Positions 1 through 64,000 of a DNA stretch of 64,000 nucleotides are shown here, piece after piece. Source of the stretch: a bacterium GBS-1 (GTDB lineage: Bacteria > Synergistota > GBS-1). The position numbers and the translations under genes are program-made. Within the stretch, counting starts at the first letter, position 1; every line of letters starts with the position of its first letter. The DNA lies in contig LEKQ01000001.1 of the NCBI GenBank assembly GCA_001443005.1, positions 594,542-658,541 on the forward strand, written 5' to 3'. The notes below the pieces were generated by a model. It was not told where the DNA came from. It searched no databases and was given only the letters and a program-made list of their open reading frames with translations.

Positions 1-343
1 CAGCATCTGATAGCTTCTTAATCAAGCGAGTTCCGTTAGTTGTAGTTAAAACAGCGCGCTTTCCCTTTATCATATGAGCGTTCTCCATAACATCGGTAGG
101 AGAGTTATCGAAGTCGAACCCAGGTATCTTAGCCCCTCCCCTCTCCCCCATTAGAAGGATATCGGGGTTTTCCCTCTTTAAGGACTTAGCTTCCCTTATA
201 GAAGATGTGATAAAGAGCGAGTCCCCACCATAAGCGAAGAAAGTAACTATAGTGGATGTGGCTCTTATTACATCCAGAGCTATCCATAGAAAATCCTCCT
301 TAGGCAAGGGCTCTGAGAGAGAAGACAAAAGGTAAACCTTCAT
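1..343 (-). CDS. 2-phosphosulfolactate phosphatase (ComB) family protein, N-terminal part; the gene runs off the window
   Basis: My own minus-strand translation from the ATG at 343-341 reads MKVYLLSSLSEPLPKEDFLWIALDVIRATSTIVTFF...LLMGERGGAKIPGFDFDNSPTDV. The DV(I/L)RATST and GER.G..IPGFD..NSP blocks match my recollection of the ComB family. It is absent from the ORF track because the window edge truncates it. It starts 5 nt after the upstream stop, so it is probably in the same operon. Confidence 0.6.
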   Translation of the reverse strand, partial: MKVYLLSSLSEPLPKEDFLWIALDVIRATSTIVTFFAYGGDSLFITSSIREAKSLKRENPDILLMGERGGAKIPGFDFDNSPTDVMENAHMIKGKRAVLTTTNGTRLIKKLSDA

Positions 344-348
344 AAAAC

Positions 349-2013
349 TCAACCCCGCTTAAGGATGGCTCCCTGATCAGCCGAAGTGACTGCTTCAGCG
401 TACCGCGCTAAATATCCCCGGGTTACCCTCGGAGCGGGAGGCTTCCAGTTGGCTAGCCTCCTCTTTATCTCCTCTTCGCTCAGATGCAAATCAAGTTTCC
501 TCTCATCGATATTTATAGTTATGAGGTCCCCATCTTGAACGATAGCGATCGGCCCACCTGAAGCTGCCTCAGGAGAGACATGCCCCACACAGGGACCCCT
601 CGTGGATCCAGAAAACCTCCCATCGGTGACTAAAGCCGTGCTATCCCCTAAGCCCATACCGACGAGAACAGACGTAGCGGCAAGCATCTCTCGCATACCC
701 GGTCCCCCCTTAGGTCCCTCATAGCGTATAACGACTACATCTCCCCTCTGAACCTTGCCATCAAGAATGGCTTGAACTGCATTTTCACAGGACTCGAAAA
801 CCTTAGCTGGACCAGTGTGAACCCTCATGGAGGGCGAAACCGCAGTCTGCTTCACAACTGCACCATTGGGAGCCAGACTTCCCCTTAAAATTGCCAAGCT
901 ACCTTCCTCATGAACAGGGTTATCAAGAGAACGAATTACCTCTCTATTACGGTTTTTGGCTTTCTTCAATATATCCCTAAGAGTGCAAAGCATAACGCTC
1001 CTCTCATCTAAATGAAGTAGGGGAGAAAGCTCCTTCATAACAGCAGGAATCCCACCGGCATCATCCAGATCCTTAAGGGTATATGGACCAGAAGGCTTCA
1101 AATCAACCAAGTGCGGCGTAGTCCTACTTACCCTATCGAAGTCATCCAGTGTTATCCTTATGCCTATCTCATGGGCTATAGCGGGGATGTGAAGCAAAGC
1201 GTTGCTTGAACCTCCCACAGCCACAACCACTCGCATGGCATTCTCAAAGGATCTGTCTGTTATTATATCGGAAGGTTTAACACCTCTCTCTATGAGCCTC
1301 ATAACCTGAATCCCCGAAAGCTTGGCTTCCCTAAGCTTTTTAGAATATACAGCGTGAGTTGTCGCACAGCCCGGCAAAGTCAAGCCCAGGCTTTCAGCCA
1401 CACATGACATGGTGTTCGCAGTCCCCATCATGGAACATGAGCCTACAACAGGGCATATGCAATCCTCCATTTCCCTAAACTCCTCTTCTGTCAACAATCC
1501 ACGCCTATAAAGTCCCACAGCCTCCCTTATCTCATAGACAGCTAAGCTTCTACCCTTAAAAACCCCCGGGAGCATCGGTCCACCAGTAACCATGATAGAT
1601 GGAACGTTTATCCTTAACATCGCCATAAGCATACCAGGAACTATCTTATCACAGGCGGCTAAGAAGACCAAGCCATCTAACTGCTCCGCCTGAGCCACGA
1701 GCTCTATGGAATCAGCTATCACCTCTCTACTGGGTAGAACATAACACATTCCCTGATGCCCCTGGGCTATACCATCGCATATGGCGATGGTGTTAAACTC
1801 AAAGGGCACGCCCCCAGCCAACCTTATGCCCTCCTTAACCGCCTCAGCGATCTGGCGAAAATGCTTATGCCCGGGGTGCATCTCATTCCAAGAGTTCACA
1901 ACACCAACGAAAGGACGGTTGAATTCCTCATCGATCAACCCACAAGCTTTAAGAAGGGCACGCATACCAGCCCTATCTATACCCTCCACAACAACTCGAC
2001 TGCGCAATCCCAC
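349..2013 (-). CDS. IlvD/Edd-family Fe-S dehydratase no. 1 (sugar-acid or dihydroxy-acid dehydratase; substrate unknown)
   Basis: Blocks [44 protein letters not shown] and TDGRFSGST are present, and the three cluster cysteines are intact. The ORF-track ATG at 2094 overlaps the upstream gene by 49 nt and adds about 27 aa beyond where the in-window paralogue begins. An in-frame GTG at 2013 (or 2025), downstream of AGGGAGG at 2026-2032, is the more likely start. Confidence 0.88.
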
Positions 2014-2045
2014 GGCTTCATTCACCCTCCCTAAAAACAAAGGAA

Positions 2046-3329
2046 TCAGGGCTCCAAGACCGGAATGGTAATCAAGGCATTGGGTACAACCCAAACTTTA
2101 GCATCCTTGCCGAGCTCAAAGAACGCTCGCTCCAGCGCCTCTTCAACAGTAGGCTCGTACTCTAGAAATAGCTCCCTTAAGATAGGCTCTGGAACAGCTG
2201 TCCCAACCATAAAGATCTTAGCCCAGTTTAAGGCCTTAGCCAGAACGAAGGCCTTGTGCTCCCCCGGTTCAAATCCCTCGCGATAAGCCCTCTCTAAAGC
2301 TTCCACAGGTGACCTTACGCTTTTCATCCAGTTATAGTACCCCTCATGCCCTATACCATCCTCACACGCCGCAGGGATTATTATTATCCCCCCCTTTCTG
2401 ACCAAAGGACGAGGTGCAAATATCAGGTTATTAACCGCCCTGGTCGCCTGATATAGGTCCCTGTCCTTAGGATATCTGGGTATCGCTATGATAATATCCC
2501 CCTGCTGACTAGCTTTAACCTCATAAATCTCTTTCGCAAACCTCACGCCCGCATCGTGAGCTTTCACCGGATCACCAGCGAACACCCCAAGAAGGCGCTT
2601 ATCGTCATCGAGCACCACGTTAACTATGAAGTCAAGGCCAAGAAAGCCAGCCGCTTCCTCAAGAAAACGTCTAAAGAGGTTATCCTCGATCACACCCAAT
2701 CTGGTCTTAGGATGATCCAGCATGGCGATATTGTGCGTAGCAGAAATCGTGCGAACGCTTGCAACACCAACTGCAACGCTTTTAACCCCACCGCTGTACC
2801 CCGCAAAGAGGTGAGGTTCAATAACACCTGTCGCGATCCTTAAATCAGCCTCTGCTACGCTTTTATTTATCTCCACAGGTATGCCCTGAGATAGGGTGTT
2901 CCCCAAAAACTTAAGCCCCTCAGGGTTAAAGGCATTATGGTTCTCAACCTTGACTCTCCTTACCACCTCTTCACTATACATCTCCTTGAACTCCTCAATA
3001 GAATTGGGCCTGTGAGTACCAGTAGCAACAACTACACTGATATTCTCATCGGGTATCCCAGCTTCGTTAAGCTCCTTCAACAAAAGGGGAATGACTACCT
3101 CCTCACAAGCATATCTGGTTATATCGGTAGCTATGATGACCACCCTCTGCCCAGGCTTGGCTAAATCTCTTAGGGCTTTGCTCCCGATGGGATTTCTTAA
3201 GGCATCCTCAAAGGCAGAAACCACATCCTTAACCGGTGGGTACCTCTTCGGGTCAAGAACCCCCAAAAAATTCCTCTCAGGGATATTAAGCCTAAGAACA
3301 CTCCCCCTTAGGGGAATCTCGACTATCAA
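2046..3329 (-). CDS. LarA-like nickel-pincer (NPN) dependent 2-hydroxyacid racemase/epimerase homologue (DUF2088 family)
   Basis: 427 aa, the same size as lactate racemase LarA. The blocks [26 protein letters not shown] (the Lys corresponds to the NPN-tethering Lys of LarA) and SATHN are present where I remember the LarA catalytic His/Lys residues. Confidence 0.8.
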
Positions 3330-3358
3330 ATTAGATCAACCTGCCTTTCAGAGTACAA

Positions 3359-4417
3359 TCACATCCCCACAAGCTTTTTTGCCTCCTCTAAGGCCCTTAA
3401 GGCTCCTTCACCTAATGGTACGCCCTCCTTAAGCCTCTTGCACATGGTCCGATAGCTTCTCTCCCCCGGCAGAAGGATCTCATCCACGCCCTTAGCTCTC
3501 TTAGATCCCTTTATCATCTTTATGTATCCATCCACCTTTTCCTTGAACTCGTCAACCGGCATGAAGCTTTCGACTTTAATAGCCACCATAAAATTACCGA
3601 CGCCCATCGGCTTAGTAAAGTCCAAGAACATGGATTTTATATCTTTACCGTAAGAGGAACCAGTTAAGAGGCCACTTATTATGTCTATCACAATTGACAT
3701 CCCATATCCCTTGGCTCCCCCTAAGGGCAAAAGGGCTCCTTCTAGAGCCTTCTCCGGATCATCCGTGTGGTTTCCTTCATTATCCACAGCCCAACCGAAG
3801 GGGATTTTTTCACCCTTTCTTAAGCTCTCCTCTATCTTCCCTCTGGAAACAACGCTCGTTGACATATCCAAAACGATCGGTATCTCCCTACCTGCTGGTA
3901 TAGCAACTGCAAAGGGGTTCGTCCCTAGTACAGGCTCACAACCACCATGGGGAGCCATTAAAGCAGCTGTGTTAGTTAGAACGATGCCTATCATGTTTTC
4001 TCTCAGGGGCATCATCGCATAGTGACCCGCAATACCGATGTGATTCGTATTTCTAACGCCAGCGATAGCAACATCATTCTCCTTAGCCTTTTCTATACAC
4101 ATGGACATGGCCAGCTTTCCCGCAACCTGGCCAAGGCCATTATCTGCATCGATCAAGATAACGTTTCTTGATTCCCTTATAACCTTTATATTGGGTTTTG
4201 GATTTATAATCCCAAGCCTTATCCTCTTTACATAGGTGGGAAACCTAACTACACCGTGCGATTCTATTCCTCTTAAATCCGCTGCGACTATAGCCTCAGC
4301 TGTGTCAAGCGCATCCTGCTCTGGCACGCTCAAGCGCATCAGTACAGAGGAAAGGATCCCAATTAAATCCTCGTAAGGAACCAAAACCAAGGGAGCGAAA
4401 CCCTCCTTTAGGTTCAC
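3359..4417 (-). CDS. Ldh_2-family (malate/L-lactate/sulfolactate dehydrogenase type 2) oxidoreductase
   Basis: 352 aa with ADLRGIESHGVVRFPTYVKRI and NTNHIGIAGHYA blocks typical of the Ldh_2 family. That family includes ComC (R)-sulfolactate dehydrogenase, AllD and DlgD. Its start overlaps the upstream stop by 4 nt. Confidence 0.8.
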   Translation of the reverse strand: MNLKEGFAPLVLVPYEDLIGILSSVLMRLSVPEQDALDTAEAIVAADLRGIESHGVVRFPTYVKRIRLGIINPKPNIKVIRESRNVILIDADNGLGQVAGKLAMSMCIEKAKENDVAIAGVRNTNHIGIAGHYAMMPLRENMIGIVLTNTAALMAPHGGCEPVLGTNPFAVAIPAGREIPIVLDMSTSVVSRGKIEESLRKGEKIPFGWAVDNEGNHTDDPEKALEGALLPLGGAKGYGMSIVIDIISGLLTGSSYGKDIKSMFLDFTKPMGVGNFMVAIKVESFMPVDEFKEKVDGYIKMIKGSKRAKGVDEILLPGERSYRTMCKRLKEGVPLGEGALRALEEAKKLVGM

Positions 4418-5571
4418 ATCGTCGGACCTATTCTGGTTATCGCGAACTCACCATGACCAAGCTGCTCTGACTTAGTCATCTTTCCATTTATCACAGAAAG
4501 CATTTCCTTTATGATTCTGCGCCCAACCTCTTCAACCGTTTCGATCCCCAGTATTATAGTTCCTGCATTGATATCTATGTTATCGGACATCCTCTCCCAA
4601 GTCTTGGGATTACCAGTAATCTTTATAACCGGAGCAATGGGGCAACCAACGGGTGTTCCCCTTCCCGTGGAAAAGAGAACCAATTGAGCTCCACCTGCCA
4701 CCATGCCGCTCACCGACTGAACATCATGCCCTGGCGTATCCATTATCCACAGCCCTTTGCCCTTAGGCTGCTCCGCATATTCAACCACGCCTTGAATTGG
4801 AGACCTCCCAGCCTTAAGGATGCAACCAAGGGATTTTTCCTCTATCGTCGTTATACCACCTTCAATGTTGCCTCTCGTCGGCTGAGTCCCTCTTAAATCG
4901 ACGCCCATCTTCAAAGCGTCCTCTTCAGCTCTCTTTACGATCTCGTATATACGCTTAGCTACATCTTCGTTAACCGCTCGCTTGGCCAATATGTGCTCCG
5001 CCCCTATAAACTCGGGGGTCTCCGATAATATCGACGTTCCACCCGAGCTAACCACGAAGTCCGAAGCAACTCCCATGGCAGGGTTCGCCGCTATCCCAGA
5101 GGTGGCATCCGAACCACCGCACTCAAGAGCAATCACGATATGGGATAGATCTATGACCTCCCTCACCATCCCAGACAGATCCGAAAGCATGCTCTCAGCT
5201 ATGGCTATCCCCTTATCTATAGCCCTTAAGGTTCCACCTTCTTCCTGAATCACCAGGACCTCGACCTTCTTCCCCGACTCCGATATCCTCTCAGCCAACA
5301 TATAGGGATCGAGCTTCTCGCATCCGAGCCCAACCACCAGAACCGAAGCCACGTTGGGATTCTTACCAACCCCAACAAGGGTCCTCAGGGTTTGCTCATA
5401 GTCAACGCCAAGCTGTCCACATCCCTCATTATGAGTTATAGACACGCTTCCAGGAACACTCTTCGATATGGCTAAGACCACCTCATTGCTACAGACAACG
5501 CTCGAAAGTACAAGAAGGTGGTTTCTAATCCCAACTGAACCATCGGGCCTTATATAACCCCATAGTTTCAT
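4414..5571 (-). CDS. UxaA-family lyase/dehydratase, large (C-terminal-domain) subunit
   Basis: 385 aa. The THNEGCGQ block and overall layout match the C-terminal part of altronate/galactarate dehydratase. The same layout is found in SuyB of sulfolactate sulfo-lyase. It overlaps the small-subunit gene by 4 nt. Confidence 0.78.
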   Translation of the reverse strand: MKLWGYIRPDGSVGIRNHLLVLSSVVCSNEVVLAISKSVPGSVSITHNEGCGQLGVDYEQTLRTLVGVGKNPNVASVLVVGLGCEKLDPYMLAERISESGKKVEVLVIQEEGGTLRAIDKGIAIAESMLSDLSGMVREVIDLSHIVIALECGGSDATSGIAANPAMGVASDFVVSSGGTSILSETPEFIGAEHILAKRAVNEDVAKRIYEIVKRAEEDALKMGVDLRGTQPTRGNIEGGITTIEEKSLGCILKAGRSPIQGVVEYAEQPKGKGLWIMDTPGHDVQSVSGMVAGGAQLVLFSTGRGTPVGCPIAPVIKITGNPKTWERMSDNIDINAGTIILGIETVEEVGRRIIKEMLSVINGKMTKSEQLGHGEFAITRIGPTM

Positions 5572-5876
5572 CTCCCACCACCCTCTCCCTTAAGCAAGTC
5601 GCCTCTTCCCCTATTACTCACAACGTTATGAACATGCACCCAATCCCCAACCTCGATATCTCGCGTAGCCCTACCTATAACCTCACCGTACTTTATGACA
5701 TCGCCATCCTTTGGAATCCTCCTAACGGCAAACTTATGGCCAAAGGGTATGTCCGCGATCACCCTTACCTCCCTAGACTGGTTAGAGATTCTCACTAACG
5801 CTATCTCACCAGCTTGAATGTCTTCAAGAGCTGTAGCCACGTTATCTGCCCCATCAAGTAAAAGAGCCCTTTTCAT
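5568..5876 (-). CDS. UxaA-family small subunit (SAF / N-terminal domain)
   Basis: 102 aa. The DNVATALEDIQAGE...GHKFAVRRIPKGD.IKYGE pattern is typical of the SAF domain that forms the N-terminus of UxaA/GarD, or the separate SuyA subunit. Confidence 0.75.
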   Translation of the reverse strand: MKRALLLDGADNVATALEDIQAGEIALVRISNQSREVRVIADIPFGHKFAVRRIPKDGDVIKYGEVIGRATRDIEVGDWVHVHNVVSNRGRGDLLKGEGGGR

Positions 5877-5891
5877 AAATCAATCACCTTC

Positions 5892-7775
5892 CTATAAAAG
5901 CCAGTCTAACCCTAGCTCGATAAGCTTCCAAGGTTGGGGAACGCCCTCTTCATCCCAACCAGACATAAGGTAATAAATCCTCTTGGCCTCCTCGAACTCC
6001 TCCCTAGTAACGAATCTACCCTCATGGATACCCCCTCGGAGAGGCATGTACATCTTTTCTGCCAATCTATCCTCCTTCGAATCCACTCCACTTCTAACGT
6101 TAAACACCCTCATCATGTTCAGTCTTCTTTCCCCAACCTTCATGAGCTCCCATAGGCTCACTTCCCAACCGGTCACCGCGCTAACGGCTTCGACCACCTC
6201 ACTGTAGTTTAAACCCCTTGTAGGAGCCATGCAAAACATGCATATATCGAGGGAGTTCAACATGCTATAAGCTATCATAGTGTAATAGGCGAACCTAACT
6301 TTTCTACCATCAAGATCGAACCAAGGTAATCTCTCATTGATACCCAAGATAGCTATTCTTTCAAGGTTAACGTCTGGAGCGTCAGGACCTATGCTTGGAT
6401 CATGTTCACTCGCCATGTGATCCGCTCCTATAGGACAAACAGAATAGACCAAAGCAAGGGACCTTTTAACCCTCGGCTCATGAGCGGGATACTCAACCCC
6501 TTTGCATTCAACGGCATACCTCTCCGCGTTTCTCCCTATAGCTTGAGCAGCCCTCCTCGACCCTTCAGCCAGAAGTCTCCCTATACCCTCTTTCTTAACT
6601 ATCTTCTCAATAAGGGGTATTACCACATCCTTGTTACCAAACCTCAACTCAAGCCCATCGGTCTCTTCCTCAGTTAATATTCCGTTCTCATAGCAATCCA
6701 TTGCAAAAGCTATAGTTCCTCCCAGGGATATAGTGTCTATGGTGTACTTATTGCAGAGCTCTATAGCCTTAGAGACGATATAGGGGTCATCCACCCCTAT
6801 GTAGGAACCTAAAGCAGCCATAGATTCATACTCCAGGCTGGTGTACTCTTGATCTATCTCAAATGGTTCTCTCGCTCCAACCAACCTCTTACATCTTACA
6901 GGACAAGCATAACACCCGGTCTTTTTCACATCCATTATGGTCTCTATGAAGTCACCTGCAATCTTATCCACACCATCAAATACCCCGCTTCTCCAGTTAA
7001 AGGTGGGTAGCTGCCCACCTGTGCTGAAGAGCTTGGTGGTTATGGTTGTCCCCCACTGGTGCAATCTAAGCTGACCTGGGTAGCTCTTAAACCTGGAAGC
7101 AAAATCCTTGGCTATCTTTACCAACTTACCTTCATCCTTAAACTGGGGTTTTCTCGTCCCCTTAACCACAATAGCCTTCAGCTTTTTAGAACCCATAACT
7201 GCTCCAAGTCCGCATCTACCATGCATATCATGAATATCACAAGCTATGCTTGCAAACCTAACGAGGTTCTCCCCACCTGGGCCTATTCCAAGAATCCTCA
7301 AGCCCCTTTCTCCTAACTCTTTCTCAACCTCTCTAAGAACATCTGCGTTGTGCTTCCCCCAAAGATGCGAAGCATCTTTGATCTCCACATTTCCATCCTT
7401 AACCCAAAGATAAACGGGTTTTGAAGCCCTTCCTTTAACCACTATCGCGTCCAATCCCGCAGACTTTAAGGCCACACCCCAAAATCCACCGGCCTCGCTA
7501 TCAGCTATACCACCGGTCAACGGAGAGACTGAAACAGCCGAATGCCTTGCGAACCCCGGTAAGGGAGCACCCGTCACCACGCTGGGAGCGAAAACTATCA
7601 CGTTCTCAGGAGAATAGGCATCCGTTCCAGGTTTAACGTACTTCAATACATAATAACTTCCAAGACATCCCCCACCTATATATTTCCTGAAAAAGGCCTC
7701 TCCCGGACTCTCATATTCAACCGCCATATTAGAGAGATCCACATGGGCTATCCTATCCCAAAAGCCATATCCCAC
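5892..7775 (-). CDS. aor: tungsten-type aldehyde:ferredoxin oxidoreductase (AOR family)
   Basis: 627 aa. The N-terminus GYGFWDRIAHVDLS...KYIGGGCLGSYY resembles the AOR N-terminal domain, and GCYACPVRCKR is the [4Fe-4S] Cys motif. The start is a GTG 6 nt behind AAAGGGGTGA. Confidence 0.9.
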   Translation of the reverse strand: MGYGFWDRIAHVDLSNMAVEYESPGEAFFRKYIGGGCLGSYYVLKYVKPGTDAYSPENVIVFAPSVVTGAPLPGFARHSAVSVSPLTGGIADSEAGGFWGVALKSAGLDAIVVKGRASKPVYLWVKDGNVEIKDASHLWGKHNADVLREVEKELGERGLRILGIGPGGENLVRFASIACDIHDMHGRCGLGAVMGSKKLKAIVVKGTRKPQFKDEGKLVKIAKDFASRFKSYPGQLRLHQWGTTITTKLFSTGGQLPTFNWRSGVFDGVDKIAGDFIETIMDVKKTGCYACPVRCKRLVGAREPFEIDQEYTSLEYESMAALGSYIGVDDPYIVSKAIELCNKYTIDTISLGGTIAFAMDCYENGILTEEETDGLELRFGNKDVVIPLIEKIVKKEGIGRLLAEGSRRAAQAIGRNAERYAVECKGVEYPAHEPRVKRSLALVYSVCPIGADHMASEHDPSIGPDAPDVNLERIAILGINERLPWFDLDGRKVRFAYYTMIAYSMLNSLDICMFCMAPTRGLNYSEVVEAVSAVTGWEVSLWELMKVGERRLNMMRVFNVRSGVDSKEDRLAEKMYMPLRGGIHEGRFVTREEFEEAKRIYYLMSGWDEEGVPQPWKLIELGLDWLL

Positions 7776-7810
7776 AATTTATCACCCCTTTTAATGGCTT
7801 TAATATCAAA

Positions 7811-8812
7811 CTACTGAGGCAACCTTCTAATATCCCATATTTCCGGGTTAGCGATATTATCGGGCCTCTCTCCCCTTAATACAGATATGACGTTTTTACA
7901 AACCATTTTCGCCATATTAGAGAGCGTTTCTTCAGTATGGGCTGCCATATGAGGCGTAGCAACAACATTATCTAAAGTTAAAATGGGCTCATCAACGGAT
8001 GGGGGCTCTGGATCGAAAACATCCATACCAGCACCTGCTATGACCCCATCCCTAAGAGCCCTATAAAGTGCCCTTTGATCTATCACCGAACCCCTTGCAG
8101 TGTTAACAATTATAGCGTTTCTCTTCATCATGGAGAGCTCCCTTTCGCCTATGAACTTCTCGTTCTCCTTAGTAGCAGGTATGTGTATCGTTATAAAATC
8201 CGCATTTCTAAGAAGATACTCCAGATCTCCAACAAGCTCAGTATCCTCTAACCCCTCTTGCCTAAGAAGCTCTTCGTTAATATATGGATCATAGCCTATA
8301 ACTTTCATAGAAAAACCATACTTGCATATCCTGGCAACCTTTCTTCCGATGTTGCCTAAACCTATAACTCCAAGGGTCTTTCCTGAAAGCTCAAAGCTCT
8401 TAACCTGAAGCCTATAGTTGTAGTTTCCATAAACCCTAAGCTGAACACCCGCATCCCATATGTGCTTCGCAACCGCCATCATCAGACATACGGTATGCTC
8501 AGCAACCGCATTAGCATTCGAGCCCGGTGCATAAACCACTGGAATGCGGTAGGCATTGGCTGCTTCTAAATCCACGTTATCAACCAAAGCCCCATGTTTA
8601 CCTATGACAACGCATCTTTTAGCGGCTTCGATTATACTTCTACCTATGTAGGGATGAACCCTCACGATTATGCCATCATAATCCATAACCTTTTTCAAGA
8701 GATATTCCTCGTCAAGGCTTTCCGCAACATCAACCTTTATCTCCGCTTCTTCCAACATCTTAACCCCATCTGGGTGAATTTCCTGCATCAAAAGGACCCT
8801 TCTTTCAGCCAT
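7811..8812 (-). CDS. D-isomer-specific 2-hydroxyacid dehydrogenase (glycerate, hydroxypyruvate or phosphoglycerate dehydrogenase-like)
   Basis: NAD fold GVIGLGNIGRKVA, NTARGSVID, and catalytic His in TPHMAAHTEE. I place the start at the ATG at 8812 behind GAGGTGG; the ORF-track start at 8827 is a GTG inside that Shine-Dalgarno sequence. Confidence 0.85.
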   Translation of the reverse strand: MAERRVLLMQEIHPDGVKMLEEAEIKVDVAESLDEEYLLKKVMDYDGIIVRVHPYIGRSIIEAAKRCVVIGKHGALVDNVDLEAANAYRIPVVYAPGSNANAVAEHTVCLMMAVAKHIWDAGVQLRVYGNYNYRLQVKSFELSGKTLGVIGLGNIGRKVARICKYGFSMKVIGYDPYINEELLRQEGLEDTELVGDLEYLLRNADFITIHIPATKENEKFIGERELSMMKRNAIIVNTARGSVIDQRALYRALRDGVIAGAGMDVFDPEPPSVDEPILTLDNVVATPHMAAHTEETLSNMAKMVCKNVISVLRGERPDNIANPEIWDIRRLPQ

Positions 8813-8839
8813 GATACCCCACCTCACGTAAAGGCAGTC

Positions 8840-9703
8840 TTAAAGTACCTTCCTTAAGATCTTCGGAATCTCCGATAGCTTAAAGGCTATCTTAGCTCCA
8901 GCATCCTCTAAAACCCTTAGCTTGCTATCCGCACTTCCCGTTTCCCCTTGTATAATGGCCCCAGCATGCCCCATTCTCTTACCCGGCGGAGCCAGTCTAC
9001 CCGCAATGAAGGCTATGACTGGTTTCCTCATGCGCCTTATAACAGCGCTCGCATCCTCCTCACGGCTTCCTCCTATCTCTCCCACGATAACTACAGCCTC
9101 AGTATCGTTATCCCTATCAAACATTTCCAAGATATCAGCTATGTCTACCCCGGTAACTGGATCAGCTCCAATACCCACAACGCTGCTTTCACCGAAACCC
9201 TCATCGTTAAGATATCCAGAGACCTCATAAGAAAGCGTCCCGCTCCTTGAGATGACCCCTACCTTCCCCGGTTTAAACATATTGCCAGGCATTATCCCAA
9301 GCTTACCTACACCGGGAGAGATTACGCCAGGGGTTGTGGGACCAAGCATTACGACGCCCCTCTTCCTCGCAACCTCCCTCATCTCCATGGCATCAGCTAT
9401 GGGAACATGCTCGGGAATAACTACAACAAGCTTTATACCAGCATCTATAGCTTCAAACACAGCATCCTTCGCAGCAAAGGGTGGAGCAAATATAACCGTA
9501 GCATTAACGCCAAACCTCTCTACCGTCTCCTTAACATCATCAAACACTGGAACACCATATACCGTCTCTCCCTTTCTCCCAGGCGTTACTCCTGCCAAGA
9601 TCTTCGTACCATACTCCAACATCCACCTCGTCTGTATGCTTCCCACCCTACCAGTTATACCCTGGACGATAGCCCTGGTCTCATAAGTTAAAAGTATTGC
9701 CAT
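8840..9703 (-). CDS. sucD: succinate--CoA ligase (ADP-forming) alpha subunit-like
   Basis: 287 aa, collinear with SucD. Blocks QGITGRVG, VISRSGTLSYE and the phosphohistidine loop RMGHAGAII are present. Confidence 0.85.
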   Translation of the reverse strand: MAILLTYETRAIVQGITGRVGSIQTRWMLEYGTKILAGVTPGRKGETVYGVPVFDDVKETVERFGVNATVIFAPPFAAKDAVFEAIDAGIKLVVVIPEHVPIADAMEMREVARKRGVVMLGPTTPGVISPGVGKLGIMPGNMFKPGKVGVISRSGTLSYEVSGYLNDEGFGESSVVGIGADPVTGVDIADILEMFDRDNDTEAVVIVGEIGGSREEDASAVIRRMRKPVIAFIAGRLAPPGKRMGHAGAIIQGETGSADSKLRVLEDAGAKIAFKLSEIPKILRKVL

Positions 9704-9708
9704 AACCT

Positions 9709-10860
9709 TTATCCCCTCTCCTTCTGAGATAAAATCTCCTTAAGCAGATCGATCGCTTTCTCCGTATGGAAAGTTTTTATCAAGTGCACTCCAGCGCTAC
9801 TTAATATCTCCCAGGCCTCTTCCTGTTGATTCCCAACCGCCTTAACCACGATGGGGACATCTTTCGCAAAGCTCTCCCTAGCCTGTTTAACTCCATTAGC
9901 TGCTTCTATAAGGGAGTTCACCCCACCATAAAGATTAATGAGAATTGCCTTTATATTGCCTCTCCTTAAAACGAGCCTTATTGAATCGTTTATGAGCTTA
10001 GCTGTTATTCCACCGCCAGTCTCAAGAAAGTTGGCCGGCCTTAAGCCCTCATCAGCCATCAAATCTACAGTATACATACCCAAGCCCGCACCGCTCGATA
10101 TGAGCCCTATATCTCCATCAAGCACAACATAGGACACACCTATCTCTTTCGCTTCTCTTTCCATATAATCCTCCACGTCGACCTTTTCCAGCTTAGAGAA
10201 ATACTCCTGCCTAAATAAAGCATTATCATCTACTTCTACCTTAGCATCAGCCGCAACGATTCTTCCATCCTTTAAAAGGCATAAAGGATTTATTTCCAAG
10301 ATCGTTAAATCATAGCGAACGAAGGCATCGAACATAGAAGCAGCTATGTGAGAAAGCTTTACCAAAAGCTCCCTCTCAAAGCCCTTTCCCCTCAAAGCTG
10401 ACCTTATCTCATACTCCCTTAAAGCTTCGCTCGGATATTTATCTATTCTCACGAGCCTCTCGGGAAAGAGCTTAACTATCTCCTCTATATCCATGCCACC
10501 GGCATCGCAGAACATGAAGGTACGCTTACCAGATCGCGTATCTATGGTTATCCCCATATATATCTCCCTAGCTATGTCTAAAGCCTCCTCTACAAGGAGC
10601 TTCTTAACTTTAAAACCCCTTATCTCCTTACCAAAAAGCTCAGAAGCAACCTCTTGAGCGGTTTTAGGATCATCCGCAGGCTTAATACCACCCGCCTTAC
10701 CCCTACCACCTATGGGGACCTGTGCCTTAAGCACAACCTTCTTCCCTATCCTCTCGAAAGCGCCGGAAGCTTCCGACGGAGCGCTAATTACTACACCCTC
10801 GGGAACATCTATGCCGATCAGCTTTAAAAAATCCTTCCCCTGATATTCTAAAAGCCTCAT
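9709..10860 (-). CDS. sucC: succinate--CoA ligase (ADP-forming) beta subunit-like (ATP-grasp)
   Basis: Blocks MRLLEYQGKDFL, GGRGKAGGIK, EINPL and NLYGGV are collinear with SucC. I prefer the ATG at 10860 to the ORF-track start at 10893, which overlaps the upstream gene. Confidence 0.85.
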   Translation of the reverse strand: MRLLEYQGKDFLKLIGIDVPEGVVISAPSEASGAFERIGKKVVLKAQVPIGGRGKAGGIKPADDPKTAQEVASELFGKEIRGFKVKKLLVEEALDIAREIYMGITIDTRSGKRTFMFCDAGGMDIEEIVKLFPERLVRIDKYPSEALREYEIRSALRGKGFERELLVKLSHIAASMFDAFVRYDLTILEINPLCLLKDGRIVAADAKVEVDDNALFRQEYFSKLEKVDVEDYMEREAKEIGVSYVVLDGDIGLISSGAGLGMYTVDLMADEGLRPANFLETGGGITAKLINDSIRLVLRRGNIKAILINLYGGVNSLIEAANGVKQARESFAKDVPIVVKAVGNQQEEAWEILSSAGVHLIKTFHTEKAIDLLKEILSQKERG

Positions 10861-10870
10861 CTCTCTTCCC

Positions 10871-11410
10871 TCACCCTTTCTTGAATATATCAAAGGCAGC
10901 CCTTAAGGCTTTTAAGTTTAAATCCCTAGTAGCAGGAGGTACCCTATTAAGCATGGCAGCCTCGAGCGATTCCCTTTTTACTATTCCTGTTAATGAGACC
11001 AAAACCCCCAAAGCCACTATGTTCGCAGATAAAGGCTTACCTGTCTCCCTTATGGATATCTCTGTTATAGGAAGCTCGTATATCTCAACGTCAGAGCGAG
11101 GTTTGACCTCCTTGATATAAAGTGTATCAATGATGATTAATCCTCCCTCTTTGACGCTCTCACCGTATTTATCCAGCGCATCTTGAGTCATAGCAAGTAA
11201 TATATCTGGTCTTTCGATCTCTGGGTAGTTTATCTCCTCATCGCTTATGATGATCTCGGACCTACTTGCACCACCTCTTGCCTCGGGACCATAGGACTGA
11301 TTATGCGTAGCGTTCTTTCCCTCATAAATCACCGCAGCCTCCGCAAGGATAATCCCTGCGAGAACCAGACCTTGACCACCGTAACCGCTTAACACTATCT
11401 CCTTCCTCAT
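10871..11410 (-). CDS. 2-oxoacid:ferredoxin oxidoreductase gamma subunit
   Basis: 179 aa with the SGYGGQGLVLAG block typical of OFOR gamma subunits. It directly abuts the beta-subunit gene (0-nt gap). Confidence 0.88.
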   Translation of the reverse strand: MRKEIVLSGYGGQGLVLAGIILAEAAVIYEGKNATHNQSYGPEARGGASRSEIIISDEEINYPEIERPDILLAMTQDALDKYGESVKEGGLIIIDTLYIKEVKPRSDVEIYELPITEISIRETGKPLSANIVALGVLVSLTGIVKRESLEAAMLNRVPPATRDLNLKALRAAFDIFKKG

Positions 11411-12235
11411 TTAACCTTCCCCACCTTCAGCTAATTTTCGCCTTAACTCCTCATAAAGCTCCGTATACTCTCTCTTCTCCTTATTAACGAAGAGCTCGCC
11501 TATCAAAAACTTATCCTTCATCTCCTCGAGACTATACCTTTGAGCCTGTTGAACTAAAACAGCATGTTCCTTCTGCCACATCAGCATCTCATAAGGAGTT
11601 CTCATCCTATTTCTTCTCCCATAACCTACAGGACATTGAGAGACAACCTCAATGAAGCTAAAGCCCTTATGAGCGATGGCCTTAGCTATAAGATCAGCCG
11701 TTAACTGAATATGATAAACGGTGCTTCTTGCGATGAAGGTCGCTCCTGCCGCCTCAACAAGCTTGCATATGTCGAAGGATGGTTCAATGTTGCCGTAGGG
11801 AGCTGTTGTAGCATAGGTACCTTGAGGGCTTAAAGGGGAATACTGCCCACCTGTCATACCATATATACTGTTGTTTATAAGTATTGTAGTTATGTCTATG
11901 TTCCTTCTAGCAGCGTGGATCAGATGATTTCCCCCTATCGCCGCACCATCGCCGTCTCCCGTAATAACTATCACCTTCATATCGGGACGCATCAACTTAA
12001 AGCCTGTAGCGAAAGCTAAAGTCCTACCGTGAGTCGTTTGAATGGTGTTAAAGTCCACTATCACGTTGGTCCTTGCCGAACAGCCGATCCCGGTGAAAAG
12101 GACGATTTCATCCTTGCTCAACCCAAGCTTATCAACCGCCATGATCAAAGCCCTCACCACTGAACCGTTACCACAGCCCGGACACCATATATGAGGAAGC
12201 TTGCTTAACCTTAGATACTTCTTTATATCAAGCAT
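11411..12235 (-). CDS. 2-oxoacid:ferredoxin oxidoreductase beta (TPP-binding) subunit
   Basis: Blocks WCPGCGNG and ITGDGDGAAIGGNH (TPP/Mg site). The start ATG at 12235 lies within an ATGCTTGA overlap with the alpha stop, behind AAAGAGGTG. The ORF-track start at 12262 is probably too long. Confidence 0.88.
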   Translation of the reverse strand: MLDIKKYLRLSKLPHIWCPGCGNGSVVRALIMAVDKLGLSKDEIVLFTGIGCSARTNVIVDFNTIQTTHGRTLAFATGFKLMRPDMKVIVITGDGDGAAIGGNHLIHAARRNIDITTILINNSIYGMTGGQYSPLSPQGTYATTAPYGNIEPSFDICKLVEAAGATFIARSTVYHIQLTADLIAKAIAHKGFSFIEVVSQCPVGYGRRNRMRTPYEMLMWQKEHAVLVQQAQRYSLEEMKDKFLIGELFVNKEKREYTELYEELRRKLAEGGEG

Positions 12236-13373
12236 GGCTAAACACCTCTTTAATCGCATCAACTATCTCCCAAGGAGATATCATCTTGCCATCAACCCTA
12301 TTAATTCTAACAGCTTTCCTACAAATGCATCTTTCCACCTCTCCTACAAGCTGCCCCATGTTCATCTCAGGCACGACAACAACCTTAGCTCTTTTCGCAT
12401 ACCCCTCTACAACTTCGCCAGGGAAAGGCCAAAGGGTTTGTAACTGCAAAAGCCCAGCTCTTATCCCGCCCTCCCTCAGCATGTTAACTGCATCCTTGGC
12501 AGACCTCGCTGTACACCCATAGGCTACGATAAGCACGTCAGAATCCTCAACCCTATAGGTCTTATAATAAGTTATCTCCTTCCTATAAAACTCTATCTTC
12601 TTGTGAAGTCTCCTTATAAGCTCATTCGCCACCTTATGGTTATATGTTGCTGGGAAGCCCTCCTCATCATGTACATTACTAGTTACGTGATATCTGTACC
12701 CCTTACCGCGATAGGCGAAATCAGGAACACCGTCAGGCCCAGCGGCAAAAGGCTTATATTGCTCAGGCGGCAAGTTAGTAACTCTCCTATTAACTATCCT
12801 TATCCTGCTCGGATCTGGCAAAGTTACCTTCTCCCTTACGTGACCAACCACCGCATCGGAAAGAAGGATCACCGGATTTCTAATGAGCTCAGATATATTA
12901 AAGGCCTCTATAGTTAACTCAAAGGCCTCTTGAACCGTAGCAGGGCATAAGACAACTATAGGATGGTCTCCATGCGTTCCCCACCTCGCCTGCATGACAT
13001 CTCCCTGCGCAGGAAGGGTCGGTAAACCCGTGCTCGGCCCACCCCTTTGCACATCCACTATGACGCAAGGAATGTCAACTATTGTGGCATATCCCAAGTT
13101 CTCCTGCATTAAGGTAAATCCAGGACCACTCGTTGCAGTCATGGCCTTAAAACCAGCCATAGATGCTCCTATAACCGCAGCGATGCTAGCTATCTCATCC
13201 TCCATCTGAATGAATACCCCACCTACCTGAGGCATCCTAAGAGCCATCATCTCGGCTATCTCTGTAGCTGGAGTTATCGGATAACCCGCGAAGAACCTCA
13301 CTCCAGCTAAGATGGCTGCCTCAGCTATAGCCTCATTACCTTGCATGAATCGCACATCCTCCTTAAGGCTCAT
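12228..13373 (-). CDS. 2-oxoacid:ferredoxin oxidoreductase alpha subunit
   Basis: 381 aa with GNEAIAEAAILAGVRFFAGYPITPATEI and the general KorA/PorA layout. It overlaps the delta gene by 4 nt. Confidence 0.88.
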   Translation of the reverse strand: MSLKEDVRFMQGNEAIAEAAILAGVRFFAGYPITPATEIAEMMALRMPQVGGVFIQMEDEIASIAAVIGASMAGFKAMTATSGPGFTLMQENLGYATIVDIPCVIVDVQRGGPSTGLPTLPAQGDVMQARWGTHGDHPIVVLCPATVQEAFELTIEAFNISELIRNPVILLSDAVVGHVREKVTLPDPSRIRIVNRRVTNLPPEQYKPFAAGPDGVPDFAYRGKGYRYHVTSNVHDEEGFPATYNHKVANELIRRLHKKIEFYRKEITYYKTYRVEDSDVLIVAYGCTARSAKDAVNMLREGGIRAGLLQLQTLWPFPGEVVEGYAKRAKVVVVPEMNMGQLVGEVERCICRKAVRINRVDGKMISPWEIVDAIKEVFSHA

Positions 13374-13597
13374 TCCTCTTCCCCCTCCCGCACCTCAACA
13401 GCATAATCAGGACACCTGAGCTCACAGCTTCTACAACCTACACACATCTCCTCGCGCATAACCCTAACCTTACCATCGCTTGTAAACTCAAAAACCTTCT
13501 TAGGGCAAAACTCTACACATATACCACAAGACTTACACCACTTAGTATTCAGAACAACCTTAAACCTCTTAGTCAAGGCAATCACCCCTTCTTTCAA
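13370..13597 (-). CDS. 2-oxoacid:ferredoxin oxidoreductase delta subunit (2x[4Fe-4S] ferredoxin)
   Basis: 75 aa with two CxxCxxCxxxCP motifs, CKSCGICVEFCP and CVGCRSCELRCP. Confidence 0.85.
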   Translation of the reverse strand: MKEGVIALTKRFKVVLNTKWCKSCGICVEFCPKKVFEFTSDGKVRVMREEMCVGCRSCELRCPDYAVEVREGEEE

Positions 13598-13602
13598 AGC
13601 GC

Positions 13603-13803
13603 TTAGCCGCCCGACATGATATATGTAACTACTATCTCGTCACCATCCCTAACTATCCTCGAGCTATACTCCCTCCTGGGCAAGACATCCCTATTCAAGA
13701 ACACAGTCATATAAGAGATATCATAACCAAGCTTCTCTAAAAGCTCCCCCACGGTCATCTCACCTTCCAAATTAACTTCCCTATTATTCACCTTAACAAG
13801 CAT
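13603..13803 (-). CDS. ThiS/MoaD-family ubiquitin-like sulfur-carrier protein ending in Gly-Gly
   Basis: MLVKVNNREVNLEG...GDEIVVTYIMSGG* has the size, N-terminal pattern and C-terminal GG typical of ThiS/MoaD. The start is ambiguous: TTG at 13821, ATG at 13812 or ATG at 13803. I prefer 13803. It ends 5 nt upstream of the OFOR delta gene. Confidence 0.65.
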   Translation of the reverse strand: MLVKVNNREVNLEGEMTVGELLEKLGYDISYMTVFLNRDVLPRREYSSRIVRDGDEIVVTYIMSGG

Positions 13804-13825
13804 CTCCTCCATTTCCTCCAAATAA

Positions 13826-13863
13826 ATTATACTCAGTATACTGTCTACTTCCTAAATCATCAA
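13826..13863 (-). promoter_or_regulatory. candidate internal sigma-70 promoter upstream of the ThiS-like/OFOR genes
   Basis: Read on the minus strand: TTGATG (13863-13858), a 17-nt spacer, then TATACT (13840-13835), followed by a second TATAAT (13831-13826) and GGAGG. It lies in the 75-nt gap after dehydratase no. 2. Confidence 0.35.
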
Positions 13864-13896
13864 GGCCACCCTTAAAAGGTATCTTTGGGTTTTTCT

Positions 13897-15552
13897 TCAC
13901 TCCAGGGATCTTCTAACCGCTCCCTTTGACGCGCTCTCAACGAAAAGCCTATAATATCTCAGGTAGCTGTTTTCAGGTATAAAGGAGCGATTGACCTCCT
14001 GTACCTCTCCTTTTCTCCTTTTATATTCTTCCTCTGATATCAATAGGTCTACCCTCTTCCTCCCGAGGTCTATCCTTATAACATCACCATCCCTAACTAT
14101 GGAGAGCGGTCCTCCTGCCGCCGCCTCAGGGGAAACATAAGCTATAGAGATGCCGTAAGAAGCCCCGCTAAGCCTGCCATCGGTTATGAGTGCAACGTTC
14201 TTATATCTATTTATTATCTCAACACACCTATGAAGCTCCCTCATGCCCGGACCTCCACAAGGCCCCTCGTATCTTATGATGATAACCTCCCCATCCTTAA
14301 GGTCATTGCTTGATGCATACTCCATAAACTCATCCTCCGAGTTAAATACCCTAGCTACCCCTTCAAAGGGATCCTTCAAAACGTCCACCAGCGCAGACAC
14401 CTTAAGCAGGGCTCCATCAGGAGCAAGGTTTCCTCTCAAGACTTTTATAGCTCCACCCTTAGCTATGGGGTCGGAAACCGATCTTATGATTGACTTCAAA
14501 GGCCTGAATCCCTCACTCTTCCCAATGATATCCCTCCAGGTATCGTTAAGGACCGTCTTTCTATCAAGGTTAAGATAATCCTTTAGTTCTCTTATCAATG
14601 CAACCACTCCGCCAGAAAAATACAGATCTATAACGGTATTCTCGTCGCTATTGGGAGTAACTTGAGCAATCAGGGGAACACTCTCGCTTATCCTCTCAAA
14701 ATCCTCCATGCTTATCTCTATCCTTAGCTCATGAGCTATGGCAGGAATGTGAAGAACAGCGTTTAGAGAACCACCTATAGCCATAACTACAGCTATTGCA
14801 TCCTCAAAAGCTTCCCTCGTCATTATCGCCGAAGGTTTCAAGCCCATCTCTATTAAGCGAACAGCTTGCTCTCCGGTTAATCTAGCTAAGTTATATCTCT
14901 GACTTGTTCCCGCTGGAGTTAAAGCTGACCCTGGCAATCCCACACCCAAAACCTCAGCTACTATACACATGGTATTTGCCGTTCCCAAAAATGGGCAAAC
15001 ACCTGGACCAGGATAATACCTCTCCGTGATGTCAAGCAGCTCATCCTCGGAGACCTTACCCTCAAGAAAGCTCCTTCTCGCCATCTTGGACTCCTTAGGC
15101 TTGATATAGTTGCACATCGGTCCTGCTCCCAACCAAATAGAGGGAAGGTCTATCCTAGCCATAGCCATAAGCATACCAGGGACGATCTTGTCGCAGGAGG
15201 AGAGAAAAACCAAACCATCGAATATATCGTGTCCCTTCACCATAGATTCTATCGAATCAGCGATCAACTCCCTGCTTGGGAGGCTATATTTCATGCCCTT
15301 ATGCCCCTGAGCTATACCATCGCATATAGCTATCGTGTTGAACTCGATTGGAACTCCACCAGCCTTGTAAACCCCTTCTTTTACCTTCTCGGCCAGGTCT
15401 CTTAAAGGGACATGCCCAGGGACTATTTCGTTCCAAGAGTTGACTATACCTACTATGGGCTTGTTAAGATCCGCTCGGGAAAAACCACAAGAAATTAGAT
15501 GCCCCTTTATAAGCTGTCTAACGTAGTTCGGAAAAGCACTCAATCGGTTCAT
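13897..15552 (-). CDS. IlvD/Edd-family Fe-S dehydratase no. 2 (sugar-acid dehydratase candidate)
   Basis: 551 aa with [44 protein letters not shown] and TDGRLSGAS blocks. Confidence 0.88.
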   Translation of the reverse strand: MNRLSAFPNYVRQLIKGHLISCGFSRADLNKPIVGIVNSWNEIVPGHVPLRDLAEKVKEGVYKAGGVPIEFNTIAICDGIAQGHKGMKYSLPSRELIADSIESMVKGHDIFDGLVFLSSCDKIVPGMLMAMARIDLPSIWLGAGPMCNYIKPKESKMARRSFLEGKVSEDELLDITERYYPGPGVCPFLGTANTMCIVAEVLGVGLPGSALTPAGTSQRYNLARLTGEQAVRLIEMGLKPSAIMTREAFEDAIAVVMAIGGSLNAVLHIPAIAHELRIEISMEDFERISESVPLIAQVTPNSDENTVIDLYFSGGVVALIRELKDYLNLDRKTVLNDTWRDIIGKSEGFRPLKSIIRSVSDPIAKGGAIKVLRGNLAPDGALLKVSALVDVLKDPFEGVARVFNSEDEFMEYASSNDLKDGEVIIIRYEGPCGGPGMRELHRCVEIINRYKNVALITDGRLSGASYGISIAYVSPEAAAGGPLSIVRDGDVIRIDLGRKRVDLLISEEEYKRRKGEVQEVNRSFIPENSYLRYYRLFVESASKGAVRRSLE

Positions 15553-15588
15553 TCAAGATCAACTCCCTCCATGAAGCGAAAATGGCTT

Positions 15589-16479
15589 TCATAGCAAACC
15601 AAGCCTCCTTAAGCCCTCTTTTATCTTTTCCCTTACCTCTTCGCTCGCTGGTCTGAAGGGTTCTCTCGGATACATCTTTATCCCGCGTAGGTTAACCATG
15701 GTATAAGCTCCTACGGTAGTGGTATTAGCGAGCCTCATAAGGTCTCTAACGGCCATCACCCTATTGTGAACCTCTATCACCTTATCCTTAGGGGCACCGC
15801 TCATCACCACATCATAAAGCTCCTTACAAAGCTCTGGAAAAGCGTTACCCAACCCTGGAATAAAGGCTTTGATGCCCAAAGAGGACGCAGGAACAAACAG
15901 AGCCTCGGTTCCTAAAACCACATCGAAGCCTTCTTTTTCTACCTTTCTCTTGAAATCCGATAGGACCATCAAATCGAAGCTACTATCCTTAACACCATGC
16001 ACACCTATATCCGCCAACCTCTTAAGCAAGCCCACGCTAACGGCATACCCGACAGTTTTGGGATTGTTATAAACATAAACAGGCACATTAACTGCATCAA
16101 CGATTCTTTTGAAATAAAATAAGACATCCTCCTCGGCATGATGATAGTAGAAAGGAGGAACCGCTGAAACAGCATCAGCACCTATCTCCTCAGCGTGTTT
16201 AGCGAGCTCAACAGCATCCCTCGTGCTTATGCTTCCCACATGAACAATAACCGGGACCCTCCCCCCGACCTCCTTCACAATTATCTCCGCAACCCTCTTT
16301 CTCTCCTCGAGGCTAAGCAAAGGTCCGCAGCCATAGGTCCCAAGGATGAAAAGGCCATCCACCGTCCCTAAAAGGAAGCTCGTAAAATCCCTCAAAGCTC
16401 CCTCATCTATATCGCCGTTTGCATCGAAGGGAACGATCATCGGCGGAATTACCCCTCTCAACTGGGTGATACCCATCAA
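15589..16479 (-). CDS. DapA/NAL-superfamily class I aldolase or dehydratase (KD(P)G-aldolase-like)
   Basis: 296 aa. It has LGTYGCGPLLSLEERK where DapA has GTTGE; as I recall, archaeal KD(P)G aldolases read GTTGLGP.LS at this position. The Schiff-base Lys lies in HGVKDSS. Confidence 0.8.
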   Translation of the reverse strand: MMGITQLRGVIPPMIVPFDANGDIDEGALRDFTSFLLGTVDGLFILGTYGCGPLLSLEERKRVAEIIVKEVGGRVPVIVHVGSISTRDAVELAKHAEEIGADAVSAVPPFYYHHAEEDVLFYFKRIVDAVNVPVYVYNNPKTVGYAVSVGLLKRLADIGVHGVKDSSFDLMVLSDFKRKVEKEGFDVVLGTEALFVPASSLGIKAFIPGLGNAFPELCKELYDVVMSGAPKDKVIEVHNRVMAVRDLMRLANTTTVGAYTMVNLRGIKMYPREPFRPASEEVREKIKEGLRRLGLL

Positions 16480-16498
16480 AACACCCCCTTAAGGATCT

Positions 16499-18028
16499 TC
16501 ATCCCATTGTCTCTTGCAACTCGCTAATCTCCCTAAACTCATCCTGCAGCTTATGATAAATCTTCCAATATATCCTATATAACCTCTCGTATAAAACCCT
16601 TAGCCGCTCATCAGGCTCGATGCAATCGACTAACTGGACGGCCTTGGGAAGGATATCCTCATAGCTTTTTATATACCCAACGCCCCTCATGGCCATAACC
16701 GCTGCACCGAAAGAGGAAGCCTCCTCCATATTAACCCTAACTATTGATCTCCCAAGAACGCTTGATAGAACACCCGCCCAAACTTTAGACCTCATCAAAC
16801 CACCGGTTCCCCTAAGCTCTGTAGGGACGCTAACGACCTCTGAGACCGCCTCATATATACTCCTCATTCGAAAGGCTACACCCTCGATTATCGCCCTCGC
16901 TATATGTCTTCTATCATGGTGAAGCGCAAGACCGAACAAAATTCCTCTAACGTCAGCGTTCCAATAGGGGCCTCTCTCGCCGGTTAAAAAGGGCAAAAGC
17001 AAAAGCCCTCCTGCTCCTGGTTTGACCTCCTGAACCCATCTTTCGGCCTCCCTATAGAGGTCTAGGCCCATTTCTTTCAAATCCTCGTAAAAGCCATCGA
17101 TATACCAAGCCATCACAAGCCCAGCGTTGTTTATGGCGCACCCCACAAGCCAGGTATCCTCATCTAATATGTAACACCACGTTCTTCTTTTCTTATCAGT
17201 CATGGGACCCTTAACGGCCATTCTAACCGCACCGCTCGTTCCGATCATTATAGCCATCTTCCCTTCCCCGATTGAGTTGGAACCTAAAGACGATAAAGCA
17301 CCATCTCCAGCACCTATAACGATGGGAGTTCCCTCCCTTAAACTGGTTATGAGGCTAACTTCCTTAGAGACTTTTCCAACAACGGTTGAGGGGTAAACGG
17401 TCTCGCTCATTTTACCAATACTTATATCGAGGCTATCAAATATGGATTCCTCCCATTTTCTCTTATATATGTTAAGTAAACCGCTACCAGAGGCCACAGA
17501 GATATCGATGGCGAAGACCTTCGCTAAATTCCAAAGAACATACTCCTTTATGGTCATTATCCTATAAGCTTCATCAAGAGCTTGAGGGGTTTCATGCTTA
17601 AACCATATGAGCTTGGCGAGAGGATAGTTCACATGGAGGGGGCAACCTGTAATATCGTAAAGGTAATCAAACCTCTCTCGATAGCTCTTAAGCAGATCGT
17701 TAGACCTATTATCCCCCCAGATAATGAGATTGGTCTTTTTCCTCACATCAGAATCCACTAACATTATGCTGTGAAAAACGCTACTTAAACCTATGGCACC
17801 TATCTCATACTCACCGTTGGCAAGCTCCAAGGATTCCTTTATCGAGCTATATACAGCGGAGACAACCTCGTCAGGATCCTGCTCCACCCAACCAGGCTTA
17901 GGTTGAATAATCCTATAGTTTCTCTTAGCCATCGATATTAATCTTCCATCGCCATCGAAGATACAACATCTCGCCCCGGTTGTTCCTATATCAATACCTA
18001 TGAAAGCCGTCTTAGCCATCATAAACAC
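16499..18028 (-). CDS. FGGY-family carbohydrate kinase (gluconokinase/xylulokinase-like)
   Basis: 509 aa with IGIDIGTTGARC, GWVEQDP and VIGAGDGALSS blocks. The true start may be the fourth Met. Confidence 0.85.
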   Translation of the reverse strand: MFMMAKTAFIGIDIGTTGARCCIFDGDGRLISMAKRNYRIIQPKPGWVEQDPDEVVSAVYSSIKESLELANGEYEIGAIGLSSVFHSIMLVDSDVRKKTNLIIWGDNRSNDLLKSYRERFDYLYDITGCPLHVNYPLAKLIWFKHETPQALDEAYRIMTIKEYVLWNLAKVFAIDISVASGSGLLNIYKRKWEESIFDSLDISIGKMSETVYPSTVVGKVSKEVSLITSLREGTPIVIGAGDGALSSLGSNSIGEGKMAIMIGTSGAVRMAVKGPMTDKKRRTWCYILDEDTWLVGCAINNAGLVMAWYIDGFYEDLKEMGLDLYREAERWVQEVKPGAGGLLLLPFLTGERGPYWNADVRGILFGLALHHDRRHIARAIIEGVAFRMRSIYEAVSEVVSVPTELRGTGGLMRSKVWAGVLSSVLGRSIVRVNMEEASSFGAAVMAMRGVGYIKSYEDILPKAVQLVDCIEPDERLRVLYERLYRIYWKIYHKLQDEFREISELQETMG

Positions 18029-18043
18029 CTCAAGCTTTAAGAA

Positions 18044-18802
18044 TCAAACTGCCGTCCAGCCTCCGTCCACGAAGATTATCTGACCTGTGATATAAGAAGC
18101 CTCCTTAGAGGCCAAAAAAACCGCAACCCCTTTAAGGTCCTCCAAAGATCCAAACCTACCCAAGGGTATCCTTTTTATCATGCTTTCAAGCCTTTCTCTA
18201 TCGCTGAAGACCGCCTCGGTCATCCTGGTCTTGTACCATCCTGGCGCAATAGCGTTCACCCTTATGCCATACGCCCCCCACTCCTTAGCGAGCGCCTTAG
18301 TTAATGAGCCAACACCGCCCTTTGAAGCAGCATAGGCACATATGTTAGGAACGGTCACCTCAACCACGGTCAAGGAGCAAACGTTGATTATTGAGGGGGA
18401 ATCTGACCTCCTCAGTAATCTAAAAGCCTCCCTACACACGTAAAAGGTCCCAAAGAGATTAACCTCGATTATCTCCCTAAAATCATCGATTGGAAACTCC
18501 TCAGCGGGATACCTCCTATTGATGCCTGCAGCGTTCACAACGACATCAAGCCTACCATAGTTTCTCTCAATATTATCCATTATATTCTTCACTTCATCGT
18601 ATTTCGAGACATCGCATCTTAAGCCCGAAGCTTTAACACCATAGCCTTGACTTATCCTTAGGGCAGTCTCCTTTGCCTCCTCTATGGTCCTGCTAACTAT
18701 CAATACATCGCTTCCCGCCTCGGCGAGCCCCTCAGCGAGAGCCATACCTAATCCCCTTGACCCGCCAGTTACAAGAGAGAGCCTTCCTCTAAGGTTAAAC
18801 AT
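18044..18802 (-). CDS. SDR-family oxidoreductase (gluconate 5-dehydrogenase / KduD-like)
   Basis: 252 aa with TGGSRGLG and the catalytic YAASKGG motif. The N-terminus closely resembles what I recall of the Thermotoga gluconate 5-dehydrogenase. Confidence 0.82.
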   Translation of the reverse strand: MFNLRGRLSLVTGGSRGLGMALAEGLAEAGSDVLIVSRTIEEAKETALRISQGYGVKASGLRCDVSKYDEVKNIMDNIERNYGRLDVVVNAAGINRRYPAEEFPIDDFREIIEVNLFGTFYVCREAFRLLRRSDSPSIINVCSLTVVEVTVPNICAYAASKGGVGSLTKALAKEWGAYGIRVNAIAPGWYKTRMTEAVFSDRERLESMIKRIPLGRFGSLEDLKGVAVFLASKEASYITGQIIFVDGGWTAV

Positions 18803-20276
18803 TTGCCCCCGTTATCCTCCTTCTCCCAAGAATCATTAGCACTATCAATACCCAAAGAATTATACAAATAGGCCTAGTAAAGAAAGGAGTTATGCTTTCA
18901 TTTAACGTCAAAGCCCTTCTTAGGTTCTCATCAGCCATCCTACCCAAAATCAACCCCAGGGTAAATGGAGCGAGAGGATAGCCGTGATTTCTCAGTACGT
19001 AACCTACTAAACCGAAAAGCAAGGTTACGTAGACGTCAAAAATGGAGTGATTCACAGCGTAGGCACCTATAACGCAGAGAGTTATTACTATAGGCATTAA
19101 GATGTCCTTCTTCACCAGCAACACCTTTATAAGTACGTTGCTTATAAGAAGCCCAAAGATAAGAAGCATAAAGTTAGCCAAAACCTGCATAGCAACGTAA
19201 TCATAGAAAAATTGCGGGGACTCAATGAAGATAAGCGGACCTGGCCTTATCCCGTGCAACAATATGCCTCCCAATAAAACGGCAGCAGCTCCGCTACCAG
19301 GTATGCCAAGAGCTATCATCGGAATCGAAGCTCCACCTATGCATGCGTTATTCGCTACCTCACAAGCGATAACCCCTTCCTTGCTCCCCTTACCTATCAT
19401 CTCCCTTTCCACACCGAGATTTTTGACAGCACCATAGCTTACCCAAGCGGCCACATCTTCACCAACGCCAGGAATAACACCGATCAGAATACCTATTATC
19501 GCAGACCTTATGGTCGTCTTCCAGTATCTAAAAACCTCTACTAAGGGAATACTAACCCTGAGCTTCTTAGGATCAACCACTAACTCCCCCTGTTTCGGCT
19601 CCCTCATCACGCAAAAAACCTCGGTTAAACCGAAAAGGCCTATCAAGGCAGGTATCAGAGATATGCCACTCATCAAATTTAGGCTGCCGAAGGTGAACCT
19701 TGGATAGGTGGTCATGTTATCCATACCTATCATAGCGGTCATAAGACCGAGAAAGCCCGTTATCCACCCCTTTAATTGCAACTCACCCATAGACAAGCTT
19801 CCACATATCATCACTCCCATTATGGTCAAAACGAAGAACTCCCAGGAACCAAACTTCAGGGCTATCTTAGCAAGCAAAGGGGTAGAAACAGCCAAGGCTA
19901 AGACGCCTATTAAACCACCCCAGAAGGAAGCTAAACGAGCAAGCCCTAAAGCTTCCCCAGCCATCCCATTCTTAGCTAATTCGTATCCATCTATAGCGGT
20001 AGCTGCAGCTGAAGGGGTACCAGGGATGTTAAGCAAAATGGCACTATTGGATCCTCCATATATACCACCGCAATAGAGAGCTACGAGCATCGGTATGGCA
20101 TATCGAGGGTCCAGACCATAGGTTATACCACTTAAGAGGGCTATACCCATCGTAGCTGTAAGACCAGGTAAAGCCCCGATTATTACCCCAAGGACAGAAG
20201 ATAGTGACATCAAAGATAGCAGCTTTAAGTCAAGAAGACCAACGAAACCATCAAAAAGCCTTAATAAGCTTTCCAC
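18795..20276 (-). CDS. tctA: tripartite tricarboxylate transporter (TTT) large permease TctA, copy 1
   Basis: 493-aa polytopic membrane protein with GALPGLTATMGIALL and GIPGSGAAAVLLG blocks. Its 3' end overlaps the SDR start by 8 nt. Confidence 0.88.
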   Translation of the reverse strand: MESLLRLFDGFVGLLDLKLLSLMSLSSVLGVIIGALPGLTATMGIALLSGITYGLDPRYAIPMLVALYCGGIYGGSNSAILLNIPGTPSAAATAIDGYELAKNGMAGEALGLARLASFWGGLIGVLALAVSTPLLAKIALKFGSWEFFVLTIMGVMICGSLSMGELQLKGWITGFLGLMTAMIGMDNMTTYPRFTFGSLNLMSGISLIPALIGLFGLTEVFCVMREPKQGELVVDPKKLRVSIPLVEVFRYWKTTIRSAIIGILIGVIPGVGEDVAAWVSYGAVKNLGVEREMIGKGSKEGVIACEVANNACIGGASIPMIALGIPGSGAAAVLLGGILLHGIRPGPLIFIESPQFFYDYVAMQVLANFMLLIFGLLISNVLIKVLLVKKDILMPIVITLCVIGAYAVNHSIFDVYVTLLFGLVGYVLRNHGYPLAPFTLGLILGRMADENLRRALTLNESITPFFTRPICIILWVLIVLMILGRRRITGANV

Positions 20277-20300
20277 CTCGATCCCTCCTCAAAGCAGAAC

Positions 20301-20783
20301 TTAGGGCAACCTCACTCCAAGTAAATGTCCAAATGAGTACATCAAGCTCAAACTCACCAAAAGAGCGATCCCGATCGCGACGTGTAGCTTGACACTTTTA
20401 AAGTAAAGATAGGACCCAACTAGATAGAGAAAAGTCGCCAAAGTATAGGGTATCTTCCCCAAAAGAGCAACATAGGCGACCGTTAAAGCTATAAAGACGA
20501 CGAGCCTTTGTGTCTTGAGTCTCTCCTCCCTGCTTCCCTCATTTCTCCCCTTTGACTCCGAGAGGCTCCAACCTTTAAGGTTTCTTTTAAAGATAAACAA
20601 GAGGTAAAACATAAGCGCAGCTGAAAGAACCATAAGAATTGCCGATAAAACTGCGGGGGTAAGACCTGGGGAGTCATGAGGGTCTCCAGTAGGCATCTTT
20701 AGGGATTCAAACAAGCCATAAGCACCGATCAGGAAAACGAAAAGGGCAATCGCAAACTCCCACCACCATCTCTTCCTATCCAT
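20301..20783 (-). CDS. tctB: TTT small membrane subunit TctB, copy 1
   Basis: 160 aa with about 4 hydrophobic helices, positioned between tctC and tctA. Confidence 0.7.
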   Translation of the reverse strand: MDRKRWWWEFAIALFVFLIGAYGLFESLKMPTGDPHDSPGLTPAVLSAILMVLSAALMFYLLFIFKRNLKGWSLSESKGRNEGSREERLKTQRLVVFIALTVAYVALLGKIPYTLATFLYLVGSYLYFKSVKLHVAIGIALLVSLSLMYSFGHLLGVRLP

Positions 20784-20813
20784 CCTGAACTAAATCGCCT
20801 CCCCCTTAAAACA

Positions 20814-20845
20814 GTGCATGGCAGGAGGAAGAACCTGCCATGCAC
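20814..20845 (-). terminator. intercistronic GC-rich stem-loop between tctC1 and tctB1 (partial terminator or mRNA stabiliser)
   Basis: A perfect 12-bp stem, GTGCATGGCAGG / CCTGCCATGCAC, with an 8-nt loop, 24 nt after the tctC1 stop. On the minus strand it is followed by TGTTTTAAG. Confidence 0.5.
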
Positions 20846-20869
20846 CCATCTCTATCTAAGGGTCCAAAC

Positions 20870-21877
20870 TTACTCCGGCTTAGGAATCTTGAAATCCTCA
20901 GGAGATTTCTTCGCAAGCTTCAACTCATGTAAGAGCCAGCTAACCAAAGATGTCTCTCTCTTAGCGTACTCCTCAGACTTCTGCCTATCATAGCCAAGAT
21001 AAACCATGGCCTGCTTCTGTACGAACTCCTTGAACTTAGGAGACTGAACGGCCTTAGCGTATGCCTTATCTATCGCATCTACAACCTCTTGAGGAACATC
21101 CCTAGGAACTGCTATGCCCCACCAACCACCGAAAGGTAGATATTTCTTAATATCAGGAGCCCACTTCGCCACAGTGGGAACCTTACCTACGCCCTCTATC
21201 TCAATATCCTCGTCATTGAACGTCGCAAGGATCCTAAGCTGGCCACCCTTTATCAAATCTATGGCCTCCATTAAGCCTGGAATTCCCGCTTTCGTCTCCC
21301 CTGCCACAGCCGCGGCAGCAGCCGCACGACCGCTGGGATAAACCACTATCTTAAAGTCCCCTCCAACAGATTTCTTAAGCATCTCCAAAGCTATATGCCA
21401 CCCGTTGGCTATACCAGAGTTAGCAAGGGTTAAGTCCTTCCCCATCTCCTTCATAGCCTTAATGAAATCATCCATGGTCTTTATGGGAGAATCGGGCTTA
21501 ACGCATATGGTCGCTACACCAGCAGCAGCGATCCACATATGAAAGTCCTTATAAGAGAAGGGACCAAGGTCCATCACCTGATACATCCTTATGTTATCTG
21601 AGAGTCCTAACCAAATATAACCATCATGAGGCTGACCCATGACGTAAGCTGTCGCAACAGCTCCAGTGGCCCCAGGCATATTTATGACATTAATAGGAAC
21701 CCCTAGGATCTGCTGCATCTCTGCCGCCAATGCTCTATTGACCTGGTCTGTTGCTCCACCCGCACCGAACTGAACTATAACGGTTATAGGTCTCGTTGGA
21801 TAGGCAGCCCATCCCATACCTGCGAAGACACCCACGAACAAGCCCAACACCGCCAACATAACAAGAGCCTTCTTCAT
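20870..21877 (-). CDS. tctC: TTT periplasmic solute-binding protein TctC (Bug family), copy 1
   Basis: 335 aa with a signal peptide (MKKALVMLAVLGLFVGVFAGMGWA), the FGAGGATD and MPGATGAVA blocks, and the tctCBA gene order. Confidence 0.85.
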   Translation of the reverse strand: MKKALVMLAVLGLFVGVFAGMGWAAYPTRPITVIVQFGAGGATDQVNRALAAEMQQILGVPINVINMPGATGAVATAYVMGQPHDGYIWLGLSDNIRMYQVMDLGPFSYKDFHMWIAAAGVATICVKPDSPIKTMDDFIKAMKEMGKDLTLANSGIANGWHIALEMLKKSVGGDFKIVVYPSGRAAAAAAVAGETKAGIPGLMEAIDLIKGGQLRILATFNDEDIEIEGVGKVPTVAKWAPDIKKYLPFGGWWGIAVPRDVPQEVVDAIDKAYAKAVQSPKFKEFVQKQAMVYLGYDRQKSEEYAKRETSLVSWLLHELKLAKKSPEDFKIPKPE

Positions 21878-21901
21878 CTTTCTTCCCCCCTTTAGATTAA
21901 T

Positions 21902-21919
21902 TTCTTAAAGCTTTAAGAA
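21902..21919. promoter_or_regulatory. perfect 18-bp palindrome TTCTTAAAGCTTTAAGAA upstream of tctC1 (operator candidate)
   Basis: The sequence is its own reverse complement. It lies 24 nt upstream of the tctC1 ATG, just upstream of the AGGGGGGA Shine-Dalgarno sequence. It shares its half-sites with the palindrome at 26351-26366. Confidence 0.4.
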
Positions 21920-21954
21920 CCTCTTCCTTTTCACATCACCTCCCTCTACGGCTT

Positions 21955-23109
21955 TTACATGGCAGATCTGCATATCTGGATCAGATCTTCCAAGGTAGGA
22001 GTTCTCGGATTAATGGGTATCCCAACGTTACTCATCGCCTCACGACATATATCTTCAATGGCATCCTCTTTGACGCCTACCTCTCTTAGCCCTGCCGGTA
22101 TACCCACATCTCTACACAAAGCCTTTACCGCCTCAACCGCCCTACGTGCAGCCTGAAGCTCCGTAAGACCGGAAACGCTCTCTCCCAACGCTTCAGCTAT
22201 CTTAGCAAACTTAGAAAGGTTGCCAATGAGATTAAACTCCATACCATAGGGTAATAGGATAGCGTTTATCACACCATGAGGCACGTCGAAGTACCCACCC
22301 ATAACAGCTGTGATAGCGTGAATAACGCCCAAGCGCGTATTTGCGAAAGCCAAGGCTGCCATCGTGCTTCCTAAGAGCATGTTATAGCGAGCTTCAATAT
22401 TATCCCCCTTAGCATAGGCAGCCCTCAGATACTTTCCAATAAGATAGATAGCGTGATAGGCAAGCGACTCCGATATAGGCTCAGTTACAACGTTCGTGAA
22501 GGACTCTATAGCGTGAGTTAGAGCATCTAAACCAGTAGCAGCGGTCACGCTTGGCGGCATACTCAAGGTTAGAAGGGGGTCGCAAACCGCAATGTGAGGA
22601 GCGATCTTAGGATTACCTATGCCCATCTTAACTTTCTTCTTGGTATCCTTTATCACCGTCACCCAAGTTATCTCGCTACCTGTGCCAGCCGTAGTAGGAA
22701 CGGCAATGAGAGGAAGTATCCTGTTCTTCGGAGGGTTCTTCCAAAAGTAGGCTATCTCCCCCTCGTTAGTTAAAAGTAGACCGATCGCCTTAGCGGTGTC
22801 TATCGAGCTTCCTCCCCCAATCGCCAATAGGAGATCACACCCAAACTCCCGAGCAACTTTAACTCCCTCCTCGACTATCTCAACCGTCGGATTAGGCTCA
22901 ACTTTAGAGAAAACCTCAGTTCTAAAGCCAGCAATATCCAACTTGGCCTTTATGCCATTTACGATGTTCGTGCACATCAATCCCGGATCCGTAACTATTA
23001 AGACGCTCTTTCCGCCCAGTTCGTTAACCCTGTCTACTATTTTTTCGGCCTCTCCTATCCCAAAATACAACTTAGTCGGAATCTGCCAAACGAAGGGCTT
23101 AACAAACAT
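21955..23109 (-). CDS. iron-containing (group III) alcohol dehydrogenase
   Basis: 384 aa with GGGSSIDTAKAIG, the metal-binding His region LDALTHAIES and VPHGVINA. Confidence 0.88.
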   Translation of the reverse strand: MFVKPFVWQIPTKLYFGIGEAEKIVDRVNELGGKSVLIVTDPGLMCTNIVNGIKAKLDIAGFRTEVFSKVEPNPTVEIVEEGVKVAREFGCDLLLAIGGGSSIDTAKAIGLLLTNEGEIAYFWKNPPKNRILPLIAVPTTAGTGSEITWVTVIKDTKKKVKMGIGNPKIAPHIAVCDPLLTLSMPPSVTAATGLDALTHAIESFTNVVTEPISESLAYHAIYLIGKYLRAAYAKGDNIEARYNMLLGSTMAALAFANTRLGVIHAITAVMGGYFDVPHGVINAILLPYGMEFNLIGNLSKFAKIAEALGESVSGLTELQAARRAVEAVKALCRDVGIPAGLREVGVKEDAIEDICREAMSNVGIPINPRTPTLEDLIQICRSAM

Positions 23110-23209
23110 GCTATCCCCCCTCTATACTTTATTATTGTGATAATATCATCCATCCAAACAAATCTATCCTTATCCGCCAACGGAACAACATTCGCTATTT
23201 CTAAATGAT

Positions 23210-23238
23210 ATCTTAACATAAGCACCCGACAGCGTCAA
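23210..23238 (-). promoter_or_regulatory. candidate sigma-70 promoter for the Fe-ADH-led supra-operon
   Basis: Minus strand: TTGACG (23238-23233), a 17-nt spacer, then TAAGAT (23215-23210). This would give a 5' UTR of about 100 nt before the adh ATG at 23109. Confidence 0.4.
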
Positions 23239-23299
23239 GCCATGTTCGTATACCCAGTATGCTTGGATTAATGGTAATACCTCAACTATTTCGCATATA

Positions 23300-23320
23300 G
23301 GAGAATCTTTTAGATTCTCT
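23300..23320 (-). terminator. weak stem-loop after tctA2
   Basis: An 8-bp stem, GAGAATCT/AGATTCTC, with a 3-nt loop, beginning 5 nt after the tctA2 stop. No clear U-tract follows. Confidence 0.3.
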
Positions 23321-23325
23321 CTATC

Positions 23326-24795
23326 TTAGTCCTTTAATTTACGCACCACCTTCCAAATAGATGGTCCTAAAAGGGTTAAAACTATAAGAGAAAACAAGAT
23401 TAAAGATATGGGACGGGTTAGGAAAGGGATAATGCTACCACCTGACTTTATAAGCCCTATACGGAGATTGTCCTCGATCATCCTACCAAGGATTAGAGCT
23501 AAAACCATTGGAGCAAGAGGCATGTTTATTTTCTCCATAACGTAGCCGAGTAAGCCAAACAGCGCCATTAGCCATATATCGAAGACGCTGTTTCTTATGG
23601 CGTAGGAGCCTACCATGGAAAACAGAACCACAGCACTCATAACTACACCTGCTCTAAGGCTAACCAAGCGAGAAAAGGCCTTTATCCCCAGCCACCCAAC
23701 CGGTAAAAGCATTATCTGCACCAGCAGGGCTACAGCGAAAATCTGATATACCAAATCCTTAGATTGAGCGAAGATGAGCGGTCCAGGCTTCAAGCCATAC
23801 ATCAGCATAGCGCCTAGGACTATCGCAGTTATAGAATCGCCAGGTATCCCCAGTGCCAGTGCAGGGATCCAAGTTCCACCTATAGCAGCATTATTCGCAC
23901 TGGTTGGAGCTATAACGCCACGGGGGCTACCGGAACCTATCTCATTACCACTAAGGCTTTTTTCCGCTCCATAGGCAACCCATGCAGCGATGTCCGCCCC
24001 CGCTCCAGGAAGAGCACCTATGAAAGTCCCTATCAAAGAGCTCCTTATTATAATGAACTTATTGCGATACATAAGCTTTAAAGCCTCAAGCACATCCAAC
24101 TTCCCATTGATTTTAACGCTTGGTAAGTCCAAGCTCTCCCTAAAGGACAATCTCTTCAATACCTCGGAAATTCCAAAAAGTCCTATCATAGCTGGGATAA
24201 AGCTAACACCATCCATCAGCTCCGTGATCCCAAAGGTAAACCTGGGATATCCCGTGGTGACATCTATACCTATGGTAGATATGAGAAGCCCAAACAAGGC
24301 TGAAAGAAGCCCCTTGATGGTATTACCTCTACTTAAAACGGCAGCCATGCTTAAACCAAAGACCCCCAACCAGAAATACTCGAAGTGCGTGAACTTCAAG
24401 GCTACCTCAGCTAACGGGGGAGCAGTGAAGATCAATATCAAAACCCCTATCAATCCTCCAAGAGCAGAACAGAAGAGATCCAAAGTTAAGGCTAAAGCTC
24501 CTTTACCCTTCTTATTCATCTCAAAGCCATCTAAAACCGCTGCCCCAGAGGCTGGCGTACCCGGAATCCTTAAGAAGGTCGCGGGAATATCGCCTGCAAA
24601 TATGGCGGTGAAGGAAACACCTATAACCATAGCCAAACCCGTTAGGGGCTCCATGTAATAGGTCAATGGTATTATGAGAGCTACGGCCATCGTAGCCGTA
24701 AGGCCAGGCATAGCGCCCACGAAAACGCCAAAGGCCATTGAAAGCAAAAGCGGAAAAAGAACCTTTAAGGAAAGGATGGATAAAAGATAAGACAT
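23326..24795 (-). CDS. tctA: TTT large permease TctA, copy 2
   Basis: 489 aa, a paralogue of 18795-20276, with GAMPGLTATMAVALI and GIPGDSITAIVLG blocks. Confidence 0.88.
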   Translation of the reverse strand: MSYLLSILSLKVLFPLLLSMAFGVFVGAMPGLTATMAVALIIPLTYYMEPLTGLAMVIGVSFTAIFAGDIPATFLRIPGTPASGAAVLDGFEMNKKGKGALALTLDLFCSALGGLIGVLILIFTAPPLAEVALKFTHFEYFWLGVFGLSMAAVLSRGNTIKGLLSALFGLLISTIGIDVTTGYPRFTFGITELMDGVSFIPAMIGLFGISEVLKRLSFRESLDLPSVKINGKLDVLEALKLMYRNKFIIIRSSLIGTFIGALPGAGADIAAWVAYGAEKSLSGNEIGSGSPRGVIAPTSANNAAIGGTWIPALALGIPGDSITAIVLGAMLMYGLKPGPLIFAQSKDLVYQIFAVALLVQIMLLPVGWLGIKAFSRLVSLRAGVVMSAVVLFSMVGSYAIRNSVFDIWLMALFGLLGYVMEKINMPLAPMVLALILGRMIEDNLRIGLIKSGGSIIPFLTRPISLILFSLIVLTLLGPSIWKVVRKLKD

Positions 24796-24802
24796 CTACA
24801 CT

Positions 24803-25294
24803 CTACCCCCTTAAGAGTGAAAATATAACTCCCTCAGGTAAGGGTAGCTTAAATATAACCTTGAAAATCCAATGGATTAACAAAGCCAAGACTACAGAAT
24901 AAACTAGAGATGAAAACCACCTAACTCTCATAAATCGCATTAGGAAAACTCCCAAGAGCGTTATACCAATCACGCTTCCGAAAATCTTCAGAACCGGGTA
25001 AAAGAGAAACCCCACACCTATGATAATTACGAAGCTCAAGCTTTTATATAAGCTGACGCCTTTAAATAGCGATGATCTCAATTCCTCCCTCGCTTTAAAT
25101 AGAGAGGTCAAACCAGATACAAAAAAGTAAAAACCAAAGATCAAGATCAAAAAAGCTAAGAGATCCGGGAAAAAGCTCGGTCCAGGCAACTTTTCCCCTC
25201 TTACCGTAAACTTCGGGAAAAACCTGGAATGGTAAAAAACGAAGCCTGATAAAGCGAAACAGCTCAAACTCAATATAAGGTCACTCCACCCCAT
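24803..25294 (-). CDS. tctB: TTT small membrane subunit TctB, copy 2
   Basis: 163 aa with 4 hydrophobic helices, positioned between tctC2 and tctA2. Confidence 0.7.
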   Translation of the reverse strand: MGWSDLILSLSCFALSGFVFYHSRFFPKFTVRGEKLPGPSFFPDLLAFLILIFGFYFFVSGLTSLFKAREELRSSLFKGVSLYKSLSFVIIIGVGFLFYPVLKIFGSVIGITLLGVFLMRFMRVRWFSSLVYSVVLALLIHWIFKVIFKLPLPEGVIFSLLRG

Positions 25295-25319
25295 TTAGCC
25301 ACAATCCCCCTTTAAAGGC

Positions 25320-25349
25320 GGGGCAAGCTCGTGGGAACGAGCTTGCCCC
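25320..25349 (-). terminator. intercistronic GC-rich stem-loop between tctC2 and tctB2
   Basis: A perfect 12-bp stem, GGGGCAAGCTCG / CGAGCTTGCCCC, with a 6-nt loop, 13 nt after the tctC2 stop and 25 nt before the tctB2 ATG. Confidence 0.5.
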
Positions 25350-25362
25350 AAAGAGAATACCT

Positions 25363-26337
25363 TTACTTCTTAAGATATCCGCCTAGCTCGAGAACCGTCT
25401 TCCAAGCTTTATCCTGCTCCTCAACGAATTTCCTGAACTCCTCTCCCCTTCTTACCTTTATACCAAAGCCATTGGTTTCCATGAACTTCTTGAAAGCTTC
25501 AGAGTTAGCTATCTCAATAATGGCATCCTCGAGCTTCTTCTTTATCTCAGCAGGGGTTCCTTTAGGAACACCCACACCCCTCCACGTACCAGCGCTCCAG
25601 TTAATACCGAGCTCCTTTAAGGTCGGTACATCTGGGAATGCAGGAAGCCTCTCATCGGCCATAACAGCGAGAGCTCGAGCCTGACCGCTCTTTATATAAG
25701 GAGCGGCTTCCGCCAACGAACAGGTAACCACGTGGACATGCCCACCTAAAAGCTCGGTCAAAGCTTGAGCAGCGCCCGTGGTAGACGGAATCCACTTAAC
25801 GGAATCCACAGGCAAACCAGCAGCGTGAAGCATACCTATCCTAGCTAAATCCCATATCCCACCCGCTGCGACGCCGGAGAAAAGAAGCTTACCTGGATTA
25901 GCCTTTATATCGTCCAGTAGCTCCTTGAGATTCTTCCATGGGGCATCGGCCTTGACCGTTACTCCTGCAGCATCCTCGTTAACCTGAGCTATATAGTCGA
26001 AAGCCTCATAGGTTAGGTCCGTGAGGCCCATCCAGTGCATTGTGGCTAACTCCAATGTCACGATGGTTATGGTGTATCCGTCTGGGGGTGCATAAGCACC
26101 AGCGGCGTGCCCCACCGCTCCACCGCCACCCGTTTTGTTAACCACAGTGAAGGGCTGACCAAACTTCTTAGAAAGCTCATCTGCCAAAAATCGAGCAAGC
26201 CTGTCGGTGCCCCCACCAGCACCCCAAGGACAGATAACCGTAACCGCCTTCTCTGGATAGGCCGCCCACGCGCTTAAGGTAAAGACCCACGTAAACCCCA
26301 TAACCGCCAAAACTACCACCCATAAAAGCTTCTTCAT
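25363..26337 (-). CDS. tctC: TTT periplasmic solute-binding protein TctC, copy 2
   Basis: 324 aa with a signal peptide ending SAWA and the WGAGGGTD and KTGGGGAVG blocks. Confidence 0.85.
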   Translation of the reverse strand: MKKLLWVVVLAVMGFTWVFTLSAWAAYPEKAVTVICPWGAGGGTDRLARFLADELSKKFGQPFTVVNKTGGGGAVGHAAGAYAPPDGYTITIVTLELATMHWMGLTDLTYEAFDYIAQVNEDAAGVTVKADAPWKNLKELLDDIKANPGKLLFSGVAAGGIWDLARIGMLHAAGLPVDSVKWIPSTTGAAQALTELLGGHVHVVTCSLAEAAPYIKSGQARALAVMADERLPAFPDVPTLKELGINWSAGTWRGVGVPKGTPAEIKKKLEDAIIEIANSEAFKKFMETNGFGIKVRRGEEFRKFVEEQDKAWKTVLELGGYLKK

Positions 26338-26350
26338 TTTGAAACCCCCT

Positions 26351-26385
26351 TTCTTAAATTTAAGAAGCTTTGCTTAAAAAGCAAA
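26351..26385. promoter_or_regulatory. two adjacent palindromes upstream of tctC2: TTCTTAAATTTAAGAA (perfect, 16 bp) and TTTGCTT-AAA-AAGCAAA
   Basis: 26351-26366 is its own reverse complement and abuts the AGGGGG Shine-Dalgarno sequence of tctC2. 26369-26385 has 7-bp inverted arms around a 3-nt centre. Confidence 0.4.
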
Positions 26386-26430
26386 TATTACCAGTTTCAC
26401 CTCCTTCCTTATGTTAAACTCTCTGTTTAA

Positions 26431-26459
26431 AGTATAGCAAAAGAAGAACCATCTTTCGA
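26431..26459 (-). promoter_or_regulatory. candidate promoter for the tctC2B2A2 unit
   Basis: Minus strand: TCGAAA (26459-26454), a 17-nt spacer, then TATACT (26436-26431). The -35 element is weak. Confidence 0.3.
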
Positions 26460-26523
26460 GATCTCCAAAACCTTTTCGGGAAAAGATGTGCTGAAAAAAT
26501 CTCTTAAATTTTTTAGTCTATTC

Positions 26524-26997
26524 TTAAAAGCACCTTTTTCTGAGATTAAACCTTCTTAAAATGGGCAGAAACATGCCTCCAACGAGAGCTAACGCCCCAA
26601 GAGCGCCGGGCCTGGAGGAGATTTCACAACCGCCGCACCACCAGTCAAAGTCAACCCTTATGCTACGAGGCCCCCACCATGTAGAATGACCGTATTCATC
26701 CTCAACCTTAACGCATACATCGTACCACCCCTCGTACCACACCCTATACCATAGAGTGTCGCTCCACTCCACCTCAACGCCATTCACATACCATGTATAG
26801 TAAATGTAATCACCATCAGGATCATAGGCTTCAACGCGCCCCTTTATGATCGCATATTCATCACACCAATCGTATTCGTAATAATCCACATCCAACCAAA
26901 CGTTCGTTATTATAGGAGGCGAGTTCTGCCCCAAAGCATATCCAGATATACATAAGAGCAAGACAAGGGAAACAAGCGATATCTTAAGCCCCTTCAA
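26524..26997 (-). CDS. small secreted Trp/Tyr-rich PKD/Ig-like-domain protein with a C-terminal hydrophobic anchor or sorting-signal-like tail
   Basis: 157 aa. It has a signal peptide (MKGLKISLVSLVLLLCISGYALG/Q) and an NSPPIITNV...AYDPDGDYIYYTWYVNG pattern like PKD/cadherin-like Ig domains. It contains 11 Trp and 14 Tyr. The tail is CGGCEISSRPGALGALALVGGMFLPILRRFNLRKRCF. The TTG start lies in a TTGA overlap with the upstream stop, 9 nt behind GGGAGG. Confidence 0.6.
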   Translation of the reverse strand: MKGLKISLVSLVLLLCISGYALGQNSPPIITNVWLDVDYYEYDWCDEYAIIKGRVEAYDPDGDYIYYTWYVNGVEVEWSDTLWYRVWYEGWYDVCVKVEDEYGHSTWWGPRSIRVDFDWWCGGCEISSRPGALGALALVGGMFLPILRRFNLRKRCF

Positions 26998-28232
26998 ATG
27001 AAACTTCCTCCCTTAGCGCGTTCCATCAAATCAAGGAGAACTTCAACCACCTTTTGAGCAAACTCAGGATCATTTATGTTGTTATCGAGCTCGTAAACTG
27101 GTATCCCAGGTCTAAGATTAGCCTTTATCGAATCGAAGCAAGCCCTATCAGCCTCAGGATCCCAGAAGGCTTGACCAGGACTGTCAAGCATGGAAACACC
27201 CTTTAGCGGTATAAGCACGGCCACCGGCCCCTTGCTTTCGTTCGCCGCCCTAGCTATCCACTCCCCTATGGCTTTGTTTTCTTCAACGTTCGTCCTAACC
27301 AAGGTGACATTAGGATTCCACTCGTATATCTTTCTGCCCCTATACTTCTCCGGAACCGTATCTTTCGCCCAGAAATTGATCATATCGACACAACCCGGAA
27401 CTAAAACGGCAGGGATACCTCTTCTTGCAGCAGCAAAGAGCCTATCCTTCCCCGCCGATAGAACCCCTCCACCTATCTCATCAGCTAACTCCGTAGTCGT
27501 TATATCAGCCACAGCTGAAACCAAGCCCTGATCAATGAGCATCTCCATGGTTCTCCCACCGGTCCCAGTAGCGTGAAACACCAGTATCTCAAAGCGATCG
27601 CCCAAAAGCTCTTTAACCTTCTCGACGCACGGTGTCGTGTTCCCAAACATGCTTATAACTATAACTGGCTTCTCAGGCTCCTTAAGCATCTCCTCATAGG
27701 CACCATGCTCAAGCATCCCCGCGAGCGCCCCCACGGCGTTCTTATAAATCGCCCTGCTAATCCTATTTAAGCCAGCCACATCAACTATTGAGGGAAACAT
27801 CACTATATCCTTAATCCCAACATATCGAGATACATCTCCACCAGCAACCGTAGACACCATCACCTTAGGAATACCTATGGGCAAAGCTTGCATGGCCGTT
27901 GTGGCTATTATGGTCCCAGCGCTTCCTCCCATACCAAGTATGCCATGAAGATTCCCTTCATCATATAACCTCCTAACTACCTCCTTAAGCCCCTTGGTCA
28001 TCGTATCCATCGCTAAGCTCTTATCCTTTTTCGCCTGGAGCTCCTCTATGCTCACTCCCCCCGCCTTTGCCACCTCTGCCCTCGTTATATCTGGTTCGAA
28101 GAAGGGCTTCCCCATCACACCAAAATCAACCACAATAACCTCAAAACCAGAGCTCTTGAGCAGATCCCTAACGTAGGCAAAATCCTGCCCTTTGGTATCT
28201 AAGGCACCGACTAAAACAACCTTCTTAGTCAT
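26994..28232 (-). CDS. UPF0261 / Tm-1-like ATP-binding-domain protein
   Basis: 412 aa. The N-terminus KKVVLVGALDTKGQDFAYVRD and general layout match my recollection of the UPF0261 family, which is homologous to the N-terminal half of tomato Tm-1. Confidence 0.7.
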   Translation of the reverse strand: MTKKVVLVGALDTKGQDFAYVRDLLKSSGFEVIVVDFGVMGKPFFEPDITRAEVAKAGGVSIEELQAKKDKSLAMDTMTKGLKEVVRRLYDEGNLHGILGMGGSAGTIIATTAMQALPIGIPKVMVSTVAGGDVSRYVGIKDIVMFPSIVDVAGLNRISRAIYKNAVGALAGMLEHGAYEEMLKEPEKPVIVISMFGNTTPCVEKVKELLGDRFEILVFHATGTGGRTMEMLIDQGLVSAVADITTTELADEIGGGVLSAGKDRLFAAARRGIPAVLVPGCVDMINFWAKDTVPEKYRGRKIYEWNPNVTLVRTNVEENKAIGEWIARAANESKGPVAVLIPLKGVSMLDSPGQAFWDPEADRACFDSIKANLRPGIPVYELDNNINDPEFAQKVVEVLLDLMERAKGGSFI

Positions 28233-28247
28233 ACTATCCTCCCTCCC

Positions 28248-29087
28248 CTAACGAGCAAGCCTCAGCGACTTAAAGGCCTCAACCTGCGCTTTTATCGCCC
28301 TCTCTGTAGGCAGGCGCTCGATGCTTGAAGCGCCAAAGAACCCCACGACACCAGGCATCATCGCAAGAGCCTTACCCACATTCTCAGGCTCATCGAAAGG
28401 CCCTCCATGGCATATCACCAGTATATCCTTTCTAACTCTCTTAGCAGCTTCAGCGATAGACATCACCTTCTCAACGGCTTGCTCCAAGGTCATGGCCACA
28501 CCAGCTCCTATCGTACCACCGGTAGTTAAACCAACATGAGCAACGATAACATCAGCACCAGCCTTAACCATCTCAACGGCCTGGTCCTCATCAAACACAT
28601 AGGGTGTGGTAAACATATCAAGCTCATGAGCTATCCTTATCATCTCGATCTCCTTATCATACCCCATACCTGTGGCCTCAAGGTTAGCCCTGAAGTTACC
28701 GTCAATTAGACCAACAGTTGGGAAGTTCTGAACGCCGGAGAAACCCATTTCCTTAAGCTCCCTTAAGAAAACGGGCATAAGCCTAAAGGGATCTGTGCCG
28801 CAAACGCCAGCCAAAACAGGGGTGTTTTTCACAACCGGCAAGACCTCCCTCGCCATCTCAACAACTATAGCGTTAGCATCACCATAGGGCATAAGACCCG
28901 CTAGGGAACCTCTCCCACCCATCCTGAATCGACCAGAATTATAGATAACTATCAGATCTATTCCACCAGCCTCAGCCATCTTCGCGGATATCCCTGTTCC
29001 AGCTCCACCACCCACTATGGGCCTTCCAGCCTCGATCTGAGCGTGAAGGCGAGCTAATATTTCTTCCCTCGTAAAACCGATCTTCAT
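28248..29087 (-). CDS. phosphoenolpyruvate-hydrolase-like TIM-barrel protein (Tm-1 C-terminal-half homologue)
   Basis: Blocks [36 protein letters not shown] and [12 protein letters not shown]. The start ATG at 29087 is 6 nt behind GGGAGGTG; the ORF-track GTG at 29096 lies inside that Shine-Dalgarno sequence. Confidence 0.7.
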
Positions 29088-29162
29088 TAGCAACACCTCC
29101 CTTAAAAAAATCTTTTCTGACTATATTATAAAGCTTAGACAATCTTTATATCAACTTAAAAG

Positions 29163-30035
29163 ATGACAGGATCAAGGAAAGCTGATAAAATATTTAAAGG
29201 AATGAAAAGGCTATTACTCTTCCTAGGGGTCTTTATAGTTTCCTTCTCTGGAATAATGATAAGATTAAGTTCCGCTAACCCCTCTTCTATCGCCTTTTAC
29301 AGATGTCTAATAGCTTCCCTATGCTATGCATTAGCTTTGAGAGGAAGCTTTAAAAGGTTCGACCTTAAGAAGGAATTGCTCCTTTTGGTCGCCGGAGCCT
29401 TCCTTTCCATGCACTTTTTCTTCTGGATAAGCTCCTTCGAACATACTACGGTGGCAGGTGCTGTCATTCCCTTGATGCTTCAGCCCTTCCTAACATCGAT
29501 AATTTCCTTCCTACTTTACAGGGAAAGGGTATCCCCCACTCAAATCCTAGCGACCTTAATAGTCCTTTCAGGAATAACGCTGATGATGTTCTGGGATGCA
29601 AAGGCTTCCATTAGGCTATCCTTTGGAGACTTACTCTCCCTTATAGGAACCGTTTTTTTATGCGGGTTCATCCTAACCGGGAAATACCTAATCCCTAAGA
29701 TTGGAACCCTTAACTTTAACCTGAGAAGCTATGTAATTGCAAGTTTAATTCTCTTTCTAGCAAGTTATGAGAGATCCATGCAGGTCTTTCCGCTAAGAGA
29801 GTGGCTTATATTCTCAGGCCTTGGGGTAGGGTGTTCCTTCTTAGGCTACACGCTAATTAATAATTCCTTAAAGTTCTTCGGCGCAGGCACGATAGCGATG
29901 GCCTTGGTTGGCGAACCCGTGCTTAGCATATTATGGTCCTGGGTCCTTTTGGGCGAGAAAGCAACCTTTCCTCAGTTTTTCGGCCTTCTAACATCTATCG
30001 TCGGAATGATCATCTTCTTTAGAGCGAAGCTTTAA
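29163..30035 (+). CDS. EamA/DMT-family transporter
   Basis: 290 aa with about 10 hydrophobic helices in two similar halves. The start could instead be the Met at 29202. Confidence 0.7.
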   Translation: MTGSRKADKIFKGMKRLLLFLGVFIVSFSGIMIRLSSANPSSIAFYRCLIASLCYALALRGSFKRFDLKKELLLLVAGAFLSMHFFFWISSFEHTTVAGAVIPLMLQPFLTSIISFLLYRERVSPTQILATLIVLSGITLMMFWDAKASIRLSFGDLLSLIGTVFLCGFILTGKYLIPKIGTLNFNLRSYVIASLILFLASYERSMQVFPLREWLIFSGLGVGCSFLGYTLINNSLKFFGAGTIAMALVGEPVLSILWSWVLLGEKATFPQFFGLLTSIVGMIIFFRAKL

Positions 30036-30608
30036 CTTGCTTAATAGAAGGTCAACCTTTCTCTCTAACTCCTTAAGATCACCATCGTTATAGATAACGT
30101 AGTCTGCCAAGCGTTCTTTCTCCTCCAAAGGAAGCTGCTTAGACATCCTATCCCTTATCTCCTCTTCACTCCAACCACGAGATTTCCTTAATCTCTCTAC
30201 AACCACATCGAGGGAAGCAGTAACAACGACTACGAGGTCAACATCATAGGCTCCACCAGCTTCGAAGAGAAGGGGAATTTCAACAACAAGGTCATCGTTC
30301 GCTTTGCGAGCTCTCTCTATCTCTACCTTAATCCTCTCCCTAACTAGGGGGTGAAGCAGGGAGTTCAAAGATGATAGTTTAGAATCATCCTTAAAAACTA
30401 TACCTGCAAGGCTCTTTCTATTCACCTCCCCTCTATCGTCAAATATACAATCGCCGAAAAGCTCCCTAAGCTTGGCTTTAACCCAAGCTTCCCTTAAAAG
30501 CTCATGAACGATATCATCAGCGCTTATGACCTTCAAACCCCTTTCTCTTAATATTCTCGCGACCTCGCTCTTCCCGCAACCTATGCCCCCGGTTAAGCCT
30601 ATTATCAT
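29988..30608 (-). CDS. coaE: dephospho-CoA kinase
   Basis: 206 aa with the P-loop IIGLTGGIGCGKS and the typical CoaE length. Its 3' end overlaps the convergent EamA gene by 48 nt. Confidence 0.88.
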   Translation of the reverse strand: MIIGLTGGIGCGKSEVARILRERGLKVISADDIVHELLREAWVKAKLRELFGDCIFDDRGEVNRKSLAGIVFKDDSKLSSLNSLLHPLVRERIKVEIERARKANDDLVVEIPLLFEAGGAYDVDLVVVVTASLDVVVERLRKSRGWSEEEIRDRMSKQLPLEEKERLADYVIYNDGDLKELERKVDLLLSKLKLRSKEDDHSDDRC

Positions 30609-30609
30609 A

Positions 30610-32493
30610 TTAATCCTCTATAACCATCTTGTGTATAGACCTTATCTCATCGATGAACATAGAAAGAGAGTAAGACATGGTCCTTCCATAGATCCTGCGC
30701 ATCCTACAAGCGGTCATGTATAGTCTATCCATGGCCCTCGTCATTCCAACGTAGCAGAGACGCCTCTCCTCCTCAAGCTCATCACGATTATTGAAGCTCC
30801 TATAAAGCGGGAAAAGCCCCTGCTCCATGCCAACCATAAATACCACTGGGAACTCAAGCCCCTTAGAGGCATGCAACGTCATCATGTTTATCGCATCCTC
30901 AGTGCCCCTCTTAAGGTCCTGATCTGTATATAGAGAGATCTTGTCTAAGAAGGCGGTGAGGGTTAGATGAGGTTCTTCCTCCTCCATACGACTTATAACC
31001 GTTAAAAGCTCCTCAAGGTTCCTTATCCTATCCTCACCCTCATCACCAAGAGAGCGAAGCATATCTATGTAGCCACTTTTTTCAAGAAGCTCTATGAAAA
31101 GCTCCCTCAAGGGAACCTTATCCACCTTCTCCCTGAAACTATCTATCAAGTCAGAGAAAGAGAGCAAGGACTTCTTCACCTTAGACGGTGCTGGAAAGCT
31201 CCTTATACCCTCCCATATGGTTAAATTATTCTCTAACAGATACTCCCTCAGGGAAAGCAACGTTTTCTTCCCTACACCTCTCGAGGGAGTAGAGATGGCT
31301 CTTTCAAGACCTAGAATATCATAGGGCATAACGAGTATTCTCAGATAAGCTAAGGCATCCTTAATCTCCTTCCTCTCATAGAAGCGAACGCCACGGACTA
31401 TCCTATAGGGAAAGCCACTCCTTAAAAAGAGCTCTTCATAAAACCGAGATTGGGCATTGGTTCTATAAAAAAGAGCTATATCCTTGAAGGAATACCCCTC
31501 TTTAGTTAGGGATGATATCTCATCCACGATGAACCTTCCCTCTTCTATATCGCTATCCCCCACGTAGACTACAACCGGTCTACCTCTACCCCTTTCGGTC
31601 CACAGCTTCTTAGGAAATCTACTTTCATTGTTAGCTATAACGCTATTTGCCGCTTCAAGAATCGACTGGGTTGACCGATAGTTTCTTTCAAGGTAAATTA
31701 TCTTAGCATCTGGGAAATCTTCCCTAAAATTAAGTATTATCTTTGGGTCTGCTCCTCTCCAACTATATATAGATTGATCCGGATCACCTACCGCAGTTAG
31801 GTTTCTGCTCCCTGACGATATTATCTTGGTCAAAAGAAACTGAGGCCTATTTATATCCTGATACTCATCGACAAGCACATATTTAAACCTTTTTGTATAC
31901 TTCTCTCTTACGCTGTCCACCCTAAGGAGTTTAAGTGGTTCAAGGAGAAGGTCATCAAAATCAACGAGATAAAGATCTTTTTTCCTTTTCTCATACTCAA
32001 AATATATATCTCCCAAAACCTTATCCTTAGCGGTGTAGGCGATAAACTCCTCTGGAGAAACCATAGAGTTCTTAAGTAAGCTTATTCTGGAAGCACAAAA
32101 CTGAGGAGTTATACCATCCAGCTTGGGGGAAATCTCCCCTATTATCTCCTTTAAAAGCTCCTCTCTGTCATCCTCGTCCAACACTGACACCTTGTGCCCT
32201 TCTGATCTAAGAACCCTAAGCCCGAAGGAGTGAAATGTAGATATAATCATATCCTTTGCCCTTTCACCGACGAGCCTAATGACCCTATCCCTCATCTCAT
32301 CGGCCGCCTTATTAGTGAAGGTAACCGCTAATATCTCCTCTGGAAAGGCAAGCCCCTCAGCCAAGATATAGGCTATCTTATATGTTACTACCCTGGTCTT
32401 ACCGCTACCCGCACCCGCAAGGACTAAAAGGGGCCCCTTCGTATAAGTGACGGCTTCCCTTTGCTCCTCGTTCAACTCCTTAAGAAAGTCCAT
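30610..32493 (-). CDS. UvrD/PcrA-type superfamily 1 DNA helicase
   Basis: 627 aa with LNEEQREAV, motif I VLAGAGSGKT, motif II VDEYQD, and the SWRGA, YRS and LHASKGLEF blocks. Confidence 0.9.
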   Translation of the reverse strand: MDFLKELNEEQREAVTYTKGPLLVLAGAGSGKTRVVTYKIAYILAEGLAFPEEILAVTFTNKAADEMRDRVIRLVGERAKDMIISTFHSFGLRVLRSEGHKVSVLDEDDREELLKEIIGEISPKLDGITPQFCASRISLLKNSMVSPEEFIAYTAKDKVLGDIYFEYEKRKKDLYLVDFDDLLLEPLKLLRVDSVREKYTKRFKYVLVDEYQDINRPQFLLTKIISSGSRNLTAVGDPDQSIYSWRGADPKIILNFREDFPDAKIIYLERNYRSTQSILEAANSVIANNESRFPKKLWTERGRGRPVVVYVGDSDIEEGRFIVDEISSLTKEGYSFKDIALFYRTNAQSRFYEELFLRSGFPYRIVRGVRFYERKEIKDALAYLRILVMPYDILGLERAISTPSRGVGKKTLLSLREYLLENNLTIWEGIRSFPAPSKVKKSLLSFSDLIDSFREKVDKVPLRELFIELLEKSGYIDMLRSLGDEGEDRIRNLEELLTVISRMEEEEPHLTLTAFLDKISLYTDQDLKRGTEDAINMMTLHASKGLEFPVVFMVGMEQGLFPLYRSFNNRDELEEERRLCYVGMTRAMDRLYMTACRMRRIYGRTMSYSLSMFIDEIRSIHKMVIED

Positions 32494-33268
32494 AAACCTC
32501 TGGTGCCCTGTCCTTAAAGACAGGGATCATCTCCCTGACCTCCTTAACCTTATCTACATTTATCTCTGCAAATATGACCGTTTCAATATCGCTCCCACCT
32601 GCTATAATATCGCCCCATGGGTCGATCACCAGAGAGCTTCCACCAAACACCAGGTCACCCTCCTGACCGCACCTATTAACCCCTATAACATAGCATTGAT
32701 TCTCTATAGCTCTTGCCTGAAGCAGTATCTTCCAGTGGTTTATGCGCGCTAACGGCCACTGGGCGGGAACGAAGATAACCTCCGCTCCCTTCAAGGCGAG
32801 CGATCGAAAAAGCTCGGGAAAACGAAGATCATAGCAAATAGTTAAACCGCATTTCACCCCTTCTAGCTCAAAGAGACAAAGATCACTTCCTCGCTCAAAG
32901 ACTCGATCCTCACCCATAAGCCCAAAGAGGTGTATCTTCCTATAAACCCCAAGGAGCTTCCCCATCCTATTAAATACAAAGGAAGTATTATATATTTTAC
33001 CCTTATCAATAAAGGGGATACTGCCTCCAACTACGTTAACGTTATAGTGGCTAGCAATATCCATTAAAAACTTTAAGGTTTTAGGGTTTTCATTTGACGC
33101 AATTTCTCTTAAGTTCTTAATATCGTAGCTCGTGTCCCACATCTCCGGAAGAATCACGATATCGGGGTTCTTCCCTTTCGTCCTCTCAAGTAAAGCTTTT
33201 ACCCTCTGCCTATTGGCCTCTGGATCACCGAGCTTTACATCAAACTGAAACAAAGCCACTTTAAGCAA
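32480..33268 (-). CDS. carbon-nitrogen hydrolase (nitrilase superfamily, omega-amidase-like)
   Basis: 262 aa with catalytic Glu in LPEMWDT, Lys in YRKIHLF and Cys in ICYDLRFPE. Confidence 0.85.
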   Translation of the reverse strand: MLKVALFQFDVKLGDPEANRQRVKALLERTKGKNPDIVILPEMWDTSYDIKNLREIASNENPKTLKFLMDIASHYNVNVVGGSIPFIDKGKIYNTSFVFNRMGKLLGVYRKIHLFGLMGEDRVFERGSDLCLFELEGVKCGLTICYDLRFPELFRSLALKGAEVIFVPAQWPLARINHWKILLQARAIENQCYVIGVNRCGQEGDLVFGGSSLVIDPWGDIIAGGSDIETVIFAEINVDKVKEVREMIPVFKDRAPEVYGLS

Positions 33269-33332
33269 TTTAATTCCCCCCTCTTAGTATTCGAACTCAT
33301 GAAATATTATATCACCTTTTCGCAAGCCCCCG

Positions 33333-33361
33333 TTGACTTTTAGAGCGCTTTAGATTATATT
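33333..33361 (+). promoter_or_regulatory. sigma-70 promoter of the TAXI-TRAP operon
   Basis: TTGACT (33333-33338), a 17-nt spacer, then TATATT (33356-33361). The GGGGGGA Shine-Dalgarno sequence and the ATG at 33393 follow. Confidence 0.5.
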
Positions 33362-33379
33362 GATTTTAAAAGCGCTTTA
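33344..33379. promoter_or_regulatory. two copies of AGCGCTTTA bracketing the -10 box of the TAXI promoter (operator candidates)
   Basis: Copy 1 (33344-33352) lies inside the promoter spacer. Copy 2 (33371-33379) is part of the perfect palindrome AAAGCGCTTT (33369-33378), around the expected transcription start. Confidence 0.4.
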
Positions 33380-33392
33380 AGGGGGGATAAGC

Positions 33393-34394
33393 ATGAAAAG
33401 GTTAGCCTTAGCAATTTTGATCGTTGCTTTAGGGTTCTCGCTGTTTGCAGGTACAAGTTTAGCCCAACTTAAGTTTATAGTCATAGGAACAGGTTCAACA
33501 GGAGGAACCTTCTATCCAGCTGGAACCGTCTTAGCGAACACTTTCAACACTTATCTCAAGGATCTGGGAATCAAGTGGTCAGCGCAGGCATCTGGTGGAA
33601 GCATAGAGAACCTATCGATGCTTTCAAGGAAAGAGATACAAATGGGGATAGCAGGAAGCGCACCAGCCTCTTGGGCATACGAAGGCAAGGAAATGTTCGA
33701 GGGAAAGCCAATTAAAAACATCAGAGCTATAACGACCTTGTGGCCGGAGATGACTCAAGTGATATACAGAAAGGACTCTGGGATAAAGCACTGGAAGGAC
33801 CTCAAAGGAAGAAAAGTAGCTGTTGGTCCTGCGGGAAATCCACACTTCTACATGGCATCGCTCCTTAAGGCAACCGCTGATTTGACCTTTAACGACATAA
33901 TTCCAGAATATATGGGATACGGCGATTCGGTAGAAGCCCTCCAAAGCAGACTTATAGATGCAGCTTACCTTTCCGCTGGAATCCCAACACCTGCCGTAGC
34001 CCAAGCCTACGCAGGTAGAGTTCCAGTAGATATGCTTGAGATATCCGATGAAGAGCTCGATAGACTCCAGAAGATAGCGCCTTTCTATGTTAGAGGCATT
34101 ATACCCAAGGGAACTTATCCAGGACAAGACAGAGACCTTAAGGTGGCCGCTAACCCCACGGTCTTGCTTGTGGAAAAGGACCTACCAGAAGATATAGTCT
34201 ACAAGATGGTCGAGGTTATCTACGCAAAGGCACTAGATGAGATAAGAAAACAGCATAAGGCCTTATCTTACCTGAGCTTAGAAAGCGCAACACAGGTGGG
34301 AGGAATTCCTTTCCATCCTGGCGCCATAAAATTCTACAAGGAAAAGGGAATAAAGGTAAGCGAGGATATAATACCTCCAGAGATGAAGAAGTAA
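33393..34394 (+). CDS. TAXI-family TRAP transporter solute-binding protein
   Basis: 333 aa with a signal peptide and the IGTGSTGGTFYPAG block typical of TAXI/Imp receptors. It is followed by a fused TRAP permease gene. Confidence 0.82.
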   Translation: MKRLALAILIVALGFSLFAGTSLAQLKFIVIGTGSTGGTFYPAGTVLANTFNTYLKDLGIKWSAQASGGSIENLSMLSRKEIQMGIAGSAPASWAYEGKEMFEGKPIKNIRAITTLWPEMTQVIYRKDSGIKHWKDLKGRKVAVGPAGNPHFYMASLLKATADLTFNDIIPEYMGYGDSVEALQSRLIDAAYLSAGIPTPAVAQAYAGRVPVDMLEISDEELDRLQKIAPFYVRGIIPKGTYPGQDRDLKVAANPTVLLVEKDLPEDIVYKMVEVIYAKALDEIRKQHKALSYLSLESATQVGGIPFHPGAIKFYKEKGIKVSEDIIPPEMKK

Positions 34395-34406
34395 ATTAAG
34401 GTAAGT

Positions 34407-34416
34407 AAAGCGCTTT
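34407..34416. promoter_or_regulatory. third copy of the AAAGCGCTTT palindrome, just after the TAXI receptor stop codon
   Basis: An exact 10-bp palindrome 13 nt downstream of the stop at 34394 and 10 nt upstream of the terminator stem. Confidence 0.3.
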
Positions 34417-34422
34417 CTCTCC

Positions 34423-34461
34423 AAAAGGTGGTGTCGCTAGCTTGAACGACACCACCTTTTT
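34423..34461 (+). terminator. canonical intrinsic terminator/attenuator between the TAXI receptor and permease genes
   Basis: AAAAGGTGGTGTCG-ctagcttgaa-CGACACCACCTTTTT: a perfect 10-bp GC-rich stem flanked by an A-tract and a T-tract. TATAAT (34461-34466) follows directly. Confidence 0.65.
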
Positions 34462-34492
34462 ATAATTTTACAGATGAGGGGGAATTAAGGGT

Positions 34493-36370
34493 ATGCGCAA
34501 GCTTAGTGGAAAGACAGCAACGTGGGCTTTAATATTTGCCGTTTTCGTTTCCCTATTTCACGTATGGATGAATAGCATAGGCCTAACGGAGATAATAAAG
34601 AAAAACATAGCACATGTATGCTTACTTATGTCTCTTGCATTCCTATACTATCCTGCAACATCTAAATCTCCAAAGGATAGACCCTCCTTATTAGACTGGG
34701 TTTTTTCCTTTATATCTATAGCCATTACTATTTACTTCTTCCTAAGCTATGAGAAGATCATAAAGAGCGTGTTTAACCCAACGACGCTAGACTTCGTCTA
34801 TGGAATAAGTCTTATGATACTGCTTACCGAAGCCTCAAGGAGAGTGGTAGGGGTTCCCCTAACTCTTCTATCTGTTATGTTTCTAGTTTACGCTTACTTC
34901 GGTCCCTACTTTCCCGAGCCCTTCACTCATCAAGGCTATAACTTAAGAAGGATAATCATAAGGATGACCATGACTGACGAAGGTATACCTGGAATAGCGT
35001 TAATGGTATCATCCTCCTACGTGTTCATGTTCGTGCTCTTCTCAAGCTTCCTAAGGGCCAGTGGAACATCGAAGTTCTTCAATGACTTCGCCTCAGCATT
35101 AGCTGGGAAGAGAAGAGGAGGGCCAGCTAAGATAGCTATAGTGGCAAGCGCTTTAACGGGAACCATAAGCGGCAGCGCTCAAGCAAATGTGGTTACGACA
35201 GGCAGCTTCACCATCCCTCTAATGATTCAAATAGGATATAAGCCTTACTTCGCAGCAGCGGTAGAAGCTATAGCCTCCACGGGAGGCATCATCATGCCCC
35301 CCATAATGGGAGCAGCTGCCTTCATAATGAGCTCCTTCTTAGGCGTTCCCTATCTTAAAATAATGTACGCGGGTTTTATCCCTGCCTTACTCTATTACTT
35401 CAGCTTATATCACATGGTTGACTTGGGCGCTGTAAAGTGGGGGCTTGAAGGACTACCACCGGAAAAGCTCCCCAATGTCAAGGATGTGTTCAAGGAAAGA
35501 GGACATATGGTTGTTCCTCTAGTAGCTCTAATAGTCGCACTTATAATGGGCTTCAGCCCTATCATAAGCGCGCTCTTCGGGCTCGCTCTTATACTGATAT
35601 TGGGAAACTTGAGAAAATCAACCAGGATGTCATTAAAAGACATAATAAAGGCGCTTTATGAGAGCGCAATAGATTCTATATCAATCGCGGTAGTATGCGG
35701 TATAGTAGGGTATATCATAGGTGTGGTAGGGATGACCGGCTTGGGTCAGGAAATAGGATACACGATACTCCGTTTTTCTCAGGGAAACTTAACGTTAACC
35801 TTAATCACCTGCATGATAACAGCCATAATCCTCGGTATGGCACTACCTGCAGCTGCCTGTTACATAATAACAGTCACCGTAGCCGCCCCAGCGCTCATGA
35901 TGATAGGGGTTGAGCCATTAGTCGCCCACTTTTTCGCTTTCTACTTCGGAACCATGTCCGCCGTCATCCCACCCGTAGCGCTCACATCCTATACAGCAGC
36001 TGCTATAGCTAAGGCTCCACCAACCAAAGTAGCAATAACGGGACTTGGCTTAGGGATAGCTGGATTAATAATACCTTATCTATATGCTTATAATCCTGTC
36101 TTGCTATTGATAGACTTCTCTTGGGGGAAATTTATTTGGGCTATAGCCTTTAGCTTCGTAGCGCTATACTCTATGGCCATAACTGTGATAGGCGTTATCC
36201 CTTCATCGAAGGAGCTCTCGATCTACGAAAGGGGGATTTTTGGGCTCTCTTCAATATTGATGATGCCTAATTCAAACAACCTTAAGATCCTTGGTCTTCT
36301 CCTTTTCCTAGCAGCCTACATTACTCACAAAAGGCTAAAAAAAACTGATCCTCGAAAACAATTAATGTAA
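34493..36370 (+). CDS. TRAP transporter fused permease (TAXI-type 4TM/12TM)
   Basis: 625-aa polytopic membrane protein located downstream of the TAXI receptor gene. Confidence 0.82.
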   Translation: MRKLSGKTATWALIFAVFVSLFHVWMNSIGLTEIIKKNIAHVCLLMSLAFLYYPATSKSPKDRPSLLDWVFSFISIAITIYFFLSYEKIIKSVFNPTTLDFVYGISLMILLTEASRRVVGVPLTLLSVMFLVYAYFGPYFPEPFTHQGYNLRRIIIRMTMTDEGIPGIALMVSSSYVFMFVLFSSFLRASGTSKFFNDFASALAGKRRGGPAKIAIVASALTGTISGSAQANVVTTGSFTIPLMIQIGYKPYFAAAVEAIASTGGIIMPPIMGAAAFIMSSFLGVPYLKIMYAGFIPALLYYFSLYHMVDLGAVKWGLEGLPPEKLPNVKDVFKERGHMVVPLVALIVALIMGFSPIISALFGLALILILGNLRKSTRMSLKDIIKALYESAIDSISIAVVCGIVGYIIGVVGMTGLGQEIGYTILRFSQGNLTLTLITCMITAIILGMALPAAACYIITVTVAAPALMMIGVEPLVAHFFAFYFGTMSAVIPPVALTSYTAAAIAKAPPTKVAITGLGLGIAGLIIPYLYAYNPVLLLIDFSWGKFIWAIAFSFVALYSMAITVIGVIPSSKELSIYERGIFGLSSILMMPNSNNLKILGLLLFLAAYITHKRLKKTDPRKQLM

Positions 36371-36399
36371 CGGGAGGATGGGGATACGCTCCTCCCGTT
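36369..36399. terminator. shared stem-loop between the convergent TRAP permease and glnA genes
   Basis: A 10-bp stem, AACGGGAGGA / TCCTCCCGTT, with an 11-nt loop fills the 32-nt convergent gap. There is no strong U-tract on either side. Confidence 0.45.
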
Positions 36400-36402
36400 A
36401 AT

Positions 36403-37743
36403 TTATAAGATGGGAAGATATCTCTTTACCTCAAACTCGGTCACCTGAGCACGATATATATCCCACTCCTTCTTCTTATTACGGATAAAGCTCTCGAACA
36501 CATGGTCTCCCAAACACTCCCTCACGAGCTCGCTTTTCTCCATCACAGATATGGCTTCCCCTAAGCTTCCAGGGAGTGTCTCTATTCCAAGTCTTCTTCT
36601 CTCCTCATCGGTAAGCTCGTAAACGTCCACCTCCACAGGTGGTGGAGGCTCAAGCCCCTCTTCAACCCCCTTAAGTCCTGCAGCCAACATAACGGAAAAA
36701 GCAAGATAAGGATTACACGCTGGGTCAGGAGCGCGATACTCCACTCGCGCTGCCCTTTCCGTGCCTATTCCAAAGGCGGGAACCCTAACTAAAGCTGAGC
36801 GATTCTTTCTCCCCCAGCATATGTAAGCAGGAGCCTCATAACCGGGTATCAGGCGCTTATAAGAGTTAACCCACTGGCAAGTGATCGCCGTGATCTCACG
36901 AGAGTACTTCAAGAGACCGGCTACAAAGCTAAGCCCTATTCCAGAAAGTCCATAATATCCATTAGGATCATAAAAGGCGTTCCTATCACCCTTAAACAGC
37001 GACTGGTGAACATGCATACCACTACCATTAATTCCATAAACAGGCTTAGGCATAAAGGTCGCATAGACGTTATTCTCTAAAGCCACCTGCTTAACTACCA
37101 CCTTATACGTCATAACGTTATCAGCCATCGTTAGAGCATCTGTATACTTTATATCAACTTCATGCTGGCTATAGGCTACCTCGTGATGACTAAACTCCAC
37201 GCTTATACCCATCTCATTCAACATGAGGACAGTCTGACGTCTGAGATCTATCGCCATATCGAGAGGCGTCGCATCGAAATACCCACCGTAGTCAAGAAAA
37301 TCAGTTCCATCCGAAGATTTAAAGTAAAAATACTCGAGTTCAGGCCCTACATAGTAGGTAAACCCCTTCTCTGCCGCTTTCTTCAGGTTACGCTTAAGAA
37401 CATAGCGTGGGTCTCCCTCAAAGGCTTTACCATCAGATGTTAAGATATCACAAAACATCCTTGCTACCCCGTACTCTTTAGGACGCCACGGAAGGATGCA
37501 AAATGTGGTAGGATCAGGCATAGCGATCATATCGCTCTCCTCAATGCGAACAAAACCCTCAATAGACGATCCATCGAAGCCCACACCCTGTTCTAAGGCT
37601 CCCGGGAGCTCATCCGCCGTTATCGTGAAGCTCTTAAGGAATCCCAAAATATCGGTAAACCAAAGTTTGATGAACTTAATGTTTCGCTCCTTAACAAGTC
37701 TCATCACATACTCCTTAGGATCACCAACCATTTTCATCTTCAT
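36403..37743 (-). CDS. glnA: glutamine synthetase, type I
   Basis: 446 aa with FDGSSIEGF, GSGMHVHQSLF, NSYKRLIPGYEAP and ALVRVP blocks. Confidence 0.92.
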   Translation of the reverse strand: MKMKMVGDPKEYVMRLVKERNIKFIKLWFTDILGFLKSFTITADELPGALEQGVGFDGSSIEGFVRIEESDMIAMPDPTTFCILPWRPKEYGVARMFCDILTSDGKAFEGDPRYVLKRNLKKAAEKGFTYYVGPELEYFYFKSSDGTDFLDYGGYFDATPLDMAIDLRRQTVLMLNEMGISVEFSHHEVAYSQHEVDIKYTDALTMADNVMTYKVVVKQVALENNVYATFMPKPVYGINGSGMHVHQSLFKGDRNAFYDPNGYYGLSGIGLSFVAGLLKYSREITAITCQWVNSYKRLIPGYEAPAYICWGRKNRSALVRVPAFGIGTERAARVEYRAPDPACNPYLAFSVMLAAGLKGVEEGLEPPPPVEVDVYELTDEERRRLGIETLPGSLGEAISVMEKSELVRECLGDHVFESFIRNKKKEWDIYRAQVTEFEVKRYLPIL

Positions 37744-37775
37744 GACCTCCTTAGCCTAAAGCTGCATTTTGTCAA

Positions 37776-37781
37776 ATTATA
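37776..37781 (-). promoter_or_regulatory. -10 box (TATAAT) upstream of glnA
   Basis: A minus-strand TATAAT lies 32 nt upstream of the glnA ATG and is followed by AAGGAGG. I found no convincing -35 element. Confidence 0.3.
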
Positions 37782-37858
37782 CCCAGCCAAGTTCACAGAA
37801 GTTTTTCAGGATTGTTACAAATTTGTTTCCTAATAGCGATCAGCAATTAAACTTAAAA

Positions 37859-38566
37859 TCATTCTTCCTCATCACTGAACTTATATCCTATGTTCCTTAC
37901 CGTCTGAATATATTTATGATCATAATCCCCAAGTTTATTTCTAAGCCTACTTATATGAGTATCAACCGTTCTACTACCACCATAATAGTCATAGCCCCAA
38001 ACTTTGTTAAGAAGCTCTTCTCTCGTGAAAACTCTACCCCTATTGGTGATAAGGAGCTTCAAAAGCTCGTACTCCTTAAAGGTTAAGGGGATAAACCTAC
38101 CCCTTAAAATCACCTTATACCTTTCCATGTCTATCATAAGGTCACCGCATCTTATCACCCTTTCATCCTTAAAAGATGAGGATCCCTTCCTCAACAACCT
38201 TCTCACCCTAAGAAATAACTCCTCAGACGATATCGGCTTAACAAGGAAATCCTTAAAAAGATTATCCTCCGCAAGAAAGGCAAAACTCCATTCCTTCTCA
38301 GAAACAAGGGCAACTATAGGAATATCTTTTGATGAAAGAAAGTTTAAGACATCACTCAAAGTGTACTCCATATCGGACAGGGATTCAAAGAGGTCTAAAT
38401 CAACGAGGAATAGGTCAAAAAAGTGTCCTTCCCTCTCAAGCTCATCAAGAAACTCGTCCGGATCCTCAAAAATCATGAGGGCAATACCCTTCCTTGAAAA
38501 CTCCTTTAAAGCATTCCTAAGATCCTCCTTCTTCGCTAAAAGAGCCAGTCTCACAAAAACTACCAC
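37859..38566 (-). CDS. OmpR/PhoB-type winged-helix response regulator with a degenerate receiver domain
   Basis: The C-terminal wHTH is LTFKEYELLKLLITNRGRVFTREELLNKVWG...RTVDTHISRLRNKL...IQTVRNIGYKF. The receiver retains the Asp region (FLVDLDL) and the Lys (FLVKP). Where the acidic DD pair normally follows beta-1, it reads LALLAKKED. Confidence 0.8.
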   Translation of the reverse strand: MVVFVRLALLAKKEDLRNALKEFSRKGIALMIFEDPDEFLDELEREGHFFDLFLVDLDLFESLSDMEYTLSDVLNFLSSKDIPIVALVSEKEWSFAFLAEDNLFKDFLVKPISSEELFLRVRRLLRKGSSSFKDERVIRCGDLMIDMERYKVILRGRFIPLTFKEYELLKLLITNRGRVFTREELLNKVWGYDYYGGSRTVDTHISRLRNKLGDYDHKYIQTVRNIGYKFSDEEE

Positions 38567-38596
38567 CTTCCAGGAAAGAAAGCGATATTTTTAAAA

Positions 38597-39913
38597 TCAC
38601 GCCTCCAAACTCTCTTCCGCAATACCCAAGAGCTTGGCCACATCCTCATAGTTAGGACCGTAAATGCCTTCAAGTATATTCATAGAAGAGGCCATATAAT
38701 CTAATAGGTCCCTATCGCAGAGCTCCTTTAGCTTTAAATAAACTCTACCATCTAACTTCCCACCTTTTACATCCCTCTCTATTACGCTTAAAGCCTCTAG
38801 GGGGCTCATCTTCGGTCTATAGGGCCTTTCCTCAACTAAGGCGGAAAAAACATCACAAACCTGAAGGATTCTCTGCGATAAACTCAACCTATCACCGGTT
38901 AAGCCCAAGGGATAACCCGTTCCATCGAGCCTCTCGTGGTGAGCAGCGGAGATAATCCCTAGATGCTCTAGACCCGCCCTCTTAAGCATCTCATAGGTAT
39001 CCACCACATGCATACGCATTATTAGAGCTTCAGTATCATCAAGTGGACCCTTCTTATGCAACACCTCAAGAGGTGTTTTGATCTTCCCAACATCATGAAA
39101 CAAAGCAGATATATTTATAAGTTTAGCATCTTCCTCACTTAGTAGCTCCTGAGCTATAATCTCGGAAAACTTGAAAGTTAAAAAGGTATGATTCCTCGTA
39201 TAGGGGCTACGCAAATCGATAAGCGCTGCTATAACCTCAGCGAATCCCTCTATCTCATCCAGTGAAAGCGTTTTAGAGGAGGTAAAGCCCTCGTCATCAT
39301 CAAGAAGAGCATTTAAAACCCTGTAGTCCTTTAAGATATCCATGGTAACTCCATTAACTTCCTCCAATGTTCCGGCCTCATTATCCACAAAATGAAAAAT
39401 AGATTTAAACAAATCCGGCTTAAGCTCAGCGTCTTCAGACTTAATATGAGCTATAGAGATCATGTCGGCGATTCTAATGGAGTTTGCAAGTATCCTTATA
39501 AGATCGTCACTCTCATCTATCATCTGATAGGGTGTATGGTGATAGAGGATCGCCTTAGCACACCTCGGACAGAGAGGTTTGACGCGCATAGCGATTAGAT
39601 AGGACAGCATAGGATGGTCGTTAGATTTATCAAAAGTTAAAACTAACTTTTCCAGATCTGAAAAGTTTCTAAACATATCCTTAAAGAGTTCGTAATTCAT
39701 CAGCGAAGCTTTAACAGCAAGGCCGATATCGTGAAACAACCCCGCAAGATACGCGCAATCAAGATCAACGGATAAAGCTAACCTTTTTAAGATCTCTCTC
39801 GTTATCTTAGCCACCTGAAAGCCATGCCTGATGAAGTTCTTATACTCCAATACACCAAACTCGCGAAAGAGCCTCACCATGGACGCCAAAGGAAACTTAA
39901 GGACGAGCTCCAA
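38597..39913 (-). CDS. tandem HD-domain protein with a C-terminal HD-GYP domain (putative c-di-GMP phosphodiesterase)
   Basis: 438 aa. The N-terminal HD/HDOD-like domain contains LAGLFHDIGL. The C-terminal domain has ALFHDVGKIKTP plus HHERLDGTGYPLG, the HD-GYP signature. The start is a TTG 6 nt behind GAGGAGGTGA. Confidence 0.85.
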   Translation of the reverse strand: MELVLKFPLASMVRLFREFGVLEYKNFIRHGFQVAKITREILKRLALSVDLDCAYLAGLFHDIGLAVKASLMNYELFKDMFRNFSDLEKLVLTFDKSNDHPMLSYLIAMRVKPLCPRCAKAILYHHTPYQMIDESDDLIRILANSIRIADMISIAHIKSEDAELKPDLFKSIFHFVDNEAGTLEEVNGVTMDILKDYRVLNALLDDDEGFTSSKTLSLDEIEGFAEVIAALIDLRSPYTRNHTFLTFKFSEIIAQELLSEEDAKLINISALFHDVGKIKTPLEVLHKKGPLDDTEALIMRMHVVDTYEMLKRAGLEHLGIISAAHHERLDGTGYPLGLTGDRLSLSQRILQVCDVFSALVEERPYRPKMSPLEALSVIERDVKGGKLDGRVYLKLKELCDRDLLDYMASSMNILEGIYGPNYEDVAKLLGIAEESLEA

Positions 39914-39943
39914 ACAAAATCACCTCCTCAACATCGTGATTAT

Positions 39944-39971
39944 AGTATAACATAAGAGAAAGCCGTTTCAA
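39944..39971 (-). promoter_or_regulatory. candidate promoter of the HD-GYP / response-regulator unit
   Basis: Minus strand: TTGAAA (39971-39966), a 16-nt spacer, then TATACT (39949-39944). Confidence 0.4.
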
Positions 39972-40000
39972 ATACGTTTAAAGATGTTAAGCATAAAGCT

Positions 40001-40026
40001 ATTAATACATTAAATAAATTAATACA
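40001..40026. repeat. direct repeat ATTAATACA-N8-ATTAATACA in the divergent promoter region
   Basis: Exact 9-mers at 40001-40009 and 40018-40026 (17-bp period), lying between the two divergent -35 boxes. Confidence 0.5.
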
Positions 40027-40060
40027 AAATGCCACTTTTTATGTGTTTAATGACATAGTA

Positions 40061-40089
40061 TAGACACATCTTTAGGTCTATGATATAAT
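40061..40089 (+). promoter_or_regulatory. near-consensus extended -10 promoter of the histidine kinase gene
   Basis: TAGACA (40061-40066), a 17-nt spacer, then TGATATAAT (TG at 40081-40082, TATAAT at 40084-40089). The GTG start codon is only 8 nt downstream of the -10 box. Confidence 0.5.
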
Positions 40090-40097
40090 TTAAAACC

Positions 40098-41570
40098 GTG
40101 TGGATTAGGCTTAGAACTGGAATCAGAACAAGGATCATTCTCTTAACCCTCTTTATGGTTTGCGTTCTCCTTGTTTCGGGGTGGCTAAATGTGAAGCTAT
40201 TTAGCAGGGCAACGGAGACGATGATGTCCCTTTCCGAAGAGAGGAGTACACTAGACTACATTAGAACTCTAGAGGAAATTTTAGAAAGACTAAGGGTAGA
40301 TTTCGAGATATTAGCTTTAATTAGGGATGGTTGGCTACCCCCCACACTTAAAACGCTCCAGGAAGTCGAAGCTTATGTAAGAATTATCGAAGAGAAGGAA
40401 GCCATTGAAGAAAGCTTAAGGGAGGCTTTCCATGAGCTTAAAGGCCACATAACGGGTTTAACCCCTCCCTTTGATGATAAAAAGTTCAGGGAAGCTAACA
40501 AGCTACTAAAACAATTAAGAGAATCCGTAGAGGAATTATCACACAAAGTAGAAGCCAAGATTATAAAGATAGAAGCGAACTTTAGAACATTCCTTGAGAG
40601 CTCAAGAAGACTATCTTGGAACATTCTAATAGTAGCTATGATATTTACTACCATTTTAGCTTACCTTATAGTAAGGGAACATATGAAAACTAGCCTCGCT
40701 ATAGTTAACCATCTTAAGAACATAACCAGTCAGATAAAGAGTAACTCCTTCCCTGTGATTCCCCCTCCGTTGAAGGCAATGCTACCCGAAGGGGAAAAGA
40801 TAGCCGAATACATAAATGAGCTTGTTAACCAACACAATATAAGCCTTAAAAGGATTAGGGAACTAAGCGAAGCCAAAACCGCCTTCCTGGCGATAGCGTC
40901 TCACGAAACTAAAACACCCTTAACCTCGATAATCGGCTACTCGGAGATACTCCTAGAGGAAGATATCCCTCCTAAGCTTAAGGAGAAACTCACCATCATA
41001 AGATCTCAAGCTCAGACTCTACTTAAAACGATGGAAAGGATGCTATCCTATTCAAGGCTCGGCTCCGACATCAACCTATCTAAAGTAAATTTAAGGGAAC
41101 TCCTAGAAAAGGTTGGAATGGAATTTGTGGAAAAAGCGAGAGAAAAAGGAATAGATTTCAAGATTAATATACTAAGTAATAATACGACCATAGAAACTGA
41201 CCCCTATAGGCTCGAGATAGCCTTAAGGGAGATCTTAGATAATGCCTTTAAGTTTGCCCAAAATGGTTACATAGAATTAACGTTGAAAATTATCAAAGAT
41301 CGTGCTATCATAGCTGTAAAAGATAGCGGTCCCGGAATAGAAGAAGACAAAAAAGATATGATATTTGAACTCTTCTACCAAGGAGAGGGCTTCTTAACTA
41401 GAAAGCACAGCGGCTTAGGTTTGGGTTTACCCTTAGCTTTAAGAGCTATTAACGGTATAGGAAAGATCACCTTTAAAAGCCAAAAAGGGAAGGGTAATAC
41501 CTTCTATATAATCCTCTACGGAGGGGGGATCTTAAGTTGGTCAAGCTCACGAGAAAACTCGAAACCATAG
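40098..41570 (+). CDS. sensor histidine kinase
   Basis: 490 aa with two TM segments flanking a coiled-coil-rich loop. The HisKA H-box is LAIASHETKTPLTSIIGYSE, and the HATPase blocks are DNAFKF, VKDSGPGI and GLGLGLPLA. The GTG start has no Shine-Dalgarno sequence. Confidence 0.85.
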   Translation: MWIRLRTGIRTRIILLTLFMVCVLLVSGWLNVKLFSRATETMMSLSEERSTLDYIRTLEEILERLRVDFEILALIRDGWLPPTLKTLQEVEAYVRIIEEKEAIEESLREAFHELKGHITGLTPPFDDKKFREANKLLKQLRESVEELSHKVEAKIIKIEANFRTFLESSRRLSWNILIVAMIFTTILAYLIVREHMKTSLAIVNHLKNITSQIKSNSFPVIPPPLKAMLPEGEKIAEYINELVNQHNISLKRIRELSEAKTAFLAIASHETKTPLTSIIGYSEILLEEDIPPKLKEKLTIIRSQAQTLLKTMERMLSYSRLGSDINLSKVNLRELLEKVGMEFVEKAREKGIDFKINILSNNTTIETDPYRLEIALREILDNAFKFAQNGYIELTLKIIKDRAIIAVKDSGPGIEEDKKDMIFELFYQGEGFLTRKHSGLGLGLPLALRAINGIGKITFKSQKGKGNTFYIILYGGGILSWSSSRENSKP

Positions 41571-42730
41571 AGCCTTCAGCAACCTTGGCAATCACAGCTT
41601 TAGCTATCAAGATGAAGAGGGAAGGAAAGGATGTTATAAGCTTGTCAGCAGGAGAGCCCGACTTTCCAACCCCAAGAAACATCAAGGATGAAGCAATTAA
41701 GGCTATAGAAAACGATTTCACTCACTATACCCCAGAATCTGGGATAACCGAACTAAAGGAAGCGATCGCGGAGAAGTTTGAAAAAGAGTGGGGAATAAAG
41801 TACAACGTTAATGAAGTGATCATCTCCAATGGAGCAAAGCATGTTATATTCAATGCCCTGTTTGCCCTATGCGATGAGGGAGACGAAGTTTTGGTTATAA
41901 CGCCGGCCTGGGTGAGCTACATAGAGCAGATAAAGCTCGCTGGAGGTAAACCGGTAATAGTCGAGACCAAGGAGGATAACGATTTTATCCCAGACCCAAA
42001 GGAAGTAGAGAGAAAAATATCGCCTAAAACGAAAGCCATAATTTTAAACAGCCCTCATAACCCAACAGGTGCAGTATACCCAAAGGATGTTCTTATAAAG
42101 ATAGCTGAAACAGCGACATCAAAGGGCGTCTTCATAATTAGCGATGAGATCTACGACAAGTTATCCTATGATGAGGAATGCGTTCCACTGGTCCATCTTA
42201 TCCCTGAGGCGAAAGAAAATATATTAATAGTGAACGGAGCCTCCAAAGCCTACGCTATGACTGGCTGGAGAATGGGATGGGGCTTAGGTCCAGCTAACCT
42301 AATCAAGGCCATGGGTATAATACAGGGGCATATGACATCGAACCCCTGCTCCATATCCCAGAAAGCAGCATTAGAGGCAGTGAGGGGTCCTCAAGACGAG
42401 GTAACGGAGATGGCAAGGGAGTTCAAAGAAAGAAGAGAGCTCATATGCTCGCTACTTGAGAAAGCCCCATATATGACCTTTAGGAAGCCGAAGGGAGCCT
42501 TTTATCTCTTTCCAAACATTACTAAAGCCTTGGGAAAGAGCTTTAAAGGAGAGGTAATAGAAGACGATATAACCTTAGCAAGAAAGTTACTCGAAGAAAA
42601 GCTCGTCGCTATAGTCCCAGGAAAGGCGTTCCTTGCTCCAGGATATATAAGGATATCTTATGCTGCTTCCAGAAAAGATATAGAGGAGGCTTCAAAAAGA
42701 ATAATAGAATTTTTAGAGGAATTAGTCTAA
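41537..42730 (+). CDS. class I pyridoxal-phosphate aminotransferase (aspartate aminotransferase-like)
   Basis: 397 aa with [19 protein letters not shown] and the PLP Lys in [12 protein letters not shown]. The TTG start is 7 nt behind GGAGGGGGGA and lies inside the 3' end of the kinase gene (34-nt overlap). Confidence 0.88.
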
Positions 42731-43822
42731 GAAATCTTTAAGCTTTTTACTTCTTGTAGGATGTCTCAACTTACGCAGGGCTTTACTTTCAATCTGCCTT
42801 ATTCTTTCCCTTGTAACGCCGAAGCGCTTACCAACCTCCTCAAGGGTAGAAGGTCTTCCATCCTCAAGTCCAAAGCGAAGCTTTAATACCTCTCTCTCTC
42901 TCTTTGAAAGGGTGTTTAAGACCGCCTCAAGTTGCTCCTTAAGAAGCTGCTTTGCCGCAGCTTCAGAGGGAGAAGGGATAATTTTATCCTCGATGAAATC
43001 TCCAAGATGACTATCCTCCTCTTCCCCTATTGGCGTCTCGAGGGAAACCGGATCCTGAGCCACTTTCATTATCTCCTCAACCTTCTCAGGAGGCATCTCC
43101 ATAGCTTCGGCTATCTCCTCTATGGTTGGTTCCCTTCCAAGCTCCTGAACGAGCTGCCTTGAAACCCTCTGAAGCTTATTTATGGTCTCTACCATATGAA
43201 CTGGTATCCTTATGGTTCTCGCTTGATCGGCGATAGCTCTTGTTATGGCTTGCCTTATCCACCAAGTTGCATAGGTGCTGAACTTATAACCCTTCCTGTA
43301 GTCAAACTTCTCAACGGCTCTTATAAGCCCAAGATTACCTTCCTGAATAAGATCCAGGAAAAGCATCCCTCTACCTATATACTTCTTAGCTATACTGACA
43401 ACGAGCCTGAGGTTAGACTCTATGAGCTTCCTCTTCGCCTCCATATCGCCTTGTTCCATCCTCTTAGCAAGCTCTACCTCTTCCTCCGCGCTTAAAAGAG
43501 GGATCTTACCTATCTCCTTAAGATACATCCTAACAGGATCATCAATCGCTATCTCATCCCCCAGCTCCAAATCCAGATCCTCAAGCTCTAACTCTTCCTC
43601 CTTCTCCCTACTAACGACCCTATCATAAGTCTCTGGAGAGTCTACCACATCTACGCCCATTTCCATAAGGTTAATATAAAGCTCGTCCAATTCATTAGGA
43701 GATATGACATCCTTCCCCAAAACCTCCTCTATCTCATCATAGGTTACATAACCTTTGCCCTTCCCCTCCTCTAAAAGGGTTTTAATCATCTCAACCTTCT
43801 TATTTGTTGCCTCCGTCATCAA
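42722..43822 (-). CDS. rpoD: primary RNA polymerase sigma factor (sigma-70 / SigA)
   Basis: 366 aa with [53 protein letters not shown] (regions 2.x) and the region 4 sequence [20 protein letters not shown]. Confidence 0.95.
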
Positions 43823-45560
43823 TCAAACACCCCCTCTTGTGAAACTTCTTCAAAAGCTCCAAATATTCCCGATATTGAGATGGGGAAAGCGACCCCTCTC
43901 TCCTTAAAGTCCCTTCAAGCTCGTCGAGCCTTTTCTTAAGCTTCCTTAAAAGCAAAGATTCCAACAAACCATCGAAATAAACCTCTATTCTCTCCTCCTC
44001 ACAGGGAAGTTCTCTTAAGAGAAGAGAGGAAAGCAAACCAACAATCTTCTCCTCTCCTTGAGCTTCCTCCATTATTTTATATTCGCTAAAACCCCTTAAA
44101 ATCCTCTCTAAAATCCACCTTAATTTTTCATCCTCAAAGAGATCCAAACCACCAAACTTAATTAGCTTCTCCAGAAAAGCGGGTCTTTTAAGAACAAGCA
44201 AAAGGACCTCCTCCTCAGCCCTTTGAAAACCGTTCTTCTTAGATATAGGTGGAAGCGAAACCCTTACCTTTTCGCCCCTCCCTCGAGAGCTAAGAACCCT
44301 CCGAAGCGTCCTCTCTGAGAGTCCTAACCTTTCAGAAAGCTTCTGGAGAATGATATCCCTATCAACTTCAGAAAGCTCCAACAGGAAGTCTATCCCTTTC
44401 TTTAACGCTTCCCTCTTGCTCTCGATGCTCGCAGGATTGAAATCTTTAAATATCAGATCAAGCCTAAAGTCCCAAAAGCTGCGAGAACTCCTAAGAAGGA
44501 GCTTGAAAGCTTCACCACCATTCTCCGAAACGAAGTCGTCGGGATCCATCCCCACAGGCAGATCAACGACACTAACCTTTAACCCCCTGTTGACGAGAAT
44601 TGATATCCCCCTTAATGTAGCAGACTCCCCCGCAGCATCAGCATCGTAGGCTATGAAAACCTTGGATGCATAACGCGCTATCAAGTTCGCTTGCGCCTCG
44701 GTTAAAGAGGTCCCTAAGGAAGCAACGACAAATCGCACCCCCGCCTGGAATAGCTTTATCATATCCATATACCCTTCGACTAGAACGATACTATCCTCGG
44801 CCTTTATATAGTTTAATGACTTATCTATCCCAAATAGGACCTTTCTTTTGCTGAAAACGGCTGTCTCTGGAGAGTTTAGATACTTGGGCTCTTCTCCTTC
44901 AAGGCTTCTCCCACCAAAGCCAAGGATTCTTCCCCTCTCATCAGCTATGGGGAAGATAATTCTACCCCTGAACTTATCATAATAGCGGCCATCTAAGGAA
45001 AGGGAAGCAAGCCCAGCCCTTAAGAGGTCCTCAGGGTAGAAACCTTTATTAAACATAAAGTTCATCAACGCATCCTTAGAGGATGGAGCATATCCTATCC
45101 TGAAGAGCCTTACTGTAGAAAGATCCAAACCCCTCCTCTTCAAGTAGGATAGCGCTTCACTCCCTTCCTCATCCCAAAGCTTCGTCTCAAAGAAAGCCAA
45201 AGCGAGTTCATTAAGCTTATAAATTTTCTCCCTCTCACGAGCCTCCCTCGTTAAGCTCGTGGGGTCAAGCTCACTTAAGGATATACCAGCCCTTTCAGCG
45301 AGCTTCAAAACCGCATCATGAAAAGAGATCTTCTCCATCCTCATCACAAAACCGACGACATCCCCTCCTGCACCGCAGCCGAAGCAGTGGAATATCTGCT
45401 TCTCCGGACTAACGATGAAAGATGGTGTCTTCTCGCTATGGAAGGGGCAGAGGGCCTTATAGTTCTTACCAGCTCGCTTAAGGGTCACATACTCCGAGAT
45501 GACATCCACTATATCGTTTCTCCTTCTAACTTCCTCAATGAAATCAGGCGTAAGTCGCAA
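43800..45560 (-). CDS. dnaG: DNA primase
   Basis: Zinc-ribbon [11 protein letters not shown]...CFGCGAGGD and TOPRIM block VLVEGYMDM...AYDADAAG. The ORF-track TTG start at 45599 lies inside a strong hairpin. An in-frame TTG at 45560 ([11 protein letters not shown]...) matches usual DnaG N-termini better. Confidence 0.92.
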
Positions 45561-45585
45561 GCTCCTTAAACCTCCCAAGACAATT

Positions 45586-45620
45586 ATAGGGGACTTCAAC
45601 CCGGGGTTGAAGTCCCCTAT
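45586..45620 (-). promoter_or_regulatory. strong stem-loop between hppA and dnaG
   Basis: A perfect 15-bp stem, ATAGGGGACTTCAAC / GTTGAAGTCCCCTAT, with a 5-nt loop (CCGGG), 32 nt after the hppA stop. No U-tract follows. It overlaps the ORF-track start of dnaG. Confidence 0.55.
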
Positions 45621-45652
45621 GGGTTTAAGCTAAAGTTAGATGATCTTCAAAA

Positions 45653-47605
45653 TTAAAAGAGAGAAGCGAAAACCAAAGCTATTATAGACATAAGCTTGAT
45701 TAGAATGTTAAGGGAAGGTCCAGCCGTATCCTTAAAAGGATCACCCACGGTATCTCCAACAACTGCAGCAGCATGGGTAGGAGTCCCCTTGCCACCAAAG
45801 TGTCCCTCTTCTATGTATTTCTTAGCGTTATCCCAAGCGCCACCAGCGTTGGCCATGAAAACGGCAAGAAGAACTCCCGTTATTATGGAACCAGCCAAAA
45901 GCCCTCCTAACGCTTCCTTGCCCAGAATGAAACCAACGAGGAGCGGAGAGACTATAGCCAACATTCCAGGAAGCACCATCTGCTTTAAAGCTCCAGCCGT
46001 GCTTATATCTATACATCTATTATAGTCAGGTTTTGCCTTACCCTCAAGTAAACCTGGTATCTCCCTAAACTGACGACGAACCTCCTCAACCATAAAGTAA
46101 GCAGCTCTACCAACAGCCTCTAAAGCGAAGGAGCAAAAGAGGAATGGAAGCATACCACCTATGAAAGCACCTGCTATAACCTTAGGAGATATCAAGGATA
46201 TGACCTTAAGGTCAACGGCAGTACTATAAGCTGAGAACAGAGCTAGAGCTGTAAGGGCAGCAGAACCTATCGCAAGCCCCTTACCTATAGCAGCTGTCGT
46301 ATTTCCAACAGCATCTAACCTATCGGTTATCTTCCTAACCTCCGGTGGAAGCCCAGCCATCTCAGCTATACCCCCAGCGTTATCAGCTATAGGCCCATAG
46401 GCATCGATGGAAAGATTCATACCCGTTAAAGCGAGCATCCCAACCGCTGCCACGGCTATCCCATAAAGACCACCAAAGTGATAAGAAACGAGTACGGAAC
46501 CTACGAGAACCAAAACGGGTAAGGCGGTACTTTTCATACCTACGGCTATGCCCATAAGTATATCGGTAGCCGCTCCCGTCTGAGCGGACTCAGCTATTCT
46601 CTTAACCGGGTTATACAGAGAAGAGGTATAATATTCCGTTAAAAGCCCTATGGCGATTCCAGCGATATCTCCTGCAACCACAGCCCAGAATAGATTCAAA
46701 CTATCAAATAGAAATCTCGTTATAAAGAAGCTAGAAACTATTATGAGGATCCCTGTTATATAAGTTCCCCTTCTTAAGGCAAGCTGAGGATCTTCATCCT
46801 TTCTGATACGTACGAAATAGGTCCCTACTATGGCAGAAAGGATACCCATGCTTGAGAGGATAAGGGGATAAGCCACACCCTTAACCCCGTAAACGACAGC
46901 CCCGATGATCATAGCAGCTATTATAGAGTTCACGTAGGACTCGAAGAGATCAGCGCCCATACCGGCTATATCCCCAACGTTATCTCCCACGTTATCGGCT
47001 ATAACTGCAGGGTTCCTTGGGTCATCCTCAGGAATACCAGCTTCTACCTTTCCTACAAGATCCGCTCCAACGTCAGCAGCTTTAGTGTAAATTCCACCAC
47101 CAACACGAGCAAACAAAGCTATAGAGCTTGCCCCAAAACCAAAACCATTTATTATATTGGGATCACCAAAAATAGAGTAAAGAACCGCAACCCCCAATAT
47201 CCCGAGACCCACAACCGACATACCCATAACCGTCCCGCCCATGAAAGCGATTCTCAGAGCAGGAGCAACGCCTTGCGTAGCCGCATAAGCAGTTTTACCG
47301 TTGGTCTTCGTAGCTATGTTCATGCCCACATATCCCGCAAGAGCTGAGCAGAAAGCCCCTGACACGAAAGCGATAGCCGTGGAGAGGCTCACCTTCCAGA
47401 CCAATACCAGAGCAACTATTATTACAAAGGGAACAAGAACCTTGTACTCCCTGAAGAGGAAGGTCATAGCGCCACCGTGAATTATGTTCGATAGCTCCCT
47501 AATCCTCTCGGGACCAGGATCAGCCTTCCCCACCCTATTAGCGGCGTAAGCCGCAAAAATAAGCGCCAGTATCCCAACCATAATTGAGAACATTATAACA
47601 CCCAT
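45653..47605 (-). CDS. hppA: membrane-bound ion-translocating pyrophosphatase (K+-dependent type)
   Basis: 650 aa with [19 protein letters not shown] (Ala rather than Lys at the K+-dependence position) and [10 protein letters not shown] blocks. Confidence 0.92.
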
Positions 47606-47621
47606 TTAAAGCACCTCCCCT

Positions 47622-48683
47622 TTAGATGTTATACCAGGCTTCGCTCCTCCAAGGATGGGGGAGAAGAAGCTCATCGAATACCTGTAAAGCATATCTATCG
47701 GTCATACCAGCTATGTAATCGATTATCACCCTCTCACGCCCGTCAGAGAGGCTCCTCTCCCTAAAGCCATAAGGCAAGTGCTCCGGATGCTCCATAAAGA
47801 ACTCGAAGAGCTTCTTAAGCATGAAACGAACGCGCGGTTTCTCCCGCTGAGCGATATCACCCATATAAACTCTATCGTAAAGAAACTTCCTGAGTTCTTC
47901 CATCGCATCAAGAAGCTCTTGGCTCAAAACTATCTCACCTTTATTCATACTCATCCTAACGCAGTCCTTAACCATCTTGTCTATTCTCTCACCATGAGTC
48001 TTACCCAGGAAAGCTACAGCCTCCCTTGGAAGATCCTCGACGGAAACAAGATTGGCCCTTAAAGCATCATCCAAATCATGATTCAAATAAGCTATACAGT
48101 CTGAAATTCTAACTACCATTCCCTCAAGAGTCAAGGGGGGATCCGATGAAAACCCAAGGCTAAAATCCACTTGCCCCTTGGAGTGCTTCAATATACCATC
48201 TCTAACCTCCAAAGTAAGATTGAGCCCCTTTCCGTCTCGTTCAAGCCTATCCACGATCCTCAGGCTCTGCTCAGCGTGCTTGAAGCCACCCAAGCCTATC
48301 TCCCTCGATATCTCATCCAGAACCTCCTCCCCCATATGCCCAAACGGAGTGTGTCCAAGATCATGGCCTAAAGCTATGGCTTCAGTTAGATCCTCATTAA
48401 GACGCAAGGCCCTCGCTATCGTCCTCGCTATCTGAGCGACCTCAAGAGTATGAGTCAACCTCGTCCTATAGTGGTCTCCCTGAGGAGATAGAAGGACCTG
48501 CGTCTTATATTTCAGACGCCTAAAGGACTTAGAATGAATTATTCTATCCCTATCCCTCTGATAGCAGGTCCTTAAATCGCACTCCTTCTCAGGCTTTAAT
48601 CTTCCTCTGCTACGCTTCGCCAAAGATGCGTAGGGGGATAGAGTACTCTCCTCTATGCTTTCAGTTATTTCTCTGATGACCAT
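47622..48683 (-). CDS. dGTPase-like HD-domain triphosphohydrolase (Dgt family, short form)
   Basis: 353 aa with [15 protein letters not shown] and [13 protein letters not shown] blocks. Confidence 0.85.
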
Positions 48684-51334
48684 CCCTTCCCATCTTCGCT
48701 CAGCTTAGCGTGAGCAGCAGCAAGGCGTGCAACAGGAACTCTAAAGGGAGAACAGCTCACGTAGTTTAAGCCTATCTGATGGCAGAACTCTATAGAAGAT
48801 GGCTCTCCACCATGCTCTCCACATATTCCTATCTTAAGGTTAGGTCTGGTCTTCCTACCCTTTTCAACAGCTATTTTCATCAAAGCGCCAACACCATCTC
48901 TATCAAGCACCTCAAATGGGTTATGCTTAAGGATACCCTTCTCTATATACTGTGGCAAGAACTTACCCTCTACATCATCTCTCGAGAAACCAAAAACAGT
49001 CTGAGTCAGGTCGTTCGTACCAAAGGAGAAGAACTCAGCATACTTAGCTATCTCATCGGCGGTTAGAGCTGCTCTGGGTAACTCAATCATAGTTCCGACA
49101 TGGTACTCAACCCTGACGCCCGCTTTGCTCATCTCCTCTTCAGCAACCCTAACCACCATCTCCCTTAAAATCTCCATCTCCTTCCAATGCCCAACTATAG
49201 GAAGCATCACATCTGGAAGCGCCTTACAACCCTCCTTAACAAGCCTAGTAGCCGCCCTAAATATCGCCCTAACCTGCATCTCGTATATCTCCGGGTAGAC
49301 TATACCAAGGCGACAACCTCTAAAGCCAAGCATGGGGTTAGCCTCCTGAAGAGCCCTAACCTTCTTTAAAAGTTCCCTCTTTTCCTCAATAAGCAAAGCG
49401 TTCTTCTCAGGCTCCTTCTCGAGCTCCATGAGCTCCTCAAGTATCTCCCTCTCCTTGGGCAGGAATTCATGAAGAGGCGGATCAAGAAGCCTTATGGTCA
49501 CAGGATAACCTTCCATAGCCTTGAGTATCTCGTAGAAATCTCCTTCTTGCATAGGCAAAATCTCATCCAAAGCGCTTTCCCTTTCCTCCCTCGTCATAGC
49601 CATTATCATTCTCTTAACTGCGGGAAGCCTATCCTCAGCCATAAACATATGCTCAGTACGACAGAGACCTATACCCTTAGCTCCAAACTCCCTTGCCCTC
49701 CTCGCATCTTCAGGCGTATCAGCGTTAGCCCAAACCTGAAGGCGCGCGATCTCGTCAGCCCAAGAAAGAAGCTCCCTAAACTCGGGGCTCATCGATGGCT
49801 CAACCATTGGGACCTCTCCAAGTATAACTATCCCCCTGCTCCCATCTATGGTTATTACGTCCCCCTTCTTAACCACTACATTCCCTACAGTGAAAACCTC
49901 CTTCTCAAGGTCTATGCTTATAGCCTCACATCCAACAACACAAGGCTTACCCATACCTCTTGCCACAACCGCAGCGTGACTCGTCATGCCACCCCTACTA
50001 GTCAATATCCCTTGTGCCGCATAAAGACCATGAATATCATCGGGAGTCGTCTCAGGTCTGACCAAGATCACCTTCTCACCCCTGCTTCCTAACTCGCTAG
50101 CCTCATCGGCAGTGAAAACCACCTTACCACAGGCAGCACCAGGTGAAGCCGGAAGCCCCTTGGCCAAAACATCATATTTGGCGCTCGGGTCTACCTGCCT
50201 ATGAAGGAGGGTCTCAACCTGCTTCGGCGAAACCATCCTTACAGCCGTAGCCTTATCTATTATCCCCTCTTTAACCATATCCACAGCGATCTTCACCGCT
50301 GCCTGAGCGGTTCTCTTTCCAGACCTCGTCTGAAGAAGATAAAGCTTCCCCTTTTCAACGGTGAACTCTATATCCTGAACGTCCTTGTAATACCTCTCAA
50401 GCTGATCGCAAACCCTCTTTAACTCCTCATAAATCTCAGGCAAAGCCTCGGCCATCTTCTCTATAGGAAGGGGCGTCCTTATACCTGCAACCACATCTTC
50501 ACCTTGGGCATTAAGCAAAAACTCACCATATATCTTCTTCTCGCCGGTCGATGGATTTCTAGTAAATGCCACACCTGTTCCAGAGTCATTGCCCCTGTTA
50601 CCGAAAACCATGGTCTGTACGTTAACCGCGGTTCCCATCTCTTCCGATATACCATGTATCTTTCTATAAACCTTAGCTCTCTCGTTGTTCCACGATTCAA
50701 AAACGGCAGCTATAGCCATAAAAAGCTGCTCCCAGACATCCTGTGGAAACTCTTTGCCGGTCTTCTTCTTGACCAACTCCTTATAATCCTCGATGACCTT
50801 CTTCCAAGTTACAGCATCTACCTCAGTATCATACTTAACACCCTTCTCCCTCTTCCATTTCTCTATAATATGCTCGAACTCCTCGTGAGGAATTCCCATA
50901 ACGACGTTCCCAAACATCTGTATGAACCTACGGTAGCTATCATAAGCGAACCTTTCATCACCCGTTTGAGCTATAAGCCCCTTAACCGTCTCATCGTTGA
51001 GACCAAGGTTAAGAATGGTATCCATCATCCCAGGCATCGATACAGGAGCACCAGACCTAACGGAAACCAAAAGAGGATTATTCACATCACCAAACCTTTT
51101 ACCAGTCTTCTCCTCAAGGATCTCCATTTTCTTCCTGACCTCAGGTTCTATCTCTTTTAGAACCTCTTTGCCAAGCTTCAAGTACTTTCTACAAACCTCG
51201 GTTGTAATGGTAAAACCGGGAGGAACAGGTAAGCCAGCTTTTGTCATCTCCGCAAGCCCAGCACCCTTTCCACCAAGCAGAGCCCTTAAACTCTCACTCC
51301 CCTCCTCAAACAGATATATCAGCTTTTCTGCCAT
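48665..51334 (-). CDS. ppdK: pyruvate, phosphate dikinase
   Basis: Blocks [12 protein letters not shown], the phosphohistidine loop [22 protein letters not shown] and GLCRTEHMF. The start ATG at 51334 ([12 protein letters not shown]) is 7 nt behind GGAGGGGG. The ORF-track start at 51373 adds 13 aa. Confidence 0.93.
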
Positions 51335-52154
51335 CGAGGAGCCCCCTCCTCTCCAAGTGATATATAATCTCATGAGCGGTTTCCTCTATCGCCTTATTTG
51401 TAACATCTATCACAGGCACACCAAGCCTCCTCATCACCCCCTCCGCATACTCAAGCTCCTGAAGAACCCTCTCCAGCTTAACGTAATTGACCTCTGGTCC
51501 AAGGCCCATCAGCTTCAACCTCTCCTGTCTTATTTGAACAAGCTTCTCAGGGTGAATCGTTAGGCCGAAGATTCTCCTCCTGTCTATCTCCAACAACTCC
51601 TTAGGAACCTCCACCTCCGGGATAAGAGGAACGTTAGCAGCGAAAATGCCCCTATAAGCGAGATACATGGACACGGGCGTCTTTGAAGATCTGGAAACCC
51701 CTATTAAAACCACATCCGCGCCCTTAATTCCAGGAAGATATCTACCGTCATCACACTTTACTGCAAATTCTATAGCCCTTATCCTTCTAAAGTAGGCCTC
51801 ATCCATCCTCCTTAAAAGACCAGGACGCTCCTTAGCCCTCATCCCAGAGACTCTCTCAATCGAGGATATAACAGGGCCTAAAACGTCAACGCTAAATATC
51901 TCTGCCTCTTTGGCCTTCCTCATCATGTATTCTCTTAGGGCTGAAGAGGCTAGGGTATAAATTACCAAGGATGCACCTTCTTTCAAGGCCAGATTCATAA
52001 TCTCATCTATATTGGCCTTACTCGTAATAGAGGGGAATTTATCCAAAGTATAATTAAGGCCCTCAAATTGAGACAACGCAGCTTTACAAACCAACTCAGC
52101 TGTCTCACCTGTAGAATCGGAAACCACGAAAATTCGAAAGATCCCCCCAGGCAT
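51306..52154 (-). CDS. PPDK regulatory protein (bifunctional kinase/pyrophosphorylase, DUF299)
   Basis: 282 aa with VVSDSTGETAE and the P-loop-like block LIGVSRSSKTPVSMYLA. It lies directly upstream of ppdK. Confidence 0.85.
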   Translation of the reverse strand: MPGGIFRIFVVSDSTGETAELVCKAALSQFEGLNYTLDKFPSITSKANIDEIMNLALKEGASLVIYTLASSALREYMMRKAKEAEIFSVDVLGPVISSIERVSGMRAKERPGLLRRMDEAYFRRIRAIEFAVKCDDGRYLPGIKGADVVLIGVSRSSKTPVSMYLAYRGIFAANVPLIPEVEVPKELLEIDRRRIFGLTIHPEKLVQIRQERLKLMGLGPEVNYVKLERVLQELEYAEGVMRRLGVPVIDVTNKAIEETAHEIIYHLERRGLLDGRKADISV

Positions 52155-52156
52155 TA

Positions 52157-54232
52157 CTAAACCCCCAGCATCCAGATAGCACCTATCCTTTCAACACATT
52201 CCTTTATGGACTTAAGGAGCCTTAGCCTGTTTAATTTAAGCTCCTCCTGAGGAGCCATGACTAAAACCTTGTCGAAAAAGCGATTTATAAGATCAGTAAG
52301 AGAGAAAAGCTCCAGCAAAAACTCAGGGTAATCTCCACTAAGGAAGCTCTTTTCCGCCCTAGGTTTGACTTGAGAAAAGGCCTCGTAAAGCTCTCTCTCT
52401 GCCTCCTCGACTAAAAGCTCCTCCTTAACCTCTCCATCCACGCTTAACCCCTTCAATATGTTAACCACCCTTACGAAGGCTGAAACGAACCTCCTGAAAT
52501 CCTCCCTGTTAATGAACTCACTTAATACGGAAGCCCTCCTTAAAAGCTCATATGGCTTAAACCAATCTGAAGCTATAACGCATTCAGAAAGCGCGTGCTC
52601 AAAACCCTTCTCCTTCAGCTGGTTAAATATTCTATTTTTAAGAAATTCAAATACCTCCTCCTTCACACCATTGGGAGCCTTAAGAAGCTCAACACTCCTT
52701 AAAACCAAGTAATCCAAGGACAGGGTTAATCCCCTCTGCCATATTATCTCATTTATGGCACGAGCCTGCCTTCTTAAAGCGTACGGATCCTGAGAACCGG
52801 TTGGTGCCAAACCAGCCATGAAACAAGCTACTATCGTATCCATCTTATCAGCCAAGCTCACAATTGTGCCCGTCCACGTCTTGGGCAGTTCATCTCCAGC
52901 AAAGCGCGGAAGATAATGCTCATATATACCCCAAGCTACTTCCTCACTCTCACCGAACTTTAAAGCATATTCTCTTCCCATTATCCCTTGAAGCTCTGGA
53001 AACTCGCTAACCATATCTGTAACGAGGTCAGCTTTGGCGAGATAAGCGGTTCTAGAAACCACTTCTGAAGAGACAGGAAAACCAAGAATGGCATTAATAT
53101 CAAGCGATAAGGCCCTTATCCTTTCCATCTTATCATACATCGTCCCCACTTTCTCAAGAAATACAACGCCCTTAAGAAGGGGAACTCTATCCTCAAGGGG
53201 AACCTCAAGATCCTTTTTATAATAAAAGTCTGCGTCCTCAAAGCGAGCCTCTAAAACTCTTTCATACCCCTCGATTATGGGATCCATAACTGATGCCCTA
53301 TTATTGCTGACAGCTATAAAATGGGGCAAAAGTTTACCATCCCCAGAGTAAACCGGGAAGTACCTCTGATTAACCTTCATAACCATAACGAGAACTTCGC
53401 TCGGAAGCTTGAGAAATTCCTCCCTAAAATCCCCCTTAACTACAACTGGGTATTCCGTTAAAAAGACGTTTTCCTCAAGCAGATCCTCATCTACCAACTC
53501 CTTTCCCCCGACGCTTCTCTGAAGCTTCTTAACCCCCTCTTCTATTATGGTCCTCCTCTTCGCTGGGTCAAATATGACAAACTCCCTCTCTAAACTAAAG
53601 AAGAAGTCCTTCACATCTTTCACCTCAAACTCAGCCCGTCCCATAAACCTATGCCCCCGCGTCCTTCTACCGCTTTTAATTCCGTCAAGCTCAAACTCTA
53701 TTACCTCATCTCCATAGAGAGCCAAAAACCAGCGTATGGGTCTTAGAAACTTCAGGCTCCCCTTCCATCTCATAGACTTAGGAAGGGGTAAAGATGTAAC
53801 AAGTCGAGGCAAAAGATAAGCCAAAACTTCCGCTGTCTTCCTTCCTTTATGCCTTTTGATGGCGAAAACATACTCCCCCTGATCCGTATCCTTCACAACA
53901 AGATCCTCTACCCTAACCCCTCTTGATCTGGCAAAGCCAATTGCGGCTTGTGTAGGCAAGCCATTAGCATCGAAAGCAACTCTTCTTGCAGGTCCCTTAA
54001 TCTCTTCGATCAGATCCTCTTGATCCTCGGAAAGCCCCTTTACGAACAGAATGAGCCTCCTTGGCGTACCAAAGGTCTCCACCTCATCAAACTTCAAGCG
54101 CTCACTGTTAAATATTGAAAGGGATAACTCCTTAAGTAAATGAAGGAGCTCAGGGATGCTTCTTGCTGGTAGTTCTTCAGTCCCTATCTCAAAAACTAAG
54201 TCCCTCACCATTTTCAAAACAACCCCCTTCAA
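52157..54232 (-). CDS. glyS: glycine--tRNA ligase beta subunit
   Basis: 691 aa with [12 protein letters not shown] and GTPRRL blocks, coupled to glyQ by a 4-nt overlap. Confidence 0.92.
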
Positions 54233-55110
54233 AACTTGTTAAGCAATGGAAAGCCCATCTCTTCCCTTTGCTTTATATAAGCTAAGGCGCACTTCCTAGC
54301 AAGATTTCTAACCCTTGAGATATAGTGAGTCCTTTCGGCAACGCTTATAGCCCCTCTCGCATCAAGGAGATTAAAGGTATGAGAGCATTTAAGAACGTAA
54401 TCATAAGAAGGAAGAACCAGCCCTTTCTCAACAAGTCTTGCAGCCTCCCTTTCATACATCTCAAAGAGCTTTTGAAGCATATCCACATCAGCCTCATCAA
54501 AGTTATATATTGAGTACTCAACCTCTCCCTTGTGATGTATGTCTCCATAGGTAACCGACCCAACCCACTTAAGCTCGAAGACGGATTTAACCTTCTGAAT
54601 GAACATGGCTATCCTCTCAATCCCATAGGTCAGCTCAACGGGTATGGGATCAAGGTCAACTCCCCCAACCTGCTGAAAGTAGGTGAATTGGGTTATCTCC
54701 ATACCATCGAGCCATACCTCCCATCCCATACCCCATGCGCCCAAAGTAGGGGCCTCCCAATCATCCTCCACAAACCTAATATCATGCTCTTTTGGATCTA
54801 TACCAAGGGCTTCCAAGCTCTTGAGATAAAGTTCCTGAACGTCATCAGGAGCTGGCTTCAATATCACCTGATATTGGTAGTAATGCTGAAGCCTATTGGG
54901 ATTCTCGCCATATCTCCCATCGGTAGGACGACGAGAGGGCTCCACATAGGCCACACGCCAGGGTTCCGGTCCTAAAGACCTCAAAGTGGTGGCAGGATTC
55001 ATGGTCCCCGCCCCAACCTCGATATCATATGGCTGTTGGATAACACATCCCTGTTCAGCCCAAAACCTTTCAAGCCTAAATATCACTTCCTGAAAGTTCA
55101 AACTTAACAC
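54229..55110 (-). CDS. glyQ: glycine--tRNA ligase alpha subunit
   Basis: 293 aa with [50 protein letters not shown] and [19 protein letters not shown] blocks. Confidence 0.95.
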
Positions 55111-55813
55111 CCCCCAATATCTTATCAGATACCAATTTCAAATATAAAGAAATTTCTTTCAAATATTTTAAATCAAAAGCTCTACTTTTAAAAGTGGCAA
55201 AGGAACCTTTTTGAGCATCTCGCATTATAGTTATAGCCTCGTCATCAAGCTTGATAACCTCTCCTGAAGAGCAATCCTCACAAAGAGGAAAAAGCGAATC
55301 CCCACTTACATAGGCCACTCCCCTAAGATCTTGACCGCAGGAATAGCAGACATCAAATCTAGGAAGATAGCCAAGGATGTTAAGAACCTTAACGGAAGCA
55401 ACAAGCTCACCAAGGGTAGGGTCGCCATCCTCCTCAAGAAATTTCAAAAAGGCAAGGGAAGAATCAAACAGCTTCGGCTCAGGAAGCTCATAGGGAAGAA
55501 GTTCCTCAATAAGACGAAGATAAGATAGGCTCGCCCTCAACCTATCTAAAGAGGACCTTACCTTCCAGAAACTCCTTCCCAAATCAAACTCTTTAAGATA
55601 AAGGTTCCCACGCGTAGAGCGATAAACGCTCATCACCCCATAATTCAATGGCTCTAGGAGACCCCCAAACCTATTTGGAATCTTAGCGGCACCAGGTGCG
55701 ATAACCAAAAGCTTCCCCTTCTCTCTCGTAAAGATGGAGAGAAGCTTATCTGATCTCACAACTTTCCTGCCAAGGATTAAAGCATGAAGGTGGATAAACC
55801 TATCGAAAACCAT
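55076..55813 (-). CDS. recO: DNA repair protein RecO
   Basis: 245 aa with an N-terminal OB-fold-like region and a Cys4 zinc motif (CYSCG...CEDC). It sits between era and glyQ, as in Firmicutes. Confidence 0.8.
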
Positions 55814-55819
55814 TTCCCC

Positions 55820-56743
55820 TCAATACTCCGAAAAACCTAACCTCCTAACATCGCTCTCCGACATTCTCCAGTCCTCTCTAACCTTAACCCAAAGCTCAAG
55901 GAAAACCTTCGACCCTAAGATATGTTCTATCTCTTCCCGAGCCATCCTCCCTATCTTCTTGAGCATGCTTCCCCCTTTACCTATGACTATCTTCCTATGA
56001 GAATCTCTCTCCACATATATAGTAGCCCTTATGTAAACCAGATTCTTGTTCTCTCTCCTTTCCATCTCTTCCAGAACAACCGCAACCGAGTAAGGTATCT
56101 CCTGATGAAGCTCATTAAACAGCTTCTCCCTTATTATCTCCGATATCAAAAACTTAAGCGACTGATCAGTAACCATGTTATCTGGGTAAAGGGGTTCACC
56201 ATAAGGTAAGTGCTCAAATATCTTCTCGATAAGTACATCCAAGTTGGTTCCCTTAAAGGCAGAGATGGGTATAACCTCCCTGAAGTAAAGCTTATCCTGA
56301 TAAAGCTCAATAGCTCTCCAAAAGGCCTCCTTATATTCAAGCAGATCTATCTTATTAACCAAGAGAAACTTGGGAGTATCTACCTTACTCAAAAGGGATA
56401 TTATGATCTCATCCTCGGGTGATATCTCCTGATCGCTTGCCTCAACCAAGTAAAGTATAAGGTCAACCCCTTCAAGCGACTCCATGGCTATCTTAACCAT
56501 CTCTTCCCCCAAAAGATGCCTTGGCTTATGAATTCCAGGCGTATCAATGAAAACTATCTGTCCCTCCGGCCGAGTGAGAATCCCTCTAACTTGGGTCCTC
56601 GTGGTCTGAGGCTTGGGAGAAACTATAGCGACCTTCCTCCCCAAAAGAGCATTCATTAGGGTTGACTTTCCCACATTTGGTCTTCCGACCAAAGCAACGA
56701 AGCCCATCTTTTTCTTGCTCACCTTATCAGTTTGAACCCCCAT
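55820..56743 (-). CDS. era: GTPase Era
   Basis: G1 GRPNVGKST, G3 DTPG and G4 NKID, plus a C-terminal KH domain (VIGKGGSMLKKIG). The start could instead be the Met at 56707. Confidence 0.93.
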   Translation of the reverse strand: MGVQTDKVSKKKMGFVALVGRPNVGKSTLMNALLGRKVAIVSPKPQTTRTQVRGILTRPEGQIVFIDTPGIHKPRHLLGEEMVKIAMESLEGVDLILYLVEASDQEISPEDEIIISLLSKVDTPKFLLVNKIDLLEYKEAFWRAIELYQDKLYFREVIPISAFKGTNLDVLIEKIFEHLPYGEPLYPDNMVTDQSLKFLISEIIREKLFNELHQEIPYSVAVVLEEMERRENKNLVYIRATIYVERDSHRKIVIGKGGSMLKKIGRMAREEIEHILGSKVFLELWVKVREDWRMSESDVRRLGFSEY

Positions 56744-57117
56744 GGAAGTAAATCCTTTAGCCTCCTCTCAATGAAACTTCCATCTGGCTTCGCCATAATA
56801 ACTAAGAGATCTTCAGAAAACTCATAAAGCGTCTGCCTACAGGCACCGCAAGGGTAAATGAAATCTGAAGAATCACCAACTACAGCTATGACTTCAAACT
56901 CCCTACACCCATTCGCAACGGCACTAAAGAGAGCGACACGCTCAGCGCAGATAGTCAAACCATAGGAAGAGTTTTCAACATTGCATCCCCAAAATATCTT
57001 ACCATCCTTAGATAGTATAGCCGAACCGACCCTAAAGCCAGAATAAGGAGCGTAAGCCCGCTCCATCGCTTTAAGCGCCGCTTTAATCAGTTTGACTTTC
57101 TCAATCTCTGTAACCAA
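56719..57117 (-). CDS. cdd: cytidine deaminase
   Basis: 132 aa with the zinc ligands CAERVA and PCGACRQ. Confidence 0.9.
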   Translation of the reverse strand: MVTEIEKVKLIKAALKAMERAYAPYSGFRVGSAILSKDGKIFWGCNVENSSYGLTICAERVALFSAVANGCREFEVIAVVGDSSDFIYPCGACRQTLYEFSEDLLVIMAKPDGSFIERRLKDLLPWGFKLIR

Positions 57118-58135
57118 CGAGACTCACCTTCTCACTCTTTTCCACCTCTATCCTTATTCCAAAGAACTCTAGGCTCTTCTCTATGAGCCTTAAGGCAGAG
57201 CTCAAAACCTCAGGATTTCCAACAGCCTTTATGATAACCGGATCAACCGGAATCGGTCTATGATTAACCAAGATCACGGGACCAACGCACCTTATGGATG
57301 ACTGAACCACTAACCTTTCCCCTCCTACCTGAATGCCAAGAGCTCCAGCGGCGAAGAGCTCATTAACTATATCCCTGAGGTCGCTATCGTGTATTATATG
57401 GGCTTCGCCCTCTTTTTTCTTAGCATCATAAACCTTAAGGATAATTCCCTCCCCCTCTAGGGGAGCAAAGCCTGCCAAGCTGGCTAAAGTGTCAAGACGG
57501 CTTTTCAAGCTCATGATCTCCCCCTTAAGGCTATCCAATCTGCTTTTAAGCATGTCCTCAGTTAAAACTACCACCTTTCCCTGTGATACCTCAAACCTAA
57601 AGGTAGAGGAAATTTGACGGAATAGAGGAATCTCCTCTATCTTGGAGATGGTTTCACCAGAAAGCAACCCCCGAGGAGCCTCCACTTCAACCCTACTCCC
57701 ATCTTCAGCCCTTCTTATGACTATCTCAGCAACTCCATCGAACACTCTAACCTTGCTATCGGAAGCGATAAGATTAACAACCTCCCTTAAGTGATGATTC
57801 TTAGCCTCATTTAAGATAGCATCATAAACGAGACTACCATGATGAAGCAAAGCGCCTATAGTCTCCTCCGCGGTTGAAGAAGATTCGGTCTCAAACCGAA
57901 GTCTGGCAAGAGCGCTCCTAACGGAAGGGTAGTTTGAAACTCCAAGCTGATTCGCTAAAAGCTGATAGTATTGAAGAAGGATAACAGCCATACCTTTAGC
58001 CTTTTTGAGCTCTGCAGCTCTACCACCTAAACCACCAATATCTATTAATTTAACTAGGAAAACGGTGTTAACGGCCAAAAGTATTAGAAGTATCCACAGA
58101 ATCCAATTTTCTCTTTTCTTCGTATTCCAAAGCAT
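57101..58135 (-). CDS. DUF881-domain membrane-anchored protein
   Basis: 344 aa with an N-terminal TM helix. The C-terminal region GEGIILKVYD...DLRDIVNELFAAGALGIQVGGERLV...RCVG resembles DUF881. Confidence 0.6.
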   Translation of the reverse strand: MLWNTKKRENWILWILLILLAVNTVFLVKLIDIGGLGGRAAELKKAKGMAVILLQYYQLLANQLGVSNYPSVRSALARLRFETESSSTAEETIGALLHHGSLVYDAILNEAKNHHLREVVNLIASDSKVRVFDGVAEIVIRRAEDGSRVEVEAPRGLLSGETISKIEEIPLFRQISSTFRFEVSQGKVVVLTEDMLKSRLDSLKGEIMSLKSRLDTLASLAGFAPLEGEGIILKVYDAKKKEGEAHIIHDSDLRDIVNELFAAGALGIQVGGERLVVQSSIRCVGPVILVNHRPIPVDPVIIKAVGNPEVLSSALRLIEKSLEFFGIRIEVEKSEKVSLVGYRD

Positions 58136-58751
58136 TTTTCTTCTCCTCCAATAATTCGCTCGCTAAAACTCCTGCTGAAACCACAAACTTTAATGCCTGA
58201 TCCACCGTGATGGGAATGCGAATGACCTCACTTGCTGGGACGAGAAGCACGAAACCCGATGTAGGATTAGGAGCTGTGGGCACAAAAATCGTAAGGAACT
58301 CATCCTTATCGACACAAGAAACAAATTTTCCTCCTTTACTCGTAACGAGCCCCATCGAATAAATTCCCTTACGCGGGAACTCCACCAAAACGACCTCCCT
58401 AAAGGAGCTTTTCTCTTTAACCAGAAAAACTTCAAGTACCTGCTTTATGGTCATGTAAACCCCCCTGACGAAGGGGATCATCGAGACCAATCCCTCTAAT
58501 AGCGAAACCAATCTTCTCCCTATATAGTGGGCTGTCAACATACCTATCAGAATTGTCAGTAAAACGAAGACTCCAAGGAACAAAAAGCTTATACCAGGGA
58601 TCTTATAACTCGTGAGCTTGAAAACTATCCTTCCAAGATTAGCATCGACCCAAAGGAAGATCTGATAGAAAACGTATAAAGTTATCGTTAAGGGAATGAC
58701 AACTATAAGCCCAGCAAAGAAGTAATGTCTAATCCTCCTCAGCCCTTCCAC
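58068..58751 (-). CDS. DUF502-domain membrane protein
   Basis: 227 aa. The N-terminus FFAGLIVVIPLTITLYVF, two TM helices and the FVPTAPNPTSGF block are typical of DUF502. Confidence 0.65.
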   Translation of the reverse strand: MEGLRRIRHYFFAGLIVVIPLTITLYVFYQIFLWVDANLGRIVFKLTSYKIPGISFLFLGVFVLLTILIGMLTAHYIGRRLVSLLEGLVSMIPFVRGVYMTIKQVLEVFLVKEKSSFREVVLVEFPRKGIYSMGLVTSKGGKFVSCVDKDEFLTIFVPTAPNPTSGFVLLVPASEVIRIPITVDQALKFVVSAGVLASELLEEKKNALEYEEKRKLDSVDTSNTFGR

Positions 58752-60003
58752 CCTCTTCCTTCAAAACCATAACCCTCTTGATTCTATTCCTTTTGACCTC
58801 AAGGACCTTTAGCTTAAGATTTTTGAAGTTAACCTCTTCTCCTGTCCGAGGGATCCTCCCAAGCAATGAGAAGAGTAGACCTGCTACCGTATCATAGTCC
58901 CTTTCCTCAAGATCACTATCGCCCTCGATACCGAACAGCTCAAGAAGCTCGTCGAGGTTCATCTTTCCATCGACTACATAGACCTCCTCTCCAACCTTTT
59001 CCACAGGTGGGAGCTCCTTATCGTATTCATCCTCTATCTCCCCCACTATCTCCTCAAGAATATCCTCCATTGTAACCAAACCTGCGGTTCCACCATATTC
59101 ATCTATCACTATCGCTATATGAATCTTTCTCTGCCTTAACTCCTCGAAGAGCTCCTTAACAGGTTTGGTCTCGGGAACGAAGTAGGGAGAGCGAGCTAAT
59201 CTCCCAACCTTCTCATCCCACTTACCAGCGGCTATCACGGGAAGTAGATCCTTAGCGTAGAGTATGCCTATGATATTATCTATATCATTCTCAAAAATGG
59301 GTATTCGAGAATGACCATAATCCTCCACCACCCTTACTGCATCCCTAACATCGGAGGTAGATTCCAAGCAAACCATATCAGGTCTTGGAACCATGATCTC
59401 TCTGACTACCTTATCTCCAAGATCTATAACGCTCCTTATCATCTTCCTTTCCTCTTCCTCGAGATCCACCTCTTCACCTCTAGATAAGAGAATCTCAAGC
59501 TCCTCTCTCGTAATAAGAGGGTAAAGGAATTTTTTGCTTTCCCCTCCCAAGAGCTCAACGATCTTAGAAAATACGATCGCAACAGGGTAAAAGACCAGCG
59601 ATAACAAATACATAGTGTATATAACTCTTTTGGCTATATCCTCAGAATATCTTAGCGCCAACCCCTTTGGCGTTATCTCACCGAAAAAGAGTATCACTAA
59701 GGTCATTATACCTATGGCAAAACCAACACCAAGGTTAGGGAAGATCTTCAGGGATAAGGATGTAGCTAACGCAGATGCGGTTATATTAACTAAGTTGTTG
59801 CCTATGAGTATAGCCACAAGCACCCTCTGAGGATCATCTAAGAAAAACTCCCAAGCCTTTGCTTTAGATGGGGTAGTTTTCATCAAGCTAAGTATCTTAG
59901 TCTTGCTTAAAGATACAAGCGCAGTTTCCGAAGCCGAGAAAAGAGCTGATAGAGAAACGAACAAAGCTAAAAGAAACAAATCCGCTTTAGGAACTTCCAT
60001 CAC
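58729..60003 (-). CDS. hemolysin-family / CNNM-type protein (DUF21 + CBS pair + CorC_HlyC)
   Basis: 424 aa with a 4-TM DUF21 N-terminus, the REIMVPR block followed by the CBS pair, and a C-terminal CorC/HlyC transporter-associated domain. Confidence 0.82.
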   Translation of the reverse strand: MMEVPKADLFLLALFVSLSALFSASETALVSLSKTKILSLMKTTPSKAKAWEFFLDDPQRVLVAILIGNNLVNITASALATSLSLKIFPNLGVGFAIGIMTLVILFFGEITPKGLALRYSEDIAKRVIYTMYLLSLVFYPVAIVFSKIVELLGGESKKFLYPLITREELEILLSRGEEVDLEEEERKMIRSVIDLGDKVVREIMVPRPDMVCLESTSDVRDAVRVVEDYGHSRIPIFENDIDNIIGILYAKDLLPVIAAGKWDEKVGRLARSPYFVPETKPVKELFEELRQRKIHIAIVIDEYGGTAGLVTMEDILEEIVGEIEDEYDKELPPVEKVGEEVYVVDGKMNLDELLELFGIEGDSDLEERDYDTVAGLLFSLLGRIPRTGEEVNFKNLKLKVLEVKRNRIKRVMVLKEEGGRAEED

Positions 60004-60469
60004 CTGACTCTTCCTTCTTAAAGCCTTCCAAATACTCCCTTTCCTTTAAACGCATCTTTGCAGCTTCCTCTTCAGAAGCATGATCATAACCAAGAAGATG
60101 AAGCAATCCGTGAATGACAAGAAGCTTCACCTCAGATGCAGGGTCCCAACCAGCTTCCTGAGCCTGAGAAATAGCCCTATCTATCGAGACCATCACCTCT
60201 CCTAAAAGGAAGAAGGGCGCACGCTCATCAATATCGTCATGCATTGGGAAAGATAAAACATCAGTTGAGCCCTTCCTCCCAGTGAAAGCCTCATTTACAG
60301 GTATCATCTCTCTATCGGTCACGAAGGTAAGGCTCACCTTCATTTTCGAAAGCTTAATCGAATCCCTATACTCCCTCCCTACCACCATGCGCGTTATCTC
60401 TCTTATCTCCTTCTGGGTTAATCCCACCCTCCTTAGAAGCTTCCCTTGATCGTTTATTAGAACTCTCAC
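59987..60469 (-). CDS. ybeY: rRNA maturation endoribonuclease YbeY
   Basis: 160 aa with the zinc motif HGLLHLLGYDH. Confidence 0.9.
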   Translation of the reverse strand: MRVLINDQGKLLRRVGLTQKEIREITRMVVGREYRDSIKLSKMKVSLTFVTDREMIPVNEAFTGRKGSTDVLSFPMHDDIDERAPFFLLGEVMVSIDRAISQAQEAGWDPASEVKLLVIHGLLHLLGYDHASEEEAAKMRLKEREYLEGFKKEESGDGSS

Positions 60470-62426
60470 CGTTCTTTCCCCCCTCTGGATACTCTATCCT
60501 CGAATGATACATCCCCCTAAGAACTTTAACGAAAGTATATACTATCCTCTCCAGATCCCTAAAGGATAACGGAGATTCGTTCAATTGCCCATCTTCTACT
60601 TTCATCTTTATCGCCTCTCTCACCAACCCCTCAAGCTTAGACGGCGTAAGTTCTGTTAACAATCTAGCTGAAGCTTCAACGCAATCCGCAAGCATAACTA
60701 TAGCGGCCTCCTTAGTCTGAGGCTTTGGACCAGGATACCTAAAATCGTCTGGGTTCACTGCATCGCCCATTTCCTCCTTAGCCTTATGATAGAAGTAGGA
60801 AACAACACTTGTTCCATGATGCTGAAGAATTATATCGACAACCGGTTGAGGAAGTTTATACTCCCTAGCCAACTCTAAGCCATCCTTAACGTGGGAGGTC
60901 ACAACAAGCAAACTAAGATGAGGCGTTATTTTCTCATGGTAGTTTTTCTCGTCAACCTGATTCTCTATGAAAAGGTGTGGTCTTTTAAGCTTGCCTATGT
61001 CATGGTAGTAGGAGCCAACCCTGGCAAGCAGAGCGTCAGCCCCTATCTCATCCGCTGCTGCCTCGGCCAGATTAGCTACCAAAAGGCTATGATGATAGGT
61101 TCCCGGAGCCTCAACCTGAAGCCTTCTTAATAGGGGATGAGATGGGTCAGCAAGCTCAAGGAGCCTAAGGGGAGAAAAGAGCCCGAAAAGGCTTTCCACA
61201 TAGGGAAGTCCACCTGCAACGACTATGCTTGAACCAACACCGTTAAGAAAGCCCAAGAAACCGTTTAAAAGCATCACCCTTGTGGGAATATTCAGGAACA
61301 GACCGATGGCAGTTAAAGCGATCCCGTTAACCACTCCCATTATTACTCCCGCTCTTATGAAGGAGCCCCTATGCCTTATCCCTCTCAGCTCCTTTATACC
61401 AGCAATACCACCGAATATGCCCAATACGAGGGGAGCAAAACCAGCGCCCTTAAAGAAGCTCAAGGCAAATGCCAGAATCCAAGTCATGAAAATAGCAAAC
61501 CTAGGACATATCAATACAGCGTAAGACAAAGGAACTATGCCTATGGGAACCAAGGTAGGAAAGACAGGGGTCAGGATCCTCCCCAAGAAGAAAAGTAGGG
61601 AAACGGAAAAGAATATAAAGAGAAGCAGACCTATATCCTCAAAGCCCTTACTATACCAGATGGCTAAGTAGATATAGATAATCCAAATCAAAAGAAGCGA
61701 AACGATAAGTATCCCGATCAACTTTAGGGTTATCTTGGATTTAGAGAAGCCCAAAGCCTCAAGGATTAAGATATGCTCCCTTTTAAGCGGCTCACCCTTA
61801 CGAACGACGGTCTCCCCTCTATGAACCCTCAGGGTAACGGGTCTTACCTCTCTTACAGCAAGGAGCCTCTGTTTTTCCGTTTCAGTCTCATCAAGCCTAA
61901 CGTTAGGCTTAAGCTCGGCCTCAAGAATATCCTTAAGCTTGGTTATAACATCCTCATGTAGGGTTATCTCTGAAGCACGTTTCAAAATTCCCTCCAGCAA
62001 AGCGGGCAAGGACTCCTGAGAGATGCCCTTAGAATACCCCTCTTCAAGCACCTTAAGGATATGATCTCTCTGCTCAGGAAGAAGCTCCTCCAAGCCTGAA
62101 AGCCTCTCTTTAACCTTCGCTAAGACCTCCTCAACAACCCTCTCATCGGCGATGAACACACCCCTTATTCTCGAAGCAACCCTCTCTTTAAGCTTTTGTG
62201 TCTCTTCTTCATCTATAATCTCCACATCCTTATGAGCCACTATATCGTAAGGAGCCTTCTCCCCAACCCCAACCGAAAAAGCTAAGATGGACAGCCAATC
62301 CCACGAAAGCATAAAGAAAGCACTTAACCCTATACCCATTAAGACCAGTATTAAACTAAGCTTAACCTTAATGCGCCTTAAAGTGTCTTTTAAACCACTA
62401 CTGCCGTTGCTTTTCCCGCGACTCAT
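60366..62426 (-). CDS. pgpH: 7TM-HD membrane phosphohydrolase (PgpH-like, putative cyclic-di-AMP phosphodiesterase)
   Basis: 686 aa with an extracellular N-domain, a 7-TM block, and an HD domain (HSLLVANLAE, YHDIGKLKRP, LQHHG). Its low-complexity C-terminal tail overlaps ybeY by 104 nt. Confidence 0.85.
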   Translation of the reverse strand: MSRGKSNGSSGLKDTLRRIKVKLSLILVLMGIGLSAFFMLSWDWLSILAFSVGVGEKAPYDIVAHKDVEIIDEEETQKLKERVASRIRGVFIADERVVEEVLAKVKERLSGLEELLPEQRDHILKVLEEGYSKGISQESLPALLEGILKRASEITLHEDVITKLKDILEAELKPNVRLDETETEKQRLLAVREVRPVTLRVHRGETVVRKGEPLKREHILILEALGFSKSKITLKLIGILIVSLLLIWIIYIYLAIWYSKGFEDIGLLLFIFFSVSLLFFLGRILTPVFPTLVPIGIVPLSYAVLICPRFAIFMTWILAFALSFFKGAGFAPLVLGIFGGIAGIKELRGIRHRGSFIRAGVIMGVVNGIALTAIGLFLNIPTRVMLLNGFLGFLNGVGSSIVVAGGLPYVESLFGLFSPLRLLELADPSHPLLRRLQVEAPGTYHHSLLVANLAEAAADEIGADALLARVGSYYHDIGKLKRPHLFIENQVDEKNYHEKITPHLSLLVVTSHVKDGLELAREYKLPQPVVDIILQHHGTSVVSYFYHKAKEEMGDAVNPDDFRYPGPKPQTKEAAIVMLADCVEASARLLTELTPSKLEGLVREAIKMKVEDGQLNESPLSFRDLERIVYTFVKVLRGMYHSRIEYPEGGKNGESSNKRSREASKEGGINPEGDKRDNAHGGREGV

Positions 62427-63396
62427 TCTCCCTCCTCATCTCATATTCCTCATAGGCTTTAACTATCCTCTGAACTAGCTCATGCCTCACAACATCCTGC
62501 TCCGTTAGGTAAACAAAGGCTATGCCTCCTATGCCAATTAATATATCTCTAACTTCAACAAGACCAGATCTCTTGCCCGGCAGATCTATCTGAGTTATAT
62601 CACCGGTTATAACCATTTTGGAACCAAACCCCAACCTTGTCAAGAACATCTTCATCTGCTCCGGGGTAGCGTTCTGAGCCTCATCAAGTATAACGAAGGC
62701 ATCGTTAAGCGTCCTTCCTCGCATATAGGCTAAGGGGGCTATCTCTATGGTTCCGCTCTCCAAAAGCTTATGGAACCTTTCAGCCTCAAGCATCTCATAA
62801 AGAGCGTCATAGAGGGGTCTGAGATAGGGCTCTATTTTCTCTCTTAAATCCCCAGGAAGAAAACCGAGCTTCTCCCCCGCTTCAACGGCTGGCCTGACAA
62901 GTATAATTCTTCCAACCTTCCTACTCTGAAGGTAAGAAACGGCTAAGGCAACAGCAAGGTAGGTTTTACCAGTACCAGCAGGCCCTATAGCAAAAGTTAT
63001 ATCGTTTTCCCTCACCGCCTCCACATACTTCTTCTGTCCTAAAGTCTTCGGTCTTATTATCTTACCCCTGACAGTAACGTGAATTACATCATCGTAAAGC
63101 TCACCTAGCTTTAAATCCCTACCCTGCTTTAACATCTTAACGCTATATTTAAGTTCCTTAAGACTTATTGGATGCCCTTTTCTAGCTATTTCCATCATCT
63201 CTTGAAACAGGATGCCTGCCTTTTTCAGAGACTCCTCATCATTACCTACCATAACAAGCTCATTTCCTCTAGGGAATATCCTAACGTTGAAGCTCTTTTC
63301 AACAAACCGTAGGTTCTCATCCTCTTTACCTGCAACGTTTATCATCACGAGGTGGTCATCTGCCAAAAACCTCAGTTCGGTCTTGACTTCACCCAC
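62398..63396 (-). CDS. phoH: PhoH-family ATPase
   Basis: 332 aa with Walker A GPAGTGKT, Walker B FVILDEAQN and ITGDITQIDLP. Confidence 0.9.
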   Translation of the reverse strand: MGEVKTELRFLADDHLVMINVAGKEDENLRFVEKSFNVRIFPRGNELVMVGNDEESLKKAGILFQEMMEIARKGHPISLKELKYSVKMLKQGRDLKLGELYDDVIHVTVRGKIIRPKTLGQKKYVEAVRENDITFAIGPAGTGKTYLAVALAVSYLQSRKVGRIILVRPAVEAGEKLGFLPGDLREKIEPYLRPLYDALYEMLEAERFHKLLESGTIEIAPLAYMRGRTLNDAFVILDEAQNATPEQMKMFLTRLGFGSKMVITGDITQIDLPGKRSGLVEVRDILIGIGGIAFVYLTEQDVVRHELVQRIVKAYEEYEMRRENESREKQRQ

Positions 63397-63416
63397 GATT
63401 TAAGCTTTCACCCCCT

Positions 63417-63647
63417 TCAAACGGACTCAACACTTTTTACCTCTGGCACATGCTTCTTTATCGTAGACTCCACCATAGCCTTCAAGGTGAACTGGGCGAA
63501 GGGGCACCCTCCACACTGTCCCGTAAGTCTAATCTTGACCTTCCCATCTTCATCCACGCTAACCAGCTCCGCCTTACCCCCCTCGATTGCCAAATAGGGG
63601 TTGACGAAATTATCTAAAACCTCTTTTACCTTCCCCTCAAGCTCCAT
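63417..63647 (-). CDS. NifU-like (Nfu C-terminal domain) Fe-S cluster protein
   Basis: 76 aa with INPYLAIEGG...L.GQCGGCP, the CxxC motif of Nfu-type domains. Confidence 0.8.
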   Translation of the reverse strand: MELEGKVKEVLDNFVNPYLAIEGGKAELVSVDEDGKVKIRLTGQCGGCPFAQFTLKAMVESTIKKHVPEVKSVESV

Positions 63648-63663
63648 AACTTATTCCCCCTTT

Positions 63664-64000
63664 CTAAACCGGATAGGCATACTCATCCCACGGCTTCTCA
63701 AACCCCATATCCAACTTGAACTTCCTTGCATACTTTCTCCTCAAGAAGTCGATAGCAACTTGAGGAAACAAAGCATAGGTCAAAACGTCCTCTGGCTCAA
63801 CCGCTAAAACTCCTAACTCTTTTCTACACTTTTCCAACATGGGTTCAAGAAGATCCGCAGGCCTACAGGTTATAGGCTCTTCATCCCCTATGGCCTTTCT
63901 CTTTACCTCCGGGTCTATAGGAGCGGGAGGCCTACCATAAAACCCCTTAATATAGTCCCTAACCTCCTTAGGAACTATCTTATACCTCTCACCTACAAGG
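63664..64000 (-). CDS. oxaloacetate decarboxylase alpha / pyruvate carboxylase subunit B / transcarboxylase 5S-type carboxyltransferase, C-terminal fragment; the gene enters from beyond the window
   Basis: My own minus-strand translation reads ...LVGERYKIVPKEVRDYIKGFYGRPPAPIDPEVKRKAIGDEEPITCRPADLLEPMLEKCRKELGVLAVEPEDVLTYALFPQVAIDFLRRKYARKFKLDMGFEKPWDEYAYPV*. The GRPPAP...ITCRPADLL...EDVLTYALFPQVA region is the conserved carboxylase (PYC_OADA) region. It is not in the ORF track because it has no start in the window. Confidence 0.75.
   Translation of the reverse strand, partial: LVGERYKIVPKEVRDYIKGFYGRPPAPIDPEVKRKAIGDEEPITCRPADLLEPMLEKCRKELGVLAVEPEDVLTYALFPQVAIDFLRRKYARKFKLDMGFEKPWDEYAYPV

Follow-up and report, generated by a model that had tools for sequence, protein, structure and literature searches.

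The two tightly linked genes analysed here, which encode a UPF0261 (Tm-1-like) protein and a TIM-barrel protein of the PF09370 family, constitute a real, widespread and autonomous two-gene module and are an unexceptional representative of a pair that is known but uncharacterised. Their position beside TTT system 2 in the window, that is, in the whole stretch of 64,000 nucleotides under analysis, is a local accident, the downstream 26-kb block being present here and not in a close relative. As for function, our best model, which we hold tentatively and with a little less than even confidence, is that of a two-subunit Tm-1-like protein composed of a UPF0261 kinase and a barrel that would act on the phosphorylated product. 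The module formed by UPF0261 and PF09370 proteins is large, very conserved and spread over many bacterial phyla, and assigning a reaction to it would close a real gap. In fungi and in all land plants the two parts are fused, the plant protein being the Tm-1 virus-resistance protein.

The arrangement of the locus is summarized in Table 1. The preliminary description had placed the two genes one after the other with a 15-nt gap, and had located tctC2B2A2 186 nt beyond a coupled gene that follows them; the coordinates and anatomy read from the sequence agree with the former, and coordinates and Pfam matches confirm the latter. The coupled gene had been said to encode a mini-protein, a term that hardly suits a product of 157 amino acids. 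The two blocks singled out earlier in the TIM-barrel protein correspond to residues 26-36 and 48-58. Scanning the window for Rfam families and tRNA genes rendered no matches.

Table 1. Features of the locus in window coordinates
Feature	Position	Strand	Details
TIM-barrel gene (PF09370 'PEP_hydrolase-like' / Mll9387 family)	28248..29087	(-)	279 aa; ATG start; AGGGAGG 5' of start
TIM-barrel gene stop	28250-28248	(-)	TAG; read from sequence
Inter-gene spacer	28233..28247	(-)	15 nt; Shine-Dalgarno GGGAGGGAGG; read from sequence
UPF0261 / Tm-1-like ATP-binding subunit gene	26994..28232	(-)	412 aa; begins MTKKVVLVGALDTKG; predicted small-molecule kinase
157-aa ORF	26524..26997	(-)	TTG start at 26997 overlaps UPF0261 TGA stop (TTGA); GGGAGG upstream
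Gap, 157-aa ORF to tctC2	26338..26523		186 nt
tctC2	25363..26337	(-)	Pfam, E=3e-53
tctB2	24803..25294	(-)	Pfam, E=7e-13
tctA2	23326..24795	(-)	Pfam, E=6e-140
Promoter-like site TTGATA-18-TATAAT	29125..29154	(-)	Upstream of barrel gene; 11/12 consensus matches; consensus match only
Weak promoter-like site	26459..26431	(-)	Inside the 186-nt gap before tctC2; consensus scan
EamA-family transporter gene	29163..30035	(+)	Divergent from pair; PF00892, E=1e-33; real start probably Met at 29202
Start of ComB-like gene (2-phosphosulfolactate phosphatase family)	2..358	(-)	Cut by window edge; PF04029, E=1.6e-31

Both proteins belong to the families to which they had been ascribed, with profile matches far beyond chance. 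The barrel matches the full PF09370 profile with E=7e-129 and Mll9387 (PDB 2P10), the only solved structure of that family, with E=4.5e-109. The UPF0261 protein contains, from N to C terminus, PF06792 (residues 3-175; 213 bits, cut-off 27; E=3e-63) and PF23189 (residues 188-403; 301 bits, cut-off 27; E=6e-90), and it scores 581 bits against NCBIfam NF002674 (cut-off 335), of the PRK02399 group; its solved relatives are Tm-1 (E=4e-83) and MarK (PDB 9MPY; E=1.5e-73 over residues 5-402).

The association between the two genes was followed in 80 genome loci, each covering 10 kb to either side of a barrel gene, and in 80 metagenome loci. A UPF0261 gene adjoins the barrel gene in 65 of the former, from more than 10 phyla, and in 51 of the latter. 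Culturable strains that carry the pair exist in Paenibacillus, Brevibacillus, Mesorhizobium and Streptomyces. Barrels without an adjacent UPF0261 gene were found at 15 of the 80 genome loci, and UPF0261 proteins with the same pocket and no adjacent barrel at more than 25 loci. Natural UPF0261-barrel fusions of 711-814 aa, with the barrel C-terminal, are found as well (see also PMC5028733), so that the preliminary description was correct in equating the two proteins with the N-terminal and C-terminal halves of plant Tm-1. The view that no reaction has been assigned holds for the two-gene pair, on whose function only the work on MarK and a 2016 evolutionary paper were found to bear in the literature, but not for the UPF0261 domain, since MarK has been shown to be a kinase.

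A clustering of all ORFs in the 80 genome loci, with high-GC shadow ORFs discounted, rendered a cupin in 31 of them, and no other neighbour recurred in over about 10%. When the PDB was searched with this cupin, only generic metal cupins were retrieved, namely MncA, oxalate decarboxylase and cupin-type sugar-phosphate isomerases. Further operon partners are Gfo/Idh/MocA and xylose-isomerase-like proteins, while the transporters found near the pair are patchy and of families other than TTT (TauE/SafE, sugar ABC, MFS and EamA). Because the neighbours are so highly varied, no substrate can be named; the context gives a loose hint of a metabolite of the sugar, sugar-acid or hydroxy-acid type. As a separate observation, genes for LarB, LarE and LarC lie upstream of the pair in one locus (L088), and a LarA-like gene is found in the window (3329..2046), this being a single case for a link to the nickel-pincer cofactor.

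In three Synergistetes lineages the synteny CN_hydrolase-PcrA-CoaE-EamA, followed by TIM-UPF0261-ORF, is kept whatever the downstream genes, and the divergent EamA gene, the neighbour of the pair that this lineage conserves, is found in loci L081 and L082-L086 (with a 277-aa product) and in L096 and L097. In the related lineage of L082-L087 the gene order is TIM, UPF0261, a 161-aa ORF and a ComB-like gene, and then CRISPR-Cas. The 157-aa product of the window comprises a signal peptide, a PKD-like domain (match below the cut-off, E=0.3, and E=0.017 for the L082 homologue) and a C-terminal CGGC with a hydrophobic stretch and a basic tail; a MYXO-CTERM match is likewise below the cut-off (E=0.45, and E=0.26 for the L082 homologue). 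In the L081 and L082 lineages, homologues with 56-58% identity are encoded after the pair, and none was found in the 80 genome loci. The 157-aa product is probably exported, and probably shares the transcript of the pair without being a subunit. Two unrelated lineages, the Synergistetes of L082-L087 and Deltaproteobacteria (L002, L003 and L092), have ComB-like genes beside the pair, although this linkage is rare (3/80 genome loci, and absent from the other metagenome loci). In the window, a ComB-like protein with 69% identity to that of L082 (positions 11716-12465 of that locus) is encoded 26 kb beyond the pair, past a sugar-acid and hydroxy-acid block. A sulfonate theme involving ComB, the Ldh_2/ComC family and the TauE 'sulfite exporter' was considered and rejected, given that each link is rare, that the families are broad, and that no sulfo-lyase or ComA was seen.

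These neighbourhoods bear on the proposal, made earlier from gene position, that the pair transforms in an ATP-dependent manner the carboxylate imported by TTT system 2, all of them forming one catabolic unit. The pair and the tct genes are co-oriented, with only the 157-aa ORF and the 186-nt gap between them and no predicted terminator, the arrangement is seen also in L081 and L096, and the 26-kb block that follows contains many enzymes of hydroxy acids and sugar acids, which would be plausible kinase substrates. However, TctA, TctB or TctC homologues were found within 10 kb of the barrel gene in none of the 80 genome loci, and the only one of the 80 metagenome loci with TctABC near the pair comes from the same organism as the window (99% identity). 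In L082-L087, where the upstream synteny and the trailing ORF are the same, the pair runs straight into ComB and CRISPR-Cas with no TTT genes after it, and since the ComB homologue of the window lies 26 kb away, at the very edge of the sequence, the TTT block is an indel. Moreover, there is a promoter-like site within the 186-nt gap, and the island already has an FGGY kinase of its own. The position-based claim is thus not supported: no linkage to TTT transporters is conserved, that to other transporters is patchy as described above, and we give little credence to a shared catabolic unit. A PDB search with TctC2 retrieved ordinary TctC/Bug proteins and no clue to a ligand, and the TTT adjacency gives no better handle on the function of the pair.

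For the UPF0261 subunit the only characterised relative is MarK (Saro_1862 of Novosphingobium aromaticivorans; JBC 2025), a solo protein that has been shown experimentally to be a phenol kinase converting ATP to ADP (PMC12624787), an activity that the ATP-dependent phosphorylation envisaged in the preliminary description fits. In MarK the ATP site comprises D14, T15 and K16, and the acceptor oxygen is held by the N of G195 and by H219 (PMC12624787); a distance of about 25 Å separates the site for ATP from that for the substrate, which counts against our model. The triad D12/T13/K14 of the window protein aligns with that of MarK (the Tm-1 counterpart being K20) and is kept in 50-54 of the 56 TIM-paired homologues, and G197 and H220 align with the acceptor-site residues and are invariant in all 56, so that each of the five positions is carried by 50-56 of these proteins. 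Among the 77 metagenome relatives that were scored, the five are kept too, save for a few proteins that differ at the His, and 67 of the 77 carry the signature K-G-N-H-M-N-W-L. We infer from this alignment that the window protein is a small-molecule kinase converting ATP to ADP. It could then be a MarK-type aromatic kinase acting on lignin-derived phenolics such as acetovanillone, with the barrel as an accessory, given the fold, ATP triad and Gly/His acceptor site common to both and the prediction of the MarK authors that many homologues have aromatics as substrates. Nevertheless, the aromatic pocket of MarK, in which H304 provides pi-stacking, H348 a hydrogen bond to the ketone, and F283, I285 and T196 a hydrophobic face, is not kept in the window protein, where the alignment places W305, L349, M284, N286 and N198, respectively, with M284 and N286 invariant in the 56 TIM-paired proteins. 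Besides, no carboxylase genes of the acvCDEF/hpeCBA type lie beside the window pair, whose neighbours are the barrel, the exported ORF, EamA and TTT genes; MarK has no barrel partner; and the host is an anaerobic Synergistetes-type organism. We therefore consider such an aromatic kinase improbable. Given the differences in the pocket, the substrate of the window protein is probably different from that of MarK and probably not an acetovanillone-type aromatic, and the non-MarK pocket, fixed across TIM-paired homologues, defines a different clade.

Regarding the barrel, conservation and the predicted structure reveal an invariant H227-G-G-P230 in the beta7 loop, after the strand 223-227, and an invariant G252-A-S-S255, with a helix at 253-256, in the beta8 loop, after the strand 249-251. 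This agrees with the criteria for standard-phosphate-binding (beta/alpha)8 barrels, namely a loop rich in Gly after beta7 and, after beta8, a G-x-S/T loop accompanied by a short helix, and the barrel also resembles phosphate-binding barrels in structure; the low-confidence parts of the model are its catalytic loops (residues 51-66, 124-131, 188-196 and 254-257). The beta7/beta8 motif would bind phosphate, and the barrel would take a phosphorylated ligand. Since MarK works without a barrel, the role of the latter is a matter of pure inference. Going by its Pfam and PDB names, the barrel would hydrolyse PEP or phosphonopyruvate and belong to the PEP mutase/isocitrate lyase superfamily, with phosphoenol or phosphonate chemistry as the task of the pair. 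Pfam matches of the barrel to PF13714 (PEP_mutase) or PF00463 (ICL) were not found at E<=0.01, 2P10 was the sole match in a profile search of the PDB, and the name 'putative phosphonopyruvate hydrolase' given to Mll9387 of Mesorhizobium loti was a guess of its structural-genomics depositors; we regard a hydrolase of this kind as very improbable.

It can also be the case that the barrel is a ligand sensor (a 'TIM-barrel signal transduction' domain) and the pair a regulatory ATPase/sensor module. In Firmicutes, full-length PF09370 paralogues fused to AraC or sigma-54 enhancer-binding output domains are encoded directly upstream of the pair, the barrel is extremely conserved among the Synergistetes lineages (96-97% versus 84-85% for UPF0261), and Tm-1 itself acts through protein binding (PMC5028733). 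On the other hand, the stand-alone barrel has no output domain, and the regulators are paralogues, about 40-44% identical to it, that are present in addition to it at the same loci, which fits a sensor of the ligand of the enzyme; moreover, the frequent operon partners (the cupin, Gfo/Idh/MocA and xylose-isomerase-like proteins) are enzymes. A purely regulatory module is therefore unlikely in our opinion, and the fusions support the small-ligand binding that the two-subunit enzyme model assigns to the barrel.

According to this enzyme model, the pair would be transcribed from its own promoter, the transcript carrying the TIM-barrel gene, then the UPF0261 gene and possibly that of the exported 157-aa protein. 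The UPF0261 subunit would convert ATP to ADP, transferring phosphate to an enol-, phenol- or alcohol-type hydroxyl on a small metabolite at Gly197/His220, in the C-terminal subdomain. The phosphorylated product would then be bound at the beta7/beta8 motif of the barrel and converted in a reaction such as an isomerisation, a C-C cleavage or an elimination, and in some lineages a ComB-like phosphatase would take the phosphate off, following the logic of phosphorylation, transformation and dephosphorylation known for acetovanillone. It is possible, though on balance rather unlikely, that from bacteria to fungi and land plants the pair is a two-step enzyme in which UPF0261 would phosphorylate one specific widespread metabolite, the barrel would convert the intermediate and a ComB-type phosphatase (or the cupin) would finish the process, this being an undescribed pathway or metabolite-repair system whose ligand could be found via the AraC/sigma-54 barrel regulators. 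The comparison provides several leads, such as the fixed pocket unlike that of MarK, the phosphate-binding signature of the barrel, the recurrent partners (cupin, ComB-like phosphatase and TauE/SafE permease) and the regulators in which the same barrel serves for sensing.

Among known systems, the DUF1537 four-carbon acid-sugar kinases (OtnK/DtnK type) are ATP-dependent enzymes, formerly of unknown function, of catabolic clusters for acid sugars, in which TRAP or TTT transporters are often encoded; the likeness to the window pair is one of analogy only, family and fold being different and no homology having been detected. The acetovanillone route of HpeHI or AcvAB, in which the substrate is phosphorylated, the phosphorylated intermediate transformed and the phosphate removed (PMC9618137), may parallel in its logic the one proposed for UPF0261, barrel and ComB, although HpeHI and AcvAB are AMP-forming dikinases and belong to families unrelated to the window proteins. 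The phosphatases of that route, HpeD and AcvF, were considered as ComB-like and rejected, HpeD being NagD-like (PMC9618137). MarK and the window protein have in common the two-domain UPF0261 architecture, the D-T-K triad and the acceptor Gly/His, but MarK is a solo homodimer within the acvCDEF carboxylase/phosphatase operon, with no barrel partner, whereas the window protein is barrel-paired. In plant Tm-1, whose known function is the binding of viral replicase, a single chain comprises UPF0261 and then the TIM barrel, whereas the window has two separate genes, that of the barrel coming first. Nonetheless, the N-terminal UPF0261 and C-terminal TIM-barrel parts of tomato Tm-1 and plant Tm-1-like proteins (PDB 3WRV-3WRY) match the two window proteins (PMC5028733), and L349 of the window protein is the residue found at the equivalent position of Tm-1.

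According to profile and homology searches, the family assignments of both proteins of the pair are unambiguous. In Pfam searches the barrel protein covered the whole PF09370 profile (E=7e-129) and the UPF0261 protein matched PF06792 (E=3e-63) and PF23189 (E=6e-90), as well as NCBIfam NF002674 with 581 bits (cut-off, 335). The barrel matched 2P10/Mll9387 (4.5e-109), and UPF0261 matched plant Tm-1 (4e-83) and MarK, a UPF0261 kinase of Novosphingobium aromaticivorans (1.5e-73); the closest database relatives are Synergistetes MAGs. The observation and protein identification of the preliminary description are borne out, and its cited motifs were all found in the window. Its statement that no reaction had been assigned holds for the pair, since a literature search found none for it or for PF09370, but not for the UPF0261 domain, given MarK, the one functional study found (PMC12624787). 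A 2016 study of how plant Tm-1-like genes arose regarded the bacterial UPF0261 and PF09370 families as partners that interact but whose function is unknown (PMC5028733). MarK is a homodimeric kinase that converts ATP to ADP and phosphorylates acetovanillone and related aromatics at the phenolic oxygen, according to its authors the first catalytic activity for the domain; ATP is positioned at D14/T15/K16, and the acceptor oxygen is bound by the G195 backbone N and H219 (PMC12624787).

Alignment to MarK showed D12/T13/K14, G197 and H220 to be kept in the window protein. Among 56 TIM-paired UPF0261 homologues scored for pocket conservation, the acceptor-site G and H were present in all, and the Asp, Thr/Ser and Lys in 54, 54 and 53, respectively. 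All 56 have Met and Asn at the positions of MarK F283 and I285; at that of H348 they have Leu, Ile or Val, and at that of H304 either His (39 sequences) or Trp (17). The window protein belongs to an N198/W305/L349 subtype common to Chloroflexi, Deltaproteobacteria and Acidimicrobiales relatives and found also in 67 of 77 metagenome relatives that were scored. Since the D/T/K and G/H residues are kept and other pocket residues are changed yet fixed, the window UPF0261 is predicted to have a MarK-like catalytic apparatus and a different, fixed substrate pocket. A MarK-type aromatic kinase, which the kept residues would allow and the pocket does not favour, is therefore improbable; moreover, MarK has no TIM-barrel partner and lies in a carboxylase/phosphatase operon, whereas the window UPF0261 is barrel-paired. 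The pocket signature of the window, K-G-N-H-M-N-W-L, was also seen at L144-L167 (e.g. L147, L155, L160, L163 and L167), loci with no barrel gene within 8 kb of the UPF0261 gene and no common theme in their neighbourhoods; there a partner gene may lie at another site, or the protein may work alone.

The barrel is 96-97% identical among three Synergistetes lineages (the window's own, L081 and the related L082 lineage), compared with 84-85% for UPF0261, so that its sequence is changing at a far lower rate than that of UPF0261; it shares ~80% identity with the barrels of Chloroflexi and Deltaproteobacteria and 62% with that of Mesorhizobium. An invariant HGGP follows beta7, and an invariant GASS with a short helix follows beta8. 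This arrangement fits the phosphate site that is standard in such barrels, from which we infer that the ligand is phosphorylated. No test underlies the family name 'PEP hydrolase', and we give a true PEP or phosphonopyruvate hydrolase very little probability.

Features of the window locus and of related loci
Feature	Coordinates	Strand	Remarks
Barrel gene	29087..28248	-	279 aa; ATG 8 nt 3' of AGGGAGG
Spacer, barrel to UPF0261 gene		-	15 nt; contains GGGAGGGAGG
UPF0261 gene	28232..26994	-	412 aa
Trailing ORF	26997..26524	-	157 aa; TTG start overlaps UPF0261 TGA stop
tctC	26337..25363	-	186 nt from trailing ORF
tctB	25294..24803	-
tctA	24795..23326	-
Promoter-like site of pair	29154..29125	-	TTGATA-18-TATAAT; strong match, consensus match only
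Control region shared by EamA and barrel genes	29088..29201		114 nt; promoter-like sites on both strands
EamA start	29202		Met, probable true start because homologues are 277 aa
26-kb co-oriented block	349..26337	-	two TTT systems, Fe-ADH, SDR, FGGY kinase, DHDPS-like protein, two IlvD/Edd dehydratases, three-subunit 2-oxoacid:ferredoxin oxidoreductase, CoA-ligase-like alpha/beta subunits, D-2-hydroxyacid dehydrogenase, tungsten-type aldehyde:ferredoxin oxidoreductase, UxaA-like, Ldh_2 and LarA-like proteins
LarA-like gene	3329..2046
ComB-like gene	2..358	-	69% identical to L082 ComB-like protein
Trailing ORF homologues	L081 12135-12572; L082 11227-11712		small, predicted exported protein; CGG(G)C, transmembrane, basic tail
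CRISPR-Cas locus	L082 12419-18410		right after ComB-like gene; Cas6 with AF_1859_N domain; AEP-TOTE protein (primase-like, PF22548) beside cas1-cas2
Cupin_2 genes	L024 3049-3459; L023 10830-11237		His/Glu metal motif
larB, larE, larC homologues, Amidohydro_2 gene, then pair	L088 2905-7059		Anaerolineae MAG; nickel-pincer cofactor synthesis (larB/larE/larC); TIM -> UPF0261 order, as in window

A weaker promoter-like site, again a consensus match only, lies within the gap 5' of tctC2, and tctA is followed by an Fe-dependent alcohol dehydrogenase gene and then another tctCBA set. In each of the three Synergistetes lineages, the EamA and barrel genes are divergently transcribed. Across positions 1..64000 the GC skew is strongly negative throughout (about -0.2 to -0.3), and nearly all long ORFs are on the minus strand; neither tRNA genes nor Rfam matches were found in the whole 64,000-nt window. 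The trailing ORF, translationally coupled to UPF0261, has a product with a signal peptide and a domain rich in Trp, Tyr and Asp that includes a YDPDGD motif; at the C-terminus, CGGC is followed by a hydrophobic stretch and an Arg/Lys tail reminiscent of a sortase-type sorting signal. No family match reached its cut-off, including PKD (E=0.3; 0.017 for the L082 homologue) and, for the tail, MYXO-CTERM-type signals (E=0.26-0.45, below all cut-offs). The ORF is kept behind the pair in these three Synergistetes lineages (56-58% identity) and was absent from all other loci examined, including the 80 genome loci; most simply, its product would be an exported protein on a shared transcript, not part of the enzyme.

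The preliminary description had inferred the function of the pair from the neighbouring TTT transporter. We collected 80 genome loci around barrel homologues 64-82% identical to that of the window (Chloroflexi, Deltaproteobacteria, Actinomycetota, Bacillota, Planctomycetota, Poribacteria, Spirochaetia and others), and 80 metagenome loci around the closest UPF0261 relatives. UPF0261 adjoins the barrel gene in 65 of the 80 genome loci, more commonly in the order UPF0261 -> TIM, the reverse order occurring in the window and in L013, L018, L042 and L088. TctA, TctB or TctC homologues were found in none of the genome loci and in a single metagenome locus, L096, which is the window's own organism (99% identity). 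The most telling case is the L082 lineage, whose UPF0261 is 85% identical to that of the window and which shares the synteny CN_hydrolase-PcrA-CoaE-EamA(divergent)|TIM-UPF0261-161-aa-ORF. There a ComB-like phosphatase (PF04029) directly follows the 161-aa ORF, then a CRISPR-Cas locus; in the window, the 26-kb block, missing from the corresponding position in L082, separates the 157-aa ORF from the ComB-like gene. This block looks like a sugar-acid/hydroxy-acid fermentation island, and the different continuation in L082 argues that the pair-TTT adjacency is an indel specific to the window's lineage and L081. Inference from the transporter is therefore unsupported, and action of the pair on TTT cargo, suggested by adjacency, is unlikely.

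Other genes accompany the pair. A Cupin_2 protein of ~135 aa, with only generic metal cupins as PDB relatives, is encoded in 31 of the 80 genome loci, mostly directly 3' of the barrel gene, and not in the window. A TauE/SafE (TSUP) permease (PF01925, E=1e-32) lies directly 5' of UPF0261 in ten of the 80 metagenome loci (L105, L108, L109, L111, L112, L115, L117, L126, L128 and L131), a transporter link other than TTT, found in a clade of sediment and soil metagenome contigs. The pair has an adjoining ComB-like gene in the Synergistetes lineage as well as in Deltaproteobacteria L002, L003 and L092, and in L033 there is one at a distance of 5 kb. In Paenibacillaceae the pair is in operons with a sugar ABC transporter, cupin, Gfo/Idh/MocA oxidoreductase and xylose-isomerase-like proteins, and in L090 it adjoins Gfo/Idh/MocA and Ldh_2 genes; the L094 neighbourhood is uninformative.

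Immediately 5' of the pair, Firmicutes encode a full-length PF09370 paralogue that shares about 40-44% identity with the window barrel; fusion to an AraC HTH gives proteins of ~400 aa in L028, L034, L043, L069 and L070, and fusion to a sigma-54 AAA+/HTH_8 module one of 642 aa in L033. The same three fusion types recur family-wide in PF09370, as seen in protein length classes. These fusions indicate that the barrel fold serves as a small-ligand sensor beside the enzyme pair, and such regulators could help to find the pair's ligand. That the pair itself is a sensor or regulatory module, as these fusions might imply, is unlikely.

Within a known, still uncharacterised two-gene module, this locus is an ordinary case, and its interest is that of a family-wide question rather than of the window locus; the leads are a fixed pocket unlike that of MarK, a barrel with a phosphate site, the partners cupin, ComB and TauE, and the regulators with a barrel domain. 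The gene contexts hint at a substrate of sugar, sugar-acid or hydroxy-acid metabolism. We tentatively propose, with a little under an even chance for the whole scheme, that UPF0261 would phosphorylate the hydroxyl group of a small metabolite that is probably polar, converting ATP to ADP, that the barrel, complexed with UPF0261, would bind and convert the phosphorylated product, and that in some lineages the ComB-like phosphatase would then strip the phosphate. Such a scheme would mirror the logic of kinase, carboxylase and phosphatase demonstrated for acetovanillone (PMC9618137).

Follow-up and report, generated by a model that had tools for sequence, protein, structure and literature searches.

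An aromatic-rich, PKD-like mini-protein with a Cys-containing C-terminal tail, predicted to be exported and encoded directly behind a UPF0261 gene in a hot-spring bacterium

A short gene that overlaps the end of a UPF0261 gene was analysed within a 64,000-nucleotide stretch of DNA (the window) from an uncultured hot-spring bacterium. Judged by comparison of its variants it is a real, conserved gene, and in its product, a mini-protein unusually rich in Trp and Tyr, sequence profiles and a structure model identify amino acids 24-118 as one PKD-like beta-sandwich, which is followed by a Cys motif and a hydrophobic tail. The explanation that fits best overall, to which about an even chance is given, is an exported PKD mini-protein that is kept at the membrane by a plain bitopic C-terminal anchor and acts as a binding module. 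Export, C-terminal anchoring and a binding module as such have good support, whereas cleavage of the tail as a sorting signal is a rival with a somewhat lower chance; the export, topology, coupling mechanism and binding role are those that we infer from the data below. The features of the locus are summarized in Table 1.

Table 1. Features of the mini-protein gene, its product and the adjoining operon (positions within the window)
Feature	Coordinates	Strand	Remarks
Mini-protein ORF	26524..26997	-	157 aa
TTGA stop/start overlap of UPF0261 stop and mini-protein start; putative translational coupling signal	26994..26997	-	Conserved in L007/L009 and L008
Shine-Dalgarno GGGAGG within the UPF0261 coding sequence, 9 nt 5' of the TTG start	27007..27012	-	
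Predicted signal peptide, aa 1-23 (MKGLK, hydrophobic core, A21-L22-G23/Q24)	26929..26997	-	Kyte-Doolittle 15-residue window maximum 2.45
PKD-like beta-sandwich core, aa 24-118	26644..26928	-	Acidic (20 D/E vs 6 K/R), 26% aromatic
Invariant W119-W120-C121-G-G-C124 motif	26626..26643	-	CGGGC in orthologues
Ser-rich linker, aa 125-131 (EISSRPG), charged residues included	26605..26625	-	
Hydrophobic helix, aa 132-147 (ALGALALVGGMFLPIL), 16 residues	26557..26604	-	P145 invariant; Kyte-Doolittle maximum 2.2
Basic C-terminus: R148 and R149 invariant, then window-specific FNLRKRCF and stop codon	26524..26556	-	Orthologues end RRG, then stop
UPF0261 (Tm-1/MarK-like ATP-binding protein) gene; stop overlaps mini-protein start	26994..28232	-	Pfam PF06792 and PF23189
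PEP_hydrolase-like TIM-barrel gene, first gene of the operon	28248..29096	-	Pfam PF09370, E=7e-129
Promoter-like site TTGATA-18-TATAAT (11/12), 5' of the operon	29125..29154	-	Consensus scan; pattern match, function not implied

Gene, start site and operon

According to the original prediction, a 157-aa reading frame begins at a TTG that shares the letters TTGA with the stop codon of UPF0261, 9 nt behind GGGAGG, and all of these details are exact: the start codon TTG occupies 26997..26995 and the UPF0261 stop codon TGA 26996..26994. At the equivalent Shine-Dalgarno position the orthologues carry AAAGGAGG and GGGAGG. The closest structures to the UPF0261 protein in the PDB are Tm-1 (E=4e-83) and MarK (9MPY, E=1.5e-73). 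The TIM-barrel gene, which starts at 29087 according to JGI and would then encode 279 aa, shares 97% identity with its L009 orthologue. Downstream of the mini-protein gene lies tctC in the window and a comB-like gene in L008 and L009. Neither a terminator-like site nor a structured RNA (fold z-score -0.03) was found in the 186-nt gap 3' of the mini-protein gene, and no Rfam RNA genes were found across the window. A frameshift fusion with UPF0261 was ruled out: no sense can be made of a signal peptide inside a cytoplasmic enzyme, and the two are annotated as separate genes in all assemblies.

The coupling of such a protein to genes of cytoplasmic enzymes, regarded as odd in the original prediction, is real and conserved in all three instances. 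These instances all belong, however, to a single lineage, in which the surrounding gene order is conserved as well over at least 10 kb, and the coupling therefore does not constitute independent evidence of a functional link.

Family and conservation

The family consists of three variants among the 5.8 billion proteins searched, from one thermophilic lineage, and the samples behind it are metagenomes of Great Boiling Spring at 77°C. Further scans of metagenomes and genomes returned the known variants only. Locus L013, reported at 83% identity, comes from the same organism, its assembly being marred by Ns and frameshifts, and L014, whose match statistics equal those of L009, is probably the P0003 variant. 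The two orthologues are 56-57% identical and retain the TTG start, the TTGA overlap and the Shine-Dalgarno sequence. Across the variants pS is 0.81-0.85 (saturated) and pN 0.18-0.29, and all indels are in frame. Purifying selection together with the conserved coupling signals indicates that the gene is translated, as had been considered very likely.

There is next to no probability that the reading frame is open by chance, or that it is what remains of a larger PKD surface protein in decay, without a function of its own. Such an origin would suit the tiny family (three clusters in 5.8 billion proteins), the non-ATG start codon and the rate of change, the mini-protein being the fastest evolving of six neighbouring genes (pN 0.28), but pN stays far below pS, the indels preserve the frame, the architecture is complete from signal peptide through anchor and the AF2 model of the core is confident. 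The start, the Shine-Dalgarno sequence, the signal-peptide cleavage site, the core and the tail have all been kept despite synonymous saturation, by which this origin is effectively refuted already.

Signal peptide

The signal peptide of the original prediction is upheld by the cleavage-site pattern of all three variants, in which Ala occupies -3, Gly or Ser -1 and QN +1/+2, in keeping with the -3/-1 rule. K2 and K5 are the basic residues of the n-region, and residues 2-24 are helical in the AF2 model. Assignment to the Sec/signal peptidase I type was made by a heuristic check of n-region, h-region and cleavage site. An N-terminal lipoprotein was ruled out: C16 stands in an LLLC context without the lipobox [LVI][ASTVI][GAS]C and is missing from both orthologues.

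Cleavable, non-lipoprotein signal peptides are also present in three solute-binding proteins encoded in the window.

PKD-like domain and aromatic residues

A search with the family profile returned 843 proteins at E<1e-3, all matched to positions ~25-118 and with up to 20 repeats each; among those sampled, PKD_4 was present in 8/8 and PKD also in 5/8. Comparison with PKD by hhalign gave 99.3% (E=5e-20), and the direct Pfam PF00801 score was 11.5 bits (E=0.3), below the gathering cutoff of 23.5. The AF2 model, for which a 4-sequence alignment was used, has a core of seven strands with pLDDT 91-95. The top PDB matches of this model in Foldseek include PrtV PKD1 (target TM 0.76), Epp PKD1 and the ColG/ColH PKD domains, with E values of 1e-3 to 1e-2. 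The single PKD/Ig-like domain recognized originally is thereby confirmed, and the structure prediction then proposed for the aromatic-rich region yields a confident PKD-like seven-strand sandwich.

The extreme aromatic content that had been noticed (11 Trp, 14 Tyr and four WY dipeptides) stands out in both comparisons made. Trp accounts for 7.0% of the mini-protein vs 0.94±0.72% (maximum 3.4%) in the other 52 genes of the window, and Trp plus Tyr for 15.9% vs 4.1±1.4%. Aromatic residues make up 24-26% of the mature domain in each of the three variants, compared with 10.6±2.8% (maximum 17.5%) in 340 related PKD segments. The gains fall on sites where 65-86% of the residues in relatives are polar, namely W34, Y48, Y66, Y70, W78, W83, W87, Y88, W91 and W107. 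It is this composition that suggests binding of carbohydrate or aromatic compounds. How exposed the Trp and Tyr side chains are, and how far C45 lies from C95, was deduced from alignment positions, not from coordinates.

The count of six Cys was correct (C16, C45, C95, C121, C124 and C156), of which only C45, C121 and C124 are invariant among the three variants. Disulfides may have been re-paired within the family, since a loop pair C-x4-C in the orthologues stands against C45 and C95 in the window variant. The C-terminal sequence had also been quoted exactly, and its last eight residues, FNLRKRCF, are confined, like C16 and C156, to the window variant; the orthologues end in LRRG.

C-terminal tail

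The most conserved stretch of the mini-protein is DFDWWCGG(G)C at residues 116-124, with 100% identity across variants; identity is 68-71% in the core, 40% in the rest of the tail and 29-33% in the signal peptide. The Cys motif is located 26-37 residues from the C-terminus, and across variants 7-10 residues, including K/R and E, lie between the Cys and the hydrophobic core. In the AF2 model pLDDT is <50 at residues 121-131, and the tail forms helices at 134-141 and 144-147.

The original prediction compared this tail with sorting signals of the PGF-, CGP- and MYXO-CTERM types. The tripartite layout stood up and is conserved, and a weak match to MYXO-CTERM was obtained; no match reached its cutoff. 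With the MYXO-CTERM model (TIGR03901.2, cutoff 20 bits) the full-length window protein scored 10.9 bits, P0002 15.6 and P0003 11.7, and isolated tails 14.3, 19.7 and 13.6 bits. MYXO-CTERM was the best or sole NCBIfam match for 3/4 tails tested and JDVT-CTERM the best for the fourth; for the P0003 tail JDVT-CTERM (NF033191) was best at 17 bits, with a cutoff of 27. In control tails the MYXO-CTERM match was lost upon replacement of the second Cys or of both Cys by Ser, upon deletion of the motif and upon shuffling of the helix; replacement of the first Cys alone raised the score to 20.6 bits. PEP-CTERM, GlyGly-CTERM, PGF-CTERM and CGP-CTERM gave no NCBIfam match at E<=10 with full-length proteins or isolated tails, so that of the classes named originally only those of the Cys type match at all, and no PEP, terminal GG, PGF or CGP motif abuts the tail helix. 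Synerg-CTERM (TIGR04564) likewise gave no HMM match at E<=10, full-length or with isolated tails.

No second protein with a tail of this type was found by tail HMM and regular expression in ~110 kb comprising the window, its flanks and the loci of relatives. A search of 5.8 billion proteins with a tail alignment of 41-49 aa returned two word-sharing candidates, none of which scored, and is uninformative either way. That no sorting enzyme is encoded in the window was stated correctly and holds for 10 kb past either end: precomputed Pfam annotation of this region lists no CPBP (PF02517), exosortase, rhombosortase or T2SS gene, nor was any found in ~110 kb overall. No sorting-enzyme gene stands beside the mini-protein gene in any of the three genomic contexts. 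A housekeeping sorting enzyme is not expected near the gene of its client.

Interpretation

Under the preferred explanation, the mini-protein would be translated from an mRNA common to the TIM-barrel and UPF0261 (MarK/Tm-1-type) proteins, by re-initiation at the TTG within TTGA, exported by Sec and cut by signal peptidase I after A21-L22-G23. The acidic PKD-like beta-sandwich would fold outside the membrane, and a short Ser-rich stalk and the helix of 16 residues, its RR facing the cytoplasm, would tether it to the cytoplasmic membrane. The additional Trp and Tyr residues, replacing polar ones on both outer faces of the sandwich, may create a sticky binding or self-association module, with a polysaccharide, an aromatic polymer or a partner protein as possible partners. 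The invariant CGG(G)C pair close to the membrane may be a structural or modified element of the stalk, and the tail need not be removed. Past the Cys motif the tail is about as free to evolve as the signal peptide, which fits an anchor in which only composition counts. The plain anchor is also favoured by the charged linker and the Pro of the helix, both unlike the MYXO-CTERM description, and by the lack of a sorting enzyme or a second client in ~110 kb.

The same tail has features that suggested more than a passive anchor: the most conserved segment of the protein is its Cys motif, the orthologues end one residue after RR, and the only family matches are to Cys-type signals. Somewhat below an even chance is assigned to a lineage-specific, cleaved sorting signal of the Cys-type tripartite kind, related to MYXO-CTERM, JDVT-CTERM and Synerg-CTERM. 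The exported protein would receive a lipid on C124, and perhaps on C121, and would then lose its helix and RR to a CPBP/Rce1-type intramembrane protease encoded elsewhere; the PKD module, now held by lipid, would end up exposed on the surface of the cell, perhaps with the help of a type II secretion system. In accordance with this, all three variants have the tripartite layout and an invariant Cys pair, spaced CGGC or CGGGC, as MYXO-CTERM also often has two Cys; MYXO-CTERM is the best or only match (10.9-15.6 bits full-length, 14.3-19.7 for isolated tails), and the match needs the second Cys and the unshuffled helix. The odd features of the tail are known singly from other Cys-type classes: the Leu-rich helix of Synerg-CTERM includes a Pro, and in JDVT-CTERM the Cys is followed by a charged residue and Pro. 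Furthermore, lineage-specific forms evade the general model according to the authors of TIGR03901, and the signal peptides of the three solute-binding proteins hint at a periplasm-like compartment. On the other side, every score is below the curated cutoff, a second such tail is missing from ~110 kb, the enzyme and T2SS genes sought are absent from the window ±10 kb and from the adjoining genes of the three contexts, and known Cys-type signals have no hydrophilic spacer of the kind seen here. Very unlikely, by comparison, is a redox-active or metal-binding CxxC-type site in the CGG(G)C pair, which would make the mini-protein a small periplasmic thiol-disulfide or metal-handling factor. Two invariant Cys with two or three Gly between them, in a protein that is probably located outside the cytoplasm, would agree with it, but the spacing varies between CxxC and CxxxC, as catalytic or metal sites do not usually do, the motif lies in the low-confidence linker, the fold is a PKD sandwich and not thioredoxin-like, and no redox or metal family was matched.

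A more far-reaching combination is conceivable, although we consider it improbable. The tail would be a fifth, hitherto undescribed Cys-type C-terminal sorting signal ('WWCGGC-CTERM') with its own CPBP-type sortase, the mini-PKD would capture plant-derived aromatic or polysaccharide material at the cell surface, and the operon, with the MarK-type (UPF0261) kinase, the TIM-barrel protein and a phosphatase, would join this extracellular 'antenna' by co-expression to cytoplasmic enzymes handling its ligand.

Significance

If the tail is a plain anchor, the mini-protein is an ordinary lineage-specific membrane protein. Should it prove to be a true sorting signal, a new thermophilic lineage would join those with Cys-type, CPBP-dependent sorting, for which four signal types have been described and whose enzyme was experimentally confirmed only in 2025. 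The mini-protein, ~130 residues long and with a well-folded domain as reporter, would then be a compact natural substrate. A stand-alone PKD domain that is a quarter aromatic, at surface positions which are normally polar, could serve as a thermostable binding scaffold. The UPF0261 family received its first catalytic assignment, as an aromatic kinase, in 2025, and the operon of the mini-protein offers a testable hypothesis on the substrates of these widespread enzymes.

Comparison with known systems

MYXO-CTERM occupies the very end of its proteins and has an invariant Cys, commonly with a second one nearby; Pro in the helix and charged linker residues are described as absent (TIGR03901). It is processed by the myxosortase MrtX, an intramembrane protease of the CPBP/Rce1 family (bioRxiv 10.1101/2023.06.07.544157; PMC11980579). 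Known species have 3-73 clients per genome, several to dozens of unrelated proteins, together with a cognate myxosortase (CPBP family, PF02517/NF040914) and a T2SS, and such systems are found in Myxococcota and Bradymonadales only. The tail of the mini-protein resembles MYXO-CTERM in its tripartite build of Cys motif, hydrophobic helix and terminal Arg cluster and in the two nearby invariant Cys that are followed by small, Ser-rich residues; it differs in the invariant Pro of the helix and in the charged residues of the linker, and its host shows no sign of belonging to Myxococcota or Bradymonadales.

JDVT-CTERM with its enzyme MrtJ (NF033191, NF033192) shares the Cys motif and the charged or Pro element before a Leu-rich helix, and typically has a single client per genome. 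It has, however, one Cys and a near-invariant DP nine residues later, whereas the mini-protein has two Cys and no DP, and the MrtJ gene adjoins that of its client in 16/17 of the neighbourhoods where it was found; the neighbours of the mini-protein gene are UPF0261 and comB-like or tctC genes. Synerg-CTERM with MrtS is similar in the invariant Pro inside a Leu-rich helix, the Ser/Gly-rich surroundings of the Cys and the RR end, but its one Cys abuts the helix without a spacer and follows the Ser/Gly cluster, while the two Cys of the mini-protein are set off from the helix by 7-10 residues. The order of motif, hydrophilic spacer, helix and basic end is also that of LPXTG-type sortase signals, from which the mini-protein is set apart by the lack of an LPXTG-like motif or family match and of a sortase in the examined sequence.

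The core has its counterparts in the PKD domains of secreted enzymes (PrtV PKD1, 4L9D; Epp PKD1, 6AEM; ColG/ColH) and in PKD_4/PKD surface repeats, with which it has the seven-strand sandwich in common, and it retains the PKD pattern A-x-DPDG-D...Y-x-W...G-x-Y-x-V-x-L/V-x-V-x-D. Among the best 150 matches no other protein is shorter than 299 aa. Unlike these relatives, the mini-protein stands alone, a single domain framed by a signal peptide and a C-terminal anchor, in which residues 38-44 form a Tyr/Trp-rich insertion and G53 takes the place of a core Phe.

Gene and family

The mini-protein, an aromatic-rich PKD protein, had been predicted from a TTG start in a TTGA overlap, 9 nt behind GGGAGG, as 157 residues with 11 Trp, 14 Tyr, four WY dipeptides and six Cys. 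The coordinates match in the window sequence, recounting gave the same composition (Cys at C16, C45, C95, C121, C124 and C156), and the C-terminus had been given exactly. Features are listed in the table.

Features of the mini gene, its product and its neighbourhood (window coordinates or residues)
Feature	Position	Strand	Remarks
Mini-protein ORF	26524..26997	(-)	157 aa
TTG start	26997..26995	(-)	TTGA overlaps UPF0261 stop
GGGAGG (Shine-Dalgarno)	27012..27007	(-)	9 nt before TTG
UPF0261 gene	26994..28232	(-)	upstream; stop common to mini gene start
Strong promoter-like site	29154..29125	(-)	ahead of, in order, PEP_hydrolase-like gene, UPF0261, mini gene
Intervening block	344-26523	(-)	compare L009 10426-11179, L008 1261-1464
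Paralogous TctC-TctB-TctA sets	18795-21877 and 23326-26337	(-)	~1.5 kb apart, iron-containing alcohol dehydrogenase gene between
Signal peptide	residues 1-23		K2, K5, hydrophobic core, A21-L22-G23 / Q24 cut
PKD-like domain	residues 24-118		profile, hhalign and AF2 evidence
Linker after Cys motif	7-10 residues		Ser-rich, contains K/R and E
Hydrophobic segment of tail	15-16 residues		invariant G, L, L, G and P145-x-L
Basic end of tail	R148, R149		invariant

A search of 5.8 billion proteins returned only three clusters of the family. Six Great Boiling Spring 77°C metagenome contigs (up to 208 kb) carry the window's sequence unchanged, and a 686.8-kb contig in NCBI, ENA and GEM has it too. Two orthologues, P0002 and P0003, are 56-57% identical to it; the MAG 'bacterium DJKA70_ANT-KO_bin.39' encodes the P0003 protein. 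Genome and metagenome scans gave no further variants. An apparent 83%-identical variant on metagenome contig L013 (Ga0065718_1002360) comes from the same organism. Ns and frameshifts split several genes of that contig, and the variant was rejected as an assembly-quality artefact.

The mini gene is a real gene, and a spurious ORF is exceedingly improbable. Between variants pS is 0.81-0.85 (saturated) versus a pN of 0.18-0.29, all indels are in frame, and the TTG start, TTGA overlap and Shine-Dalgarno are kept in 3/3 variants. Synonymous sites are likewise saturated in six neighbouring genes (pS 0.73-0.83), among which the mini-protein evolves fastest (58% identity, pN 0.28). The PEP_hydrolase-like TIM-barrel protein (window 28248-29096, minus strand, versus 7864-8703 of L009, a related MAG) is 97% identical (pS 0.75, pN 0.027), a constraint far above that of UvrD, CoaE and UPF0261 of the same neighbourhood. 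The mini-protein represents a new, very narrow family on a known fold, with a variant of a known C-terminal signal type.

Probable export and PKD-like domain

The predicted signal peptide was borne out by its basic start, hydrophobic core and conserved cleavage site (Ala at -3, Gly or Ser at -1, QN at +1/+2). An N-terminal lipoprotein was rejected because C16 varies among the variants. The predicted PKD/Ig-like domain is likewise upheld by several agreeing lines. The direct Pfam match is weak (PF00801, E=0.3); among 1.84 billion representatives the family profile retrieved 843 proteins (E<1e-3), every one aligning to positions ~25-118, with up to 20 repeats per protein. PKD_4 was found in 8/8 sampled matches and PKD as well in five of these, and hhalign of the family against those PKD segments gave 99.3%. 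The AF2 model is a sandwich of seven strands (core pLDDT 91-95), and PKD domains of PrtV (target TM 0.76), Epp and ColG/ColH are among the PDB structures that match it best. The canonical A-x-DPDG-D...Y-x-W...G-x-Y-x-V-x-V-x-D pattern is kept.

Aromatics are enriched far beyond chance: W+Y accounts for 15.9% versus 4.1±1.4% (max 8.2%) in the other 52 window genes, and aromatics make up 24-26% of the mature domain in all family members versus 10.6±2.8% (max 17.5%) in 340 related PKD segments. The extra aromatics (W34, Y48, Y66, Y70, W78, W83, W87, Y88, W91, W107) occupy positions 65-86% polar in relatives, and residues 38-44 form a further Tyr/Trp-rich insertion. Three of the four WY dipeptides result from aromatics gained at polar positions: in W83-Y84 and W91-Y92 a new surface Trp precedes a Tyr that is the ancestral core residue, while W87 and Y88 are both gains because both positions are polar in relatives. 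In W69-Y70 the roles are the other way round from W83-Y84 and W91-Y92. By strand alternation, the outer faces of both sheets carry the new aromatics. The domain is acidic (20 D/E versus 6 K/R), and its aromatic-coated exterior is a putative binding or self-association surface; were it to bind substrates related to the adjoining MarK-type enzymes, the mini-protein would be notable.

Each variant has exactly two core Cys, C45 and C95 in the window protein and a C-x4-C pair in the loop ahead of C45 in the orthologues. This pattern suggests a re-paired disulfide, which would imply an oxidising site outside the cytoplasm. The three solute-binding proteins of the window have cleavable, SPase-I-type, non-lipoprotein signal peptides, a hint of a periplasm-like compartment. 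The mini-protein is very probably an exported PKD-like module tethered to the membrane at its C-terminus.

Genomic neighbourhood

The secreted mini-protein is encoded inside a four-gene operon whose other products are cytoplasmic. Its coupling to cytoplasmic enzymes had been called odd; the arrangement is indeed kept in relatives across synonymous saturation, but it argues only weakly for a functional link, the whole neighbourhood being syntenic in a single lineage. The UPF0261 protein matches Tm-1 (E=4e-83) and MarK (9MPY, E=1.5e-73) and is a close relative of MarK and tomato Tm-1. MarK, an aromatic kinase, gave the UPF0261 family its first reported catalytic activity (PMC12624787). By alignment offset, the window protein natively has Lys (D12-T13-K14) at the ATP-contact position; MarK needed E16K for activation.

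In both orthologue loci a comB-like phosphatase gene (PF04029) follows 2-3 nt after the mini gene. The orthologue tails end in RRG, whose codons (AGGAGAGG; AGG AGA GG) are the comB-like Shine-Dalgarno (L009 10400-10432; L008, the other orthologue locus, 1240-1266), so that in these relatives the basic cluster is also under nucleotide-level constraint. The window's comB-like gene lies ~26 kb downstream. The intervening block begins exactly after the LRR codons, which accounts for the altered, lineage-specific extra end FNLRKRCF (including C156). It holds two TctCBA transporters with sugar-acid and oxo-acid genes. Genes other than the transporters include Fe-ADH, SDR, FGGY kinase, two ILVD/EDD dehydratases, 2-oxoacid:ferredoxin oxidoreductase, succinyl-CoA ligase, AOR, a UxaA-like gene, Ldh_2 and LarA.

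After the comB-like gene, L009 11133-16843 carries CRISPR-associated genes, including Cas1-like (15863-16843) and primase/polymerase-like (14080-15861) ORFs, absent at the corresponding place in the window. Window 37000-64000 and positions 1-10000 of contig L018, beyond the window end, have a gene order close to the Bacillus type (phoH, 7TM-HD, ybeY, a CNNM-family gene replacing dgkA, cdd, era, recO, glyQ, glyS, PPDK regulator, dnaG, rpoD, along with glmU, prs, L25, pth and mfd).

C-terminal tail

Conservation is complete (100%) in residues 116-124, DFDWWCGG(G)C, compared with identities of 68-71% in the core, 29-33% in the signal peptide and 40% in the remaining tail. AF2 models linker 121-131 with low confidence and helices at 134-147. 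A redox or metal CxxC site at the CGG(G)C pair is very unlikely, because the Cys spacing differs between variants and the linker that holds the motif is disordered. The chances that the tail is a plain bitopic anchor are judged to be even. Somewhat doubtful is a lineage-specific Cys-type sorting signal with C124 lipidated and a CPBP-type protease cutting. Cys-type signals are the only NCBIfam (June 2026) matches of the proteins and tails: MYXO-CTERM gave 10.9, 15.6 and 11.7 bits with full-length proteins and 14.3, 19.7 and 13.6 bits with isolated tails (cutoff 20), and JDVT-CTERM 17 bits with the P0003 tail (cutoff 27). Changing the second or both Cys to Ser, removing the motif or shuffling the helix abolished the MYXO-CTERM match, whereas a change of the first Cys alone left it in place at 20.6 bits; C124 is thus the counterpart of the invariant Cys of these signals.

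Against a sorting signal, every match of the native tails is below the curated cutoff. No second protein with such a tail occurs in the ~110 kb of window, flanks and relatives' loci (tail HMM on all ORFs >=50 aa; regex on ORFs >=60 aa, window only). As noted for the window, precomputed Pfam annotation of it and 10 kb each side contains no CPBP (PF02517), exosortase, rhombosortase, sortase or T2SS; for a model with a dedicated enzyme gene adjoining the mini gene the outcome is thus negative. Both searches covered part of the genome, and a housekeeping sorting enzyme is not expected near its client. Further clients and a cognate protease genome-wide would make the mini-protein notable.

The tripartite build noted originally is upheld and conserved. 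Several features speak against membership of a known class. By its description MYXO-CTERM has neither charged residues nor Pro in the helix region, whereas the mini-protein has K/R and E in its linker and P145 in its helix. A hydrophilic spacer such as this linker is absent from the known Cys-type signals. JDVT-CTERM has one Cys, a DP motif and an adjoining protease gene, in contrast to the invariant C121 and C124 here, and the Synerg-CTERM model of NCBIfam does not match the tails. Given the sub-cutoff scores and mismatched features, the tail is a mosaic: it combines traits that the four known classes show separately, and belongs to none of them.
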